Program-made: the position numbers and the translations under genes | Origin: a virus | Taxonomy: Duplodnaviria; Caudoviricetes | IMG/VR virus record: IMGVR_UViG_3300022821_000022 | Coordinates: 1 to 57,892 of that record | Length of the DNA stretch: 57,892 nucleotides | Strand: one strand, 5' to 3' | Notes under the pieces: model-generated | The model's database searches: none | What the model was told of the DNA's origin: nothing | What the model saw: only the letters and a program-made list of their open reading frames with translations | Part shown: piece by piece, positions 1-57,892 of the stretch | Position numbering within the stretch: position 1 is the first letter of the stretch | Layout: each line of letters starts with the position of its first letter

Positions 1-138
1 CCGCACCGTCACATAGTCCGTCGTCCCTGACGTTGAGCCAGAGGTATGAACCGTGGTGTTGAGGCTGGATATCCCGGCAACCATGATAGGCCGCCCGTTA
101 AGGCCAGCAGAAAAGGGAACTCGTACAATCGTGCTCAT
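1..138 (-). CDS. 5' part of a second allele of the 113-aa tail-region protein (partial, runs off the window)
   Basis: Reads MSTIVRVPFSAG..., versus MSTIVRIPFSAG in 57179-57520. Confidence 0.85.
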   Translation of the reverse strand, partial: MSTIVRVPFSAGLNGRPIMVAGISSLNTTVHTSGSTSGTTDYVTVR

Positions 139-609
139 TATGCACCTGCATATAGTTGGTTTCGGAGGACGGAATCACCGTGGTCAAAAGCTGGTGCCAC
201 TGTTCCGGTAAGGACCTTCTTTAGGACCCCGGCATCTGCGTCATACATCAGTAGATAATCGGCGGCTGTATCCGTTTCAGAACCGACGGTCCAGCCAGAC
301 ACCAGTAAATTTGCAAGCGTTACCTTGCGCTTTCCAGATAACCCCGCGTCATAGATTGCCACCGTGTCAGCGTCAGAAGGGGTCGTTTGTGCGGCCAGGG
401 CGTCGATATCAAACGTGGTAATCGTGCCCACGTCGATTAGAGGATTAACAATGCGCCAATGGTTGCCCGTTGAATTGTAGGCAACGTCCACAAAGGCACT
501 GAGGAGTAACTCGCCGCCGGTTAACGCAGCGCCAGCAAATGTCACGACAGCCAAAGCGCCAAGTGCGCTCGCGTTAAGTGTGGCGGCCCCCGTGTTGGTC
601 GCAACAGGT
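1..609. repeat. Left copy (allele A) of imperfect terminal repeat; homologous to 57383-57892
   Basis: 1-111 is identical to 57383-57493 and 511-609 is identical to 57794-57892; the middle is diverged and this copy is 99 bp longer. Confidence 0.95.
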
Positions 610-860
610 CTAAACCGCAAGCGGCAACCATCCGTAAGTGCGATCGTATAGGGCGCCGTGACAACGGCCGCATTAACCGCGCCGGTATCGTCGCCGCAAT
701 ACGTTGTCCTGCCCTCATAAAGGCGTGCCTTCGATGGTAGGAGGTCAAACCCCGCCGTTAGAGCCGTCGTAATAAGGTTAATATCCTCCGCCCGCGCCTG
801 GGTAAGGCGAGCAAGGGCGGTGTAATTGTCCTTGTCAAAATAGTCGTTTGTGTCGGTCAA
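138..860 (-). CDS. Tail fibre / proximal tail virion protein, allele A (240 aa)
   Basis: Follows the tail stabilisation gene; TNTGAATLN motif typical of fibre N-terminal domains; two DxxxxYDA..KK/RKV modules. Confidence 0.6.
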   Translation of the reverse strand: MTDTNDYFDKDNYTALARLTQARAEDINLITTALTAGFDLLPSKARLYEGRTTYCGDDTGAVNAAVVTAPYTIALTDGCRLRFRPVATNTGAATLNASALGALAVVTFAGAALTGGELLLSAFVDVAYNSTGNHWRIVNPLIDVGTITTFDIDALAAQTTPSDADTVAIYDAGLSGKRKVTLANLLVSGWTVGSETDTAADYLLMYDADAGVLKKVLTGTVAPAFDHGDSVLRNQLYAGA

Positions 861-2968
861 CGGTCAATCCCCCTCGGGGCGTAATAGTGCTGAATCGCAT
901 GAAGCGTATGGACGCCCTCATATGCGGACTCGGAAAGAACGGCGAGGCTGATATCTGTCCCAACGCCCTCTGTGGGGACCTCGGCCTTGCCGACAAGACG
1001 ACTGGACCAATAAAACTGGTTCCAGGCATCCTGGTTATAAATTCCACCACCGCCGTCTACATCGAAGGCTAGCTCTGGCGTGGCGTCCCGGTCAGTGTCG
1101 CCGCCGGAAAAGAGGGCAGAGGCGAATATCTGGACAGAAGGATCGGCGTCTAGCTTTAGGTGTGACTTCTTGTACTGCTTGTTCCGGTTCGGAGTGCCGT
1201 CGTTATCCCAGGTCATGCGGTGATAGGCCTGAATTACGGCGCCGTCGAAGCTGGTGCCAACGTCCATTTCGTAGACCATGCCATCATCAGAGCCGAAAAT
1301 TATCACCTCCTCTCCTGCATCGTCACCCGTGCCACATATCTCGGCACATACGCACAAAACCTCGTCGTCGAACTCAAGGGGCAAGACACAAGGCAGGCGC
1401 TCTGGGCTTGTTTTGCGGCCAAAGAACACGAACAAGGCCGACCCATCATCAAAGAATACTCTGTACTGATCGCGCCTTTTTGCAACGATAGAACAGGTAG
1501 GAAGCACCCCGGCGGCGCGTTTAGCCGCGAAAAAGGGCTCTTGCAGGAGAGACAGGGTGCCTAGATTGAAGTTGCCCATCTTGTCGCTGGAATCGCCCGA
1601 CAGCTTTCTAAGCCCGGTATCGTCCATGAATACCGGCGTAGACCCCACAAGTTGCAGGGTGTCCTCGTAGGCGCCCGCGTAGTCGTTTTCATCGTCCAGG
1701 ACGTAATCATCGGAGTCATTGCCATACAGGATCTTGAGCGTGCTGCGGCTGGTAAGAACCTGCACCGCGCCCCAGCCTGACAACATATTGGTCATTTCAC
1801 GGCCGAGGCCAATCTCGGAGGCGCCGGCAAAGGTTGTCCACTCATGGGGCGAGCCAATGTCTGAATTCTGGCGTGATCCACCGCGGAAGGCGAAAACAAG
1901 CTGCGCCTTGAACATTCCGATATGAGTCGGGCGGTCGTCCGTCATGCCCGTGTCGATCATAACGAAGTAGTTACCGTCGAATTCAAAGCCCCGGTTAACG
2001 CCATTTACGCCATAGAAGCGGATTAGATCCGAAGATCCATAGAAGTTGTGCGTATAGAAGCGGTAGTCACCGCTCGCGACGAGCGTTTGCGCTGTAGCAT
2101 CTGCCGCGATTGTCGCTATATTCGCCTGCGTCGGGGTGCTGATATTCTCGGCAGAGAAAGCACCGCTTGGGCTGTAAATAATGAGTTTCCCGGCTGCATC
2201 GCCGTCAGCCCAGGCACCCGACGTCAATATGATCCGGCGCACGGTCGCTGTTTCCGTCGATGTATCCCCGGTAATCACGTGGCCCTCGGCTATTTCAGCC
2301 GTGCCGCCGCTGGTAAAGACAAGCTGATAGCCTAAATCCACCTGAACCCAGCCAGCCGCCGAGGATTTCCACATATCAGTGGCCGTGGCGCCCGCGTTGT
2401 TGCGGAAGCAGTACCGGATACCTTTGAACTTCCAGACGCCCAGAATAGACCCAGAGCCCGTAGGAGCGGCAATAAGCGCCCTGGCCGCCTCTATGGCCGC
2501 CTGTAGGTACGTGGCGTCGAGAGTGTCATTGCTTGCCCCGCGCTTCGCCGTTGTGTCCGTGGCGACAGCTTTAGTTACGGCTGAAACCTGTATAGGGTCG
2601 TTATCCGCCCAGGTTCCCGTGACCTCACGTAAAATCATGTAGCCGACAGCATCGGTGCCAACATATGAGCCAGAGTCAATTACCGCTACGGTCGAAACAA
2701 TACCCGTGGCCCCGGAGTTTGCCCCGGTTACGGCTGTCCCAGCGGCGACCTCGACGGTCCCTGCGTCAAAGGGCAGGGTCCAATAGGACTGGTCCGACGG
2801 CTTTGGTTGCCCATCATATCGCTCATAGCCTGAGTATCGACGCGCACCGCGCATCACAGGCTCGTAATTCTTGGCACTAATAGCCCGTCCCGGCCGCATT
2901 AGATCCGGTGGTGTTACGAGATCTAACGTGCCTTCGATAGGCCGTAAACGTCCACTTCTCATCGCCAT
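857..2968 (-). CDS. Tail tubular B / P22 gp10-like head-closure (DNA stabilisation) protein, 703 aa
   Basis: Size, position after the adaptor, beta-rich C-terminus (FGSDDGMVYEMDVGTSFDG...) typical of podovirus nozzle proteins. Confidence 0.7.
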   Translation of the reverse strand: MAMRSGRLRPIEGTLDLVTPPDLMRPGRAISAKNYEPVMRGARRYSGYERYDGQPKPSDQSYWTLPFDAGTVEVAAGTAVTGANSGATGIVSTVAVIDSGSYVGTDAVGYMILREVTGTWADNDPIQVSAVTKAVATDTTAKRGASNDTLDATYLQAAIEAARALIAAPTGSGSILGVWKFKGIRYCFRNNAGATATDMWKSSAAGWVQVDLGYQLVFTSGGTAEIAEGHVITGDTSTETATVRRIILTSGAWADGDAAGKLIIYSPSGAFSAENISTPTQANIATIAADATAQTLVASGDYRFYTHNFYGSSDLIRFYGVNGVNRGFEFDGNYFVMIDTGMTDDRPTHIGMFKAQLVFAFRGGSRQNSDIGSPHEWTTFAGASEIGLGREMTNMLSGWGAVQVLTSRSTLKILYGNDSDDYVLDDENDYAGAYEDTLQLVGSTPVFMDDTGLRKLSGDSSDKMGNFNLGTLSLLQEPFFAAKRAAGVLPTCSIVAKRRDQYRVFFDDGSALFVFFGRKTSPERLPCVLPLEFDDEVLCVCAEICGTGDDAGEEVIIFGSDDGMVYEMDVGTSFDGAVIQAYHRMTWDNDGTPNRNKQYKKSHLKLDADPSVQIFASALFSGGDTDRDATPELAFDVDGGGGIYNQDAWNQFYWSSRLVGKAEVPTEGVGTDISLAVLSESAYEGVHTLHAIQHYYAPRGIDR

Positions 2969-2974
2969 AGAGGG

Positions 2975-3691
2975 TTACGCAAGAGGGCGTCCTCCTATGG
3001 ATATGGTTGGGAGTTGTCTTGCTTCGAGGCGCCCCATGACTGCGGTGAAGTGGTTTTCAGACCTGGAATAGACAAGGCTATCGGCCTCATCTTTCTCATG
3101 CAGGAGAAGCACGGCCTGATGCACGATCGCCATGTGAAACTCTGCTGGCATTTCAGGCACGTCGGTCGTGAGAGCCATGGTCTGTGGTGATTTCCAACTC
3201 TCTCCCTTTAGCGTGTAGGGGCCGTCCGGCGCCTTACCAAGGCAGAGTTGCCCATCCGGGGCCTCGCACCATTCGGTCGGCTTTCCTGATGTCTGGACGC
3301 CACGGCCGTATTTGTCTTTCCACGCCTGAAACGATATCTGCGTCATTTGAGACTCGTCGGCGCGGCCGGTGGCGGTCAGGTAGATAGAGAAGGCTTTGTA
3401 GGCATCAGCGGCACCTGTGTTGTCGTCAACAAAGGACGCTAGGCGCGTGAGGCCCAGCGCAGCGGCGTTGTATCGAGCCTCTGTGGGCGCGACGATTGCG
3501 GTTATAGGGGCAGAAAACTCGTTTCTAAGCCACCGCCAATTCTGGTGCTTGGTCTGGATTGTGTCCCAGGCAATACCGACAGCATCCACGATAAGCGCAG
3601 ATTGGCCGGAAAGGCCCGTGACCGCCCCTATTGTTGCAGAGGAGGTCCCGGACCATTTTCGCGTCTTTTCGGCAATCTCAAGGAAATTCAC
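2975..3691 (-). CDS. Head-tail adaptor (tail tubular A-like)
   Basis: MNFLEIA start, NWRWL and DVPEMPAEFHMAIV motifs typical of phage adaptor proteins; synteny. Confidence 0.7.
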   Translation of the reverse strand: MNFLEIAEKTRKWSGTSSATIGAVTGLSGQSALIVDAVGIAWDTIQTKHQNWRWLRNEFSAPITAIVAPTEARYNAAALGLTRLASFVDDNTGAADAYKAFSIYLTATGRADESQMTQISFQAWKDKYGRGVQTSGKPTEWCEAPDGQLCLGKAPDGPYTLKGESWKSPQTMALTTDVPEMPAEFHMAIVHQAVLLLHEKDEADSLVYSRSENHFTAVMGRLEARQLPTISIGGRPLA

Positions 3692-3706
3692 CCAGGACCC
3701 TCGTTG

Positions 3707-4333
3707 TTAAATGTGTGCATCTTCCCGGATTCGCCGCGAACGGTTGATCCGGCGCATCTTTGCTTCGCGCTGTTCTTGTTTGTACGGCTCTAGGTCCGCA
3801 TTCCACTTAGCGATTTCTTCCTCGCTCGGCCGTCTGAGAACCGAATAGGTGTACGCGGAAGCCTCCCGAGGCTCTGCGTTTCGGCCTAAATCATCGTCCC
3901 AGCCTTCGTGTATGGTGCTGATGGATTCTTCGAGGACCATGAAGTTACGGTATGGGATCTCAACGTCCTTGCCGCGGGGTATCCAGAAAGACACGCCATT
4001 CAGGTGGCAGGGAACATTGCTGCTTCCGCCCTTGCCCGACGAGTTATGGATGCGGATTTTCACCAGCGGGTCATGGGCACCAAACTTGAGCGGATCGACC
4101 TTGCGGGTTTTAACCGGCGGTTCCTCGTAGTGTGCTCTTTCAGCCCTGGGGCCAGCATCGCCACCGTCCGCATGTTCAGCGTCGAGCTCGATATAGTTCT
4201 CAGCCCACATGGTTTTAATCAGCTTTGTGAGCTTTGGAATCCCCGTCTTAGGGTGAGTCTTATCGACGCCCAGCTTCACCTGGACAAACCACAAGAGTTG
4301 TTCCCGTGTGGCATCTTCGATCATAACCTTCAT
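3707..4333 (-). CDS. Hypothetical head-region protein
   Basis: 208-aa ORF with RBS; LNGVSFWIPRGKDVEIP motif recalled from proteins downstream of N4-gp56-type capsid genes. Confidence 0.6.
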   Translation of the reverse strand: MKVMIEDATREQLLWFVQVKLGVDKTHPKTGIPKLTKLIKTMWAENYIELDAEHADGGDAGPRAERAHYEEPPVKTRKVDPLKFGAHDPLVKIRIHNSSGKGGSSNVPCHLNGVSFWIPRGKDVEIPYRNFMVLEESISTIHEGWDDDLGRNAEPREASAYTYSVLRRPSEEEIAKWNADLEPYKQEQREAKMRRINRSRRIREDAHI

Positions 4334-4368
4334 TGTCGTATCCTCTGGTTGTTGTTAAATAGCCGCCT

Positions 4369-4707
4369 CTAGTTAGATTTTCTTTCTGATGCGTAGAATA
4401 GGCCCGCAGTACCGCTTAGACCGATCACGCCAATACGGTCCTCATCGCCGTCTAAAACAATGTCGTAAGGCGTGTTCGCTGGAATGTAGTGGTCCGTTAC
4501 GGCCGCATTTGCGCTGCTCTCAACGGCCCGGTAGTGGGCGGGCTGTGTCGCGACAATGCGAACCATTACGTTCTTGTTGGTAAAGGTCGAAGTCATTGCA
4601 CCAACCGCGGCCGAGAACGGAACACCCGTCATGGACTGACCAGGGACGAACGGTACTTCTACCGTCCTCCCATTTGCGTCAGTCGGAAGCCTAGCTTTGT
4701 TTTTCAT
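4369..4707 (-). CDS. Small beta-rich putative virion protein
   Basis: 112-aa ORF with GGAGG RBS in the capsid operon. Confidence 0.6.
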   Translation of the reverse strand: MKNKARLPTDANGRTVEVPFVPGQSMTGVPFSAAVGAMTSTFTNKNVMVRIVATQPAHYRAVESSANAAVTDHYIPANTPYDIVLDGDEDRIGVIGLSGTAGLFYASERKSN

Positions 4708-4734
4708 CGAACGGGCCTCCTAGCCCTGCTTAAA

Positions 4735-5184
4735 TTAAGCGGACTGCTCGGGCGCTGCTCTGAAGGCAATGTAACTGTAGACCTTCGCACTGACAGAGAT
4801 TGTGTCGCCAATCGAGAAGCCGTTCGATCTCATTGTTACGCCAAGCGTTGCCTCAAGACCCATGGAGTCCGGGGTAGACGCATCGCCGCGGATATAAGCC
4901 GCTTTGGCGGCCCCAATTCCGTCATGGCCGATATAAACGGCGCTTCCGAAGTTTCTAACGAGAACGACGCAGTTGGGCGTCCATGTGCCAAGCGCGGTGC
5001 TCTGCACAATCTCGTTGAGGTTTGAGCCGTTGCCGGTGCAAGTGCCGGTTCGTACCTGCTGGTTTCCGCGGGCGGACTCAAAGAGAGCGCGGGCGACTGT
5101 CCCGGCGGCGCGGTTGTTGCCATGACCCACCTGGACGGCGAGTTGGTTGGCCTTGGTCGTCTGGGTTAATTTCGCGGCTGTCAT
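4735..5184 (-). CDS. Putative capsid decoration protein, paralog of 5271-5573
   Basis: VRTGTCTGNGSN...NGFSIG...YSYIAF aligns with the next ORF. Confidence 0.6.
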   Translation of the reverse strand: MTAAKLTQTTKANQLAVQVGHGNNRAAGTVARALFESARGNQQVRTGTCTGNGSNLNEIVQSTALGTWTPNCVVLVRNFGSAVYIGHDGIGAAKAAYIRGDASTPDSMGLEATLGVTMRSNGFSIGDTISVSAKVYSYIAFRAAPEQSA

Positions 5185-5214
5185 AGTCAGGGTATCCTTT
5201 TATTTAGGTGAAGG

Positions 5215-5245
5215 GGGGCAGGGGTACGCGTAACGTCCCTGCCCC
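5215..5245. terminator. GC-rich hairpin between the two decoration-like genes
   Basis: GGGGCAGGG (5215-5223) / CCCTGCCCC (5237-5245) inverted repeat; weak U tract. Confidence 0.45.
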
Positions 5246-5270
5246 ACCTGTAGACAAAAGCCCGTGCGCT

Positions 5271-5573
5271 CTATTCGCCGAGGGCCGTGTAGTAGTAGGT
5301 GTTGCCGCTGCGGCTCATTGACCCGCCTGCGACAAAGCCGTGCCCGTCTGGGTTTGTGGCTTGATCGGTCGTATGGAACCCAAGGGTTTCGATACGAAGG
5401 AAAGAGCCGGTGGCGCCACGGACAAGCATTGCTGCGCCCGAGGACATACCGGCTTTCCACTTGCCGATTTCCGACTCGTTGCAAGCCTCGATCGCTTGCG
5501 GGACAAAGCCGATTAGAACACTCACATTCGACCCGTTGCCGGTGTAAGTGCCTGTTTTTACGTGGATAGTCAT
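5271..5573 (-). CDS. Putative capsid decoration protein
   Basis: Directly downstream of the capsid gene; VKTGTYTGNGSN...YYYTAL. Confidence 0.6.
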   Translation of the reverse strand: MTIHVKTGTYTGNGSNVSVLIGFVPQAIEACNESEIGKWKAGMSSGAAMLVRGATGSFLRIETLGFHTTDQATNPDGHGFVAGGSMSRSGNTYYYTALGE

Positions 5574-5618
5574 AGTGTCGTTTCCTTATTTCTGTGGGGG
5601 CGGAGGTCTACTTAGACC

Positions 5619-6623
5619 CTATGAGATTGCCGTTGCGGCACACTCAGCACGCGCCATCCACGTTTCGTTCAGCCGTACAGCCGTGAAGTAGTGCAAGGCA
5701 CCTACATAGCCGCGTTGCCCCAAAGGATCAGACTTGTCGCGCTGACTGGTTGGGATCATCACGGGTTCGCAAGCCGCCTTACCCTTCAAGGGCACAACGC
5801 CATAAGCGTCCTTGCCGGTGATAAGGACCGGATACACGTCCGAGGAAGCCCCGGTAGTGGAAACGGTGTCTACGACAGCGTTATAGGTGCCACCAGCATC
5901 AGCCCACGGGTCCAGATCCGCGGAGAGGACGTAGCGCACGTTTTCACATGAGCCCACTTCTTCTTCGCAGAGGGTTTGACGCGATCCGTATTCAGCGACC
6001 GGCGTAAAACTCGGCATTTCAAGCAAATCGTGTTCCATATCAGTATGGGAAATGCCTGCGTAGGCCGCCCAGACGGCGCGTGTCTGGTAGTTCGGGCTCG
6101 CATCCTGGATGCGTGAGATCTTCTTCGCCTTTTGAGCGTTGAGGAACCGTGTGATAGCCCGCTGTTGGGTTTGGTCGATCGGCGTATTGATATCCGTCCG
6201 AGCCGCGCCATTAGCACGGTACACGTTCGTACCCGCTTTCACGACGCCCCAGGTGACGGCTTCAATGGTTTGAGCCATCTGGTCAGCAACCGCCTTGAGG
6301 CAGTCGTTAAACGCAGAGTCTTCAACCAAGTTCGTCACCCAGTCGGTGAATTCTACCAGGACGCCAAACTGCTGCATCGTTGCAGTGACATCTTCGTAGG
6401 TGAACTGTTGGGCGGTCGGTGTGACGCCTTCGGTCAGTGGCGTGGTTGCCGCTGCGAAAGGAACAAGGCGGCGGAAAGTGACGTTATCCGCTTTGTTTGC
6501 AGGAAGTGGTTTGGTCATACCAAACTTGCCGAGCACGACGGTTGCCTGAGCCCAGGCAAGCATTTCGATTTCAGCGTAGGTATTTGTCCGTTGGTCGATT
6601 ACGGCAGTTGTCGTGACAGTCAT
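5619..6623 (-). CDS. Major capsid protein, N4-gp56 family
   Basis: FRR..P....TPLTEGVTP, QFG, YPVLITGKDAYG and DKSDPLGQRGYVG motifs; 334 aa. Confidence 0.92.
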   Translation of the reverse strand: MTVTTTAVIDQRTNTYAEIEMLAWAQATVVLGKFGMTKPLPANKADNVTFRRLVPFAAATTPLTEGVTPTAQQFTYEDVTATMQQFGVLVEFTDWVTNLVEDSAFNDCLKAVADQMAQTIEAVTWGVVKAGTNVYRANGAARTDINTPIDQTQQRAITRFLNAQKAKKISRIQDASPNYQTRAVWAAYAGISHTDMEHDLLEMPSFTPVAEYGSRQTLCEEEVGSCENVRYVLSADLDPWADAGGTYNAVVDTVSTTGASSDVYPVLITGKDAYGVVPLKGKAACEPVMIPTSQRDKSDPLGQRGYVGALHYFTAVRLNETWMARAECAATAIS

Positions 6624-6653
6624 AACTAGGTCCTCGTAAAAGGCCCCGGTCCG

Positions 6654-7796
6654 TTAGCGGAGAGCTCTCTCCACTGCTTCGGCTTGCTCCCGTCTTTTCA
6701 ACCAATGAGTACGCCAATACTCTGAGTCGTCAGTATCGGCGGACGGTGTTGCGCCAGAGCCGGACGTTTCGACAGCGGCGCTAGAATCTAATTGGAGAGA
6801 TCGACGGATAGCTTCGGGGCTGGGATTGGGTGGATTAGCCGGTTCACCGGCTGGTGAATTTTTCTTAGCCGCCACTATCTCAATCCCATAACCTGTGTCT
6901 CGATCGAACTCGCGCATCACCATCGCTACGTCTTTACCGTTCGTCACAAAATCAGTATTCGCCTGGATAATCGACCTAAACTGATCTGATTGTCCGTCAG
7001 CCCATGCACCAAACTTCTCACCAAAATCAGGGGACTTAACAACTTCCGTATAGCTGGGGATCAACGCATGTAGAGTAGTATTTTCGCCCGAGAGGTATTC
7101 TCTCTCTCGTTCCAGGGATACTTCTTTTGACATCGCCGATATTGGTGCAATCCTGGCTTCTACCGTGTCGCTTTGATTCTTGAGAGCCTTGGTCAAAACA
7201 CTTTCAACCGCTCCAAGAGCGTCGGGATAGTCCTCTTTTGCAGCAATCCAGTCTGGATCTGTTGTGTAGTCATAACTTGGTACGGGTTCAGCTACCGGCG
7301 CCGGGGCGGCGGCAGGGCGTTTTTTAGCTTCTGATCGTGCCGTTCGTAGAGTAGAGATTTCTTGCCCGCGTTCCACGAAACGCTTTTGCATAGCATCAAT
7401 GGCGGCATGGGCGCTTTCGGGCCCTTCGTCACGTTGCTTTTTCAAAAGTGCGATATCGGGATCTGTGGCAGCTTTTGCCCATATATCCGGGCCATCGGCG
7501 GGCGCTTGCGCGGCCTGTGCTGGTTCTGGATATGGGTCTGATACTGGTGCTTGTGCCGGTTCCGGGTCGCCTTGAGCCGCCGGGGCGGCCTCCGCTTCCC
7601 CTTCTAGGTCGCCTGTCGGTACGTCGCCGTCTGGTTCGATCGCCCCCATACCATCACCATTCGGATCGGCATGCTTTGCGGACATTTGAGCCCAGTCGTC
7701 GTCGTATTGCTTCTGATCCACACCATCGGGTGCCGGCGCATTTGCGGCGGTATCCTCATCGGCAGGGGTCTTTGCGGTCGCAGGTTTCTTAGCCAA
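6654..7796 (-). CDS. Capsid scaffolding protein
   Basis: Acidic, Pro/Ala-rich, helical 380-aa protein between portal and capsid; TTG start with AGGAG RBS. Confidence 0.7.
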   Translation of the reverse strand: MAKKPATAKTPADEDTAANAPAPDGVDQKQYDDDWAQMSAKHADPNGDGMGAIEPDGDVPTGDLEGEAEAAPAAQGDPEPAQAPVSDPYPEPAQAAQAPADGPDIWAKAATDPDIALLKKQRDEGPESAHAAIDAMQKRFVERGQEISTLRTARSEAKKRPAAAPAPVAEPVPSYDYTTDPDWIAAKEDYPDALGAVESVLTKALKNQSDTVEARIAPISAMSKEVSLEREREYLSGENTTLHALIPSYTEVVKSPDFGEKFGAWADGQSDQFRSIIQANTDFVTNGKDVAMVMREFDRDTGYGIEIVAAKKNSPAGEPANPPNPSPEAIRRSLQLDSSAAVETSGSGATPSADTDDSEYWRTHWLKRREQAEAVERALR

Positions 7797-7864
7797 GTCT
7801 AGTCTCCTAAAGCGGCAGCATTAACTGGCGCTAATCACATGAAGGTAAGCCTTGGTCTAATATG

Positions 7865-8095
7865 TCAATGAATTTCCGACTGAGATAATCCAGGGGCAAT
7901 CTTCGGAGGGGGCTTTGTCTCTGCCATCAGAAGGGTTGTACGCATGGCTTTTATGTAACCCCGCCAGTAGCCATCGCCCTCGGGTGTCGCCCCATCCTCC
8001 AGAAATCCCCTGGCTTCTTCGATATTCGCTTTAAGTTTCGTTTCGATTGCGGCCCAAGTCGGGCTGTGCTGGTCGATCTTGAATTCATCGCTCAT
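7865..8095 (-). CDS. Small conserved portal-adjacent protein
   Basis: 76 aa, ATGA-coupled to the portal; SPTW and RGYIKAMR motifs. Confidence 0.65.
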   Translation of the reverse strand: MSDEFKIDQHSPTWAAIETKLKANIEEARGFLEDGATPEGDGYWRGYIKAMRTTLLMAETKPPPKIAPGLSQSEIH

Positions 8096-10404
8096 TGGAC
8101 GGTGCCCGTGGTTGAGATATTCGGGTTAGGCGCTGTGGCCTTAACGACCATTTGGCGCTGCGTCAGGGCAGCATCCACGGCGGTCGCCCGCTCCTTGGCG
8201 GCAATCTCACGGTCCTTCTGGGCTAGGCTCTCACGGTTTTTGAGTAGATCCGCCTGTATCTTCTCCATAGAAAGGCCCGAAGTCTGGGACAACTTCATCA
8301 TCTGGGTCTCGCGGTCCATTACGGCCTTGTCCATTGCGGTCTGGCCGGCCATTCGAGCTATTTCCAGCTTAATTTCATCTGGCGAAGGCGGTGGCGGTGG
8401 CGCTGTGGCCTGCTTTTCTTCTTCCTCGGCCAATTCCTCGTCCGTCATAACCAGTTTAGAGGATTCAATCATCATGGTCTTGGAGAGCTCGCGTAGGCCG
8501 TCCACATGCTTGATATATGGCGCGTACACTTCGCTTTCTCCGAATCCTCGCAGGAACTCAGTGAGGTTCTTGGACTGCATATCCCGGACCAGAAGCACCG
8601 AAGATCCACGGGCCTCGACCTCCATATCTCCCTTGATATGCTCTTTAGGGTTGTGCTGCATGTTCCAGTGATAATTACGAGTCAAACAGGGTACGGTGAT
8701 CTTATCGTCCCAATTTCTGACCGCATCACGGAATATTACATTCGCCGCATTCATGAGCATACCGCGGCCTTCTGCGGTCTCTACATGGGCCCCAGCTTCT
8801 CCCTGGGCGACCAGCGGCAGGCTGATTTCCTCGTCCAGGAAAACCATAGCCAGCTTTACGACTTCCAGCAGATATTGAAGGTTTGACGGGGTATTGAAGC
8901 TCTCAAACGGCGGTGCGGACCCAGGAGGAAGGGTCTTTCCAGTCTGGTATAACCAGGCCTTCATCCCTCTCAGGTGCCAATCGCCGTCGGCAGGCTCAAG
9001 GATATTCTGGTTAATAACGATCTGATTGCCGACACTGATATCGGCGTTATCCATCATCATGCGCCATGCGGCGTTAATGATCGACTGGGCGTTGCGGGCC
9101 AGATATGGCACCCCAAACCCGAATATGGACGTGGTATCCTCGACGAAACAGGCCGCAGAGTAGACAGAATCGCCGGAATCCAGAGGATGCGGCCCCAATT
9201 TGAGTGGTTTTCCGTCACTAAACCAGAGAACGACCTTCTGTTCTACGAGCGGGTCCTCCTCCTCTAGCGTGGATATAACCGTCGCGGCATCGTTCGGGTT
9301 CATAATTGATCTGGCGATAGAGTCTATTTCAGCGCCAGTTAGCGGGCCGTGGTATTCCCAGACAATATAACGATTTTCAAGCGAAACATTCTGGTTGTTG
9401 GTGATTTCCCGGATGCTTTGGAGGTAGTTCGGCGCCTGCTCCATCGGCTTGCTTTTGAGGAGCTCGCGGATCTGATTGCGGTCGAAACCGGGCTTTCTAG
9501 CCAGTTTTCTAAGCTGTGACTTGGTATAGGCGTGGCGTTCGTAGAAGAATTCGCACTCGTCGATGGTCCGGGCGTTCATATCCGGGAAGAAGTCCCAGGG
9601 GTCTACGCGGTTCCATTCGGGGCGTGGGTCGGTCTGTACGTCTAGCTTCCATTCGCCGTCAGCGACGGTCCAGCCACCCCGGATACGGCTTTTACTGAGC
9701 GGGCCCTTCATAACGACCGTGCCGATCTTGGTCATATCCTTAATACCGACGCGGCATTTCTCGCCAAACTTGGACTCTACAAGCTGGTCCTCGTTTTCCT
9801 TCTCCATCGCCTCGCCGACGGTCTTGGCTTCTTCAAGTTCATGGGCTGCCTCAATAGCGGCCTGGGCGAAGGGTTGAGCCTTGGCGGCCGCCTCCTTCTC
9901 CTGCACACGCATATTGTCGGCGTATTCCTGGTCGATCGCGGTCGATGCGAGCTTGCTGTAGAGATTGGCCTGCTTAATGAGCTTCCGCGATTCAGCGCGG
10001 GATTTCTCTAGCTTGTTGTTCAGTGTGGGTACGGGCGTTGGGCCCATGGCCCAGTTCTTGTCGTCTGTCGGGAAAAGAATATCCCCGATTCTCGCGCTCC
10101 AGGCGTTTGTTTTCGGTCTGGTTAGGTTGGCGAACACCTTGGACTGCTTGGCTGCGTCGAGGGCGGCCTCTGTTCCTGGCTCATATCTGCCGTGGTATTG
10201 GCGTAAATCTTGAATCCACCGCTGTTCGATTGAGGACTTCTTGCCGACCTGCTCAAGGGCTTCCTTGTCCAAACGGTCGCAAATAGCGGCCACAGCGGCA
10301 GTTGTGCGCTCTCTGTCCTCGGTGCTCATGGCTTCGATTTCTTCCGCCAGGAGCTCGATTATATTCGGTTCAGGAAGTACATCCTGATTCTGGGAGGTCG
10401 TCAT
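8092..10404 (-). CDS. Portal protein (P22-like podovirus type)
   Basis: 770 aa; ILFPTDDKNW, VDPWDFFPD, FGFGVP, MMDNA and IKGDMEVEARGS motifs; C-terminal coiled-coil barrel. Confidence 0.88.
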   Translation of the reverse strand: MTTSQNQDVLPEPNIIELLAEEIEAMSTEDRERTTAAVAAICDRLDKEALEQVGKKSSIEQRWIQDLRQYHGRYEPGTEAALDAAKQSKVFANLTRPKTNAWSARIGDILFPTDDKNWAMGPTPVPTLNNKLEKSRAESRKLIKQANLYSKLASTAIDQEYADNMRVQEKEAAAKAQPFAQAAIEAAHELEEAKTVGEAMEKENEDQLVESKFGEKCRVGIKDMTKIGTVVMKGPLSKSRIRGGWTVADGEWKLDVQTDPRPEWNRVDPWDFFPDMNARTIDECEFFYERHAYTKSQLRKLARKPGFDRNQIRELLKSKPMEQAPNYLQSIREITNNQNVSLENRYIVWEYHGPLTGAEIDSIARSIMNPNDAATVISTLEEEDPLVEQKVVLWFSDGKPLKLGPHPLDSGDSVYSAACFVEDTTSIFGFGVPYLARNAQSIINAAWRMMMDNADISVGNQIVINQNILEPADGDWHLRGMKAWLYQTGKTLPPGSAPPFESFNTPSNLQYLLEVVKLAMVFLDEEISLPLVAQGEAGAHVETAEGRGMLMNAANVIFRDAVRNWDDKITVPCLTRNYHWNMQHNPKEHIKGDMEVEARGSSVLLVRDMQSKNLTEFLRGFGESEVYAPYIKHVDGLRELSKTMMIESSKLVMTDEELAEEEEKQATAPPPPPSPDEIKLEIARMAGQTAMDKAVMDRETQMMKLSQTSGLSMEKIQADLLKNRESLAQKDREIAAKERATAVDAALTQRQMVVKATAPNPNISTTGTVQ

Positions 10405-10451
10405 AAGATTTAGGAAGGTAGACTTAGGCGCTTTTCGTCAAGGATATTGTT

Positions 10452-10901
10452 TCAGTGCCCGCCGCTCACAATCTTGGAATAGGCCTTCCAGCCGTCCTTT
10501 GTGATCCCCGAGCGGATCTTTCCTTCGATCAGGCCCAGCGTCATATGTCCCTGTTCAACCAAGGCTATAACGTGATCGACGGCGGCCTCTTTCGACCACC
10601 CCGTAATCCCAGCGATTAGCTGCACCCCGTTATCATCCATGAGACCCTGCCGGATGGTCTGTAGGTCGAACTCTGCGAGAGCGGTGGCGTCGAATTTAAC
10701 GACGTAGGCCTCGGAATGCCGATCCCCAAACTCTGCCCGTTGCTCGTCGGTCTGGTCCAGGTGGTCAAATGTGACTTGCTGGGCCTTAGCTCTAAACCCG
10801 GTGGCACTCAGCTTGTCGGGCGTGATAATGGCGGGGCCTTTTTTCATTCCTGATTGAGCCGCGCTACCGTCCAGAAGGCCCTTCTTGATTGGGGTTTTCA
10901 T
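10452..10901 (-). CDS. Hypothetical protein
   Basis: 149-aa ORF coupled to the upstream gene. Confidence 0.6.
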   Translation of the reverse strand: MKTPIKKGLLDGSAAQSGMKKGPAIITPDKLSATGFRAKAQQVTFDHLDQTDEQRAEFGDRHSEAYVVKFDATALAEFDLQTIRQGLMDDNGVQLIAGITGWSKEAAVDHVIALVEQGHMTLGLIEGKIRSGITKDGWKAYSKIVSGGH

Positions 10902-11323
10902 GTTGAGACACTCATTGCCAGCGCGAAGGCCATACCCATAGAGATACGCCTATCGCCGACTATTATGGTTTCAGGGACTTGGCCTGCTATAGCGACCTTG
11001 GGTTCGTCTATCACCCTCGCATCGACCACCATCGGGAAGTAGCGCCGCAGCACGGTAATGATCGGCTCGGCTTTTGAGGGCTCTGGTAGGTTATAGAGGG
11101 ACGTAAACTTAATGCCGTCGATACTGGCATAAACCGCTTGATATCCGTCACGCTTGAGGCGACCGGATAAGACAAGATCCCCGCGTGCGATCGACACCTG
11201 CTCTGTTGTCATACCAAGCAGGGCGCCAAGGGCCTTGTTATTGCCGCTGCACCCCTTTCCCTCCTTTGCTGCGTTCCTGAGGTAACGGGCCAGCTTCTCT
11301 TTCATCGCTCGACGTGCAGACAT
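10898..11323 (-). CDS. Hypothetical protein, possible HTH
   Basis: Start placed at ATG 11323 after an AGGAG RBS; NNKALGALLGMTTEQVSIARGDL resembles a helix-turn-helix. Confidence 0.55.
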   Translation of the reverse strand: MSARRAMKEKLARYLRNAAKEGKGCSGNNKALGALLGMTTEQVSIARGDLVLSGRLKRDGYQAVYASIDGIKFTSLYNLPEPSKAEPIITVLRRYFPMVVDARVIDEPKVAIAGQVPETIIVGDRRISMGMAFALAMSVST

Positions 11324-11331
11324 AAACACTC

Positions 11332-12957
11332 CTATGGCACTGGTGCCCTTGGTGGGAATTTGGGTTTTGCTTTGGGGACTTCGTAAGTCACGGGCTCCGC
11401 AAAGGTCAGGGCTATGGCATCCCATTCATCGGGAGACCGTATACCGCGTGCCCGCATATCGTCTTTGGATTCCAGCTTTATGCGCTGGTTCATATCGTAT
11501 TTGTAGTGAGGGCCAACGGCGTCAGACTGCAATGAATCACTGTCTGGTATGTCAGCCCCGCCTACCTGCTCCAACCAATCCCGCGATCGCATCCACATTT
11601 CTGTGCGGCGGTCTTTCGGGCCCGGTCGTTTCTCCATCTTCTTGCCGGTTTCAGACTTGATCCATATATCAGGCTCTTGTGGCGCTCCGCCAAAGTTCAC
11701 AGGGACACAGATTTTCTTATACTTCTCGCCCCAGGAGCACAAAATATCGAAGGTCCCAGCACCCAGGCCGCCCACGTCGATAAAGAATTTAGCGGGCTTA
11801 TGGTGGTCAATCTGCTGTTTGCACCAGTTCGCGCCTTCGACCACATCGAGCTTAATTTTGCTCTCAATGCGGCGGACCTTGCGGCCCTGGCGGTAGGCTA
11901 TACTAAAGCGATCGTTACCGTAGCGAGCGGGATCAGCACCCATAACAAGCGGCCCGAAGCCATCAGCCACGGTCTTGCGGGCCCGAGCAACCAGAGAGGC
12001 CTTAATGTAAGAAAGGTCTGTCGATACGTTGAAGGCCTCGGTCGCGGTCGCGGGGTATTCCTGCTGGAATAGGTTGACATCCTGTAGCGCGACAATTTTA
12101 TTGCGGCGCCATAGCATCTGAGAGAGTTCGAGGTCGTATAGATCTCTGTATTCAATCTCGTCGTCGTCTAGCTCGTAAAGCACACCCTCTTTTGGCTCAA
12201 TCCGGTATTCCGATTGCCAGAACCAGGGGATAAAGATTGGGATATATTCGGAGAGGCCCGCTTCGGCGTCCTGCCACATCAAATGGAACAGGTTGCCCAT
12301 GCCGTTCGCGGTCGATTCCAGGATTACTTCTGTGCCCACGGCGTCAGGTATGGCCTGCATAACCCCAGCGGCGTGCTCGTCGGCATTGGGCCAGAAAGCG
12401 ACCTCGGAACCGTGGAAATACTGAATTGTGCCGGATCGGCCGGCGGCGCGGGTGCCTGCGGTAGAAACACGATATCCACTGTCCAGGGCCGAGAAGTCGA
12501 GTTCCTTGGCGTTCGCCGCACGGGTCGGTGGATGGTCTGGGTCATTCTCCCAATATCGGGTCGTCATTTCAAACAGGTTATCTGTGGCGGCCTGTTCGTG
12601 GGTCAGGATAAAGGTTCTCACGCCCTTGTTGTGGGTGGTCCGCCAATAAAAGCGGCCTTCCACGTAGGTCGAGCACCCTTGTTGTCGCCCCTTCAGGATG
12701 ATCGCCCGAATCTTGCCGGTTTCTTCTAGCTGCTTTTGAAGGAGAAGATGGATATGGAGTTGAACACGGTTTAACCGGAAGGGCTCTAGGGCGCCCTCTC
12801 CTGCGGTGACGTTCTTGGTGCGGATTCTTAGATTGTTGGCAGCGTAACTATTGAAGTTTTCGCTTATCTGTCGCCGTTCGCGCTCCGCTAGGAGTTGCCC
12901 TATCTCGTAATCCTCGTTCGAGAATGGCGTTGTCGATAGCTGCGTCGAGCTCATCAC
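11332..12957 (-). CDS. terL: Terminase large subunit
   Basis: ILKGRQQGCST Walker A, HGSEVAFW Walker B, ESTANG coupling motif, GADPARYGND and SPDEWDAIALTF nuclease motifs. Confidence 0.95.
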   Translation of the reverse strand: MMSSTQLSTTPFSNEDYEIGQLLAERERRQISENFNSYAANNLRIRTKNVTAGEGALEPFRLNRVQLHIHLLLQKQLEETGKIRAIILKGRQQGCSTYVEGRFYWRTTHNKGVRTFILTHEQAATDNLFEMTTRYWENDPDHPPTRAANAKELDFSALDSGYRVSTAGTRAAGRSGTIQYFHGSEVAFWPNADEHAAGVMQAIPDAVGTEVILESTANGMGNLFHLMWQDAEAGLSEYIPIFIPWFWQSEYRIEPKEGVLYELDDDEIEYRDLYDLELSQMLWRRNKIVALQDVNLFQQEYPATATEAFNVSTDLSYIKASLVARARKTVADGFGPLVMGADPARYGNDRFSIAYRQGRKVRRIESKIKLDVVEGANWCKQQIDHHKPAKFFIDVGGLGAGTFDILCSWGEKYKKICVPVNFGGAPQEPDIWIKSETGKKMEKRPGPKDRRTEMWMRSRDWLEQVGGADIPDSDSLQSDAVGPHYKYDMNQRIKLESKDDMRARGIRSPDEWDAIALTFAEPVTYEVPKAKPKFPPRAPVP

Positions 12958-13504
12958 CAGTTAGCTCCCTCAAAAGAGACCCGGCGCCTACTCCCGGTTT
13001 GTCGCCCGCCGCGGGCTGCTGGAACATTTGCAAGTGCTTCCCGATGTCGACCAGGGCACCGCGCTTGTCCGCCAGCTTGAATGTAACGGTTCTCTCCATC
13101 GAGCCCCCGGATTGCCCGGTTTTCTCTATAATCTTCACTTCGCCAATGGCTGCGGCCTGGGCCCGCGTAATAGCTGACATATCCACGCGCAGCATACCGT
13201 CCGCATCTGGCTTCACGTAATCGAGCATGTTCGAGAAGCCCAAACGGCAGAGTTCCTTCATTACGTCGTCTGCTTTGACGCTGCACCGCTCGCTGCGTTT
13301 GTCTATTTCCCGCTGAATAAAGGCCTGGGCCGCGATTGTTTGCACGATCTTCCAGCCGGTTTTCACGTTGATCTTGCAGGCCTGGGCGGCCCGAGAGATC
13401 GACAGATCCACCATGTATTCCTCTAAGAAACGGCGGTGTGTAACCGTAAGACCGTCCTTGTCTTTTCTTTGAGGCTTCGCTTTTGGTTTGGGGTCTGTTG
13501 CCAT
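12848..13504 (-). CDS. terS: Terminase small subunit
   Basis: RFLEEYMVDLSISRAA HTH, LGFSNMLDY and KLADKRGALVDIGKHLQMF motifs; upstream of TerL. Confidence 0.9.
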   Translation of the reverse strand: MATDPKPKAKPQRKDKDGLTVTHRRFLEEYMVDLSISRAAQACKINVKTGWKIVQTIAAQAFIQREIDKRSERCSVKADDVMKELCRLGFSNMLDYVKPDADGMLRVDMSAITRAQAAAIGEVKIIEKTGQSGGSMERTVTFKLADKRGALVDIGKHLQMFQQPAAGDKPGVGAGSLLRELTGDELDAAIDNAILERGLRDRATPSGARTATDKRKLQ

Positions 13505-13521
13505 GGGTCAAAAGCATATGC

Positions 13522-14841
13522 TTACCGATTAACAATATCAAGAATCGCAGTCGAAACGGACTCGGCCATGCGGGGCGCGTCCATCATGTATTTGCCAATC
13601 CACACACCAAACGCGGTGCCGTGCGTTATCCGTAGGGATTCGTCCTCATGTAGCTGTAAGGCCAGTCCGCAATAGGCGGCGGTCCCCTCGACCCAGGGCT
13701 GGAGACCATAAAAGACCTCGCGGGCGCCATCCTCCCAGGTTGCCTGAACGAGGGCCGAGGCGCTTTGTTCCTCTGCGGTTTTCTCGTCATGCAGCCAAAC
13801 AACAGGTTTGTACGCTGCCATCGCCTCATAGGCGCAATGTCCGGACTGAAACGGGAAGGTGTCGAGATACACGTCGATCACCTGGGCCCAGAGCCGGGTA
13901 TTGACCCAGCCAAGGAAGGACGTGCGTTTATCTACGCCATGTTCTGCGAACTTGCGCCACACGGTATCCTCGCGCCCGGTGTAGACAAATATGGAATCCG
14001 GGCAGTCTTTCAGGATGGTAGCGACGGCCTCAATATACTGGTCTGACATTTTCTCTGCCCGCCCCATCCAACCGAATATGGTTTGAACCCCTATGCCTTC
14101 CCTGATTTCAAGGGCCCGCTCTGTTTGGCTTTCGTCAAGCAATTCAGGCAAAGCGGTGTAGGTACATTTCCACGTCCGGCCCGCGATTTCCTTGGTCTCG
14201 TCGAACGGGTGGCAGGCGTCCAGGTAGCCGTCTATGGCACCGACACTCAGGCCATGCCACTTATGCGCCCACCAGATATGTTTCGGAGCCACGCCTAAAG
14301 CGGTGGCGAAGGCCATCGACTGCACGACGGAAACGAACACCATAGCGTCGAGGCCGTCCCTAATGCTTATATCCCGAAGCTCTAGCCATGAGTCGAGCAG
14401 GTTCTCGTTGAGGATATGCTTGACCGTGTGGCGCTGAAAAGCCTCGTCGAATTCGGGGTTACGGTCGCCAAAGGTGTAGACGATCGGCAGAATACTGCGG
14501 TTGCCCACTTCGCTGCCCACTTCGCTGCCCAATTGGGCAAGCGCATCCAGGAAGGTAAGCAGATTGACGCTATGGGCCAGGAGCGTAGCGGTCGGCATGA
14601 AGAACCCGATAGCGGGCGGCAGCACACCATCGGCATAAAGACCGCCATATCGCCACGGATTCTCGGGCCCCTTTGGCATTAAATCGCGCCGCATACGGTT
14701 CCCCGCCTCGATCAGCGGGTACTTCATCACACCATGATAGGCCTCGAAGGCTTCCGCGCTGTCCGTGGGGCTCTTAGCCATTCCCGACGTAGCCGCTTCC
14801 ATAGCGAGGGCGTCGAGGGCAAAGCCGTAGGCGTCTTTCAC
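13522..14841 (-). CDS. GT-B glycosyltransferase, GT41 (OGT/HMW1C)-like C-terminal catalytic lobe
   Basis: FGWMGRAEKM and IDVYLDTFPFQSGHCAYEAMAAYKPVV resemble the DxxLDTFP...EAxxxGxPVV signature; no TPRs visible. Confidence 0.7.
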   Translation of the reverse strand: MKDAYGFALDALAMEAATSGMAKSPTDSAEAFEAYHGVMKYPLIEAGNRMRRDLMPKGPENPWRYGGLYADGVLPPAIGFFMPTATLLAHSVNLLTFLDALAQLGSEVGSEVGNRSILPIVYTFGDRNPEFDEAFQRHTVKHILNENLLDSWLELRDISIRDGLDAMVFVSVVQSMAFATALGVAPKHIWWAHKWHGLSVGAIDGYLDACHPFDETKEIAGRTWKCTYTALPELLDESQTERALEIREGIGVQTIFGWMGRAEKMSDQYIEAVATILKDCPDSIFVYTGREDTVWRKFAEHGVDKRTSFLGWVNTRLWAQVIDVYLDTFPFQSGHCAYEAMAAYKPVVWLHDEKTAEEQSASALVQATWEDGAREVFYGLQPWVEGTAAYCGLALQLHEDESLRITHGTAFGVWIGKYMMDAPRMAESVSTAILDIVNR

Positions 14842-15797
14842 GTTGTCGGGTCCGCCTCAATCCGGCGTGTGGCCCATTGGCCGACATTCTGCCTGTACCA
14901 ATCGACGGTCTCACGCAGCCCACCAAGCCATGTGGTTTCTGGTTTCCAGTTGAGATCTCGTAGGGCTCTGGTGTTGTCGCACCAATGCTTATGGACCTGT
15001 CCCGGCCGATCCCCGATATTTGCCGGGAATAGGGAGCTTTCCATAATCTTAGACACACACTCAGCGACGTTGTTCACGGAGACAGCGTTGCCGGTGCCTA
15101 GATTGTATACCCGTTCCCGCGTGTGCTCGGTCATAACGGCGTTAATGCCCTCAACCAGATCATCGACGTAGATGTAATCCCGAATAGCCTCGCCGTCGCC
15201 GTGGACTGTCATAGCCTCGCCGCTGATATCCTGGGTGATAAACCGAGGAATCAGCTTCTCCGGGTGCTGGCGAGGGCCGAAGCAGTTGAACGGCCGCACA
15301 ATCTTGGCCTTGATTCCGTAGGTCTCGATATACGAGTAAACCGTGCGATCGGCGCCACACTTCGCAGCGGCGTAGGGGCTCATTGGGTTCAAGGGGTGGT
15401 GCTCATTCATCGGTCTGGTCACGTCCCAATCGGTGCCGTAGACCTCAGACGTGGAGATATGGATTAGCTGGACCTCGGGATTGCGGCGCACGGCCTCGCA
15501 TACGGTCTGTGTGCCGATCACGTCGGTCTCGAAGAACAGGCGGCTATTCACGATAGACCGGGCCACATGGGTTTCAGCGGCGAAGTGGACCACCATATTG
15601 ACCTTGTGAACCAGATCATTGACCAGCATCACATCGCAGACGTTTCCGTAGATGAAGGTCGCCCGAGGGTCGAGGTTGTCCTGTAGTCCCGCGTAGGTCA
15701 GGCAATCCAGGACCAGGACCTCATGCCCAAGGTCGCACATCAGATTGACGAAGTGGGAGCCGATAAACCCGGCGCCCCCGGTGACTAGAATTCTCAT
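14838..15797 (-). CDS. rmlB: dTDP-glucose 4,6-dehydratase
   Basis: VTGGAGFIG, LTYAG, HFAAETHV, STSEVYG, YAAAK, FGPRQHPEKLIP and DRPG motifs. Confidence 0.92.
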   Translation of the reverse strand: MRILVTGGAGFIGSHFVNLMCDLGHEVLVLDCLTYAGLQDNLDPRATFIYGNVCDVMLVNDLVHKVNMVVHFAAETHVARSIVNSRLFFETDVIGTQTVCEAVRRNPEVQLIHISTSEVYGTDWDVTRPMNEHHPLNPMSPYAAAKCGADRTVYSYIETYGIKAKIVRPFNCFGPRQHPEKLIPRFITQDISGEAMTVHGDGEAIRDYIYVDDLVEGINAVMTEHTRERVYNLGTGNAVSVNNVAECVSKIMESSLFPANIGDRPGQVHKHWCDNTRALRDLNWKPETTWLGGLRETVDWYRQNVGQWATRRIEADPTT

Positions 15798-15823
15798 ACT
15801 TATGGGACCTATTCGTTAATGGG

Positions 15824-16513
15824 TTATTGTGCGGTGAACCTAAACAGGCTGGCCGGGACCAGAAGCCCCAGCGTGGAACGGTCTGCCACCCCAAAGGGGC
15901 GCAATAGATCGGGGTCTGGCGGCATGATCTGGACAAGGTTAGGGCCTATCAGGCTTGCCATATTGGTTACACCCTTCTCGATACCCTCAACGTCGTCGAA
16001 GGCGTAGATGGTGTCGGAGCCCGAAAGATCGGCAATTAAATCGACATCTTGGGCCTGTAGCCGCCCGTCGAAAAAGAAAAGGTCTATTTGTTTATGGCCG
16101 TGCAGCTTCACGCGCTCGAACATGACCGGGGACATTGTTTTCGGGTAGGTAATAACGGTTGGGCCTGAATGGCGGTTTAGGTCCTTTTCGCTCAAGCAAG
16201 CATTGTTGCCGTCGCATGTATGGATTGTACCAGCCTGGACCATCCCCGAAGCCATGGCGAAGGTGGACTTTCCGATATAGGTCCCAATCTCACAAACCGC
16301 AGTAGGTTTGATATATGAGGTTAAAAGATGGAGCCATATTGCTGTCGATAGGGGGATAGACCCTGTTTTCTCAGCCATAAAGTCCTCGGCAGCTTCGGCA
16401 GTCCGGCTGTAGCCCACCATCCCATCGTGAACCTTGGCGACACGAAACGCGCTCAACCGAAGCAGCCGCTCCCAGAACAGCTTGGACAGGTCGTATGTTG
16501 CGATATCAAACAC
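15824..16513 (-). CDS. Class I SAM-dependent (O-)methyltransferase, Methyltransf_24-like
   Basis: CEIGTYIGKST motif I, IDLFFFDG and FDD motifs. Confidence 0.8.
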   Translation of the reverse strand: MFDIATYDLSKLFWERLLRLSAFRVAKVHDGMVGYSRTAEAAEDFMAEKTGSIPLSTAIWLHLLTSYIKPTAVCEIGTYIGKSTFAMASGMVQAGTIHTCDGNNACLSEKDLNRHSGPTVITYPKTMSPVMFERVKLHGHKQIDLFFFDGRLQAQDVDLIADLSGSDTIYAFDDVEGIEKGVTNMASLIGPNLVQIMPPDPDLLRPFGVADRSTLGLLVPASLFRFTAQ

Positions 16514-17561
16514 CCAGCATCTCCCTCAGAGTTATGACCTTGATATCTCCCGGTATCTTGGCCTTGATTTCCTTCTCGTATGTCAGAGACATAATCAGCA
16601 TCACGTCGATAGGATCGGGGCGACGGAGAATGTCAGCCGCGCTCTCGATCATAATATCCACGCCATCAAGCCACTTGCCCGCCATACCGTCGTCGAATAG
16701 CCGGTAGCGTTTCAGGAAGTCTTGATCCCGGCAGTACGGCAGGAATCTCATGGGGCAGTAGATCCCGACGCGCTGGCCCGCTGCGTCGAGAGACATAAGC
16801 AGGTTTCCGACGTGGGCATAGTTCCGCGTAGCCTTGTTGATAAACGCGCCGAATGTTTCATGTGAAACAGGACTAAAATCTATTACCCGCGTTGTTGGCT
16901 CACCGACCACATACAGCTTTCCTCTAACATCGTGGAGGCTTATCGGGTCCAGGCCAGCGGCGGCGAAGGTTCTTCGGATTGAGTGTGTAGTGAAGTAGCT
17001 TAGGTGCTGTCCCTGGGCCATTGATATATCACCGAACGCGACCTCGGCGGTGCAGTCGGGCACGACAATGAAGATTTTGCCTGACTTCCTCAAAAGAGGG
17101 ACGCATGATTTAAGAAACGCTACCGGGTCCTCAACGTGCTCAAGAACATGGTTAGCGATTACTTGATCGAAGTGCTTGTCTGGTGGCTGGCGGTGCCGTT
17201 CCTCTGCTGGGACAGGCCATTTCCCAACCCAGGCCGTGTGCTCGGCACCATGCTTTTCAATGTGATCCCCTAACCATCCCGTACCAGGACCAATCTCAAA
17301 CACCTTCAACTTTTCTGCTGGCGTGTACCTATTCTTGAGGAACTTGTCGTAGTTATCAGTCGCGCCCAGGTTCTCGGACCCGTGCTCATAAACCTTGTCC
17401 AGGGCGTTCATAAGCTCGGGATAGATATGCTGGCGAACGAGCCTGATATCGTTGTCGTAATCCCATGTGAAGTCTGCCCGCGCCGGTATTGCCGGGTCAG
17501 GTGTTGGAATTGAGGGGTCCGCGTTGAGGCGCCAGTTAAACGGCAGCTTGGGGATAATCAT
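16506..17561 (-). CDS. SAM-dependent methyltransferase, sugar C-methyltransferase-like
   Basis: FEIGPGTG, FDQVIANHVLEHVEDP and QHLSYFT motifs, then a Rossmann-like tail; start at ATG 17561 (ATGA overlap). Confidence 0.75.
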   Translation of the reverse strand: MIIPKLPFNWRLNADPSIPTPDPAIPARADFTWDYDNDIRLVRQHIYPELMNALDKVYEHGSENLGATDNYDKFLKNRYTPAEKLKVFEIGPGTGWLGDHIEKHGAEHTAWVGKWPVPAEERHRQPPDKHFDQVIANHVLEHVEDPVAFLKSCVPLLRKSGKIFIVVPDCTAEVAFGDISMAQGQHLSYFTTHSIRRTFAAAGLDPISLHDVRGKLYVVGEPTTRVIDFSPVSHETFGAFINKATRNYAHVGNLLMSLDAAGQRVGIYCPMRFLPYCRDQDFLKRYRLFDDGMAGKWLDGVDIMIESAADILRRPDPIDVMLIMSLTYEKEIKAKIPGDIKVITLREMLGV

Positions 17562-18631
17562 GCTGCAAGGACCTCGTTTGACTTGGATATGACGTAACCG
17601 ACCGCAGATTCGTCCAATCCGGCCCAAATCGGGAGGCTAACCGCGTGTTTTGCGGCCTCCTCTGCGCCTGGGTAATCCGCCGGATCGAGGGTGTACACCT
17701 CCCTGAACTGGGCATGGTGGTGCAACGGGCGGTAATGACGGCCACATTCGACCCCATGCGCGGCCATAGCGGCGATATAGCTCTTGGCGTCTGGAACGTG
17801 GACGATAAACAGGTGGTGCGAGTGCCCCTTTTCACGCTCGGGCAGGAGGCAGCCACGCAATCCATGGCGGTATAACTGGGCTACTATGGCGCGTTCACGC
17901 CTCATGCGCTCGGCTCGGCCTAGCTGTACGAGACCTAACGCGGCCTGAATGTCCGTCATGTAGTAGCGGAAGCCTTCGTGAAGAACCTGGTGCTCCCTGT
18001 CCCCAATAAGGCGGGCCTTGCTGTCCGTATCGAATCCGTTCGATCTCATGCGCCGTATTCGCTTTGCTGTCTTTGGTGACTGGGTGACGTACATCCCGCC
18101 ACCGCCCGCCGTGATTGGTTTGGTCGCGTTGAAGCTGAACACCGCGTCGGCGTCCGCGCCTGGGTCGTATGGCAGGCAATGGGCGGCGTCCTGAATTATG
18201 GGCCTTCGGTTGCCCCACGGCTCCTTGGTCATAGAGCCCGCCATATGAACCGGCATATAGGCGCCGCAGTGGTTCTGCTTTTCGTGAACGTCTATCGCCT
18301 TGCCGGTAATCAACAGGGTTAGCGGGTCCACGTCGCAAAACACGGGCATACAGTCAGCAAGCTCGATTGCTCGCAGGGTGGCGGCGTAGGTCCAGACAGG
18401 GACAGCAACCTCGTTGTCCGGGTGAATTACGCTCGCCAGCAGCCCCATATGGAGCCCGGCGGTGCAGCTTGAGACCGCGACAGCTATGCAGCCATCACCG
18501 CACGCATTGGCGAAAGCCTCCTCGAACTCCTCGACCTTTGGGCCCTGGGTGATCCAGCCAGACCGCAGGACAGCCGCGACAGCCTCAACCTCGCCCTCGC
18601 CTATGCTCGGGTGGTGGAGCTTAATCTCCAT
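17558..18631 (-). CDS. DegT/DnrJ/EryC1/StrS family PLP sugar aminotransferase
   Basis: SGWITQGPKVEEFE, VSSCTAGLH, PVHMAG, QDAAH, FSFNATKPIT (catalytic Lys) and VSLPI motifs. Confidence 0.93.
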   Translation of the reverse strand: MEIKLHHPSIGEGEVEAVAAVLRSGWITQGPKVEEFEEAFANACGDGCIAVAVSSCTAGLHMGLLASVIHPDNEVAVPVWTYAATLRAIELADCMPVFCDVDPLTLLITGKAIDVHEKQNHCGAYMPVHMAGSMTKEPWGNRRPIIQDAAHCLPYDPGADADAVFSFNATKPITAGGGGMYVTQSPKTAKRIRRMRSNGFDTDSKARLIGDREHQVLHEGFRYYMTDIQAALGLVQLGRAERMRRERAIVAQLYRHGLRGCLLPEREKGHSHHLFIVHVPDAKSYIAAMAAHGVECGRHYRPLHHHAQFREVYTLDPADYPGAEEAAKHAVSLPIWAGLDESAVGYVISKSNEVLAA

Positions 18632-18830
18632 TGCGGAAAATCCCGACTAGCGGCGTGTATTTGAAGAGCAACTTGCGAGGCCACTCCCGGCCATAAACGA
18701 AGGCCAGGAACACAGCGGCCAAACAGGCAGCGATTAAGACGATTGCCAGGATCAAACTTGTCCCGACAGCGGCAGCGGCTAGGTAATTCGCCGCGAGGAA
18801 GAACGTGATAGCCCTACACAGATGGTCCAT
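18621..18830 (-). CDS. Small membrane protein
   Basis: 69 aa with a long hydrophobic stretch; overlaps both neighbours. Confidence 0.55.
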   Translation of the reverse strand: MDHLCRAITFFLAANYLAAAAVGTSLILAIVLIAACLAAVFLAFVYGREWPRKLLFKYTPLVGIFRNGD

Positions 18831-19939
18831 TAGTTAAGCCATTCATAGATATGGCGGAAGATTTCGGGCTGATAGAACAGGCCTTGCTCGGCGCCCGATC
18901 CGAGAAGCGTTACCGGCGTGAGGGCGTTGAGGGCCAGCCGTACCCGGCCTAGCGCCTTCTCGTTCGCTATCGTTGGCACGGGCAGAATAGGCCCGAGGTC
19001 GTGGGTGCCCAGTCTTTGTAGGCCATCGGGCATTAAATCCATCCCCGGCGGGTCTATGTACTCGTAGCTGATCCGCCGGTCGTTGGGGTCGCCCGTGAAA
19101 TTGCAGTACCAAGTGACTCGAAAACGACTCGTATTCGTGTAATCGAAGGCGTAGTGCAGGTCGTGATCCGGGGCGTCACCCAGGCAATTCACCACGGTCA
19201 CGCGCAGCGGCTCATGCTCAAGGTCAGGCCATGGGATACCATAGGTCCTCGCGGCACCACGTAGCCCAGCGGTCCAGATAACGTAGGCATTAGAAGGCAG
19301 GATACCGTCCGTATCGAAGTCGAAGGCCACGCCCATGCTCTTGAGCTTAACCACGGCGGCGTCAGCCAGGGCGACCATGCCATCCTTGGGGTAGAAGCTC
19401 GTCTGCTCTGATCGGTACTTCTCAGGCAAGGTGCGTTGATCCGGCCATGCGAGGAGGCCAGGGGCCTTGTCTGGCTCAAACTCGTAAGCCTCCAGGGTCC
19501 ATATCTCATCCATTATCACGCACCGATCGACTTTGATTAGCTTGTCCGCGTGGTCGGCAAGGATATCTGCATCGTCCACGTCCCAGAGAGATTTAAGAAT
19601 ATCAGGCTGGGCGATACCCGGAGGCGGGTTCGCGATGGGTCTCAGGTCCGGGTAGGGCGAATTGGTCTGTAGGTGGTCGCCAAACCAGCACCCAGCTATC
19701 TCACGGGGAATCGGATGATGGTCCACCGGCAGGTCGCGCCAAAAGCGGTCTATCTCGTCTATGCCGCACTCCGTATACCAGTGCATCCCGGCCTCGAAGT
19801 GGTGCGCTTGTTCGGTCGTACCTCGCCACAAGCCACCAGGGCCGCTCGCCTTTTCCATCACAGTCACATCATGGCCGCGAATTGCCAGCAGATAGGCAGC
19901 GGTTAGGCCAGCGGGCCCAGCGCCTACGACGTACTTCAT
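18830..19939 (-). CDS. FAD/NAD(P)-binding oxidoreductase (protoporphyrinogen oxidase / UDP-galactopyranose mutase-like fold)
   Basis: VVGAGPAGLTAA dinucleotide motif, EK...PGG, FEAGMHW, FYPKDGM. Confidence 0.8.
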   Translation of the reverse strand: MKYVVGAGPAGLTAAYLLAIRGHDVTVMEKASGPGGLWRGTTEQAHHFEAGMHWYTECGIDEIDRFWRDLPVDHHPIPREIAGCWFGDHLQTNSPYPDLRPIANPPPGIAQPDILKSLWDVDDADILADHADKLIKVDRCVIMDEIWTLEAYEFEPDKAPGLLAWPDQRTLPEKYRSEQTSFYPKDGMVALADAAVVKLKSMGVAFDFDTDGILPSNAYVIWTAGLRGAARTYGIPWPDLEHEPLRVTVVNCLGDAPDHDLHYAFDYTNTSRFRVTWYCNFTGDPNDRRISYEYIDPPGMDLMPDGLQRLGTHDLGPILPVPTIANEKALGRVRLALNALTPVTLLGSGAEQGLFYQPEIFRHIYEWLN

Positions 19940-20367
19940 GTGCCTTTGCCCCGAATCTCACTCGCAATCGACTCTAAGACAGACGCTATATTCGCCATAT
20001 GTGTCTTTGAATAGGCACATTCAGAAACGAGAGTACGGAAGGAAAACTCACGACCAAACGCTTTGTCCTCATCCCCGGCATCTTCCGCGCAAAGATTCCA
20101 ATCAAGGCTATCAACGACAAAAGTTATATCGCCATCTGTCCAGGGGTTAATCGCAGCATGTATATCCCCGACAAAATCGAGGACGGCAGCTTTGGCTATT
20201 TCATCCGTGGCAGCTTGGTACACAGCCTTGGCACCATCAAAGTCGAAGTGAAGGTGCTCAATCATGGCATTACCCAGCTTGGCCGGGTCGAGTTTGAGGG
20301 CATCAATAACCGCGCCTTCTATCGTCTCGGCACTATCCCAGTATTTAATCTCCATTTCGGCGCTCAT
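19936..20367 (-). CDS. Hypothetical acidic protein, tandem paralog 1
   Basis: MSAEMEIKYWDS...LKLDPAKLG...IASEIRGKG. Confidence 0.75.
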   Translation of the reverse strand: MSAEMEIKYWDSAETIEGAVIDALKLDPAKLGNAMIEHLHFDFDGAKAVYQAATDEIAKAAVLDFVGDIHAAINPWTDGDITFVVDSLDWNLCAEDAGDEDKAFGREFSFRTLVSECAYSKTHMANIASVLESIASEIRGKGT

Positions 20368-20810
20368 GGGCCTTTGCCCCGAAGCTCACTCGCAATCAAT
20401 TCCAAGGTGGAGGCCATAACCTCGGCGTGATTGTCCCTGGTATCCCCTTCCTCAAGGTCCAGGTTGCCCAGGCACTCCGTAATCACGGCGCGAAGGGACC
20501 AATGGCGATCAAACGTGGTGCCGTCGTCGCCAGCCGATTCCGCGTTGATCTTCCAATCAATGTTATCGACCAAGAACACTATATCGCCGTCTACCCAGCG
20601 ATTAACCTCGAAGCAGAGAGACTTAGCGAAGTCCACAACGGCCCCTTTCGCTATCTCGTCCGAGACTGCCTGAAAAGCAACCTGGGAATCGTCGTCGTCC
20701 AGACTAAGGTTGTCAATGATAATGCGGCCTAGTTTCGCCGGGTCTAGCTTGAGAGAGCCAATAACGGCATCCTCAATCTGATTGACACTATCCCAGTATT
20801 TAATCTCCAT
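20364..20810 (-). CDS. Hypothetical acidic protein, tandem paralog 2
   Basis: MEIKYWDS...LKLDPAKLG...IASELRGKG; aligns end to end with paralog 1. Confidence 0.75.
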   Translation of the reverse strand: MEIKYWDSVNQIEDAVIGSLKLDPAKLGRIIIDNLSLDDDDSQVAFQAVSDEIAKGAVVDFAKSLCFEVNRWVDGDIVFLVDNIDWKINAESAGDDGTTFDRHWSLRAVITECLGNLDLEEGDTRDNHAEVMASTLELIASELRGKGP

Positions 20811-20824
20811 TATTTAATCTCCAT
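20797..20824. repeat. Perfect 14-bp tandem duplication TATTTAATCTCCAT
   Basis: Copies at 20797-20810 and 20811-20824. Confidence 0.95.
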
Positions 20825-20913
20825 TTCGGCGCTCATTCGCCTTTTTCGCCTTATCAGCGAGGGCTTCAATGTATGGCAGCTTATGGAAAGGTAGTGACGC
20901 GCTGCAAAAATCA

Positions 20914-21528
20914 CTACGGGGCTTCTTCTCTCAGAATGTGGATACAGAACTCAAACGGCAGATAGCCAGCTTCGAGCGTCCACCGCTTAGACAGGGTTGA
21001 GGCCATTATCGCCGCCTGCCACGGGCTTATATGAAAGTCGGTAGGGCCCTTACGGTCGGCGCTCTCGTCCAGGAAGTCGATATGAAGCCCGATTCTGGTG
21101 CTTTCCCAGAGGAGGCGCATGGTCTCGGCTATGTGGTCCATGTGTTTGGGGCGGTCACGCTTGCCCATACGGGTAAACACGCCACACGCCACAACATGAT
21201 CCCAGGATACGCCAAACTGAGGCAGGTCCTCAACGGTCCCGACCTCGAACTTGTGCTTTGGGTATGCTTGGCGGGCATTGCCGATGAACCCGGCAAAAGG
21301 ATCAACGCCTAGATAGTTGTTAGATCTCACGACCTTTGCGAGGCCACCGAGGCCGCAGCCGAGGTCCAGGACAGTAGCGTGTTGAATGGAGCCGCCGGTT
21401 AGCTGGAGATACCGAGTGAGGCACTTCTCCTCCTTGGTCCAGCCGAGGGCCTTATTCGTAGCGCCGCATTGATTTAGCGCAGTCCGGTAGCTGGCGATAA
21501 CCGCAGGATCGGGGGCGAGTTCACTCAT
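20914..21528 (-). CDS. Class I SAM-dependent methyltransferase
   Basis: ALGW, VLDLGCGLG, YLGVD, WDHVVACGVF and YLPFEF motifs, recalled from methyltransferases in glycan clusters. Confidence 0.85.
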   Translation of the reverse strand: MSELAPDPAVIASYRTALNQCGATNKALGWTKEEKCLTRYLQLTGGSIQHATVLDLGCGLGGLAKVVRSNNYLGVDPFAGFIGNARQAYPKHKFEVGTVEDLPQFGVSWDHVVACGVFTRMGKRDRPKHMDHIAETMRLLWESTRIGLHIDFLDESADRKGPTDFHISPWQAAIMASTLSKRWTLEAGYLPFEFCIHILREEAP

Positions 21529-22237
21529 ATGGCAGAGGTCCCCATCCCGGTCCGGTCTCGATTAGGAAATCCAAGGCAGACAGATAGGGAATGAATGGCT
21601 CGCGGTGCTGTGGATACACCGGATGGTTTTCTGAGAAGTCCGACCATTCAATAGTTACTCCCGCCCGAGAGAATTGAATTTCTGAAACATATTGTCGTGC
21701 TGTTGGGCCTGATATGAAAACGTCGGCCCCTAGCCGCTGACATATTGCCAAGGGTCGGTAGGTTCTGTCCAGGTCTTTCGAGATTTCCATACCAGATACG
21801 CGCAGGGTCGGGGTTGTAATCCCTAGATGGTGTGCCATCCATTCGATAACCGCGATATTGAGGTCAGCCAGAAACTCGTGGTCCTCTGCTATCAGGTCCC
21901 GGAACTCCTCGACGTATTGCTCGACGTGCGGCGCGTTCCGATACCAGTTGCCCAGCTTCTCCGGGATATTTACCTGCCATAGGTCGCCGTGCGTCGTCAG
22001 CGGTAGCTCGTTCAGCATCAGGAATCCATCGCCCTTCTTGCCGCCACCATGCCGCGTGGGCACCGATAGCCAAGTCGATTGGTTCTTGGGGTCTCTCATA
22101 TGGTTCCGGTTGGCGTATCCCTTCCGGCTGAACTGCACGTCGTCATAGAACACGAACAGGTCTGCCCGGCGCATCATATCGAAGTAGCCCAGCCAGGGCA
22201 TAAAGTTGGGTTGGATCACAGCAACGGATACGGTCAT
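21521..22237 (-). CDS. wbqC: WbqC-family protein (putative glycyl transferase)
   Basis: IQPNFMPWLGYF, ADLFVFYDDVQF, NRN, WLSVP, YPQ and PYLSALDFL motifs. Confidence 0.92.
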   Translation of the reverse strand: MTVSVAVIQPNFMPWLGYFDMMRRADLFVFYDDVQFSRKGYANRNHMRDPKNQSTWLSVPTRHGGGKKGDGFLMLNELPLTTHGDLWQVNIPEKLGNWYRNAPHVEQYVEEFRDLIAEDHEFLADLNIAVIEWMAHHLGITTPTLRVSGMEISKDLDRTYRPLAICQRLGADVFISGPTARQYVSEIQFSRAGVTIEWSDFSENHPVYPQHREPFIPYLSALDFLIETGPGWGPLPYE

Positions 22238-22485
22238 GGGTAAAGCCTTCCATAGAAGCCCGATTGATAGAAGCCCGATTGATAGAAGTTCGATAGAGGG
22301 ACACGGGTCTGGCCCTGCCGGATTGAGGTCCCATAAAGGGCCATATCGCCTATCTCGCTCTGTATCCGATCCACGCTTGCGGCCAATATTCGCTGAAACG
22401 CGGCCTCTAGCTCTGGCGGGAGGTCAGGCCCTTCTTTGATGAATAGCTGGGTGTAGACGTACTCCACCTTGATCTCCTCTGTCAT
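22234..22485 (-). CDS. Hypothetical protein with 15-bp tandem repeat (FYQSG)
   Basis: ATAGAAGCCCGATTG at 22252 and 22267 plus a degenerate third copy at 22282. Confidence 0.5.
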   Translation of the reverse strand: MTEEIKVEYVYTQLFIKEGPDLPPELEAAFQRILAASVDRIQSEIGDMALYGTSIRQGQTRVPLSNFYQSGFYQSGFYGRLYP

Positions 22486-22603
22486 AGCGCCACCCCAAAG
22501 GGAAACCCGGCCACGCTTAAACATGGTCGGGCGTCGAGGGTTTGCGGCACCGTAAAATGCCTATGGCAATGGAGATCACCGCAGTCATTATAGGCCATGG
22601 TGC

Positions 22604-23104
22604 TCATTCGTCTAGCTCCGCGTCCACCATATCCAGGATGGTCTTTAGGACAGGCGGGACCTTGCTTTGCCATATCCGGCTGATTGCAGCGTCGAGCCGT
22701 TCATGTTCTCGGTGGTAGGCCCGCATCCTCACGCCATACGCCACTTGCCGGTAGGCGTCAGAGACAGACCGCAACGGCAATAAGTGAGTCTGCCGCACAG
22801 CATTACCAAAGGAATCGCCGTTGTTCGGGTGCTCCATCGCGTTCATTTGCTTGTTGATGGCCTGAACCGCAGCCTGCTTCTCGTCGTAGTGTGGTTCGGG
22901 CTCGTCAATGCCGCGCGCCTGCACTGCGTAAGTTTCTGGCAGCTTAAAGCTAACGGTCTTCGCATTACCCAGGAATTCCCTGTCCACCAAGCCCCGCATG
23001 GCGAGGGATTTAGCGTCCAGTTGCATCGACCCAACGGCAACGGCCCCGGCAGCACCGGCACCCAGGCGCAGCAGGTTCCGGCGTGATTTAGCTGTATTGT
23101 CCAT
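22604..23104 (-). CDS. Hypothetical protein with twin-arginine-like signal peptide
   Basis: KSRRNLLRLGAGAAGAVAVG N-terminus. Confidence 0.6.
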   Translation of the reverse strand: MDNTAKSRRNLLRLGAGAAGAVAVGSMQLDAKSLAMRGLVDREFLGNAKTVSFKLPETYAVQARGIDEPEPHYDEKQAAVQAINKQMNAMEHPNNGDSFGNAVRQTHLLPLRSVSDAYRQVAYGVRMRAYHREHERLDAAISRIWQSKVPPVLKTILDMVDAELDE

Positions 23105-23882
23105 TGCGCTCCCCTATGAAAGTCCGCCCCAGGTCCGTTAACTCAAGGCAGCCGTCGCCGTTCTTCTTCGCCAGTTTGGCGATATACATAGTTTGACGCG
23201 CCTTCTTAGCCGCATCCTCTGATATGCCCCACACTTCCGGGCAGACACCAGCGGGCATCATATGAGGGCCAAACGCTGACGAATGGGCGTGGATAGCCTT
23301 GAGGTGTGGGATTAGCGGTGTGTTGTCGTAGATCTTAGCTTCGGGCCCTGGTGGCATGGTGACCTCCGTTTGTGGCAATGGGTAGGTAGGTTGGTGTAGC
23401 TGGTGCATCTGAACACCTTGATAGGTTTGGCTGCCCAGCTTGATCGGGCCCGCCTCCTCGAAGAATCGCCGACTGGAGATAAACCCATAGACGCGGGCGC
23501 TATTAGGCCCTTCGGAGCCCATCTGCATAAGAATTTCAGCCTTGAGAGGGCTATGTTCTGCGATATAGGCGAACCGTGGATTGGATTTGAGAGCAGTCTT
23601 AACCTGTACGGTCCACCCCTTCCCCGGCCAGATTAGATCAACACCACCATCAAGCTCGCCCTCGGTTAGGACATCAGATACGGGATAGCCGAAATACTTG
23701 AGAGCACAGGCCTCCCCGACGATTCCACCGCGCTGTCGGATCGGCCAGGGCTTATGCAAGTCGCCTTCGTGCTGTTGAAAGCGGCCAAGATTGTCGAAGC
23801 CAGCCTCACGTGTCGCAAGCTCCCGATCAACAATGGCTATCTCAGCGGCGTCCAGGTGGAGGATTAAGGTTCGGTCAGTCAT
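23088..23882 (-). CDS. Putative PD-(D/E)XK-like nuclease fused to a wHTH-like C-terminal domain
   Basis: GIVGE...DGGVD...TVQVKT motif; C-terminal LELTDLGR wing; internal GGAGG-N5-ATG at 23357. Confidence 0.45.
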   Translation of the reverse strand: MTDRTLILHLDAAEIAIVDRELATREAGFDNLGRFQQHEGDLHKPWPIRQRGGIVGEACALKYFGYPVSDVLTEGELDGGVDLIWPGKGWTVQVKTALKSNPRFAYIAEHSPLKAEILMQMGSEGPNSARVYGFISSRRFFEEAGPIKLGSQTYQGVQMHQLHQPTYPLPQTEVTMPPGPEAKIYDNTPLIPHLKAIHAHSSAFGPHMMPAGVCPEVWGISEDAAKKARQTMYIAKLAKKNGDGCLELTDLGRTFIGERNGQYS

Positions 23883-23921
23883 TCCGGGCTCGCCGCGTCG
23901 AACGTCAGAGTTTTGCGTATC

Positions 23922-24566
23922 TTAGTCATTGTATATCCTTTCGATTACCGGGCCGCCGCGCTGTCCACGTTCCCAGATGTACCAGCCGTGGGCCGTGGGA
24001 GTACTACCGCCCTTCTTCTCGGCCTTACTAAGGCTTGCCATCCAGCAGGTCGCACGGGAGCCGCAGAGATAGATACGATTAGGCGGGTTGGCGTCCCAGA
24101 AGGCCTCGCGCTTCACTGATTCGTACCAAGCCCATCGCTGAAAGCAGATTATCTTGCGAGCGCCGTAAGCCTTGGCTGCCTCTATGAATTCCACCGCACG
24201 GCTAAACGGCGGGTTTATGAAGACCGTAGCATCCTCACACTCGACCGTGATCCGGTGTAGGTCAGAGCCCTCAACATGCACGTACTTCTCGTCCATCGGT
24301 TCGAGGTAGTTGACGTTGTAATCGAGACCGGACACCCAGGGGTAGATGTCATTCTGTATGACGTGGTGGCCCAGAGTCGCAGCGACGTATCCCATGCGCC
24401 CATCGCCAGCGCACGGGTCGATAACAACGTGAGTCATTAGCTCCCGGTCCAGTATCTTATGGATAGCCCACATTGAGGTACGCCAGAATTCAAGTTGTTT
24501 AACCCTCTCGGCGAGGAGAGAGGAGAACTCAGGTTCTTTGAAGTCGCATTCGGGGTAGGTGCTCAT
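23922..24566 (-). CDS. DNA N6-adenine methyltransferase (phage type)
   Basis: VIDPCAGDG motif I followed by INPPF motif IV; HGWYIW tail. Confidence 0.85.
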   Translation of the reverse strand: MSTYPECDFKEPEFSSLLAERVKQLEFWRTSMWAIHKILDRELMTHVVIDPCAGDGRMGYVAATLGHHVIQNDIYPWVSGLDYNVNYLEPMDEKYVHVEGSDLHRITVECEDATVFINPPFSRAVEFIEAAKAYGARKIICFQRWAWYESVKREAFWDANPPNRIYLCGSRATCWMASLSKAEKKGGSTPTAHGWYIWERGQRGGPVIERIYND

Positions 24567-24799
24567 GCCCTGGCCTTTGCTTTAGGAAGGGTGCCAGTCA
24601 AGAAGAACTCAAGGTCCTGGTCTGCCTTCTCATTCAGGAGCCGCAGCCCTATACGCATGACATCGTTATCACTGAGATTTAACTCTACACCGTGATATCT
24701 GGCGTTACTTTGGATATTGAGCAGCCGTTCTTGATCCCACTCGTTCAGGCGGACGGTGATGGCCTTTAGATTACGTCCTGTACTGTCTGTGTCTGTCAT
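24563..24799 (-). CDS. Putative ribbon-helix-helix DNA-binding protein
   Basis: KAITVRLN strand followed by helices (LSDNDVMRIGL). Confidence 0.5.
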   Translation of the reverse strand: MTDTDSTGRNLKAITVRLNEWDQERLLNIQSNARYHGVELNLSDNDVMRIGLRLLNEKADQDLEFFLTGTLPKAKARA

Positions 24800-24826
24800 A
24801 GTGATAATTCCTCTGTTTTTGTGTGA

Positions 24827-24844
24827 CCCGGCAGCCTAGCCGGG
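24827..24844. terminator. Short hairpin after the initiator gene
   Basis: CCCGGC-agccta-GCCGGG. Confidence 0.3.
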
Positions 24845-24848
24845 AGGT

Positions 24849-25499
24849 TTACGTGTTAATTTTCTGCGCCGCCGAAGCATTAGCATTAGCCTCGGGGCCT
24901 ACTTTCCCCCCGCCTCCTTTCTTTTCTTTCAACGGGACGATTGTTTTTTCAATCTCAGAAGCAGGTTCTTTGTCTCTGAGTGCAGGCGGTAATGAGTGTG
25001 CTAACACGTCATGATTAGCCATCGGAGGAGGGCCACCAGGGCCCGTATCCGAAGGGTCCGTATTCCCTCTAGAACTCTTTGTAGTTCTAGTTCCCCCCAC
25101 GTCCGTTGACTGCCCGTTATGCTCCCGTTTAGCAGCCGTTGAACGACCGTTGGCTAACCCCTTGCGTTTAATAGCGGATTTGCGCCCCGCATTTACACGC
25201 TGATCGTATGCCTTTTTAGACTTTCTCAATATTTCGCGGGCACGCTTCTGAACTAACTTGCCATTTTCGAGGATAAAGAACTCCCTAATAACGTCCTTAT
25301 GATCGGCCCATTCTGCCGCTGTCATTTTAGCGACGCGGGCCAATATCCGGTCGTCATTAGGGAGGGGTTTGGCTTGCTTGTAATAATGGAACAGGAGCAA
25401 CAGATATGCGCCGTGCTCGATGGTGGTCAAATGAGCGGTATCGGAGAGATAGTCGCCAATGTGGAATTGTACCCAATGAGTATGTGACGCCATCACCAA
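24849..25499 (-). CDS. YdaU/DUF1376 family replication initiator
   Basis: QFHIGDYLSDTAHLTTIEHGAYLLLLFHYY...PLPNDDRILARVA; next to a helicase. Confidence 0.88.
   Translation of the reverse strand: MVMASHTHWVQFHIGDYLSDTAHLTTIEHGAYLLLLFHYYKQAKPLPNDDRILARVAKMTAAEWADHKDVIREFFILENGKLVQKRAREILRKSKKAYDQRVNAGRKSAIKRKGLANGRSTAAKREHNGQSTDVGGTRTTKSSRGNTDPSDTGPGGPPPMANHDVLAHSLPPALRDKEPASEIEKTIVPLKEKKGGGGKVGPEANANASAAQKINT
25103..25151. promoter_or_regulatory. Putative replication-origin iterons
   Basis: CCGTT at 25103, 25114, 25125, 25136 and 25147, exact 11-bp period, inside the initiator gene. Confidence 0.6.
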
Positions 25500-26521
25500 T
25501 CCTCCTCCTTGATATCGTCGGGCTCTAGCGCCTTCTTCTCGTCATAGGGGCGTCTGTGTTGGCTCTGGTATGGGGTCTCGAGGCCTTCTCTCGGCCACTC
25601 AGGTTCTCGGTCCTGGTTCACGAATACGCCATTCTTCCGCACTACCTGGATTTCTGCCGGACTGGCGCCATAATTGCTTTTTTTGCTCTCCAGGACAAAG
25701 GGCCCACGGCCAAATTCGTCCTCGACCTCTCCAGCCTTACATTTACGGTGGTACAGATAGAGTCTCGATCGCACGGCATTGTGCCACGCTGTAGATCCGC
25801 TGGTGCCGCTGCCGCTACTTATCCCGGACATACTCGGGTGCGCCAACAACAGGACCACACCATTGATATCGTTAGCGAGACCACCCAGGGCATTAATAAA
25901 CGCTGACGCTTGGGGCCTTGAAATCTCATTGCCGCCGAACACATTATACAATGAATCGAGCACCACCAATCGGGCCCCACGCTTCAAAGCCAGCTGCTTC
26001 ACCTGAGTTAAGAACGGTTGGATTGATCCATCCTCATCATACTTCCCAGCCGAGTACATAATATTGTCCATACCCATGCGGGACAGGAGCGTGACCCAAT
26101 TTTCGAGGTCAGAAAACTGTGATCCCTGGGCTGCTAGAATGTCGCCAAGTCGGCGCTGTAGCTCGTCTGGATCATCCTCACAATGGACCCCCAAAGTCGG
26201 AACATTAGCCACCTTTTGACCCAGCCATGGCGAACCGGTTGCGGCGGATACGAGGAGTTGCATAGCTATATGGCTCTTGCCGGTGCCACCTTCTCCACTC
26301 AACATTGTGACCGTGCCCACTGGCAAAATGTCCTGAACAATCCATTCCCGCTGCGGAATAGGGACACCCTGCCATTCAGACGGACTGATGAGACCATCAG
26401 CACCGGTTGGCAAATGTAAAGCCTCGGCCAGACCACCACTACGGGCACCCTGGACCCGCCTCTGCTTGTTTACGGATCGGGCTGACATCATTTCATATTC
26501 GGGCGGCAATTCGGTGGTCAT
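25493..26521 (-). CDS. RepA (RSF1010-type)/AAA_25 replicative helicase
   Basis: REWIV, GEGGTGKS Walker A, CEDD, LVVLDS Walker B, LLAHPS, SGSTAWHNAVRSR and KSNYG motifs. Confidence 0.9.
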   Translation of the reverse strand: MTTELPPEYEMMSARSVNKQRRVQGARSGGLAEALHLPTGADGLISPSEWQGVPIPQREWIVQDILPVGTVTMLSGEGGTGKSHIAMQLLVSAATGSPWLGQKVANVPTLGVHCEDDPDELQRRLGDILAAQGSQFSDLENWVTLLSRMGMDNIMYSAGKYDEDGSIQPFLTQVKQLALKRGARLVVLDSLYNVFGGNEISRPQASAFINALGGLANDINGVVLLLAHPSMSGISSGSGTSGSTAWHNAVRSRLYLYHRKCKAGEVEDEFGRGPFVLESKKSNYGASPAEIQVVRKNGVFVNQDREPEWPREGLETPYQSQHRRPYDEKKALEPDDIKEEDW

Positions 26522-27024
26522 GTTGGGAACCTAACGTCTGGGATAGAAAACGGGCGCTCAAGCTGGGCCAGAAGCATCACTCCGAACGCCTGATTTGTTG
26601 TGATAAGATAGGGTATGTCAGCCAAGTGTAGCGGCCAAAATGCGCGTAGATCTAGCACGACTATTCCGGCGCAATCGTTCTGGAGCCATTCCAGCGGGGT
26701 CTCATAGACGCGAAGCGGCTCCTTATAGAAGGACGCCCGCTCTAGTGCCTCGTGCCCAAGGTACGGCGAGCCACCGTTGTACGCGGTCCAGAAGGCTAAT
26801 GGCGCATCCAGGCGAAACGCGACCATATCAAGGAGTGTCTGCTCAAACGATGCGACCGGCAGGACATAGCCACGGCGGCCCGCGTCTGCATCCGGTCGCC
26901 AATTGCCTTTGCTCACAGAGAATAGCGTCGAAAACAACATGGCCTCGCGGCTGGTTTGAGCCGATACCCCCGCTCTTTCGAGGTTCTCAATATCGGCCTG
27001 GGCCAAGTCTTTGAGGGCTCCCAC
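26518..27024 (-). CDS. Hypothetical replication-associated protein
   Basis: DMVAF and PLRVYETPLEWL motifs; overlaps the helicase start. Confidence 0.6.
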   Translation of the reverse strand: MGALKDLAQADIENLERAGVSAQTSREAMLFSTLFSVSKGNWRPDADAGRRGYVLPVASFEQTLLDMVAFRLDAPLAFWTAYNGGSPYLGHEALERASFYKEPLRVYETPLEWLQNDCAGIVVLDLRAFWPLHLADIPYLITTNQAFGVMLLAQLERPFSIPDVRFPT

Positions 27025-27258
27025 TTAGGCGGCCAGAGCATGTACGAGCATGAAAGCCCGGATTTTCGCCAGTGTCTTGCGGCGCAATACCCGGTCGCCC
27101 TTCCGCATATCAAAGACCAATTTGCTATCATTAGTCGCCAGCACACCGAAGGCTGTCGCCTCCATATCGTGCCGGTCGAGGAAACGCTCGACCTTAACTA
27201 GCATATCCGCTCCGCGCTGACGTGCGCGGGCGAGTTCTTGGCGCTTGTACTTATCCAT
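27025..27258 (-). CDS. Cro-like small HTH regulator
   Basis: VERFLDRHDMEATAFGVLATNDSKLVFDMRKG..LRRKTLAKIRAFM, recalled from alphaproteobacterial phage Cro-like proteins; first gene of the left arm. Confidence 0.7.
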   Translation of the reverse strand: MDKYKRQELARARQRGADMLVKVERFLDRHDMEATAFGVLATNDSKLVFDMRKGDRVLRRKTLAKIRAFMLVHALAA

Positions 27259-27286
27259 AAATAACCTCTGTTTTTTCGAGGAATCG

Positions 27287-27315
27287 AATATCACTCTTTT
27301 TTCCTCTAAAAGCAA
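27287..27315 (-). promoter_or_regulatory. Sigma70-like leftward promoter
   Basis: TTGCTT-N17-GATATT on the minus strand upstream of the Cro-like gene. Confidence 0.5.
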
Positions 27316-27325
27316 CCAAAACCCA

Positions 27326-27354
27326 TTGCAAGAACGGCTGTTCTCATGTAGGGT
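27326..27354 (+). promoter_or_regulatory. Sigma70-like rightward promoter with operator-like palindrome
   Basis: TTGCAA-N17-TAGGGT; AGAAC-GGCT-GTTCT (27331-27344) lies essentially in the spacer. Confidence 0.45.
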
Positions 27355-27438
27355 CTGTTTGCTCTGGTTCATTACCAGAGCCGTGAGCCCCAGCCAGGAT
27401 GGGCACACGCCACAGAAACAGTAGGAAAGCTCACGATT

Positions 27439-28104
27439 ATGACCCTCACAGCATATCATAACGACCATAAAGTTAAGGCTGATCTTCTCAGCTCCTTAAA
27501 AGCTCACGCCAAGGCTGATCGAATTGTTAAAGGTCAGTATTGGGAAGATGGAAAGGGTTGCGCGGTCGGCTGTACGCTTGACTCAGTCGGGCACGCCAGT
27601 CACTGCGACCACATGGCTTACGAGAGAAAATTAGGCATCCCGGTTATGCTTGCCCGCCTAGAGGATACGATATTCGAGGGTCTTTCAAACGGGGATGCAA
27701 AAGAATGGCCGATCATGTTTGCTCAAGCAATAAAGCCCGGCGCTGACTTGTCTCGAGTTGGCTGGAAATTCCAGCATTGGATTTTAACTGGCTCTCGTCT
27801 TTTAAACGATGGCGGCAGAGAGGACGTAGCTAAGGCAATCAAGCAATGCGCTGATGTGTTAGTGCCACTAACGCGAGGGCGTCCAGTGGATAAGTTCGCC
27901 GCCTGGTCCGTCGCCAGGTCCGCCAGGTCCGCCGCCGATTCCGCCGAGTTCGCCGCCGAGTTCGCCGATTCCGCCGCCTGGTCCGCCGCCGATTCCGCCG
28001 AGTTCGCCGCCAGGTCCGCCAGGTCCGCCGCCGATTTCGCCGAGTTCGCCACTTACGAACACATGGCTGAAAAACTACTCCGGTTAATGCGGGCTGCTAA
28101 ATGA
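27439..28104 (+). CDS. Early hypothetical protein with C-terminal Ala-rich micro-repeats
   Basis: AYHND...HAKADRIVKGQYW..GKGCAVGC N-terminus; (A)A-x-S/F repeats at 27892-28050. Confidence 0.8.
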   Translation: MTLTAYHNDHKVKADLLSSLKAHAKADRIVKGQYWEDGKGCAVGCTLDSVGHASHCDHMAYERKLGIPVMLARLEDTIFEGLSNGDAKEWPIMFAQAIKPGADLSRVGWKFQHWILTGSRLLNDGGREDVAKAIKQCADVLVPLTRGRPVDKFAAWSVARSARSAADSAEFAAEFADSAAWSAADSAEFAARSARSAADFAEFATYEHMAEKLLRLMRAAK

Positions 28105-28129
28105 AAGTTAATAGTTTTTGGAGGTTAGA

Positions 28130-28495
28130 ATGTCAGCCAAGATAACAACGTCCCCATGGGGCAAGCCCGACAGTCAAAAGACGATTGCACCGGGGATCAT
28201 CCAAGTCTGGACACCCTCACACGGCGGGTTCTGGGTAGACCCTACCCGGCTCCATGAAATGAGCGAGAGGGTGCCTGAACTTCTGACCCCTAGCCAGTTT
28301 TTCAGGTACAGCGGCAATATGGCTGACGGTGCATGGTTCGAGGAAGATTCAGAGTGCGCCCGTGTCTTCATTGCCTTCCCTGAATTCTTCCCTGGTGTCG
28401 ATCAGGAAGAAGTCGCCAAGCAATTCGCCTACTTTAACCCAGAAATACAGGCCGCAGGTCTGGCTCGCGCAGAGCGTGAGGCCTCATATGTTTAA
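28130..28495 (+). CDS. DUF7007-like protein
   Basis: SPWG, TPSHGG, WFEED and AFPEFF motifs; GGAGG RBS. Confidence 0.7.
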   Translation: MSAKITTSPWGKPDSQKTIAPGIIQVWTPSHGGFWVDPTRLHEMSERVPELLTPSQFFRYSGNMADGAWFEEDSECARVFIAFPEFFPGVDQEEVAKQFAYFNPEIQAAGLARAEREASYV

Positions 28496-28676
28496 GATTG
28501 TCCGCGCATATAGCCGCCCCGATCCACAGAGCCCGAGCGGGCACCTGGAAACTAAGAAGGGCCTGTCGCTTGAGGAAGCACAGAGCCACTGTAGGCGCGA
28601 CGACACCAGCACACGCGGAACCGCCAAGAAGGCCCCCGGTGGCTGGGATTGGTCAGACCAGTACGAAGAAACCTAA
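28488..28676 (+). CDS. Small phage hypothetical protein
   Basis: MFKIVR...GLSLEEAQSHC motif common in phage early regions. Confidence 0.65.
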   Translation: MFKIVRAYSRPDPQSPSGHLETKKGLSLEEAQSHCRRDDTSTRGTAKKAPGGWDWSDQYEET

Positions 28677-28694
28677 CCCCCAAATCCCGCAACC

Positions 28695-28731
28695 GCCCCG
28701 CCGTGCCCTGAGAAGCGCGAGCGGGGCCTTC
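28695..28731 (+). terminator. Intrinsic terminator-like hairpin
   Basis: GCCCCGC-CGTGC...GCGCG-A-GCGGGGC followed by a short pyrimidine tract. Confidence 0.45.
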
Positions 28732-28771
28732 TGGGTGCCACTCTCGGCTCACGTTAAAAAAGGCAGAAAAA

Positions 28772-28945
28772 ATGATTAGATCAGTATTAACGACAATCGC
28801 GGGCGGATGTCTCGGCTATACAGCGGCGGTTCTGGTCATAAACGGGACCTATTCATACAACCCCATGAAACTTTTGATTCTCGGCATGTTGATCGGGGTC
28901 GCATCAGTAACGACTCTCATTGTCTCGGCGATGGTGAACAGATAA
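28772..28945 (+). CDS. Small two-TM membrane protein (57 aa, absent from the ORF track)
   Basis: MIRSVLTTIAGGCLGYTAAVLVINGTYSYNPMKLLILGMLIGVASVTTLIVSAMVNR; TAATG-coupled to the next gene. Confidence 0.6.
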   Translation: MIRSVLTTIAGGCLGYTAAVLVINGTYSYNPMKLLILGMLIGVASVTTLIVSAMVNR

Positions 28946-29229
28946 TGGCTCACACCAATCGCCAGAAGGCAGCTTTGGCACACGCCACGCTCGCCACATT
29001 CGCCGCAGCCGTTGGAATGGGTGGTGACTTCGACAAACACCACGCCGACGACCGCCAGGACGCGCTAGGCGACCTACTCACCAATCTCATGCACCTGACA
29101 GCACAGGACCCCGGCTTGGACTTCGCAGCGGCGCTAGAGACCGCTGGGGGCAACTTCGACGAGGAAGTGTTCGAGGAAACGGACCACACCAGCGACGACG
29201 TGCCAGACATTTCACAGTTGGGGAGCTAA
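28945..29229 (+). CDS. Hypothetical protein
   Basis: MAHTNRQKA...DLLTNLMH...DFAAAL; start at the TAATG overlap. Confidence 0.7.
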   Translation: MAHTNRQKAALAHATLATFAAAVGMGGDFDKHHADDRQDALGDLLTNLMHLTAQDPGLDFAAALETAGGNFDEEVFEETDHTSDDVPDISQLGS

Positions 29230-29233
29230 GACC

Positions 29234-29620
29234 ATGGAACAATTCAGACACCCGCTCTCCCGCATCATCCACGAAATCAATTCTAAGCGAAACGCCCGGT
29301 TTTGGCTTTTCGTCCACGGATCGCCCGTTAAGCTAACCCTCAAGCCGGGGCAGACCATCAACCATTGCGCCGGTAGACCTACAAACGAGGGCTATTCCTA
29401 CGAGACCACGCAGCTAACGCATGAGATTGATCAGATCAAATGGGTGGCCGGTTCTATTGGTTGTGATTGTGATGGTGGGTATGAGTACTTTAAAGAGTCT
29501 TCATGCGAGCCTCACCTTTTGCGCGATAGGGAAATCAAGGACTACGACTTCGGTTTTCCAATCTGGTCCGATGGCGAATCCAGCCAACGCGACCAGTTCG
29601 CAGAAGCGGCGGGGTATTGA
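29234..29620 (+). CDS. Hypothetical protein
   Basis: 128 aa; CDCDG and QRDQFAEAAGY motifs; GGGAG RBS. Confidence 0.7.
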   Translation: MEQFRHPLSRIIHEINSKRNARFWLFVHGSPVKLTLKPGQTINHCAGRPTNEGYSYETTQLTHEIDQIKWVAGSIGCDCDGGYEYFKESSCEPHLLRDREIKDYDFGFPIWSDGESSQRDQFAEAAGY

Positions 29621-29621
29621 T

Positions 29622-29960
29622 ATGAGCAACATACTCTTACCCCGCTCGTTCGCCCCGCACCTTACCGACCTTCTAGCCAGAGGGCTCGACGATTTGGCGT
29701 CACTAATCGAGTGTGGCGACCTATCGGACGAGGCATACGAGGCGGCCTCTGAAACGGTCGCAGAGTTCGAGGCTATGCTTTGCAACGGCGAGTGGGGCGT
29801 CCGTATGATCCCCGCTGCCAATGGCGGCAAGTATAGTTGCTGGCACCGTAACCCGCATAACAACGCAGTCCAGAGATACGACACTGAGGAGGAAGCCACT
29901 AAGGCGGTATCCCTCGGCGCTGTCGACCCAACAGCCGTATATGAAGCGAGGAGAATCTAA
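29622..29960 (+). CDS. Hypothetical protein
   Basis: ATG 1 nt after the previous stop; TAATG-coupled to the next gene. Confidence 0.6.
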   Translation: MSNILLPRSFAPHLTDLLARGLDDLASLIECGDLSDEAYEAASETVAEFEAMLCNGEWGVRMIPAANGGKYSCWHRNPHNNAVQRYDTEEEATKAVSLGAVDPTAVYEARRI

Positions 29961-30268
29961 TGAGCAAGTTTATCCCCACGGCCAAAGGCCGCTTTGTTGT
30001 CATTTTCAATCAAGACCATATCCGGGCCTTCGGAACGGGCTATCGCCCTGTCTATATCGAGGAAGGCCGGAAGTGGGTCTATATGCTCGACTGGGCCACA
30101 GGAGATACGGCGCGGGTCAAACTGTCCGTCCTGGACGCTACCATCGCCTCACACACGTCTATTAACCCCCTGCCGCGTCTAAAAAAGCTAAAGGCTGGCA
30201 AGGCACGGGCGAAAAGGTCCGTCCGCCTGTTCCGCAACGCTATCGAAAGCGCGAGGGCCGCCACCTAA
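29960..30268 (+). CDS. Hypothetical basic protein
   Basis: TAATG coupling on both sides; EEGRKWVY motif. Confidence 0.65.
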   Translation: MSKFIPTAKGRFVVIFNQDHIRAFGTGYRPVYIEEGRKWVYMLDWATGDTARVKLSVLDATIASHTSINPLPRLKKLKAGKARAKRSVRLFRNAIESARAAT

Positions 30269-30591
30269 TGAGTGACGAACCAGAAGTAGGGTTTTTCAAG
30301 ACCAAGCTGGTATCAGGGGGTCCTTGGGTCGCTGTCCACATTTGGGATGGCCCGCCTACGGACCCCTTAACCGGCGAGACCCTAGACCGCTCTTGGCGGT
30401 TACAAGCACTTGTTAATGACGAGCCAGAGGACCCTACGACGATATGGCCGGGGCCTGTCCCGATCCCACAGGAAGAATACGATTATCTACTGACCGTTCG
30501 CGCCTGGGCTCTGGAGCACAATCCAGACGACCCAGCAGCCGCGCCCCGCCGCCGGATAGATATGAACAAGCTACCACCCATTAAATTTTAG
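30268..30591 (+). CDS. Hypothetical protein
   Basis: GFFKTKLVSGGPWVAVHIW motif; coupled start. Confidence 0.7.
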   Translation: MSDEPEVGFFKTKLVSGGPWVAVHIWDGPPTDPLTGETLDRSWRLQALVNDEPEDPTTIWPGPVPIPQEEYDYLLTVRAWALEHNPDDPAAAPRRRIDMNKLPPIKF

Positions 30592-30614
30592 CCACCAACC
30601 AGAGGACTAAAACT

Positions 30615-31745
30615 ATGCCAGAAATCACCCAAGAGCCCGCACCCATAGGGCACAACAAGCCACCCCTCGAAGAATACTTTGCGGATCTAAACGCGGATCT
30701 TCCTCAAGATCTACAGACCGAAATGAAAGAGGCCATCGACCGCGTGAATGAATTGGTCGAGAACGCCGAGCTTGTCCCGGACACAATCAGCAACGAGGAG
30801 GAGGAGGGCAAGGCGACCGATATCGTTTCCCAAATGAAGAAGCACCGCAAAAACCTTGAATCCAGGCGCACGGGAATCAAGGCCGGGGCCCGCAAAGCGG
30901 GGGAAATCATCGACGGTTTCTTCAAGAAGAAGGGGCTACAGCCGCTCGACGATGCTTGCGATACCATAAACCGTGGCGTGACAGCGTTTAAGCGGATCAA
31001 AGCCGAGGCCGAGAAACGCAAACGCGAGGAGGCGGCCCGTGAAGCTGCCGCCGAAGCCAAGCGCATCCAGGCAGAGGCCGACGCCGCAGAAGACAAACGC
31101 CGCGAGGCAGAGGCAGCGGCAGCCAGAGCCAAGGCGGAGAGAGAAGAAGCCGAAGCCGCCAAGCGCAAAGCTATCCAGGAAGCAGCCGACGCGGAAGAAC
31201 GTCGCAAGAAGGCCGAGGCCAACCGCATCGAACAGGAAAGGCTCGCAGCAGAAGCCACCTCTGCTGCGGCCAAAGCCGACGCCCTGGCCGCAGCAGAGGA
31301 GGCAGGGCGCCAAGTCGCGGAGGAAGCCCGCAAAAAGCAGGAGGCTCAAGAAGAAGCGGATCGCCAGCGCCAAGCCGAGGCAGACGCCAAGAGTGAAGCG
31401 GCGCTCGCCCGTGCAGAGGCTACAGACGCCCGAGCAGACGCTAAGACCGCTACCAAGCTGTCCAATTCGGCCACAGGTGACGCACGAAAGGCGGATAAAG
31501 CCGCAAACGCCAAGCAATCAGACGTTAGCGGTGTTCGCGGGGATCATGGCGGGCAGTCCAGCCTTACGACCAAGTGGGTCGGGGATATCACCAACCGCGA
31601 GAAGCTGGACCTGGAAAAGCTGCGTCCGTTCTTCTCAGAGGACTCCCTGCAAAAGGCCCTCAACGCTTTTGTGAAGCTGCACAAGGACACCCAGAAGGTC
31701 AAAGGTGCCAAAATCTACGAGACCGATCACACGTCCTACCGCTAG
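30615..31745 (+). CDS. Long coiled-coil protein adjacent to the recombinase
   Basis: IGHNKPP start, long EAKR-rich helical middle, C-terminal VKGAKIYE. Confidence 0.75.
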   Translation: MPEITQEPAPIGHNKPPLEEYFADLNADLPQDLQTEMKEAIDRVNELVENAELVPDTISNEEEEGKATDIVSQMKKHRKNLESRRTGIKAGARKAGEIIDGFFKKKGLQPLDDACDTINRGVTAFKRIKAEAEKRKREEAAREAAAEAKRIQAEADAAEDKRREAEAAAARAKAEREEAEAAKRKAIQEAADAEERRKKAEANRIEQERLAAEATSAAAKADALAAAEEAGRQVAEEARKKQEAQEEADRQRQAEADAKSEAALARAEATDARADAKTATKLSNSATGDARKADKAANAKQSDVSGVRGDHGGQSSLTTKWVGDITNREKLDLEKLRPFFSEDSLQKALNAFVKLHKDTQKVKGAKIYETDHTSYR

Positions 31746-31777
31746 TTGGTTGGTAGGCCACTTCAAAAAGGAATACC

Positions 31778-32893
31778 TTGATTATGACAAACGCTATAAC
31801 AATCGCCGCACCACGGCTGCCGTACCACCCGCAGGTACAAGAACGCTTTGGCGTAGACCAGAGCACTTGGCGCGTACTGGTCGAAAGTACCTTTCCAGGA
31901 GCTATAACGCCCGAGGCTGTGATTCTCGCCCTCGGCTACTGCAAATCGAGAGGCCTGGACCCCCTCAAGAAAATGGTTCACATCGTTCCGGTTTGGGATT
32001 CCAAGCAGAAAAAGAACGTCGAGACCGTATGGCCCAGCGTCGCAGAAATGCGGGTTACAGCCCACAGGACTAAAGAATACGCAGGGTGCGACGAAACTGT
32101 GTTCGGAGAGGAAATCGAGCAGACCTTCGAGGGCAAGGACTACAAAGGCAATGCCCTCAAGATTCACGTAAAGTTTCCATCCTACGCCCAGGTCACAGTC
32201 TACCGGATGGTTGCGGGCGTTCGCTGTCCTTTCCCAGGGCCGCGCCTGTTGTGGCGTGAGAGCTACGGCCAACGCGGCAAGGCCGAGGTCCCCAATGATA
32301 AGTGGGCCAAATCATCCTCGTACATGATCGAGAAATGCGCCGAGGCCGCTGCATTACGCAAAGCGTTTCCAGAGGAGCTAGGCAACGACCTCGCCGCCGA
32401 GGAAATGGAAGGCCGCGTTGTTAATGATGCTGGGACCGTCACTATCGACGGAGAGACCGGCGAAGTCATGCCCGCCAAGCCGACGCGAAAGGGCCTTGCC
32501 AATACCTTAGCTAAGGAGGGCAACTCTATCCAGGCAGAGATAGACTCAAAGGCCGCAACCGATACTCTCGCCAAGGAAGAAGCCGAGAAGGCAGAGCAAC
32601 ACGGCGGCACAACCATCGAAGGCGAAGCAACCGAGGTCGATCCGGCTGAATTCGTGTTCAAGGCCCGCCTCGCATCCAAAGGCAAAATTTGGGAATACGC
32701 GGAGGCCGCTGATTGGCAAAAGGCTATCGTAGACAAGGCCGCGACACTGAGCCCAGAGCAGTTAACTAAGTTCAGACAGGCCAACGAGCCGTACATCAAA
32801 GAGGTTGGCACCAACGGCAAGTCTGATGCGGCTATCGCGCTCAATGAGGCCCTGGACGCACTTCCGGCACCAGAGCCAGAAGCCGAGGCCTAA
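31778..32893 (+). CDS. bet: Single-strand annealing recombinase, Bet/RecT family
   Basis: YCKSRGLDPLKKMVHIVP, AHRT.EYAG, W and MIEKCAEAAALRKAFPEE motifs. Confidence 0.9.
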   Translation: MIMTNAITIAAPRLPYHPQVQERFGVDQSTWRVLVESTFPGAITPEAVILALGYCKSRGLDPLKKMVHIVPVWDSKQKKNVETVWPSVAEMRVTAHRTKEYAGCDETVFGEEIEQTFEGKDYKGNALKIHVKFPSYAQVTVYRMVAGVRCPFPGPRLLWRESYGQRGKAEVPNDKWAKSSSYMIEKCAEAAALRKAFPEELGNDLAAEEMEGRVVNDAGTVTIDGETGEVMPAKPTRKGLANTLAKEGNSIQAEIDSKAATDTLAKEEAEKAEQHGGTTIEGEATEVDPAEFVFKARLASKGKIWEYAEAADWQKAIVDKAATLSPEQLTKFRQANEPYIKEVGTNGKSDAAIALNEALDALPAPEPEAEA

Positions 32894-32898
32894 TAGTC

Positions 32899-33012
32899 AT
32901 GCCCCAAACCCGCCGGTTTTTGGATCTCTCTAGCGGGACCGTAGAGCGTGGGTCGCCACGTCGGGGCATACGAGGGGAACAAAAAGGTGGCGTCTACGGG
33001 CCGCCGCTGTTC
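32899..33012 (+). ncRNA. Candidate structured RNA (three-way junction plus hairpin with pseudoknot)
   Basis: Several perfect stems and a 7-bp loop-junction complementarity; see findings. Confidence 0.4.
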
Positions 33013-33028
33013 TAATGGGAATATCAAA

Positions 33029-33280
33029 ATGAAAACGAACTTGAAAATACCATGCTCGCCTTTACAGGTGAAATTGTTGCGATTTATCAAGGCTTACACG
33101 GCCAAACACCGCTATGCGCCTTCGGTTCAAGAAATGGCTGACGGTTGCGGCTGGAAAAGCAAATCAGCGCCAGCGCGAATCCTCAACCAGCTTGTAGATC
33201 TGAAGCTCATTACGCGATCATCAGGCCGTATGCGTACCGTCGCGCTGACCAAGGCCGGGGAAGCAGGGGGTAAGCCATGA
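33029..33280 (+). CDS. LexA-type DNA-binding domain-only protein
   Basis: SPLQVKLLRFI...APSVQEMADGCGWKSKS...LNQL..LKLITR....RTV; no peptidase domain. Confidence 0.8.
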   Translation: MKTNLKIPCSPLQVKLLRFIKAYTAKHRYAPSVQEMADGCGWKSKSAPARILNQLVDLKLITRSSGRMRTVALTKAGEAGGKP

Positions 33281-33789
33281 GTGATTTAGACGCGCTGCGG
33301 GAAGATTTTAATGTTGCACACTCAACGGGCGTGGAGATTGGCAAATCTGCGGTAGCCGTTATACGTGATCTACAGGCAGACAACGAGCGGCTGCGGGAGG
33401 AGCGGGATGAACTTGCTCACCAGTTGAAGGTTGCGATGGGCGAGACATCCTTGCGGGATGAAAGCATTAAAACTCTGGTGTTGTTTTTTGCCGAAGATGC
33501 AGAGCGGCAAGAGTTTGTCGAGTTGGTCAAGGAGGCAAAGCCGGGGATGATTGAGCGCACCATACCGAGCTATCCGACTAAATCAGACGCAACACTAAAT
33601 TCAATGATTTTGGGCCTTCACGCGATGTTGTTTGGCGAGTCGTCACAACAAGACCCAGACCACGCCCTAGCGTCCATATCAGACGGCGGCGAGATACACG
33701 AGTTTGTTCATGAAATGGTCAGGCTGTTACCTGATACCCAACATCCTGGCTCCGCCGACGTAAAAGAAAGGACCAACTGGCGATATTAA
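33277..33789 (+). CDS. Hypothetical protein, possibly chimeric
   Basis: 170 aa, coiled-coil N-terminal half; ATGA overlap. Confidence 0.6.
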   Translation: MSDLDALREDFNVAHSTGVEIGKSAVAVIRDLQADNERLREERDELAHQLKVAMGETSLRDESIKTLVLFFAEDAERQEFVELVKEAKPGMIERTIPSYPTKSDATLNSMILGLHAMLFGESSQQDPDHALASISDGGEIHEFVHEMVRLLPDTQHPGSADVKERTNWRY

Positions 33790-33841
33790 GACCCCTTAGC
33801 ACCTTGGGGGAATCAAGGTGTACGAAATGGAGTTAAAACCC

Positions 33842-33982
33842 ATGAGTGATTTAAAAGAAAAAATTGAAACACTGGCAAAAAGATCAGCCGAGGCAGACAA
33901 ACCCGGTGATGCAATGCACCTTGCACAAGCGGCGCTAAGTTTGGCGCAAGCGTACGGGTCTCTTGAAGCTGTAAAGAAGTAA
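33842..33982 (+). CDS. Small protein (46 aa, absent from the ORF track)
   Basis: MSDLKEKIETLAKRSAEADKPGDAMHLAQAALSLAQAYGSLEAVKK; GGAG RBS; flanked by hairpins. Confidence 0.6.
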   Translation: MSDLKEKIETLAKRSAEADKPGDAMHLAQAALSLAQAYGSLEAVKK

Positions 33983-33991
33983 ACACTACCT

Positions 33992-34020
33992 CCCCGGCCT
34001 TAGCAGGTCGGGGTTACTTT
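33992..34020 (+). terminator. Terminator-like hairpin
   Basis: CCCCGGCCT-TAGC-AGGTCGGGG followed by TTACTTT. Confidence 0.5.
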
Positions 34021-34038
34021 AACTTGAGGCCATAGGGA

Positions 34039-34326
34039 GTGATAATGATGAGCAACATGCTGCAAACAAAAACGATCACCCGCGTCTCCTTTGATAGAGA
34101 AGAACTGAAAAAACATATTGGCACAACCATCAAATTAGCACGCCTTGAAAAAGGCTTAACGCAAGAAGACCTCTCGGTGATTATAGGTGTTTCTAGGACA
34201 CAACTTGCGAACATTGAACTTGGCCGGAGTTACCCAGGAACAGAGGCGTTGTTGTTGGCCGTGGTTCATTTCCATTTAGTGCTGGACCGTCACTATTTAG
34301 GCGTGACAGCAACGGAGAGCGACTAA
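34039..34326 (+). CDS. XRE-family HTH regulator
   Basis: IKLARLEKGLTQEDLS..IGVSRTQLANIELGRSYP. Confidence 0.88.
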   Translation: MIMMSNMLQTKTITRVSFDREELKKHIGTTIKLARLEKGLTQEDLSVIIGVSRTQLANIELGRSYPGTEALLLAVVHFHLVLDRHYLGVTATESD

Positions 34327-34520
34327 TGACCACCCTCACAGACCGCATATGCTGGCAAGATTTGGACGAACAACAGTGCTGCGATGCTCTCTATCAAATC
34401 GGCGGTGCTCTTCGCCGCATGGGCAATTTTGATCTAGCTGCTGACGCCGAGAAAATATCTAACGAGCTACACCCCGGCGAAATAAAGCCCGCGCCAATAG
34501 TACCGAGGACAATCACATGA
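34326..34520 (+). CDS. Hypothetical protein
   Basis: TAATG-coupled 64-aa ORF with GGAG RBS. Confidence 0.6.
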   Translation: MTTLTDRICWQDLDEQQCCDALYQIGGALRRMGNFDLAADAEKISNELHPGEIKPAPIVPRTIT

Positions 34521-34714
34521 CTGACCAAACGAGAAACATAAACGCCCACGCCGCCGCTAAACTTGCCTCTTGCTTATGGAACGACCGGTACGCATCACAG
34601 ACCGGGGGCCTCATGGATTTTTGGGACAAATTAACACTGGGCGAAAAGAGGACAGCAGCCCGCGAAGTCAAGAAGATTCGTGAAGCCAGACCATATACAG
34701 GGAAAACACCATGA
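34517..34714 (+). CDS. Hypothetical protein
   Basis: ATGA-coupled 65-aa ORF; YASQTGGLMDFWD motif. Confidence 0.65.
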   Translation: MTDQTRNINAHAAAKLASCLWNDRYASQTGGLMDFWDKLTLGEKRTAAREVKKIREARPYTGKTP

Positions 34715-34923
34715 CCCTACTCGACAAGCTACGCGCCGCGACCGGGCCTGATCGGGAGTTGGACGGATTGATCTTTGACTCCCTAAACAAAAGGCCAGAA
34801 TACCCAGATGAGTTTGGACATGGGAAAGCACCCACCACACCTTGCTCACGCGATTTATCTGTGTGCGACTCTTGCGGAGAAACCGCGACTACGATGCTGA
34901 CGTCAACTTACCGGCGTTTTTAA
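34711..34923 (+). CDS. Hypothetical protein, probably truncated
   Basis: LRAATGPDRELD is a common phage gene start; the 3' end runs into an unrelated fragment. Confidence 0.45.
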   Translation: MTLLDKLRAATGPDRELDGLIFDSLNKRPEYPDEFGHGKAPTTPCSRDLSVCDSCGETATTMLTSTYRRF

Positions 34924-35093
34924 CAGCAAAGAACATAAAAGACTTTATTCCCAAAGACTTATACGTGACGTCCAGCCAAATCGAGTTCTTGATGCCCAAC
35001 GGGCATCGGGCGTTCGGCTACAAGGCTGAATTGCTTCCTCAAGTCTGCGAAGTATATCTCGAAGCGCGCGATGCTGACGCATTGGTTCATTCG
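34887..35093 (+). pseudogene. Internal fragment of a P63C-domain (Mx8 p63-like) protein
   Basis: YDADVNLPAFLTAKNIKDFI...TSSQIEF...AFGYKAELLPQVCEVYLEAR; lacks both termini. Confidence 0.65.
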
Positions 35094-35460
35094 CGGGTTG
35101 ACGTTGAAAATTGTTGCCTACAATGTTGGTTCGGTTGCCTCGATTGCCGTCGCAATTTTCCTCGCGGCGGATGAGCGTTACAGTTCACAACACGGCGTAT
35201 TTATGATTCACCCAACGGCAATATCACCACAAGCAGGAATGACCGCAACTCTACTTCAAAGTACTCTTAACAGCGCCTTGGCTGATGAGACGCGCACTGA
35301 AAGCATCTTGCGCGAGAGGGCCAATGTTCCCGAGGAAATCCTCAACGACAGGCGCACTAAGGACGTTTACATCACGCCTGACGATGCCGTAAGTTTCGGG
35401 CTTGTGAGTGAGATTAGGGAGTTCTCGTTGCCACAAGGGCACCAAATTCTCCAAGTCTGA
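35092..35460 (+). pseudogene. 5'-truncated ClpP-family peptidase
   Basis: NVGSVASIAVAIFLAADER (Ser) ...FMIHP (His) ...DVYITPDDAVSFGLV; no N-terminal helices or proper start. Confidence 0.7.
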
Positions 35461-35558
35461 ACCTGAATACTGCATAAGATTTATCTCCAGTTCTTAGGAT
35501 GCCATAGCAGCCTACAAATGTCACGATGCGCTAATTACTTGGCTAGTTAAGTATATAG

Positions 35559-35711
35559 GTCCCTGATGTTAATATTAAAAAAGGTACCGATTCAGTCTAT
35601 GACTCAAAAGATAGGATAAAGAAGGTGAAAGTCGATAACGACGAACCTATATCATATGATACACTTAGTTCTTTCGTTACGCGCATTAAATCGGCTATAT
35701 TTGGAAGATGA
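35559..35711 (+). pseudogene. Start-less 3' gene fragment coupled to the following membrane gene
   Basis: Open frame VPDVNIKKGTDSVYDSKDRIKKV...SAIFGR* after a TAG; ATGA overlap with 35708. Confidence 0.45.
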
Positions 35712-36169
35712 AAAGATCAACACACATCACCGTTCTGCTAGGTCTGTTATTTGCGCTTATCGCCATATCCGCATCACGCCCTGAATGGATTAGCGACTCA
35801 AACATTTTTTTACGTGATTTTGTAAATCACGAGTTATTGAATATTCTTGGGGTTATTCTTGCCATTACGTTGGCATCCATTAGCCAAATACATTTGCGTC
35901 TTAATGAGATAGAATGGAAAATAAAGGATAACAATCAGCAGCAGCCATCACCGCCTCTGTTCGCTGGTACTAGGCGAGAGTTAATTTCATCGGCCAAATG
36001 GCTTTTAGGGCTGTTTTCTGCGGCTGCTGTACTCGTTCTTATAAAGCCCCTTGTGGCGTGCTGTGGCCTGGATGGAGCGGTAGTAAACAGTTCCGCTGTC
36101 TGGATATTGACATTCAATATTCTAATTCTATCAGATGTCACTCTATCAATATTCCGAATTGAATTTTAA
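35708..36169 (+). CDS. Multi-TM membrane protein, AT-rich
   Basis: 153 aa with about four hydrophobic segments; FLRDFVNHELLNILGVILAITLAS motif. Confidence 0.75.
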   Translation: MKRSTHITVLLGLLFALIAISASRPEWISDSNIFLRDFVNHELLNILGVILAITLASISQIHLRLNEIEWKIKDNNQQQPSPPLFAGTRRELISSAKWLLGLFSAAAVLVLIKPLVACCGLDGAVVNSSAVWILTFNILILSDVTLSIFRIEF

Positions 36170-36176
36170 TTTTATT

Positions 36177-36401
36177 ATGCAGAAGTTAACCCTCAAGAAA
36201 GCACTTAAAGAGAAAAACCTCGATCAGTTCATTGCCGAACATGACAAGGACGGTGATGGAGACGTTGACGAGTTTAACGCAGCTATTTCTTCAATGGTTC
36301 AAAAATCGAAAGCAACTCAGGTTTCACCGTCTCACACAGGCGGTTGTCTGGATGCAATCTGCGGCCTTTCCAAACTTAACGCCGCACACAAAGCCTCTTG
36401 A
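36177..36401 (+). CDS. Small hypothetical protein or fragment
   Basis: MQKLTLKKALKEKNLDQFIAEH...DEFNAAISSM; 3' end looks chimeric. Confidence 0.45.
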   Translation: MQKLTLKKALKEKNLDQFIAEHDKDGDGDVDEFNAAISSMVQKSKATQVSPSHTGGCLDAICGLSKLNAAHKAS

Positions 36402-36517
36402 GCAAGAGCCAGAACTGATCTTCGATTTCCGTCATAAAATATCGTTGAAGAAATAACCTCAGCAGCCGCCTCAATCATCTCAGGCGTAACCACAACTTCC
36501 TTTGTTTCTTTTTCCAT
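36332..36517 (-). CDS. Small hypothetical protein (VTPEMIEAA motif)
   Basis: 61-aa ORF; motif recalled from small mobile-element proteins. Confidence 0.4.
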   Translation of the reverse strand: MEKETKEVVVTPEMIEAAAEVISSTIFYDGNRRSVLALAQEALCAALSLERPQIASRQPPV

Positions 36518-36538
36518 AATTCACCGGTCTGTCAAACG

Positions 36539-36982
36539 CTATTTCAGTACCCAAGCCTGATTAACAAGCTCGGTCTCACCCAGGGCGGCGTAGATAATTG
36601 CAACGCCCTCTGGGTCTTCTGGATCTTCGCCAGCCTCAACGGCAAAGAATGACTTAATCCATGTGGTGCCGCGCTCAAGGTAGCTATATACCATATCCTT
36701 GCCGAAATAATCAAACACCGCGTCCGCTCCTTCAACTGTAATTCTCTCACCTGAAATATGCGTGTAACTGACTATACCGAACTTTGAAATCTGCCAAAAG
36801 CGGTGAAGAATATGCCAGTGGTCAGGCGGATCAATCCCGACACGCTGCCAACCAAGAACGAGTTGGGGCATTTGATCTGGGTTATCAAGGAAAACAGACA
36901 GGCGATTTGTTCCATCGCTCACATCTGGCGCGGGTTTTGTGGGTACGTGTTTTGCGCCTAGTGTCCATACTGGTTTGGACAT
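36539..36982 (-). CDS. Hypothetical protein (147 aa)
   Basis: Start at ATG 36982 by TAATG coupling. Confidence 0.5.
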   Translation of the reverse strand: MSKPVWTLGAKHVPTKPAPDVSDGTNRLSVFLDNPDQMPQLVLGWQRVGIDPPDHWHILHRFWQISKFGIVSYTHISGERITVEGADAVFDYFGKDMVYSYLERGTTWIKSFFAVEAGEDPEDPEGVAIIYAALGETELVNQAWVLK

Positions 36983-37098
36983 TAAAACATTCCAATAAGG
37001 GCTTGGATTGAAGCGGCCACGATAATTAGAGCCACCGCGCCAAAAAAGACTTGTTTGGGCAGAGGTAATCCGAGAAACCACGTTTTGAGTTTAGTCAT
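36982..37098 (-). CDS. Small single-TM peptide (38 aa, absent from the ORF track)
   Basis: MTKLKTWFLGLPLPKQVFFGAVALIIVAASIQALIGMF; AAGGA RBS; follows the o-spanin. Confidence 0.55.
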   Translation of the reverse strand: MTKLKTWFLGLPLPKQVFFGAVALIIVAASIQALIGMF

Positions 37099-37101
37099 GG
37101 G

Positions 37102-37458
37102 TTATTCCTTCTCATAGTAATCTATCAGGGCGTTTGTTTGTTTAACATATCTCAGGATGTCCTGGAAGGTAGCGCCAAGCGTCAAGTAAGAGTTCTCAGA
37201 CATACAGAGGTATGAAAATGGCTCACCGCTCTCTATGGCCACCGCAGCCGTTTTAGGTGTCATGGCAGTAAAGAATGACCGGCTCTCAATCTGAGGGGCT
37301 ATTACCGGCGCTGGGCGTGCTGGGTAGAACCGTGGGGCTGGAATCTCCACCGTCACCACCTCCACTGGTAGAAGCGGCTTCGAGAGCAATGAACACCCTC
37401 CGAGTAGCCATACCAGCAGCCCTAGCTGCAACAGCGGGCCGCTTCTCAATCTCAGCAT
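37102..37458 (-). CDS. o-spanin (Rz1-like lipoprotein)
   Basis: Lipobox LLGGC, Pro-rich, overlaps the i-spanin in another frame. Confidence 0.75.
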   Translation of the reverse strand: MLRLRSGPLLQLGLLVWLLGGCSLLSKPLLPVEVVTVEIPAPRFYPARPAPVIAPQIESRSFFTAMTPKTAAVAIESGEPFSYLCMSENSYLTLGATFQDILRYVKQTNALIDYYEKE

Positions 37459-37747
37459 CTAATTTGGTTCTCCAGGCATTTATGTCGGACAATTGGCGGT
37501 CTCGTTCCGCCTCGGCTTTGTTTTTTGCATCTTCGTGGAATCGTATCTGAATCTGATCTGTGGCAACCTTGGCAACGTAGCCCTCAATCCGTGAGTTCTG
37601 CGCCTGAATCTCACCCTTGAGAACCTGAGTGTTTCCAATGGCCGTGTCCCGCTCGACTTGGTAGCGTTCCGCCCGTTGGTACTGATACCCGCCAAAGGCT
37701 ATGGCTATGGCGAGACCAGCTCCCATTATGCCTGTGAGGCCGAACAT
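37286..37747 (-). CDS. i-spanin (Rz-like)
   Basis: N-terminal TM then coiled coil; directly after the endolysin. Confidence 0.75.
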   Translation of the reverse strand: MFGLTGIMGAGLAIAIAFGGYQYQRAERYQVERDTAIGNTQVLKGEIQAQNSRIEGYVAKVATDQIQIRFHEDAKNKAEAERDRQLSDINAWRTKLDAEIEKRPAVAARAAGMATRRVFIALEAASTSGGGDGGDSSPTVLPSTPSAGNSPSD

Positions 37748-38217
37748 TACGCCTCAATCTCCGGTAATCCCCGAACAGTCCCGGCCTTGGATATGGTCAG
37801 GATTTCCATTTTAGGTTCTTCACCCTCGGGAGCGATTGAGCAATGAACCCATCCGGCCCTTGGGTCGTCAGGACTGTAAAACTCAAGAATTAACTGCTCG
37901 AATGTCAGGTTTTCAGAACACCATCGCGCTAGATCCTCATTGGAAACGCCCGGTACTTCAAAATCAACGGCGCGGCCTGTTATGTGCTGTGAGGCAGGTT
38001 TTGACCCGATGGCCTCATTCAAATCCGGGCAGCGGTACCAAGACGATGGCGCGAACGGTACCCCGTAGTGATTGCGGACAGGCTCTAGGATGCTCTCAGC
38101 GACCCGTGAGAGCCTATCGTGGTATTCCGTGGGCGGTTTGTTGTCTATGCCCTTACGGTCGGCTGTGTGGCTCTTATAGGCTTCTGTGAGGCTAAAGTGT
38201 TCTGAAAGTCTAGGCAT
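37747..38217 (-). CDS. Endolysin, peptidase M15 family
   Basis: LSEHFSL, LEPVR, SWYRCPDLN, SQHITGRAVD and WVHCS zinc-peptidase motifs. Confidence 0.9.
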   Translation of the reverse strand: MPRLSEHFSLTEAYKSHTADRKGIDNKPPTEYHDRLSRVAESILEPVRNHYGVPFAPSSWYRCPDLNEAIGSKPASQHITGRAVDFEVPGVSNEDLARWCSENLTFEQLILEFYSPDDPRAGWVHCSIAPEGEEPKMEILTISKAGTVRGLPEIEA

Positions 38218-38485
38218 CTGGATTGTCCTTGATATTCATTTTAGCCTCCATCCGGCTTATCTTGGAGAATATCTTAACAGAATCATCGTGCCGCTCGTCG
38301 AATGCTTTAGCGACTGTAGCACGTAAGCTTGTCTCGCGGGCGGTGTCTCGGGCCTCAGAAATAGCGCGTTCCGTGGCAGTATTCTTGGTGGTGTAGTAAA
38401 ATAGAGCTATCAGGAAAAGAATGAAGATGCCGGCTATTCCGTACTCAAGCAGTCCGAAACCCGCGCTTTCTGCGATTTTATCCAT
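38210..38485 (-). CDS. Putative holin
   Basis: Single TM (YGIAGIFILFLIALFYY) immediately upstream of the endolysin. Confidence 0.55.
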   Translation of the reverse strand: MDKIAESAGFGLLEYGIAGIFILFLIALFYYTTKNTATERAISEARDTARETSLRATVAKAFDERHDDSVKIFSKISRMEAKMNIKDNPDA

Positions 38486-38669
38486 TGGCCTGACCGAAAG
38501 AGGCCCGAATCACTACCACAAAATCGTCGTCGTCTGTTCCGGTGGACGGAAGCCGGTCAATGCCAATTCTGTCGTCTGTTAAGTCCACATAGCGCCCGCC
38601 AACGTCAATAATAACGTCGAGGCCTTGCGGTCTCTCCAAGAGAGATTGGACTAGCTCAAGGACTTTCAT
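38478..38669 (-). CDS. Hypothetical protein
   Basis: MKVLELVQSL.ERPQGLDV start; overlaps both neighbours. Confidence 0.55.
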   Translation of the reverse strand: MKVLELVQSLLERPQGLDVIIDVGGRYVDLTDDRIGIDRLPSTGTDDDDFVVVIRASFGQANG

Positions 38670-39085
38670 CTGTTCGCCTGTAGGTTTTCCACATCGGTCT
38701 CTAGCTTGAATAATCGCCCTGTATTAACGTCCACCTTAAACCGTAATTCGTCGCCCTGCTCTTTGCGAAACCGTGAACTCTCAACCTTGTCAATGCGCTC
38801 ATCGAGGTCATTTAGGTCATTTGACATTCTCTCGACGAATGGAGCCATGACGCGCTGTTCCTGGGTAACCTCAGCGACAACGGCTGCGGTCTCTGAAGCT
38901 AGAGCCGTTATCTCGTCCATCTTATCGATGTAGTTTCCCATCAGGGTATTGGCGAGCCACATGGCAAACGGCACCCCCGCGACGATCATCGCCCGCGCTA
39001 ACAACTTTAGGGCAGATATTTCAGCCCAACGTTCAAAGCGTTGCGAGTCCTCTTTGCGACTTCGCCCGTTTATGTCTTCGCTCAT
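38666..39085 (-). CDS. TM plus coiled-coil protein (holin/antiholin-like)
   Basis: One TM followed by heptad repeats, in the lysis region. Confidence 0.55.
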   Translation of the reverse strand: MSEDINGRSRKEDSQRFERWAEISALKLLARAMIVAGVPFAMWLANTLMGNYIDKMDEITALASETAAVVAEVTQEQRVMAPFVERMSNDLNDLDERIDKVESSRFRKEQGDELRFKVDVNTGRLFKLETDVENLQANR

Positions 39086-39182
39086 TAAACAATCATCCGA
39101 CTATGCACCTACTAAAAACTCGGGTGCCTCGCCCGATAGAAACCTCTTGGTTTCTGCAACTTTTACTGTCACACCCTCTGTT

Positions 39183-40490
39183 CTATAGGGCGTTTTCCGT
39201 TTTACCACCTGTTAATTCTACCAGGGATTGAAGGTCGCTCTCCGCTTGACTTATAGCCTCGGTCCATGACCCCTCCGGCGACTGTCGATACAGCTTCATT
39301 GACGGATACCAGGGGGTTGAGTCTCCCTCGACGCCCCAAAACCACATACGCCCGGATCTGCTAGGGATAAAGGTCCAGACAGGCTTACCCATAGCCCCTG
39401 CCATGTGGGCTGCAACGCTGGAAACCGTGATTATCAGGTCACAGGCGCCGATAAGGGCCGCAACTCCGTCCATATCTTGTCTCAGGTCCAGGTCTGGCAG
39501 GTGATTTATGAGGGGAGCCGCCGTGTTGCGCTCCTCCTCGGTGCCGTCGTACTGGATATCAACGAAGGTTACTCCCGGCATTTGCAGGATCGGGCCGAGC
39601 TCTCCAAGCGGGATACTCTTGTAGGGACCGGCTGCGGCCGTGCTCTTGTAGCAGATCCCCACAATCGGGCCCGGTGACAAACGCTCACGGAAGGCCTGGG
39701 CCCTGTCCTCGTCCCAGGTCATATAGCCCGTATGTTTAGGAAAATCCTCGACTTTGCGCCGGAACATGGCTCCCAGGTCGCCAATATTGATATGATAATC
39801 AATCTTAATCATTTTGCCGCCCTCGGCTATTTTCAGCTTAGGGAACGACCGTCTGTACCAGGGGGTGAAGCGTTCAAAGCCAGACGTGACCTCAATTAAC
39901 GGGGTCGCCCCGGCTTCAATCACGTCCTGGATCATTGAGGCGAACATAACCCGCTCGCCAATGCCTTCCTCGCCGACCAGGAGGACCTTCCCCTTCGATC
40001 GACCGTCCCAGACAGGCGTTGTGGGGTACTTGCATATCTGATTGCCGACCGCTGGAAAGCGAGTCCGCCGGTTGTAAAGGTTCCAGCCGCGCTCATAGTC
40101 ACCCATCGTTAGGACCGCGAGCATGTAGTTCTGGGCGATATAGTCACCGCTAGGATTCAATTCTAAGGCCTTCCCGAGCAGGGTTAAGGCCCTCTCAGGT
40201 TCAAGGTCGTAGATTAGGGAGCCAAGGTTCGCCAGAGCGAGCGGTGATTCTGGTTTGAGCTCTAGGGCCTTAGTGAGGGCTTCCTCGGCTAGTTCGTATT
40301 GGCCGCTAGATCTAAGGCAGACCCCGGCCCACAAATGACCCCGAGAATCCATCTGGTCGAGATTAAGAGCCACCTGGGCCAGGGACATAGCCTCGTCGTG
40401 CTTTTTCGCCTCAAACAGAGGCGCTATGGCCTGATCCAGCCAGTCTATGAATTCCTTAATGCGGGCCTGTGTCCAGCCGCCCTGGATTAC
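39183..40490 (-). CDS. TPR-containing GT-B glycosyltransferase (FlmG/FlbA-like); start codon uncertain
   Basis: TPRs, then PVWDG, LLVGEEGIGERVMFAS, VGICYKS, AALIGACDLIITVSSVAAHMAGAMGKPVW and STPWYPSMKLYRQ; frame is open to 40823. Confidence 0.8.
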   Translation of the reverse strand, partial: VIQGGWTQARIKEFIDWLDQAIAPLFEAKKHDEAMSLAQVALNLDQMDSRGHLWAGVCLRSSGQYELAEEALTKALELKPESPLALANLGSLIYDLEPERALTLLGKALELNPSGDYIAQNYMLAVLTMGDYERGWNLYNRRTRFPAVGNQICKYPTTPVWDGRSKGKVLLVGEEGIGERVMFASMIQDVIEAGATPLIEVTSGFERFTPWYRRSFPKLKIAEGGKMIKIDYHINIGDLGAMFRRKVEDFPKHTGYMTWDEDRAQAFRERLSPGPIVGICYKSTAAAGPYKSIPLGELGPILQMPGVTFVDIQYDGTEEERNTAAPLINHLPDLDLRQDMDGVAALIGACDLIITVSSVAAHMAGAMGKPVWTFIPSRSGRMWFWGVEGDSTPWYPSMKLYRQSPEGSWTEAISQAESDLQSLVELTGGKTENAL

Positions 40491-43400
40491 CTCAAGCTGT
40501 CCCGCTTGTCCGCCTTGGCTTCCATCCTTTGCGTTTCCTGCTTTACGAGCAAATTCCGCTCCGATAACAACACGTCCAGTTCGCTCCGCTTCTCGTCCGG
40601 TGTCATTGTCAGGCTTCTGTTGATCTTCGTCTGCTCGTCCCGGATTTTCTTTAGCTTCTTCGCTACCCGGTTCATCTTTCTCATGTCCGCCCCGACCCCC
40701 TTGTTCTCGGGTAGGAGAGATTGCCTCCTGTATTCTACCGCCCCCTCGTCGTCCTTGATCTTCTGTAGGCCGCTGTACTGCTGGCTTATCTCCTTCTTCA
40801 ACTCGAAGAACCTGTCTGTCCATTTTGTACTCCTCATTGGTGCCTGACCAACGAACGACTTGATAATATTGCGTTCATCCAGCCGCTTGCTTGCCTTTGG
40901 TGGTGCGCCACCGATTATGGTGTCCGAAATCGCGTCTGATGCAGCCAAGATGTAATCACCAAGGGTAGCTGTAAACCCCTTTACAACATGCTCTATCTTC
41001 GCAGGCGAAAGGCCGGTCGCTTTCCCAGCTTCTTTAGCTAGGTATGACGTGCGATCGTTATATCGCATTTCAGGGGGCAGGTTCTCCATAGACATCGACT
41101 CTATGGGCGTGTCCCTAAAGCTGTCCTTGTTTGCAAATAGCTCGATAGGCGTAAGAAGCCATGGGTTTGAGGCCGGGTTAATGGCAAATGTATTCATTAT
41201 AAGGTTAATCATCGCCTGTTTACTGGCGCTGCTTCTGTCGTTCCCCACGATTGATTGCAACATACGCTCTGGGATGGTCCCGAAGATTGCGCCAATCTCA
41301 AAGGGCTTGGGAATATAGCCAAACTGCGGAAGCCCTACTTTCATGGCGTTACGGCGCCCAAGTATCCGCCAATAGTTGATTACCCAGCTTGCGTCCTTAA
41401 CGTATTCAGGCAGGTCGTTGTATCCACTGGCAGCCGGTAGTTCTTCGTCCTCGTCCCAGCCCTCGTCACCCATATTGATTAAGGCCATGGCTACGGTGAA
41501 CCCGACCATCATGCCGCCCTTAATCATTAGCTTCTTCATTAGGCCCTCTTTTACGGCGGCCCTGCCACCGACGCGGGCTAACTTGTAGAGGCCTTGAATT
41601 CTCGCGTTTAAGAACGGAGAGATTGAGGTTAAAAGCACGGCCAGATCGCTACCGCCGCGCTTGTAGAAGTCCATGAGATCCCCAGCGGCAAAGGCGCCCT
41701 GCCGTATGTCGCCTTTCGTGGCGTCCTTGACCCTCTTGAAGGTCACATTACGGTTAGCAAGCTCGCCGCGCCGGCCAACATGATGCTCCCACGCCCTAAA
41801 GGTCCTCATAAAGAGCTCCAGGGGATTGAGAAGATGCACCAGCTTGTTGTCTCTCTCCATCTGGCGTAGCTGTTTGAGGATGTCTTTGGGCGCGTTCTGA
41901 TAGAACCCAACGTCGCCACCGGCGGCCATCAGTTCCCGCACTTGTGGGTCGTCCATGCTTATAGTGAGGGCCTTCATAGACGCCCACATTTCCTTATAGA
42001 AATTGTTTGAGCGTTCCTCAGATATCAACCAGGACGAGCCAGAGTCACGGCCAAAGTTACGGGCCATAAATGCGGGAAAGGCTGTGATTGCGCGGGTAAA
42101 GAAAGTCTTGGTGTATATGAGTGGCGTTAGTATGTAGCCGCTCATTTCCTGCCGATACAACTGGCCTATGCTCTTGTAAACAATCCTGTTGTGGACCTCG
42201 TAATACTCGACCTTCCCATCACGGCGGATAGATACGATATTGTTGCCGAGCTTAACCGGATCTGCGATCGCGGCCATTGCGGTTATCGAACTAACCTTCT
42301 CCAGGTCGCCATCAATCGCTAACCCCTGTTTCTTTAGGGTGCTAACGGCGGCACTGGTCGGAACTAGGGCACGGATACGGGCCATGCCGACCTTTTCAAT
42401 AATGCCGAGCTCTAGCCCTTCGTCTATTGCGAGCACCGCGGCGACGTTCTTCATAGAGGCGTCGACTAGGTGTGTGATATTCTTGGCTATGTTCTCGACG
42501 ATACTAGGGATCGGTTGCCCCATGGCCTCGACCTCATGGGTCGTTTTCCCGAGCTTCTTTCTCAGGGCATTGGCTTCTGATTTCTTCTCAAACCGGCCCA
42601 TAACGGAGCCGGTACTGTCCTCAATAACGCCCCAGAGCTTCTTGCCGCCCGTAAGGCGCTTAATGCCTGCGGACTGGCCCGTTAAGCCTCGCGTCCTCCT
42701 TGGCCCCGTAACGCCAGAGCCTTCCTCTATGTGCCGATAGAACGGCACGTAGTCCATATTCTCCCAGCCAACAGTGCCCTTCTCCGGGTCTCCGTTGCGT
42801 TGCTTGTCGTTAATGAGGCCCATATCCTCCGCCATATCGAGGACCTTCTTCATATAGACCTGGAGCTTGTCGAATACCTCGACCAGTTCTGGGTTCTCCT
42901 CCCCGAGACTCAGGAGATCTTCTACGTCTGCCTCAGTCAGATTGTGCTCCCGGCCCTCACGAATAAGTTTCTGTGCCCGTACCCGTCGAGCGTAGGCGTA
43001 GCCGTTAAAGAGGCCTTCCAGGTTTCCGCTAAAGATAGGCTCCAGGATGGTATACAGGCCGCCGGTATCGTCTTGGCGCATAACCCCGTACTCACTGTCC
43101 CAGTAGGGAGCACCCCAGCGGATCATCGCTTCCATTTGTCCGGCATTATGAGAGGCGAGAGACGCGGCGACATAAGAGGCAAGCTCTCGATCGGCAGCTT
43201 CCGGGTTTAGGGCGAGGCCCATTTGGCGTTGACCAAGAGCATTATCAGCCGTGGCCCATACCCACTCGTTCTTGGCGTCTTCCCAGAGGTTAGCGCCCGT
43301 ATCCATGATCCGCTCCATGAGCGGTCGGTGGTCCGTAACGTCGGTAATCTTGTTGATTGCCCGATTCTGGGTAGGCGTTCCCCGGCGCATGAAGGAGTCA

Positions 43401-46400
43401 CCGTCCATCGCTGCGTCTGCCGCCAATTCCGCGTCAGTGTTCCGCATCCCCACTTCGCCGCTGGCGATCCGGTTAAAGATACTGTCGATCGTATTGAAAC
43501 CCTTGCCGATCAGTAGGTCTCCAAGAGCATTGAAGAACTCCACAACCCGGTCCCAGGCGGTGCGTTCAAAGCCTTTCTTGTCAACATTGCCTGCCTGGAA
43601 GTCCGCGAATAGATCCGCGATTGCTTCCTCTATAAGTTTTTCCTCAGAGAGGTTTTGTCCTGTCGACCGCTCTCGAACGTCGTCCATCCGGGCCTTATTG
43701 CGAAGCACGGCCTTGGATAGGGCGGTCCATTCTGACTCACGGATTACGCCTAGTTTACGCAGGGCATGGATTACTTCGTGGTTGAGAACCCAGCCCTTGT
43801 CCTTCTTGGCGTCGAGGGCAACCTCGATCAATCCGCGTAGGTACTGGCCGTCCATGAATTCGACTTCGCCATCTATCACCGCGGAAATCGTTTTCTTGAG
43901 TCGCAGGGCGATATGGCCGCGTGGGTCGATCTTTTTCAGGGCAGCAACGAGGTCGTTCAATAGATCCGTGGTCGCAGCGTCCGAGAATTCCCCGGTAACA
44001 GTCACGCCACCCTTGCCAACATTGTCGGAGGGGTCGGAGTGACGGCGGGAGAATTGTGGTGTGGCCTCGTCCCCACCCTTAGACGCGACCGCTAGGAAAG
44101 CCTCGCGGTCGGCTTCGGTCTCAAACTGGAACCCAGGGATAGCGCCATTGCGTGAGAACTTGGAATAGTAACCGTTGTTCTGTTTGGCAATCTGATTAAG
44201 GCGGGTGTACTCCTCACGCTCAACACGACTATTTAGTGACGCGACGAATAAGGGGATATTCTTCTTCGCGTGGTTTGTTTCTGCCGTGGTGAAGTCAACG
44301 CCTTCGACCCCCTTAATATCGACCTTAACGGTTTCACCAGACTCAATCCCGGCAAGCCATTCGCCCATTGCCTCGTCGTTAGGCAGCACGTAGGACTTCG
44401 AGCCCGAGTCATAGAAGCCACCGTTTTTCTCGGCAAGCTGGGCGACCCTTCTAAACTCTCCAGACCCCAGGAACTTCTTGGGTTTAAGCAAAGAGTTTCC
44501 GGCTTCATCAACCGTGATTTTGTACTCATTACCGCCAGCAGTAATGGTTCCGTCCTCGTTCGGCTCAACGTCTATGTCTTTTGTAAGCGGCTCAAGGCGA
44601 GTCCCGAGGTCCGTATCTTCCATACGGTCGAACAGTTCCTCGACGGTCTCAGCATTGGTGTAATCGCGGCTTCTTTGTTGAAGCTGCTCCGCAACGTCTT
44701 CATCAGCCTGCTTTTCCAGGACAATGATCTTGGTCATTACCGATGTGCCGGCCCGTTTAAACGTAACCGAGGGCATTGCGACATCAGCGACGATATAAAC
44801 GTCTTCGACAGCCTCATAGAATGCCGCGAATTTCTTGTCCGCGGCGGGGCCTGTAGGGATTAAAGCGACAATTCGCCCACCGTTTTTAAGGTGCTTAACG
44901 GCCTTCTCAACGTGTGCCACCGCCGTTGCTCCGCCTGATCCATAAGGCGGGTTCATTATGATGGCGTCATACTTATTGATTATATTCAGGTCCTCGAACC
45001 GTGAGGAGACAACCTTCGCTCCAGGCGTTGCCATAGCGGCCCGGCTTGATAGGTCCATAGACGGCTCAACAATGGTTCTGATTGAGGTCTCTGGTAGGAA
45101 ACGGGCGATAGCACCATGACCGGCCGATGGCTCTAGGACCTTCTCACCGACCTTAATATCAGCGAACTCAACCATTTTGAACCCGACAGGCTCCGGCGTG
45201 GCGAAGTAATCAATGCCCTCGCGCTGGTCTCTGCGGCCAGACTTCTTTTGCTGGGCGTAGTAGTACGTCTTGGCTCGTTCCCATGGAGTGAAGGAGTTTG
45301 ATTCCTGGCGATCCGCTTCCTTCCCGCCCTTACCGTCTTCTTCTGAAACCGGATAGGTGTCGCTATCCAGGAAAGCCTCGATAAATGACTGCTTTAGCGC
45401 CCTAGCGTTGTCTCCAAGGGCGAGGTTTTCAGCCGTAGAGGACCTCTCTGCTATCTTGTCCGCAAACGTGTATCGCTCCCAGGTGGTGCCGGTGTTGAAG
45501 TATCTGAAAGCGGCATCTGTAACCTGCCCTTCCCGATAAACCCGGCCTTCTTCCTGGATAGCTGTAACAGGGCGGCTGGGCATCCCAAGATTTACGAGCG
45601 TGCGTCTATGGATTCCGGTTGTGTCGTGCAGGGATATTCCGGCCTCGCCAGCGGCAGACTGAATAACAATAAGGTCGTAACCGTTGCTGTCCGTATTAAA
45701 CAGGTTCATAGCGCGGGCGCGTTCTCCCTTGGAGACCCTGCCGTTGTAGAGCAACGCATTGGGAAACTCTCTCTGCATTGTCTCGATTGGAGAAAGCATA
45801 TCCGCGAACTTAAGTTCGTTAACGTATGGATTGCGCTCTAGGAACTCGTCATAGAGAGACTGTAGATTGAACTCTTGAGCGGTGTCTCCATGCCCTACAG
45901 TAACGGTCGAATCACTAGCAAAGGCGCCATCCAGCGCGAACGGGTTGAACCCTCCGCCCACATTAAAGTCATGGAACACAACGACCTTTCGGCCTGCCTC
46001 AATGCTGTCCTTGATATACTGAACCGAGTGCTGCGCCTTAATCGCCTCAAGCAGCTGTTGGCGTGAGATATAATCGAATTTCTTTTGCACCATTTCGCCG
46101 AGCACGCGGAACTTGCCGTCGTCAGCCTCGTTCAGGAATTTCATAGCCTCGTCTATGCGATTCCCCAGGCCGTCCTCAATCAGGATAAACTTGCGGTCAT
46201 AGTCGGGCTCGATATCAAGGCGGCGGCCAGAGAGTGATTTTTGATCGGTGACAAGCCATTCATGGAACCCGCGCTCCATAACGTCAAGATTTACACCGCC
46301 GTCTGGGCGGGTGAGCTTGCCTGTTCGCATCCGATAGCCAAAGTGGCGCATATAGAAAGCGTCTTGCGCGTCTGGCTGGTTGTATCCGCCCTGGTTACTG

Positions 46401-49400
46401 TCGTCGAAGCCCTGGTTGTACTCGAATAGATACCCGTTGGCATAATCAACCGTCTTTACATAAGCGAACGGCGTGGCGCTAAGGAATAAGGCCTTTGCGC
46501 GGGGTTGCAGCTTGTATTCCTCAATACGCTTTTGAATAGCTGCGTCGAGCTCTGCCCAGGCGGCGTCTACGGTCGCTTGTGGGGCTTTGGCTTCTTGGAG
46601 CGTTTTTAGCGCATCAACAAGGGCAGCCTCTTGTGTATAGGCCTTCGTTCTTAGTCCTTGAGGGTGGTTTGTGATTGCGCGGAGGTTCTTTAGAGGCTCC
46701 GTGACCTTGCCATCCTGGGACGACATTAGCTTATGTGACTCGTCTGCCGCTACGAAGTCCCATTCGCGGTCTGCGAGGGTTTGGTTCTGACCAAGATTTG
46801 CATAGGTCGTCACGACCAAGCCAGTGCCGGCGCCTGCTACACCATCCAAGCGACTGACTGGTATTCCCAGGTTTTCAAAAGCCTCAATCCAGGCGTTCAC
46901 AACACCCTGCGTCGGGGCGACAACAAGTATGTTCTCTCGGCCTTGGCGGTACTGGCGTGCGATAATCCCAGCCCCGGTATAGGTCTTTCCGGTGCCGGTG
47001 CCATTTGTAAACATCATCCCGTGGCCGTTCTCGGCTGCGAAACGGCGCTCTGCTTTCAGCACATCGTCGTGTTGTTCTGGGAATAGGAACGGGAGGGACG
47101 CGGCTATATTGTCCGCATCGCCTTCGATAATCTCAACACTGTTCGCTTTTTTCTGGGCTTCCCGCTTGGCTTTTAGGTCAAGGGGTTTTGTAGTAGCCGA
47201 CTTAGCTGGGTCTGTTGTTCCTCGGTCATTGGGCGCTCTCGGCCCGCTAATATCAGGGCCTCGTCCACTGTCTCCAGATTGGGTAGCGCCCCCATGTTCC
47301 CCGGATTGTCCCTGACGTATGCCGCTATTGCTTCCCGTTCCCAGAGAAGGGGCCCCATCATTAGAAGCGACAGCCGTACCGCGGAGTCCGTCGTCCCCGC
47401 TTTGGTTAGCTTGGTCTCCTCGTTCTCCAGCGCCTCGTCCATCTGCTGATCCTGGAGCGGAAACATCCTCTTGCCGAACTCCGTCGCTAGAGGATACTTC
47501 GCTATCTCGTTCCAGATCGGCGTTGCTACTTGGTGCATTTTGGTCTCCTGGTGTCAGTAGGTTGCCTTGTCCAGCCTCGTTTTCTTTGTCCCTCTTGGCA
47601 ACTTTCTCTTTGGTGGTCTCACCAAACATGCCGCCGGGTTCGTCCTGCTCTTTTTTGGTTTTGAGCTTGTCGCCTTTGGAATCTACGAGTTGCTGATTTG
47701 AACCTTTGGCTCCAGGAATAATGCCCTGCGGCCTGGGTCCATCAACAGTGTCTACTGTTTCTGTTTCAGCCGTAGCCGGTTTATCCCCAGCCTCAGTTTC
47801 CTGCTTGTGTGTGCCATTCTGAGCGCCGCCGCTTTCAGTTCCGGGGACGATTCCGGCTTGTTCGCCACGCGCATCCCCGTTCTCTCCTTCTGGCGCATTA
47901 TTTCCATCGGTATCGCTTTCAAACGGGATTTCATCATCTTGCTCCTGTGGGTGGGGATCATAGCCGATATCGCCCTCATGTTCCATATAGTCGCCATCGG
48001 CTTCTATGCTCTCTAAATAGTTGTCGATTAGTTGCTCAAGCTTCTCGTCCGTTAAATCCTTGGAATTTAGCCCATAATCCTCTGCAAGGGCTTCCATTTC
48101 AGCGCGTTTTTGGTCTGGATCTTCCTCGACTTCAGCCACATCCTCTGGGCGCCGACCCTCAACAAGTTTACGGGCGGCGAGGTCAATGGCCTCATATAGA
48201 GCGGGGCTTTCCGACCCTTCTGGGAGGAAGCGGTCGGCTATTAGCTGCTCAATTATGTAGACAATCTGCATCCCGCCGGTCTTCTTGAACGGCTTACCAA
48301 ACGCGGGTTGGAAATTGTTAAGGTGCCCAGCCTCCTCAATCCAGCCGTCCTTGTCATTCATCCCGCCATAGGACGCGATGGCCTGTAGGATCGTTTGTGG
48401 CTCGCGGTCGATTTTTTTACCGCGAACCCTGTTGGCTTTCTTTGGCTTGGTTTTCTCGACTGCGGGCGGGGCCTTGTCCGCTGTATCTTCGGGGCTCTCC
48501 TGCCCAAGGGTTTTAAGGGCCGCCCGAACCTCGTCGGCGGTGTCCATATTGTCTACGTTTCCGCCCGAGTCCTCGATCATATCGCGGGCACCGTTGTACC
48601 AACTCCGCAGGTAGGGCCTTAGCTGTTCAAGCGTAATCCCCATGCTTTCTGCCATTTTCTGCGCTAATGACACAAATTTACGGGTGCCAGACTCAATATG
48701 GAAAACGGCCAATTCCGTACCCATAGCAAGCATTTCCGGGTCGATCCCGCTACCTAGCTGGCTCTTGAACTTGGCGGACAGCTTCTTGCGAAGCTCCTCG
48801 GCTCGCTCGGCCGTCACTAGCTTGTTGTCGGCGCCGTAGTCCGCTTTGTCTTTAACAGGAGGCGTTTCGTTAGACTCAACGGGTTTAGTCGTGGATTCCT
48901 TAGCTGGTAACTCAGGCTTAGGAGTTTTCAGCTTTTCAGGAGGGTTATCAGCTTTGGCGGGTTCCTGCGGTTTTTTAGTTTCAGGCTTTTCGGTAGGGTT
49001 ATCAGCCGACTCCGCTGGCGAATTCTGCAATTCTCCACGGATCTGCTCCTTGGACTTGGCGTTGTCTGGCTCGTTGTAAATCTCGTCAACACGGCGCTCA
49101 ACTACCTGCTCAGGCGTTTCGGTTAGGTCTATCGTTTCCGCAGCGGGCTCTCCCATTACGGGGCCCTTCTGCGTGTTGTCCTTTTTAGTCTCAGCGTTCT
49201 TGCGGCCGAGGTAGTCCCCAGCCGTCAGGACTTCATACTTCTCCTGATTGATCTTGTCCGCTGTGGCGCGTTCGGTAATTTCAAGCACACTATTGAGAGT
49301 GCCCCTTTCAACGACGACCCAGCTATTCTCTCCATGTTTGAGTTCAGGGACGCGGTAATTATCGCCAAGAATTTCCTTAGTCCGTGCTTCCTGGTCGATC

Positions 49401-51634
49401 TTGTCTTGAGCAAGGGTCGCGGGGTCAGTCACGCCTGGGACAAGCGCGGCTACGTTCGCCTTCATCCATGCGTCACCCCATGCGGTTATAGCGGGCACGC
49501 CCCCGGCAATTACGTCGGCGGGTGGCTCGGCTGGTAATCCATCTTCAAAGGCCTTTTTGCCCATTGCGGCGTAATCGGTAGGCTCCCCAGCCACCACGGC
49601 TTCACCACCAGAGGAGGGCTGGGCGGCTGGGGCTGTCTGGACCGTAGGCGGCGTTCCAGACAGGTCTTGTTGGGCAGGAGCGAGGGGAGGGTCCGCTTCT
49701 GCCTCTGTCTGTGACACGACCGGCTCTCGCAAACCGAATCCGCCTTCGACCTCGACAACTTCTAATGTTCTACCTCTTAGATCTTTCCGCGATTTAGCTG
49801 CGACCCATGCCGCAGGCTTGGTTGGGAAAGGAGATCCGTCGTTCTTTAGCGATATCGTCGGGTCCGGGGTGACTAAGGGGGCATCGTCTATCAATGGAGA
49901 AGGATCAGCCGGGGCGATATCGGGTGTGCCCGCAGCAACGTCATTCTGAATAGCCGTGCCCTCGGCAATCAAGTCGCTATCAATAGGGCTGGCTTCATCC
50001 TCCGCGGTGATCGGTGCCTGCTTCTGGGGCCCGCCGGTTAATGCTTTTCTCTCCTTGGCGGCCGCTACGATTTCACCAGCGGCGGCCTCCATGCTGTCTA
50101 CATGGTCGGCATATTGAGGCAAGACAGCCCGCAGCATATCCTCAACAATGTAGGCCGATTTTAGCTCTCGTTCTTCTACTGTGATGCTCTGGCCCTTCTT
50201 GGTCTGGGCAAGGTCGGCCTCTACCTCTAGCCATAAGCCGAAGCGAACATCCTCCATATATTCTGGGTCTTCGATATCAATACTGGCAACGTCAATCCCG
50301 GCTTTCTTCAGTTTAGCCCGTGCGATCGCTTCCGCACCCGATCCCGCTGAGTAAGCTGCGGTCGCAACCTCAAGAGGCGCAGTTCCGAGCTCTGCGATAG
50401 CTTCGGCGTAGACCTCTACCCAGTTCTGCACCTCGCCATAAGCGACCTTTTGCCCCAACGCTTCGCCAGTGCCACCAAGGACAGCCTGGGCCCCTAGTTG
50501 CGCCGGCACGTTGACGGCTTGGCGTCTGAACGGGCTACTCAGGAGCATCGACTTCGGGACCATCAGCTTCGTAGCAATCCCGCCTGATATGGCATCGAAG
50601 ATACCGACAGCCAGGCCTTTCTTTAGGCCCTTCTCCCGAGCGTCAGCCATAATGCTTTCGTCTTGGAAGGCTTTAATAAGGGATTGGCTGTCCGTGATAT
50701 CGACCCCGGCATCAGCCATGGCCTCAAGCATAGTGAAGTTTGAGTCCACCCAGAACGAGCCCGTACCTGTGCCACCAGCAAACCCTAGCATTTGAGCGGT
50801 TGTGCCTGCTGCCTTTAGGCCCAGACCTGCGGCGCCGCCCAAGGCCAAGGATGGTACCATATAGGCCGCGCTTTCAGCGGCAAGCCCCCAAATCAGGGAC
50901 ATAAAGTGTTTAGAGCCAAGCGTTCTGAAAAACGAGCCCGAAGATCCCGCCATAGCGTGCTCGACGGCGGGGTGCGATTTAATGCCTTCCTGCTTGTCTC
51001 TGCGTTGGGCGCTACTCGCGCTTTCCTCGGCAAGTCGTTCAAGCCAGAATTCGCGGCGCTCTTTTAGAAACTCTGGGTCCTGGGCCTTAACGGGGTTTTC
51101 ATTGAGACGGGCTAGAGCTCGGGCGGTAGCTGCTTCATCCCCACTAGCTCTCGCGTCTTGATAGGCCTGGATCTTAACAAGGTTCTGCGCTGCATGGCTG
51201 GCTCTGGTGGCTGCTGCGACAGTGCCAAGCCCATACCCACTTTTAGTCAGTGGATCCGTAACATTCCGCTTAAACCGCGTTCTATCGTCACCCTCTAGGT
51301 TCGCGTCGATCGACGCAGCATCCAGATTGATCTGATCCTTAGACTCCGCAGACAACGTAGGGGCTGTGTCTTGCACCTGTGCCTGCCCGAAGGGAGAGAA
51401 GGGGCTAGGCATATCAGCCTGTGTTAACGGCGCTGGACCCTCAACCGGGGCGGCGACGGGCTCTGGGATAGGCTCGGGGACGGGTTCGGGCTCAGGCTCG
51501 GGTTCCGGCGCGTAGAATTCCGCGGCGGGCTTGCCACCGTTCAGGAAGTCTATGTAAGGGTCAGGCGCACTGTTGCCGAAGTAATCGGCGGCGGGCCTTC
51601 CGCTATTCAGGAAACTCTTAAAGTCTGGCGGCAT
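40487..51634 (-). CDS. Giant polyvalent virion/ejection protein (3715 aa): SF2 helicase, N6-adenine methyltransferase, HExxH peptidase-like domain and LPD38-like domain
   Basis: GTGTGKT (46982-47002), DESH (46733-46744), VLEPSAGHG and NPPY (44942-44953), HEVIH (43766-43780) then EEAIAD, IPKPFEIG (~41300). Confidence 0.85.
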   Translation of the reverse strand: MPPDFKSFLNSGRPAADYFGNSAPDPYIDFLNGGKPAAEFYAPEPEPEPEPVPEPIPEPVAAPVEGPAPLTQADMPSPFSPFGQAQVQDTAPTLSAESKDQINLDAASIDANLEGDDRTRFKRNVTDPLTKSGYGLGTVAAATRASHAAQNLVKIQAYQDARASGDEAATARALARLNENPVKAQDPEFLKERREFWLERLAEESASSAQRRDKQEGIKSHPAVEHAMAGSSGSFFRTLGSKHFMSLIWGLAAESAAYMVPSLALGGAAGLGLKAAGTTAQMLGFAGGTGTGSFWVDSNFTMLEAMADAGVDITDSQSLIKAFQDESIMADAREKGLKKGLAVGIFDAISGGIATKLMVPKSMLLSSPFRRQAVNVPAQLGAQAVLGGTGEALGQKVAYGEVQNWVEVYAEAIAELGTAPLEVATAAYSAGSGAEAIARAKLKKAGIDVASIDIEDPEYMEDVRFGLWLEVEADLAQTKKGQSITVEERELKSAYIVEDMLRAVLPQYADHVDSMEAAAGEIVAAAKERKALTGGPQKQAPITAEDEASPIDSDLIAEGTAIQNDVAAGTPDIAPADPSPLIDDAPLVTPDPTISLKNDGSPFPTKPAAWVAAKSRKDLRGRTLEVVEVEGGFGLREPVVSQTEAEADPPLAPAQQDLSGTPPTVQTAPAAQPSSGGEAVVAGEPTDYAAMGKKAFEDGLPAEPPADVIAGGVPAITAWGDAWMKANVAALVPGVTDPATLAQDKIDQEARTKEILGDNYRVPELKHGENSWVVVERGTLNSVLEITERATADKINQEKYEVLTAGDYLGRKNAETKKDNTQKGPVMGEPAAETIDLTETPEQVVERRVDEIYNEPDNAKSKEQIRGELQNSPAESADNPTEKPETKKPQEPAKADNPPEKLKTPKPELPAKESTTKPVESNETPPVKDKADYGADNKLVTAERAEELRKKLSAKFKSQLGSGIDPEMLAMGTELAVFHIESGTRKFVSLAQKMAESMGITLEQLRPYLRSWYNGARDMIEDSGGNVDNMDTADEVRAALKTLGQESPEDTADKAPPAVEKTKPKKANRVRGKKIDREPQTILQAIASYGGMNDKDGWIEEAGHLNNFQPAFGKPFKKTGGMQIVYIIEQLIADRFLPEGSESPALYEAIDLAARKLVEGRRPEDVAEVEEDPDQKRAEMEALAEDYGLNSKDLTDEKLEQLIDNYLESIEADGDYMEHEGDIGYDPHPQEQDDEIPFESDTDGNNAPEGENGDARGEQAGIVPGTESGGAQNGTHKQETEAGDKPATAETETVDTVDGPRPQGIIPGAKGSNQQLVDSKGDKLKTKKEQDEPGGMFGETTKEKVAKRDKENEAGQGNLLTPGDQNAPSSNADLERDSEVSSSDGVRQEDVSAPGSADGRGAGERGDQANQSGDDGLRGTAVASNDGAPSLGTGSNSGIRQGQSGEHGGATQSGDSGRGPDISGPRAPNDRGTTDPAKSATTKPLDLKAKREAQKKANSVEIIEGDADNIAASLPFLFPEQHDDVLKAERRFAAENGHGMMFTNGTGTGKTYTGAGIIARQYRQGRENILVVAPTQGVVNAWIEAFENLGIPVSRLDGVAGAGTGLVVTTYANLGQNQTLADREWDFVAADESHKLMSSQDGKVTEPLKNLRAITNHPQGLRTKAYTQEAALVDALKTLQEAKAPQATVDAAWAELDAAIQKRIEEYKLQPRAKALFLSATPFAYVKTVDYANGYLFEYNQGFDDSNQGGYNQPDAQDAFYMRHFGYRMRTGKLTRPDGGVNLDVMERGFHEWLVTDQKSLSGRRLDIEPDYDRKFILIEDGLGNRIDEAMKFLNEADDGKFRVLGEMVQKKFDYISRQQLLEAIKAQHSVQYIKDSIEAGRKVVVFHDFNVGGGFNPFALDGAFASDSTVTVGHGDTAQEFNLQSLYDEFLERNPYVNELKFADMLSPIETMQREFPNALLYNGRVSKGERARAMNLFNTDSNGYDLIVIQSAAGEAGISLHDTTGIHRRTLVNLGMPSRPVTAIQEEGRVYREGQVTDAAFRYFNTGTTWERYTFADKIAERSSTAENLALGDNARALKQSFIEAFLDSDTYPVSEEDGKGGKEADRQESNSFTPWERAKTYYYAQQKKSGRRDQREGIDYFATPEPVGFKMVEFADIKVGEKVLEPSAGHGAIARFLPETSIRTIVEPSMDLSSRAAMATPGAKVVSSRFEDLNIINKYDAIIMNPPYGSGGATAVAHVEKAVKHLKNGGRIVALIPTGPAADKKFAAFYEAVEDVYIVADVAMPSVTFKRAGTSVMTKIIVLEKQADEDVAEQLQQRSRDYTNAETVEELFDRMEDTDLGTRLEPLTKDIDVEPNEDGTITAGGNEYKITVDEAGNSLLKPKKFLGSGEFRRVAQLAEKNGGFYDSGSKSYVLPNDEAMGEWLAGIESGETVKVDIKGVEGVDFTTAETNHAKKNIPLFVASLNSRVEREEYTRLNQIAKQNNGYYSKFSRNGAIPGFQFETEADREAFLAVASKGGDEATPQFSRRHSDPSDNVGKGGVTVTGEFSDAATTDLLNDLVAALKKIDPRGHIALRLKKTISAVIDGEVEFMDGQYLRGLIEVALDAKKDKGWVLNHEVIHALRKLGVIRESEWTALSKAVLRNKARMDDVRERSTGQNLSEEKLIEEAIADLFADFQAGNVDKKGFERTAWDRVVEFFNALGDLLIGKGFNTIDSIFNRIASGEVGMRNTDAELAADAAMDGDSFMRRGTPTQNRAINKITDVTDHRPLMERIMDTGANLWEDAKNEWVWATADNALGQRQMGLALNPEAADRELASYVAASLASHNAGQMEAMIRWGAPYWDSEYGVMRQDDTGGLYTILEPIFSGNLEGLFNGYAYARRVRAQKLIREGREHNLTEADVEDLLSLGEENPELVEVFDKLQVYMKKVLDMAEDMGLINDKQRNGDPEKGTVGWENMDYVPFYRHIEEGSGVTGPRRTRGLTGQSAGIKRLTGGKKLWGVIEDSTGSVMGRFEKKSEANALRKKLGKTTHEVEAMGQPIPSIVENIAKNITHLVDASMKNVAAVLAIDEGLELGIIEKVGMARIRALVPTSAAVSTLKKQGLAIDGDLEKVSSITAMAAIADPVKLGNNIVSIRRDGKVEYYEVHNRIVYKSIGQLYRQEMSGYILTPLIYTKTFFTRAITAFPAFMARNFGRDSGSSWLISEERSNNFYKEMWASMKALTISMDDPQVRELMAAGGDVGFYQNAPKDILKQLRQMERDNKLVHLLNPLELFMRTFRAWEHHVGRRGELANRNVTFKRVKDATKGDIRQGAFAAGDLMDFYKRGGSDLAVLLTSISPFLNARIQGLYKLARVGGRAAVKEGLMKKLMIKGGMMVGFTVAMALINMGDEGWDEDEELPAASGYNDLPEYVKDASWVINYWRILGRRNAMKVGLPQFGYIPKPFEIGAIFGTIPERMLQSIVGNDRSSASKQAMINLIMNTFAINPASNPWLLTPIELFANKDSFRDTPIESMSMENLPPEMRYNDRTSYLAKEAGKATGLSPAKIEHVVKGFTATLGDYILAASDAISDTIIGGAPPKASKRLDERNIIKSFVGQAPMRSTKWTDRFFELKKEISQQYSGLQKIKDDEGAVEYRRQSLLPENKGVGADMRKMNRVAKKLKKIRDEQTKINRSLTMTPDEKRSELDVLLSERNLLVKQETQRMEAKADKRDSLR

Positions 51635-51636
51635 TT

Positions 51637-52533
51637 CTACTGATTACCAGTAGCGAGATTGAGCCGCCTTAGGGCTTCCTCTTGAGTGATTGTACCAGCC
51701 TCATATTCCTGTCTAATTCTGTCCATGGCCTGCTGCTGTTCCGGTGTAGGCGGTGCTGCGCTTGGTGGTGGCGCTGGGGTCCCACCTAATCCATTGGCGG
51801 GCGCGTCCATGATTGTCGGCTGTGCAGACTGGTTGCCCAATCCGATGGCGGCGTTAGGATTCGTAGCCGTGACCGCGCCAATGCCCTGCCCATGATCCGG
51901 CGCTTCGTCCGGAACATCTAGCCCGTGCTGCTCTGCGTACACTTTTGCCACATCGGGCATAGCGACCATAAGACCCTTGTAGACAAGGAGTAGCTTATCC
52001 GGGATTTCTTCTGGCCCTATCGAAACGCCATCTTCTGTGCCGAGCCCGGTTATATAGAGCTGCTCGAAGTCCTTTACGGCCGCCGCAACCTTGGCATCGT
52101 AGTTAACGCCCGCTGTTCTTAGGGCGACCTGTAGTTGCGCGGCGCGGTTTGCGGTCTGGTCCGCCCGGTACTCCTCCATCGAGTCCTGCTGCCTGTCTCT
52201 GAATGCGTCGTTTGATTCGTCCTGAAGGCGATTGCGGTCGGTTCTGGCCTTAAGGTCCCTCTCAGCCAAAGCATTCGTTTCTCCTTGCGAGAGCAGGGTG
52301 GCCTTCGCCTTGATTTCCGCGGCTGTGGCGTTTGTGCCAGCAAGAGCCGCTGCCGCATCCGTGGAGGCCTTCGTTTGGCGGGTGTCGGAGTCCAGCGATC
52401 GCTTATCAGCGCGAGCCTCGCTCTCGTCAGATATCATCCTCTGCCAATTCATCTTGGCCTGCTCGATAACGCCCTGGCCGTAGCCTTGAGCGGCGCCGGC
52501 TGCCATCAATCCTAATGCGCGTCCGATTCCCAT
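51637..52533 (-). CDS. Putative internal virion (ejection) protein
   Basis: Gly/Ala N-terminus, helical; synteny before the giant protein. Confidence 0.6.
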   Translation of the reverse strand: MGIGRALGLMAAGAAQGYGQGVIEQAKMNWQRMISDESEARADKRSLDSDTRQTKASTDAAAALAGTNATAAEIKAKATLLSQGETNALAERDLKARTDRNRLQDESNDAFRDRQQDSMEEYRADQTANRAAQLQVALRTAGVNYDAKVAAAVKDFEQLYITGLGTEDGVSIGPEEIPDKLLLVYKGLMVAMPDVAKVYAEQHGLDVPDEAPDHGQGIGAVTATNPNAAIGLGNQSAQPTIMDAPANGLGGTPAPPPSAAPPTPEQQQAMDRIRQEYEAGTITQEEALRRLNLATGNQ

Positions 52534-53196
52534 TTATGCCCCCTGCGGCGGTGGTGGAGGCGGCGGGGCCTGTTGACCCTGCTGCGGCGCTTCCTGCCCT
52601 GCCATCTTATCCATACCCGGCAACGCCCCTTCTAGCACGGCTGGCGGCGCATCGTTTAGGGCCTGTAGGTCGGCTTTCGCGGCTTCCGGGTCCATTGTCT
52701 CTTTGTTCATCTGCTTGTAGTGATCGACAGCCTTTAGGAACCCAGTTTCGAGCTCCTCATCGGTGAATGTGTGGATACCCTTACTCTCGGCAAGCTCGGC
52801 AAGGTGCTCTGTGATTTCCTGTCCGCCATGAAGCATGGTTTCTCCGGTTATTTTCATCCCGGATTTGCTCGCTGATTTCTCAACGGCATCGACAACGTAG
52901 ACAGCGGCGGTCGCAAGGGCCTCTACAGGATCACTCCCGGCACTAAGCATAGAGACAACGCTTTCCCCGGCTTTCTCATTCCCTTCGGCGGCAATCAGGT
53001 TAAGGGCGTTCCCTACGAATTGGTCATACTGATCCTGTTCCTCTGGCGACACATTGGCCTCGGGATCACCCTCCTCGTCCAAAGGAAGGTTAGACGGGTA
53101 CTGGTCCGTCGGCGCATTCGCGTTGACAGCCCCGCGCTGTGGCGGCGGGGCTGGCTGTTGCCCGAGTCCGGGCGCGGGTGGTTGAGGAGGTAGCAT
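52534..53196 (-). CDS. Hypothetical virion-module protein
   Basis: 220 aa acidic protein with Pro-rich ends; GGAG RBS. Confidence 0.65.
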   Translation of the reverse strand: MLPPQPPAPGLGQQPAPPPQRGAVNANAPTDQYPSNLPLDEEGDPEANVSPEEQDQYDQFVGNALNLIAAEGNEKAGESVVSMLSAGSDPVEALATAAVYVVDAVEKSASKSGMKITGETMLHGGQEITEHLAELAESKGIHTFTDEELETGFLKAVDHYKQMNKETMDPEAAKADLQALNDAPPAVLEGALPGMDKMAGQEAPQQGQQAPPPPPPPQGA

Positions 53197-53205
53197 TGCA
53201 GTCTC

Positions 53206-54075
53206 CTAAGCGAGTCTAGTCTGTTTTGGGATCTTAATAACTTGCCCGGTATCTGGGTCCGTAATGTAGGTCCCTTCTTCATTGTTTCCGTTGCTAAGGC
53301 GCTCAGTCGGGGTTGCCATAGCAACGCTGTTCGATTGCTCTCGGGCCTGTTGTTGGGCCACATCGCTTGTCGTGCCGACACCGGCAGGGGTGCGGTTCCC
53401 CATAAGCCCAGTCGCGCCCGCGAAATTATAATTATCCCCGCGAGCCTCAAGTTGCTTGGTTCCATCGTCGCCAGAGAGAGCGTTGGCTGCCCCACCAGCG
53501 AAGCCAGAAATCAACATGGCCTGCGGAATCGTAAGGCCGCCTGCTGTAGCCCCGCCGCCTGCTGTTGTTATTGGCACCCCAGTCGCGGCGAAACCTTCTC
53601 CTAAACTCACAGCGTTTATGGGTGCCGTGTTAGCAACACCAGAGGCGAGACCGGGGCCAGCCAAGGAGGCGGGGGCGGTAGTGCCAAGGCCAGGAGCAGC
53701 AGCGGCGAGTCCTGGGAGTTCTATGCCTGCAAGGACAGCACCGCCACCAACCGCGGCGCCAGCCAATGCGCCATAGCCCATATATTTCGTAATTTTCTTG
53801 CCGGTCGCAGCGGCGTAAACGCCACCAGCGGCAGCGCCATATCCTGCATACGTGATCGCGCCGATGAGGAAGGGACTGTTTATCCCAACGGTGGCAAGGG
53901 CGCCGGTTACACCGCTCGCCAAACCGCCCCCCAAAACGGTGCCAGCCAGTGCCGGGATCGCGGCTCCTACGGTTAAGACGACGGCGGCGACCGCTAGAAC
54001 GATCGGGACGACGACCTTGGCGACCTTAATGACTTTCTTAAAGACCTTGCCAACGGCCTTGATTACGCCACTCAT
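53206..54075 (-). CDS. Putative ejection / DNA-transfer protein
   Basis: MSGVIKAVGKVFKKV amphipathic start followed by hydrophobic Gly/Ala segments. Confidence 0.65.
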   Translation of the reverse strand: MSGVIKAVGKVFKKVIKVAKVVVPIVLAVAAVVLTVGAAIPALAGTVLGGGLASGVTGALATVGINSPFLIGAITYAGYGAAAGGVYAAATGKKITKYMGYGALAGAAVGGGAVLAGIELPGLAAAAPGLGTTAPASLAGPGLASGVANTAPINAVSLGEGFAATGVPITTAGGGATAGGLTIPQAMLISGFAGGAANALSGDDGTKQLEARGDNYNFAGATGLMGNRTPAGVGTTSDVAQQQAREQSNSVAMATPTERLSNGNNEEGTYITDPDTGQVIKIPKQTRLA

Positions 54076-54569
54076 GCGGCTTCCTTTCTTTCTCTCACAA
54101 TCTCACGCTCAAAGATTAACCCGCTACGGCGGAAACCATGGCGCTCGTAGACCTTCGCAATACGTTCCGGGTCCTCAAGCATATCGGTTGCCCCTGGGCG
54201 GATAACGGCAATGCGCGGTGTGCGCTCTGCCCACTCATAAAAGCTATTCAGGAGCTTGAGGTATGCCTTCGCTGGCGCATCCGGCGTCACGTAGAATTGA
54301 GCATCGACCGCCTCGAACCTCTCTCCAACAAGGCCAATCCTTTGCTGCATCCCAATATGGTAGCCCTGGATCTGCCCGTCCTGCTCGACCACGTTTACCC
54401 AGGTCCCGGCAGGAGAACGGTTCTCATTATTGAAAACAATCTCACGCAGCAAGCCCTTGGCGTAGGTGTGGTCCACCCCGCATAGGTCCCGATAACGCGA
54501 CTTCGCCCCGGCTTCGACCATAAGATCAGCCATCCGGCGAGTGTCGGTCATGGTGGCGAGGCGGATCAT
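54072..54569 (-). CDS. GNAT-fold acetyltransferase-like protein
   Basis: MIRLATMTD, FYVTP and KVYERHGFR motifs. Confidence 0.75.
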   Translation of the reverse strand: MIRLATMTDTRRMADLMVEAGAKSRYRDLCGVDHTYAKGLLREIVFNNENRSPAGTWVNVVEQDGQIQGYHIGMQQRIGLVGERFEAVDAQFYVTPDAPAKAYLKLLNSFYEWAERTPRIAVIRPGATDMLEDPERIAKVYERHGFRRSGLIFEREIVRERKEAA

Positions 54570-55708
54570 TGGACAAACCCGGTCGGGGTTTGCGGTGTTT
54601 GCGGAACTTCGTCGGGCGTGCGATCCCAGGTGAGATCTACGCTGTATATCTGTTCGGCTAGATCTAGTTCAGCATCCCTTCGCAAGGAAGCATCCCGTAT
54701 CAAGGCATTGCGCTGTGTCGCTGGAATATCAGAGTTCGCATTAACTGAGGACACGTAAGACGTATAGGTCGCGTTTGCATTGGCAACCGCATTCTGTATG
54801 TTCGTGTTCCTCTGCATTTCTATGGTGTCAGCGGTGTTTTGGTCGCGGGAGTCCCGGTCTAGCCCAGCCTCATTAAAGCGGTCGGCTGATATCTTCTCGT
54901 CAGAGGTAAGCTGAAGGCCTTGGCGCTCTTTCGCCGCTGCGTCGGCCATGCCCTGTATCGCGGCACGGTTCACGCCATCAGCGAGAAGGCGCTGCATAGC
55001 AGAGGCGTCCTGCTGGGCCTGAATCTCTTTTTGGCCCGTAATCTGCTGGTCCTGTAGCTGCGTGTTGTACCCGAATCCCTGCGCGGCAAGGTTCTTTTGG
55101 TGTGTCTGGCTCGCGTCCTGCGTGGCAATTTCCATCGCCACGCCAAGCCCAGCCTTGGTGCCTTCGCCGGCCGCCATGGACGAATTAACCAGGCCCCGCT
55201 TGTTCATGGTTTTCATGGCCTCGCCACGGGCCTTTTCCATGAGCGGGCTTGTAGACGCGATCAATCCAGGAAGGCGGCTCTCAACCGTATCGTTCGCCAT
55301 TTGTGGCTGGTCGGTAAGAACGGAGTCCTGGCCTTGTGCGGCAGGCAGGTTCGGCAATCCGGGTGCTGCCGGAGTTGCCGGAGTTGCCGGAGTTGCCGGA
55401 GTTGCCGGAGTCGCTGCGGGAGGAGCAGACAAGCCCGCTCGACGCGCAGAAAGAGAGGCGGCGATCCGTCTGGCCGACGCACCATGGTTAGGGTCGTTAA
55501 ACCGAGACTCATGGCCTGCGATTTCCCGGTCCAGGGCGCCGATATCGGTAATCGAGCTACCATTAGATATCAGGCGGTCCTCAAACCCCTGGAATTCGCT
55601 AGACTTCGCCCAATCTGTATCGGACAGGCTGGACCCCTTACGCGCTGCGGCGTAATCGGAATTAATTAGATCCCGTTCTTCCTGTCCTGTTATTGGGTTC
55701 ACAGCCAT
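54566..55708 (-). CDS. Putative internal virion protein with Pro-Ala-Thr repeat
   Basis: NKRGLVNSSMA motif typical of podovirus ejection proteins; Gln-rich helices. Confidence 0.65.
   Translation of the reverse strand: MAVNPITGQEERDLINSDYAAARKGSSLSDTDWAKSSEFQGFEDRLISNGSSITDIGALDREIAGHESRFNDPNHGASARRIAASLSARRAGLSAPPAATPATPATPATPATPAAPGLPNLPAAQGQDSVLTDQPQMANDTVESRLPGLIASTSPLMEKARGEAMKTMNKRGLVNSSMAAGEGTKAGLGVAMEIATQDASQTHQKNLAAQGFGYNTQLQDQQITGQKEIQAQQDASAMQRLLADGVNRAAIQGMADAAAKERQGLQLTSDEKISADRFNEAGLDRDSRDQNTADTIEMQRNTNIQNAVANANATYTSYVSSVNANSDIPATQRNALIRDASLRRDAELDLAEQIYSVDLTWDRTPDEVPQTPQTPTGFVQ
55367..55411. repeat. 9-bp tandem repeat (TGCCGGAGT)x5
   Basis: Five perfect copies encoding (TPA)n on the minus strand. 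Confidence 0.95.
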
Positions 55709-55710
55709 GG

Positions 55711-56121
55711 TTAGGCCTCCGGCCAGTTGTCTAAAATCGACGCCGCTTCAACGTCTGTAATTATCCCGCTTGCCTCAAGCACGCCAAGATAAGCAACCGT
55801 CAATTCATCGTCGTGCGTCATAGACTGCGCCGCAAGATAGCCCTCATACGCAAGCCAAACGTTATCGTCAGTCGTTGCCGCCTTCGTGTCCTTGTCTATT
55901 TTTCTGAACCGCTGGACCGTGAGAAGTGTTGCTAGATATGCGCGGAATCCAGCAGGTGTGAGTTCACGGTAAGCTGAAGCAGGTGCTGGTTTGACGACAG
56001 GGACAGGCCCAAGGTCATTCACCGAAGCCACACCGGGAGTTCCGGTCCAGATGTCACGTTTAGAGACAGCCGTGTTTGTTGAACCGTCTTTTTTTGTGAG
56101 TCTGTAATTACGTAAACTCAT
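55711..56121 (-). CDS. Tail-fibre-associated (assembly/chaperone-like) protein
   Basis: ATGA-coupled downstream of the Gly-rich fibre gene; ends GIITDVEAASILDNWP. Confidence 0.5.
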   Translation of the reverse strand: MSLRNYRLTKKDGSTNTAVSKRDIWTGTPGVASVNDLGPVPVVKPAPASAYRELTPAGFRAYLATLLTVQRFRKIDKDTKAATTDDNVWLAYEGYLAAQSMTHDDELTVAYLGVLEASGIITDVEAASILDNWPEA

Positions 56122-57179
56122 ACTAGCGCACCCCAAATTTCAAGAACGATATAGCCGCCACCACCTAATCCGGCATCACCGTTACCGCCGCCGCCGCCAC
56201 CACCTAATCCGCCATCGCCTCCTTTTGATCCGGTCCCAGACCCAGCACCGCCACCGCCACCAAATATTCCACCGTCACCACCTGTACCAATGCTTGCGCC
56301 TTTAGAGTTAGCGGCTCCACCGCCCGCAAAATCACCCCCAGCACCGCCAACCGGTGTAGTATAGCCTGAAGCAGCGCCACCGCCGCCACCGGGCTCACCG
56401 TCGCCCGCCGTTGTGGCGCTTCCGTCACCACCGGCACCACCGCACATTCTCCAGCCATCGATGCGCGGAAAAGAGCTGCTACTGGCTAGACCGGCATTTA
56501 CAACTCCGCCTGTCGTACCACTCGCATCGCTATCAGCGCCGCCACCGCCACCGCCAGTTGTTGTTGAGGAAGTCGTGGCGATACCATTGACGCCAGCGCC
56601 GCCGCTTGTGTGATTCGTGGTTGTTGCCGTTGTTCCGGCTGTTAGAATACTTGCGCCACCAGCACACGATACATTGACACCAGCGTTGCCGCCGTTAGAC
56701 CCGTTACCCCACGGACCACCGGGCGAACCACCACCACCCATACAGTTTACCCAGGCGCTTGTTCCGCCGTCGCCACCATCCGCATTGTCTATATTACCGT
56801 CTGCACCAGTGCCACCCGCTGCGGCAGTGCTATCAATTTGGCCCTGTTCACCGCCAGGAGCCGTAACAGTCCACGTTCCGTTTGAAACAGTGCTAGAGCT
56901 TCCATCGGTATTTTTAGCAGCAGCAGCCGCAACCGTAGCTGTGATTGTTTCACCTTCAACCAGAACACGCAAATCATGAGCCCAGGCCGCACCCGCACCG
57001 CCACCGGGCTTTGTATTATCAGCCCCGCCGCCACCGCCACCCATTACCCTAGAAACGATCTGCTTCATTCCAGCGGTAACTGTAAAACTATCAGAAGCGG
57101 TTAACTCCATCGTTTTGATAAGGGCTAGACCACCCCCAACCGCAGCGGCAGCCGGGGCGTTATCTCCATAAAGGCCCAT
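56118..57179 (-). CDS. Glycine-rich tail fibre / receptor-binding protein
   Basis: Very Gly-rich (GGGGG runs), FTV..G start and GGGGYIVLEIW end typical of glycine-rich domains. Confidence 0.7.
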   Translation of the reverse strand: MGLYGDNAPAAAAVGGGLALIKTMELTASDSFTVTAGMKQIVSRVMGGGGGGADNTKPGGGAGAAWAHDLRVLVEGETITATVAAAAAKNTDGSSSTVSNGTWTVTAPGGEQGQIDSTAAAGGTGADGNIDNADGGDGGTSAWVNCMGGGGSPGGPWGNGSNGGNAGVNVSCAGGASILTAGTTATTTNHTSGGAGVNGIATTSSTTTGGGGGGADSDASGTTGGVVNAGLASSSSFPRIDGWRMCGGAGGDGSATTAGDGEPGGGGGAASGYTTPVGGAGGDFAGGGAANSKGASIGTGGDGGIFGGGGGAGSGTGSKGGDGGLGGGGGGGNGDAGLGGGGYIVLEIWGALV

Positions 57180-57520
57180 TAGACTGTCTCCCGATCGACC
57201 CAGCCATCCAGGACAATCATGCTCGATACGGCCGCGTATGCCGTAAGGGCAAGAGTGCTTTGGAGTATCGTTCTATCAAGGAGCGTGACGTGCCCTAGCG
57301 AGGATGGAACGGGAATCTCAGTAAGTTTTGCCCCGTCCTTTTCGAGGGTTAGCAATCGCGCCTCGCTGTCCAGGTTCATCGCCCGCACCGTCACATAGTC
57401 CGTCGTCCCTGACGTTGAGCCAGAGGTATGAACCGTGGTGTTGAGGCTGGATATCCCGGCAACCATGATAGGCCGCCCGTTAAGGCCAGCAGAGAAGGGA
57501 ATTCGTACAATCGTGCTCAT
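57179..57520 (-). CDS. Small tail-region virion protein
   Basis: 113 aa, TAATG-coupled on both sides. Confidence 0.7.
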   Translation of the reverse strand: MSTIVRIPFSAGLNGRPIMVAGISSLNTTVHTSGSTSGTTDYVTVRAMNLDSEARLLTLEKDGAKLTEIPVPSSLGHVTLLDRTILQSTLALTAYAAVSSMIVLDGWVDRETV

Positions 57521-57892
57521 TATGCACCTGCATATAGTTGTGACCGCAGGACAAGATCGCCCTGCTCGGCTGTTTGGTTTAAGGCCAATACGTTTGCGAG
57601 AGTTACCTTGCGTTTCGCAGATAACCCCTCGTCATATATGGCAACGGTATCGTCCTCAGAGGGAGAGGCCTGGGCGGCCAGCCCGTCGATATCAAACGTG
57701 GTAATCGCGCCCACGTCGATTAGAGGATTAACAATGCGCCAATGGTTGCCCGTTGAATTGTAGGCAACGTCCGTAAAGGCATTGAGGAGCAATTCGCCGC
57801 CGGTTAACGCAGCGCCAGCAAATGTCACGACAGCCAAAGCGCCAAGTGCGCTCGCGTTAAGTGTGGCGGCCCCCGTGTTGGTCGCAACAGGT
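57383..57892. repeat. Right copy (allele B) of imperfect terminal repeat
   Basis: See 1-609. Confidence 0.95.
57520..57892 (-). CDS. 3' part of tail protein allele B (partial)
   Basis: Homologous to 138-609, with one repeat module fewer. Confidence 0.85.
   Translation of the reverse strand, partial: PVATNTGAATLNASALGALAVVTFAGAALTGGELLLNAFTDVAYNSTGNHWRIVNPLIDVGAITTFDIDGLAAQASPSEDDTVAIYDEGLSAKRKVTLANVLALNQTAEQGDLVLRSQLYAGA

Follow-up and report, generated by a model that had tools for sequence, protein, structure and literature searches.

The locus examined here raises the question of what an uncultured salt-lake phage does with a long run of sugar-modifying genes and, above all, which acceptor would receive the resulting sugar. 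The analysed window (57,892 nucleotides) is a whole IMG/VR virus record whose capsid, portal, terminase and tail genes confirm that the sequence is that of a phage. At positions 13522-22237 it encodes a WbqC-family protein, three methyltransferases, an FAD protein, a DegT aminotransferase, an RmlB-like SDR and a GT-B transferase; these genes lie on the minus strand, as do the further ORFs of the run, the two terminase genes and the candidate acceptor gene described below. Our leading interpretation, on which we are almost evenly divided, is that the run constitutes a phage-resident protein-glycosylation cassette, the acceptor most likely being one or more virion proteins.

The genes named in the first-pass annotation are all present, as revealed by Pfam and NCBIfam matches and by the AlphaFold model of the GT-B fold, and they form the largely translationally coupled run that it described. 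Junctions along the run overlap by 8, 4, 4, 1, 11, 4, 8 and 4 nt, one of them being an ATGA at 17561-17558, and the tight coupling is real. The gene list given for the region directly upstream of terS was accurate for the named genes, but left out two tandem paralogous ORFs within the run and a doubtful 69-aa ORF. The two acidic paralogues (20364-20810, 148 aa, the first of the pair, and 19936-20367, 143 aa) are a lineage-specific insert; they share 49% identity and have no match in Pfam, NCBIfam or PHROG, and no usable ESM Atlas match was obtained for the former. The 69-aa ORF (18621-18830) is hydrophobic and bridges the FAD and DegT genes, overlapping its neighbors by 1 and 11 nt.

The cassette is situated at the junction between the replication and packaging modules, where it adjoins a DNA methyltransferase gene and replication genes. 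Its end is separated by a 17-nt gap from the true terS (12848-13504), the first packaging gene, encoding a small terminase subunit of 218 aa (PF03592, Terminase_2, E 2.7e-16). An Arg/Gly-rich ORF that overlaps it (12954-13541) does not represent terS. The large terminase subunit (11332-12957) has 172 relatives in IMG/VR (45-62% identity). Around the cassette, neither promoter-like sites (8 observed versus 11.5 expected) nor terminator-like sites (14 versus 15.9) are enriched. As the first-pass annotation had noted, a six-frame search of the phage revealed no rmlA, and Pfam scans of 64 ORFs revealed no member of the wzx, wzy, gtr or ABC-exporter families; polyprenyl-phosphate transferase, flippase, polymerase and Gtr genes were also not found in Pfam scans. 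No tyrosine or serine recombinase (integrase) and no phage DNA polymerase were detected in the phage. It does carry a LexA-like repressor gene and an HTH gene, and may be temperate.

The proposal that the same cassette be sought in other phages proved productive. In the closest related phage contig (L084/L163), the gene order is the same, WbqC-MT-FAD-DegT-MT-MT-SDR-GT-terL-portal-MCP, with amino acid identities of 53, 35, 45, 49, 38, 53, 56, 51, 57, 65 and 79%, respectively. The eight core cassette genes are thus all intact in a divergent phage (35-56% identity), with the large terminase gene 3′ of the cassette there too. Both tandem ORFs and the 69-aa ORF are missing from L163, in which the FAD and DegT genes abut. 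Partial copies occur in two further contigs (L166, L169). Four metagenome runs (2017-2019) each cover 30 of 30 depth bins over positions 12500-23500 and contain no joint deleting a cassette gene. A recent origin by copying from the host is thus rejected, given the conserved order in L163 at 35-56% identity and the coverage in four runs. No bacterial transferase comes closer to that of the phage than 36% identity.

The gene complement, its conservation, the folds, the motif states and the genomic neighborhoods are observations; the following chemistry, its nucleotide carrier and its acceptor we infer. The SDR would oxidize a host nucleotide sugar at C4 to an NDP-4-keto sugar, and would probably also dehydrate or otherwise process C6. 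The DegT protein would aminate this intermediate to an NDP-4-amino-4(,6-di)deoxy sugar, to whose amine WbqC would couple a carboxylate, such as an amino acid, at the expense of ATP. The product would be tailored by the three methyltransferases and the FAD enzyme, and the soluble GT41-like transferase, devoid of a TPR extension, would finally place it on Ser/Thr residues of a protein.

The SDR (14838-15797; 319 aa) scores 300.7 bits against NCBIfam TIGR01181, below the cut-off of 365.1 bits. Its GxxGxxG and YxxxK motifs (cofactor and Tyr-Lys) are intact, and it carries STSEVYG and ETHVARS where solved RmlBs carry STDEVYG and ESHVDRS. The TDE of RmlB is thus replaced by TSE, and since the Asp of the Asp-Glu pair is missing, the reaction predicted from the sequence, formation of an NDP-4-keto sugar, is proposed with caution. 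The motifs STSEVYG/ETHV(A/T)RS recur in relatives at all ten phage-type and WbqC-linked loci, so the Asp-to-Ser state is a mark of a subfamily and not of decay. Canonical RmlB motifs were found in the three loci that have an RmlA match as well; next to bacterial SDR counterparts adjoining WbqC, tblastn also revealed no adjacent rmlA. One of the solved relatives of the SDR is a Mimivirus-type dehydratase (6vlo).

The DegT-family protein (17558-18631; 357 aa; PF01041, E 7.9e-71) is a predicted PLP-dependent sugar C4-aminotransferase that retains, in the alignment, the DAAH motif and the PLP lysine of SFxxxK. Among solved structures, ArnB (1mdo, E 3.3e-51) is the nearest to it; enzymes of the PseC type are also close. 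The ArnA/ArnB and RmlB/VioA pairs likewise place a C4 aminotransferase after an extended SDR; of the phage proteins, DegT is closest to ArnB and the SDR most similar overall to RmlB. The TSE triad is that of UDP-glucuronate decarboxylases and GDP-mannose dehydratase, yet the Tyr-Lys region reads YAAAK as in RmlB, and not YDEGK as in a xylose-synthase-type match. The SDR therefore agrees cleanly with neither pair. Synthesis of dTDP-viosamine by RmlB and a VioA-type DegT enzyme is not established for the phage, given the TSE motifs, the score below the cut-off and the ArnB-like aminotransferase. For these reasons, and because rmlA is missing, we assign neither a particular nucleotide carrier nor a particular sugar.

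The WbqC-family protein (21521-22237; 238 aa; PF08889, E 1.4e-57) belongs to a family named, according to its Pfam description, after O-antigen clusters. A literature search by title or abstract retrieved no paper on WbqC function, and no WbqC protein has a known activity. The best structural match of its AF2 model (pLDDT 93.9) is BshC (4wbd; Z 14.5, rmsd 3.1 Å, 218 of 238 residues aligned), followed by class I LysRS (Z 11.7) and GluRS (about Z 8), with MshC also listed (Z 6.9). BshC and MshC, the cysteine ligases of bacillithiol and mycothiol synthesis, both attach an amino acid to an amino sugar through its amine. Their likeness to WbqC is one of model fold; BshC shares only 13% identity with it and has extra domains that WbqC lacks (540 versus 238 aa). 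Among eight longer WbqC relatives scanned, four are fused to a GNAT domain, one (P0198) to Methyltransf_23 and one to an NDP-sugar epimerase/dehydratase. The BshC-like fold, which also resembles that of class I aminoacyl-tRNA synthetases, and the GNAT fusions suggest that WbqC may be an ATP-dependent ligase acylating the 4-amino group of the sugar, and the N-acylation postulated earlier is consistent with both.

Three proteins belong to methyltransferase families: (i) a class I SAM enzyme of 204 aa (20914-21528; Methyltransf_25/12/11, E 3e-9 to 1e-7), (ii) a Methyltransf_23 protein (16506-17561; E 4.4e-18) and (iii) a 229-aa protein resembling Methyltransf_24 and family-3 O-methyltransferases (15824-16513; PF13578, E 6.6e-7), whose relatives in the bacterial islands L209 and L213 are 36% identical. 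The open frame of the second reaches back to a TTG at 17627; its start is likely the ATG at 17561, giving 351 aa, which overlaps the DegT stop codon (ATGA), an identical 4-nt overlap being present in the L163 counterpart. The FAD-binding oxidoreductase (18830-19939; 369 aa; NAD_binding_8, E 5.5e-15) is assigned to the amine-oxidase/protoporphyrinogen-oxidase-like superfamily from matches to known families and solved structures that are confined to its N-terminal ~70 residues. Eleven homologs (38-52% identity) are located on contigs equal in size to those with homologs of the transferase.

The transferase (13522-14841; 439 aa) scores 26.1 bits against Pfam Glyco_trans_1_4, slightly below the cut-off of 27, and the Pfam GT41 model does not match it at E <= 0.01. 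When its AF2 model (pLDDT 89.9) was searched with Foldseek, GT41 enzymes took every one of ranks 1-23 (SPINDLY, E 1.4e-15, XcOGT, OGT and HMW1C). In VIA-align, GT41 enzymes align over 372-390 residues from residue 10-14 (Z 28.6-24.9) and thereby take in the N-terminal helices with the top Z scores, whereas GT4 enzymes align over 311-325 residues from about residue 75. The generic GT4 enzymes, with lipid, sugar or small-molecule acceptors, come nearly equal (Z 24.8 versus 28.6).

Bacterial homologs of the transferase are longer (570-820 aa), and N-terminal TPR repeats were detected in three or four of those scanned (L182, L249, P0024, P0025); this extension is missing in the phage forms. A rapidly built maximum-likelihood tree with 34 rows places all 16 short forms, three long ones and the phage locus L176 on one side of a branch (SH-aLRT 99), and members of this clade with a reported contig size lie on contigs of at most 94 kb. 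The GT41-like match and the TPR fusions favor a protein acceptor over polysaccharide export or DNA, and we propose, with this structural model as a basis, that the enzyme is a putative protein O-glycosyltransferase.

A four-gene core (TSE-type SDR, DegT, WbqC and GT41-like transferase) is common to the phage cassette and bacterial glycosylation islands, in which the transferase relatives adjoin WbqC, DegT and the same SDR subfamily, some of them beside flagellin genes. Of the 67 distinct bacterial-type loci that span 10 kb or more, 42 carry one or more of these sugar genes in the flank (WbqC in 19, DegT in 36 and SDR in 12); a flagellar gene lies within 10 kb (tblastn) in only 8. A 1148-aa flagellin gene is directly upstream of the homolog in L213, FlgK/FlgE are near that in L209, and pseudaminic-acid-type genes (PseB-like, DegT, NeuB and cytidylyltransferase) adjoin that in L234. 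The phage shares with flagellin islands (viosamine in P. syringae, FlmG in Caulobacter, GT41 in enterobacteria) a pathway to an NDP-4-keto/4-amino sugar, its N-acylation and methylation, and a GT-B transferase that is soluble. The bacterial islands, however, have radical-SAM, asparagine-synthase and GNAT genes where the phage has the FAD enzyme and three methyltransferases, and combine TPR with GT-B where TPR was detected, FlmG being likened by architecture. FlmG, a flagellin transferase, joins a TPR domain, which binds flagellin, to a GT-B domain, which by itself is inactive in vivo (PMC7591256); GT41 enzymes are described as common in the flagellin glycosylation islands of enterobacteria (PMC4875605). 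The viosamine transferase VioT of P. syringae places its sugar on an existing glycan, a rhamnan, and not on protein (PMC3927599). The single phage transferase could likewise extend an existing glycan. No phage protein resembling flagellin was found (best tblastn E 0.82).

To our knowledge, mycobacteriophages offer the only established virion glycosylation among tailed phages. Freeman et al. reportedly described in 2023 how glycosyltransferases and a methyltransferase of Che8-type mycobacteriophages modify capsid and tail proteins; these phages are said to use host sugar donors and to have no eight-gene sugar-tailoring pathway. Their hosts belong to a different phylum from that of the host of this phage, and the likeness is one of function. 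In Mimivirus and Megavirinae, a viral 4,6-dehydratase and aminotransferase provide a methylated or acylated 4-amino sugar (viosamine) for the fibrils (PMC10117803). Mimivirus is, however, a eukaryotic giant virus with another transferase set, while the phage SDR is of the TSE subfamily and its sugar only predicted.

A virion protein is the likeliest acceptor because the cassette occupies a lytic-operon position before terS, no integrase was found, and the transferase clade resides on phage or phage-size contigs. The earlier proposal of attachment to protein is favored in this respect, its virion target being an inferred part.

It is unlikely, though with an appreciable chance, that a host protein, flagellin or pilin being the most obvious, is glycosylated instead, which would change the surface of the infected or carrier cell; flagellum-dependent competitor phages might then be blocked, or motility changed, for example. 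The islands beside flagellin, hook and pseudaminic-acid genes, the repressor-like genes of the phage and the top ESM Atlas cluster of the FAD protein, auto-named 'Flagellin modification protein FlmF' (score 0.98), are consistent with this. However, the phage transferase lacks the TPR, which is the flagellin-binding part of FlmG (PMC7591256), and the cassette lies inside a lytic operon, promoter- and terminator-like sites not being enriched around it. The lack of an integrase weakens it further, and with it the suggestion of superinfection exclusion through host proteins.

Somewhat more doubtful is an unconventional serotype conversion via host Wzx/Wzy, in which the single transferase would place the modified amino sugar on a glycan that the host already makes, be it a cytoplasmic O-unit linked to undecaprenyl, the LPS core, a capsule unit or the glycan of flagellin. 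The structural closeness of GT4 enzymes with non-protein acceptors (Z up to 24.8), the O-antigen origin of the WbqC name and the precedent of VioT and its modified viosamine (PMC3927599) argue for it, but the missing polyprenyl-phosphate transferase, flippase, polymerase, Gtr and integrase genes argue against it, as do the top-ranked structures and the TPR repeats fused to some bacterial relatives, both indicative of protein substrates.

It is improbable that the cassette is metabolic cargo that serves the phage in no specific way, having been copied from a bacterial island and being now neutral or in decay, as the missing catalytic Asp of the SDR and the two inserted lineage-specific ORFs might suggest: the Asp-to-Ser state is conserved in related loci, the core genes are intact and syntenic in a divergent phage, the closest bacterial transferase is distant, and the region is covered in the four runs. 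Least probable of all is that the sugar hypermodifies bases of the phage DNA and so protects it against restriction, for which the adjoining DNA methyltransferase and replication genes and the GT-B nature of the T4 DNA glucosyltransferases could be cited, but against which count the undetected phage DNA polymerase and the NPPF motif of the 214-aa methyltransferase, which we take to be of the amino-methyltransferase type rather than C5. DNA glycosylation is moreover unlikely because a search of all six frames along the complete phage sequence revealed no thymidylate-synthase homolog and no TET/JBP dioxygenase, one of which is required to provide the hydroxyl acceptor in the known routes (PMC13326640; bioRxiv 10.1101/2023.12.21.572611).

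Returning to glycosylation of a virion protein, one candidate acceptor is a tail/fiber-like protein with a glycine-rich domain (56118-57179; PF21722, Gly_rich_2, E 1.7e-6), which contains a Ser/Thr-rich stretch (15 Ser/Thr in one 30-residue window), the highest value among the 20 structural-region ORFs examined.

Inspection of the minus strand between positions 13522 and 22237 by HMM scans revealed all of the genes named in the first-pass annotation, which had described a phage-borne cluster for amino-sugar biosynthesis, tailoring and transfer, with strong family support for most of them. The cluster encodes (i) a WbqC-family protein (21521-22237; PF08889, E 1.4e-57; 195.5 bits against a gathering cut-off of 21.3, with profile positions 1-213 of 218 covered), (ii) three class I methyltransferases and a NAD_binding_8 FAD protein, (iii) a DegT-family aminotransferase (17558-18631; PF01041, E 7.9e-71; 239.6 bits against a Pfam gathering cut-off of 19.8), (iv) an RmlB-like SDR (14838-15797), matching PF16363/PF01370 as well as TIGR01181 (E 1.1e-89), and (v) a transferase (13522-14841), whose GT-B fold is confident in the structural model (pLDDT 89.9), but whose Pfam score of 26.1 bits falls just under the cut-off of 27. 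The translational coupling noted previously was also found, with overlaps of 1-11 nt at eight junctions. DegT is joined to the following methyltransferase gene by an ATGA junction, so the latter probably starts at 17561 and not at the upstream TTG. The cluster is confirmed as an observation and is more than a chance arrangement. Neither promoter-like sites (8 found, 11.5 expected) nor terminator-like sites (14 found, 15.9 expected) are enriched around it.

The cassette shares its strand with both modules that flank it, the replication module (which includes a DNA methyltransferase) on one side and the packaging genes on the other. Its placement directly upstream of terS holds for the real terS gene (12848-13504, minus strand; 218 aa; Terminase_2, E 2.7e-16), found 17 nt downstream of the transferase gene, but not for the frame 12954-13541 (minus strand), which is the longest ORF upstream of terL and has an Arg/Gly-rich, out-of-frame product. 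The real terS overlaps the annotated start of terL by about 110 nt, and the true terL start is therefore probably downstream of 12957. A tandem pair of genes for acidic paralogues (148 and 143 aa, with 49% identity; 19936-20810, minus strand), not mentioned in the first-pass annotation, lies between the first methyltransferase gene and the FAD gene. No relatives of these proteins were found in Pfam, NCBIfam or PHROGs, and the 148-aa ORF had no usable match in the ESM Atlas. A doubtful 69-aa hydrophobic ORF comes after the FAD gene.

The phage genome is a complete, linear IMG/VR virus record of 57,892 bp (CheckV completeness 100%). Its structural and lysis genes include those for a major capsid protein of the HK97 type (5619-6623; PHROG 1357, E 1.4e-55), a 380-aa candidate virion protein (6654-7796), SU10-like portal and adaptor proteins, tail proteins (among them those at 138-4333) and an M15 endolysin. 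It also carries a helicase/primase, a LexA-like repressor and a RecT recombination gene next to an exonuclease-like one; neither tRNA genes nor a tyrosine or serine recombinase were found in the phage. Sampled words of the cassette region were detected in 24 sequencing runs, all labelled salt lake metagenome (at least half of the words in 16 of them), and none of the 24 is on record as an RNA run.

A search for the same cassette near the terminase of other phages identified the eight core genes, in the same order, in the phage contig of nearest relationship (L084/L163; 31.9 kb), whose portal and capsid proteins are 65% and 79% identical to those of the analyzed phage. There, the cassette is placed immediately upstream of the terminase, its core genes share 35-56% aa identity, and both acidic ORFs and the 69-aa ORF are missing. 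Partial copies of the arrangement are present in L166 and L169, and GT-terL in L164/L168. Among 80 loci with portal relatives, only L084 carries the cassette; the others (about 31-44% portal identity) do not. Scans of IMG/VR yielded 1 locus with WbqC and 2 with the transferase, using either the single sequence or the alignment, and megablast of the 13000-23000 region against 50,697 GenBank phage records produced no match. The terL gene (11332-12957) has 172 IMG/VR relatives (45-62% identity), and none of the 80 terL loci examined out of these 172 contains relatives of a cassette gene, the portal or the capsid; terL is thus mosaic relative to the head genes and uninformative in this respect.

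Only 26 relatives of the transferase emerged when 5.8 billion proteins were searched by a word index, and those with 37-92% identity are encoded on contigs of at most 94 kb. The FAD protein has eleven relatives (38-52% identity), located on contigs that match those of the transferase relatives in length (94,015; 57,545; 30,800; 24,433), and we take both sets to share the same contigs. The G+C content of the cassette (0.55-0.59) resembles that of the remaining genome. The possibility that the cassette is a recent, near-identical copy of a host locus, not conserved in related phages, is contradicted by its retention in a divergent phage and by the nearest bacterial transferase being at most 36% identical; judged by sequence relationships, it is not a recent host copy.

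All 30 bins of the region 12500-23500 are covered by contigs from four metagenome runs (2017-2019), in which no joints removing a cassette gene were observed. A 545-bp stretch (22515-23061), situated just upstream of the cassette, is skipped, with 15 other letters between, by contigs in two of the four runs (X11 and X15). This deletion, which is a natural presence/absence polymorphism, removes most of a 166-aa ORF with a twin-arginine-like signal and a weak Pfam match to UCR_Fe-S_N (E 0.0042). Moreover, a 59-bp intergenic stretch (20811-20871) is replaced in one run, and a single contig, with a side of only 30 letters, shows a 96-bp skip inside the transferase gene (14604-14701). Within the Methyltransf_24 gene (15933-15956), contigs of X11 and X15 contain compensating single-base insertions/deletions within about 25 nt, which recode a few residues locally and leave the overall frame intact.

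The structural model of the transferase is most similar to GT41 enzymes, which occupy Foldseek ranks 1-23: SPINDLY (E 1.4e-15), Xanthomonas and Thermobaculum OGT, human and fly OGT, and HMW1C/NGT. The top 10 VIA-align matches are likewise GT41 (Z 28.6-24.9 over 372-390 residues) and are aligned from model residue 10-14, thus taking in helices preceding the first Rossmann lobe, whereas GT4 enzymes (HepE, TarM, BshA, PimA; Z 24.8-23) are aligned only from about residue 75. The GT41 model of Pfam gave no match, the sole Pfam match at E <= 0.01 being Glyco_trans_1_4, and no solved chain matched the transferase by sequence at E <= 1. Since the margin of GT41 over GT4 is modest and a Pfam GT41 match is lacking, we refer to the enzyme as GT41-like and not as a member of this family.

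The phage transferase (439 aa) has no TPR domain and just two N-terminal helices in the model. When metagenome and genome contigs were scanned with an alignment, 130 loci were identified (126 with a tblastn match; 111 distinct groups). The bacterial homologues scanned are composed of 570-820 aa, with the tblastn match starting at median query residue 76, and TPR repeats were detected in four homologues (L182, L249, P0024 and P0025). A quick maximum-likelihood tree comprising 34 rows (four with long branches) placed all 16 short forms together with three long forms and the phage locus L176, on the opposite side of a branch with SH-aLRT 99 from the bacterial long forms. The features of the modelled transferase point towards a protein acceptor, which is the favoured prediction. 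The neighbours of the GT41-like gene differ in other phage contigs: in L176 (region 12493-14067) it lies near a TnpB/Cas12f-like gene, downstream of a formyltransferase, and in L167 (region 11182-12060) the 717-aa homologue comes after a collagen-repeat protein and before a GT61 enzyme.

The pathway generating the sugar donor is less certain than the first-pass annotation had assumed. The SDR, previously named RmlB, scores 300.7 bits against TIGR01181, below the equivalog cut-off of 365.1. Its NAD-binding GGAGFIG (GxxGxxG) and catalytic YAAAK (YxxxK) motifs align with those of solved RmlBs, but the Thr-Asp-Glu triad of RmlB is absent, with STSEVYG opposite STDEVYG of 2hun and 1r66, and ETHVARS in place of ESHVDRS. 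Both TSE-type motifs (so called after STSEVYG) were identified in 10/10 phage-type and WbqC-linked loci in which a homologue was found, which argues that they do not result from decay; the canonical TDE motifs are present in three loci, exactly those with an RmlA match. The Asp of the RmlB triad is the acid for loss of the C6-OH, and a Thr-Ser-Glu triad is known from GDP-mannose 4,6-dehydratase and from UDP-glucuronate decarboxylases (ArnA, UXS). The SDR may accordingly be a 4,6-dehydratase after all, or may act differently after C4 oxidation.

The reported lack of rmlA was confirmed, as PF00483 was unmatched at E <= 1 in a six-frame search of the phage. No nucleotidyltransferase was detected by tblastn next to the WbqC-linked bacterial counterparts; in one bacterial locus (L213), however, Pfam does show an NTP_transferase of the ManC type, at a distance of about 14 kb from the SDR. 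The absence of such an enzyme from the phage and, by tblastn, from the vicinity of these counterparts suggests that the substrate of the SDR is a common host nucleotide sugar. The DegT protein retains the PLP-binding lysine of SFxxxK, which reads SFNATK here and SFHAIK at the aligned position of ArnB, and the DAAH motif. Its best match is ArnB (NCBIfam, 210 bits; PDB E 3.3e-51), followed by PseC and LegC, while dTDP-type aminotransferase models score at most 105 bits and no VioA-named model or chain is present among the matches listed. Because of the uncertain chemistry of the SDR and DegT and the lack of a nucleotidyltransferase, we name the product, which could be formed by these enzymes, only as an NDP-4-amino-4(,6-di)deoxy sugar.

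WbqC belongs to a very large family (9,478 cluster representatives at E <= 1e-3), for which no described function was found in the literature, judged by title or abstract. A model built from 82 sequences (pLDDT 93.9) proved closest to BshC in a wide VIA-align search (Z 14.5, rmsd 3.1 A, 218/238 residues), followed by class I lysyl-tRNA synthetase (Z 11.7), glutamyl-tRNA synthetase (Z about 8) and MshC (Z 6.9). The sequence matched nothing in the PDB (best E 1.4), and Foldseek matches were weak (best E 6.5e-3). In the reactions of BshC and MshC, cysteine is joined to an amino sugar through the amine of the latter. The simplest reading is that WbqC may be an ATP-dependent ligase, joining an amino acid or other carboxylate to the 4-amine of the sugar; O121-type antigens carry N-acetylglycyl viosamine, which agrees with this reading. 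The new amine would then be acetylated in bacteria, and methylated or oxidised in the phage. Eight longer relatives of WbqC include four GNAT fusions, one fusion to a Methyltransf_23 domain resembling the second methyltransferase of the cassette, one to an NDP-sugar SDR and one tandem WbqC. GNAT genes also adjoin WbqC in the loci L234 and L250.

Comparison of the FAD protein with known structures (single sequence and 13-sequence profile against the PDB) revealed similarity only in the dinucleotide-binding region, the best families being amine or amino-acid oxidases, carotene desaturase and protoporphyrinogen oxidase. In the ESM Atlas, the cluster nearest to this protein carries the automatic name "Flagellin modification protein FlmF" (0.98; 195/256 features), a name that may serve only as a lead. 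The methyltransferases had no informative relatives in the PDB, and neither these searches nor the family matches distinguish between N-, O- and C-methylation.

A conserved four-gene core (TSE-type SDR, DegT, WbqC and GT41-like transferase) is common to the phage and to islands of bacteria, in some cases situated beside flagellin genes. Of the distinct bacterial-type loci, 67 have a length of 10 kb or more; among these, one of the sugar genes is present in the flank of 42 (WbqC in 19, DegT in 36, SDR in 12), a flagellar gene is found within 10 kb in 8, and the FAD protein in none. In L213, a gene for a 1,148-aa flagellin is located directly upstream of the transferase homologue, followed by genes for a ferredoxin, two radical-SAM/SPASM proteins, asparagine synthase, WbqC, SDR, DegT and two methyltransferases. 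L209 holds FlgK, FlgE, RmlB and RmlA, and L234, from a Rhodospirillaceae genome, contains PseB-like, DegT, NeuB and cytidylyltransferase genes beside those of the SDR, transferase, WbqC and GNAT. The TPR plus GT architecture of the bacterial homologues in which TPR repeats were detected is that described for FlmG, in which the TPR domain binds flagellins and the GT domain has no activity in vivo by itself (PMC7591256). It is also matched by the GT41 enzymes reported from enterobacterial flagellin glycosylation islands (PMC4875605).

These results leave the outline of the original interpretation standing, namely amino-sugar tailoring and transfer owned by the phage, with a protein as the favoured acceptor; its chemistry was over-specific, and the acceptors are candidates only. 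Among 20 structural-region ORFs, the most Ser/Thr-rich stretches occur in a protein with a glycine-rich domain (56118-57179) and in its neighbour of 113 aa, and these two are the candidates. It is conceivable that the sugar is instead transferred in the cytoplasm onto a host glycan, in the manner of P. syringae VioT, which transfers onto glycan (PMC3927599). Host flagellin, the neighbour of some bacterial islands, is a weakened candidate target, given that the phage transferase has no TPR domain; no flagellin-like protein is encoded by the phage itself. Conversion of the host surface is similarly weakened: integrase, flippase, polymerase and Gtr genes were not found, and the cassette sits inside a lytic operon. 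Among the 64 ORFs scanned against Pfam, none belonged to a membrane flippase, transferase or polymerase family of serotype-converting modules (GtrABC, Wzy, O-acetylase). Attachment to phage DNA is unlikely, since the known routes (PMC13326640; bioRxiv 10.1101/2023.12.21.572611) need a thymidylate-synthase homologue or a TET/JBP enzyme, and neither hydroxyl-making enzyme (PF00303, PF12851) was found at E <= 1 in a six-frame search.

With a protein acceptor as the preferred reading, we tentatively suggest, as a scenario that we still consider rather doubtful, that a tailed-phage lineage infecting Gram-negative hosts captured the core of a flagellin-type island, shed the TPR-bearing extension of the transferase, and now covers its own particles with a methylated 4-amino sugar that bears an N-aminoacyl group. 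Among tailed phages, mycobacteriophages are to our knowledge the only ones with established virion glycosylation, which reportedly affects antibody recognition there (Freeman et al. 2023). If the scenario is true, tailed phages would have their first example of GT41-type virion glycosylation, and WbqC, a widespread orphan family, could be assigned the role of an amino-acid:amino-sugar ligase resembling BshC. Virion glycosylation would be extended by a self-contained cassette of donor and transferase genes in phages that infect Gram-negative bacteria of salt lakes, and such a cassette would offer a compact protein-glycosylation toolkit with a single soluble transferase and no lipid carrier. The comparison with the bacterial islands leads to two testable biochemical predictions for these poorly understood families: that WbqC is an ATP-dependent ligase, and that the TSE-type SDR is an enzyme other than RmlB, with a common nucleotide sugar as its substrate.

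Several features outside the cassette were also recorded. The region 40487-51634 (minus strand) is occupied by one ORF of 3,715 aa with helicase (ResIII/Helicase_C), methyltransferase (MTS) and LPD38 domains, matching DarB-like antirestriction proteins in PHROG; its product is probably an injected polyvalent anti-defence protein. In a low-G+C island (33000-37000; 0.45-0.50 against about 0.55), a truncated Clp-protease-like ORF and the gene for an HTH regulator are accompanied by small genes that are divergent. The terminal ORFs of the record (57520-57837 and 138-860, the latter on the minus strand) share the similar stretch TTFDID.LAAQ..PS..DTVAIYD.GLS, which suggests that they encode paralogous tail-fibre proteins with a common domain, and the block of tail genes appears to continue across the record ends.
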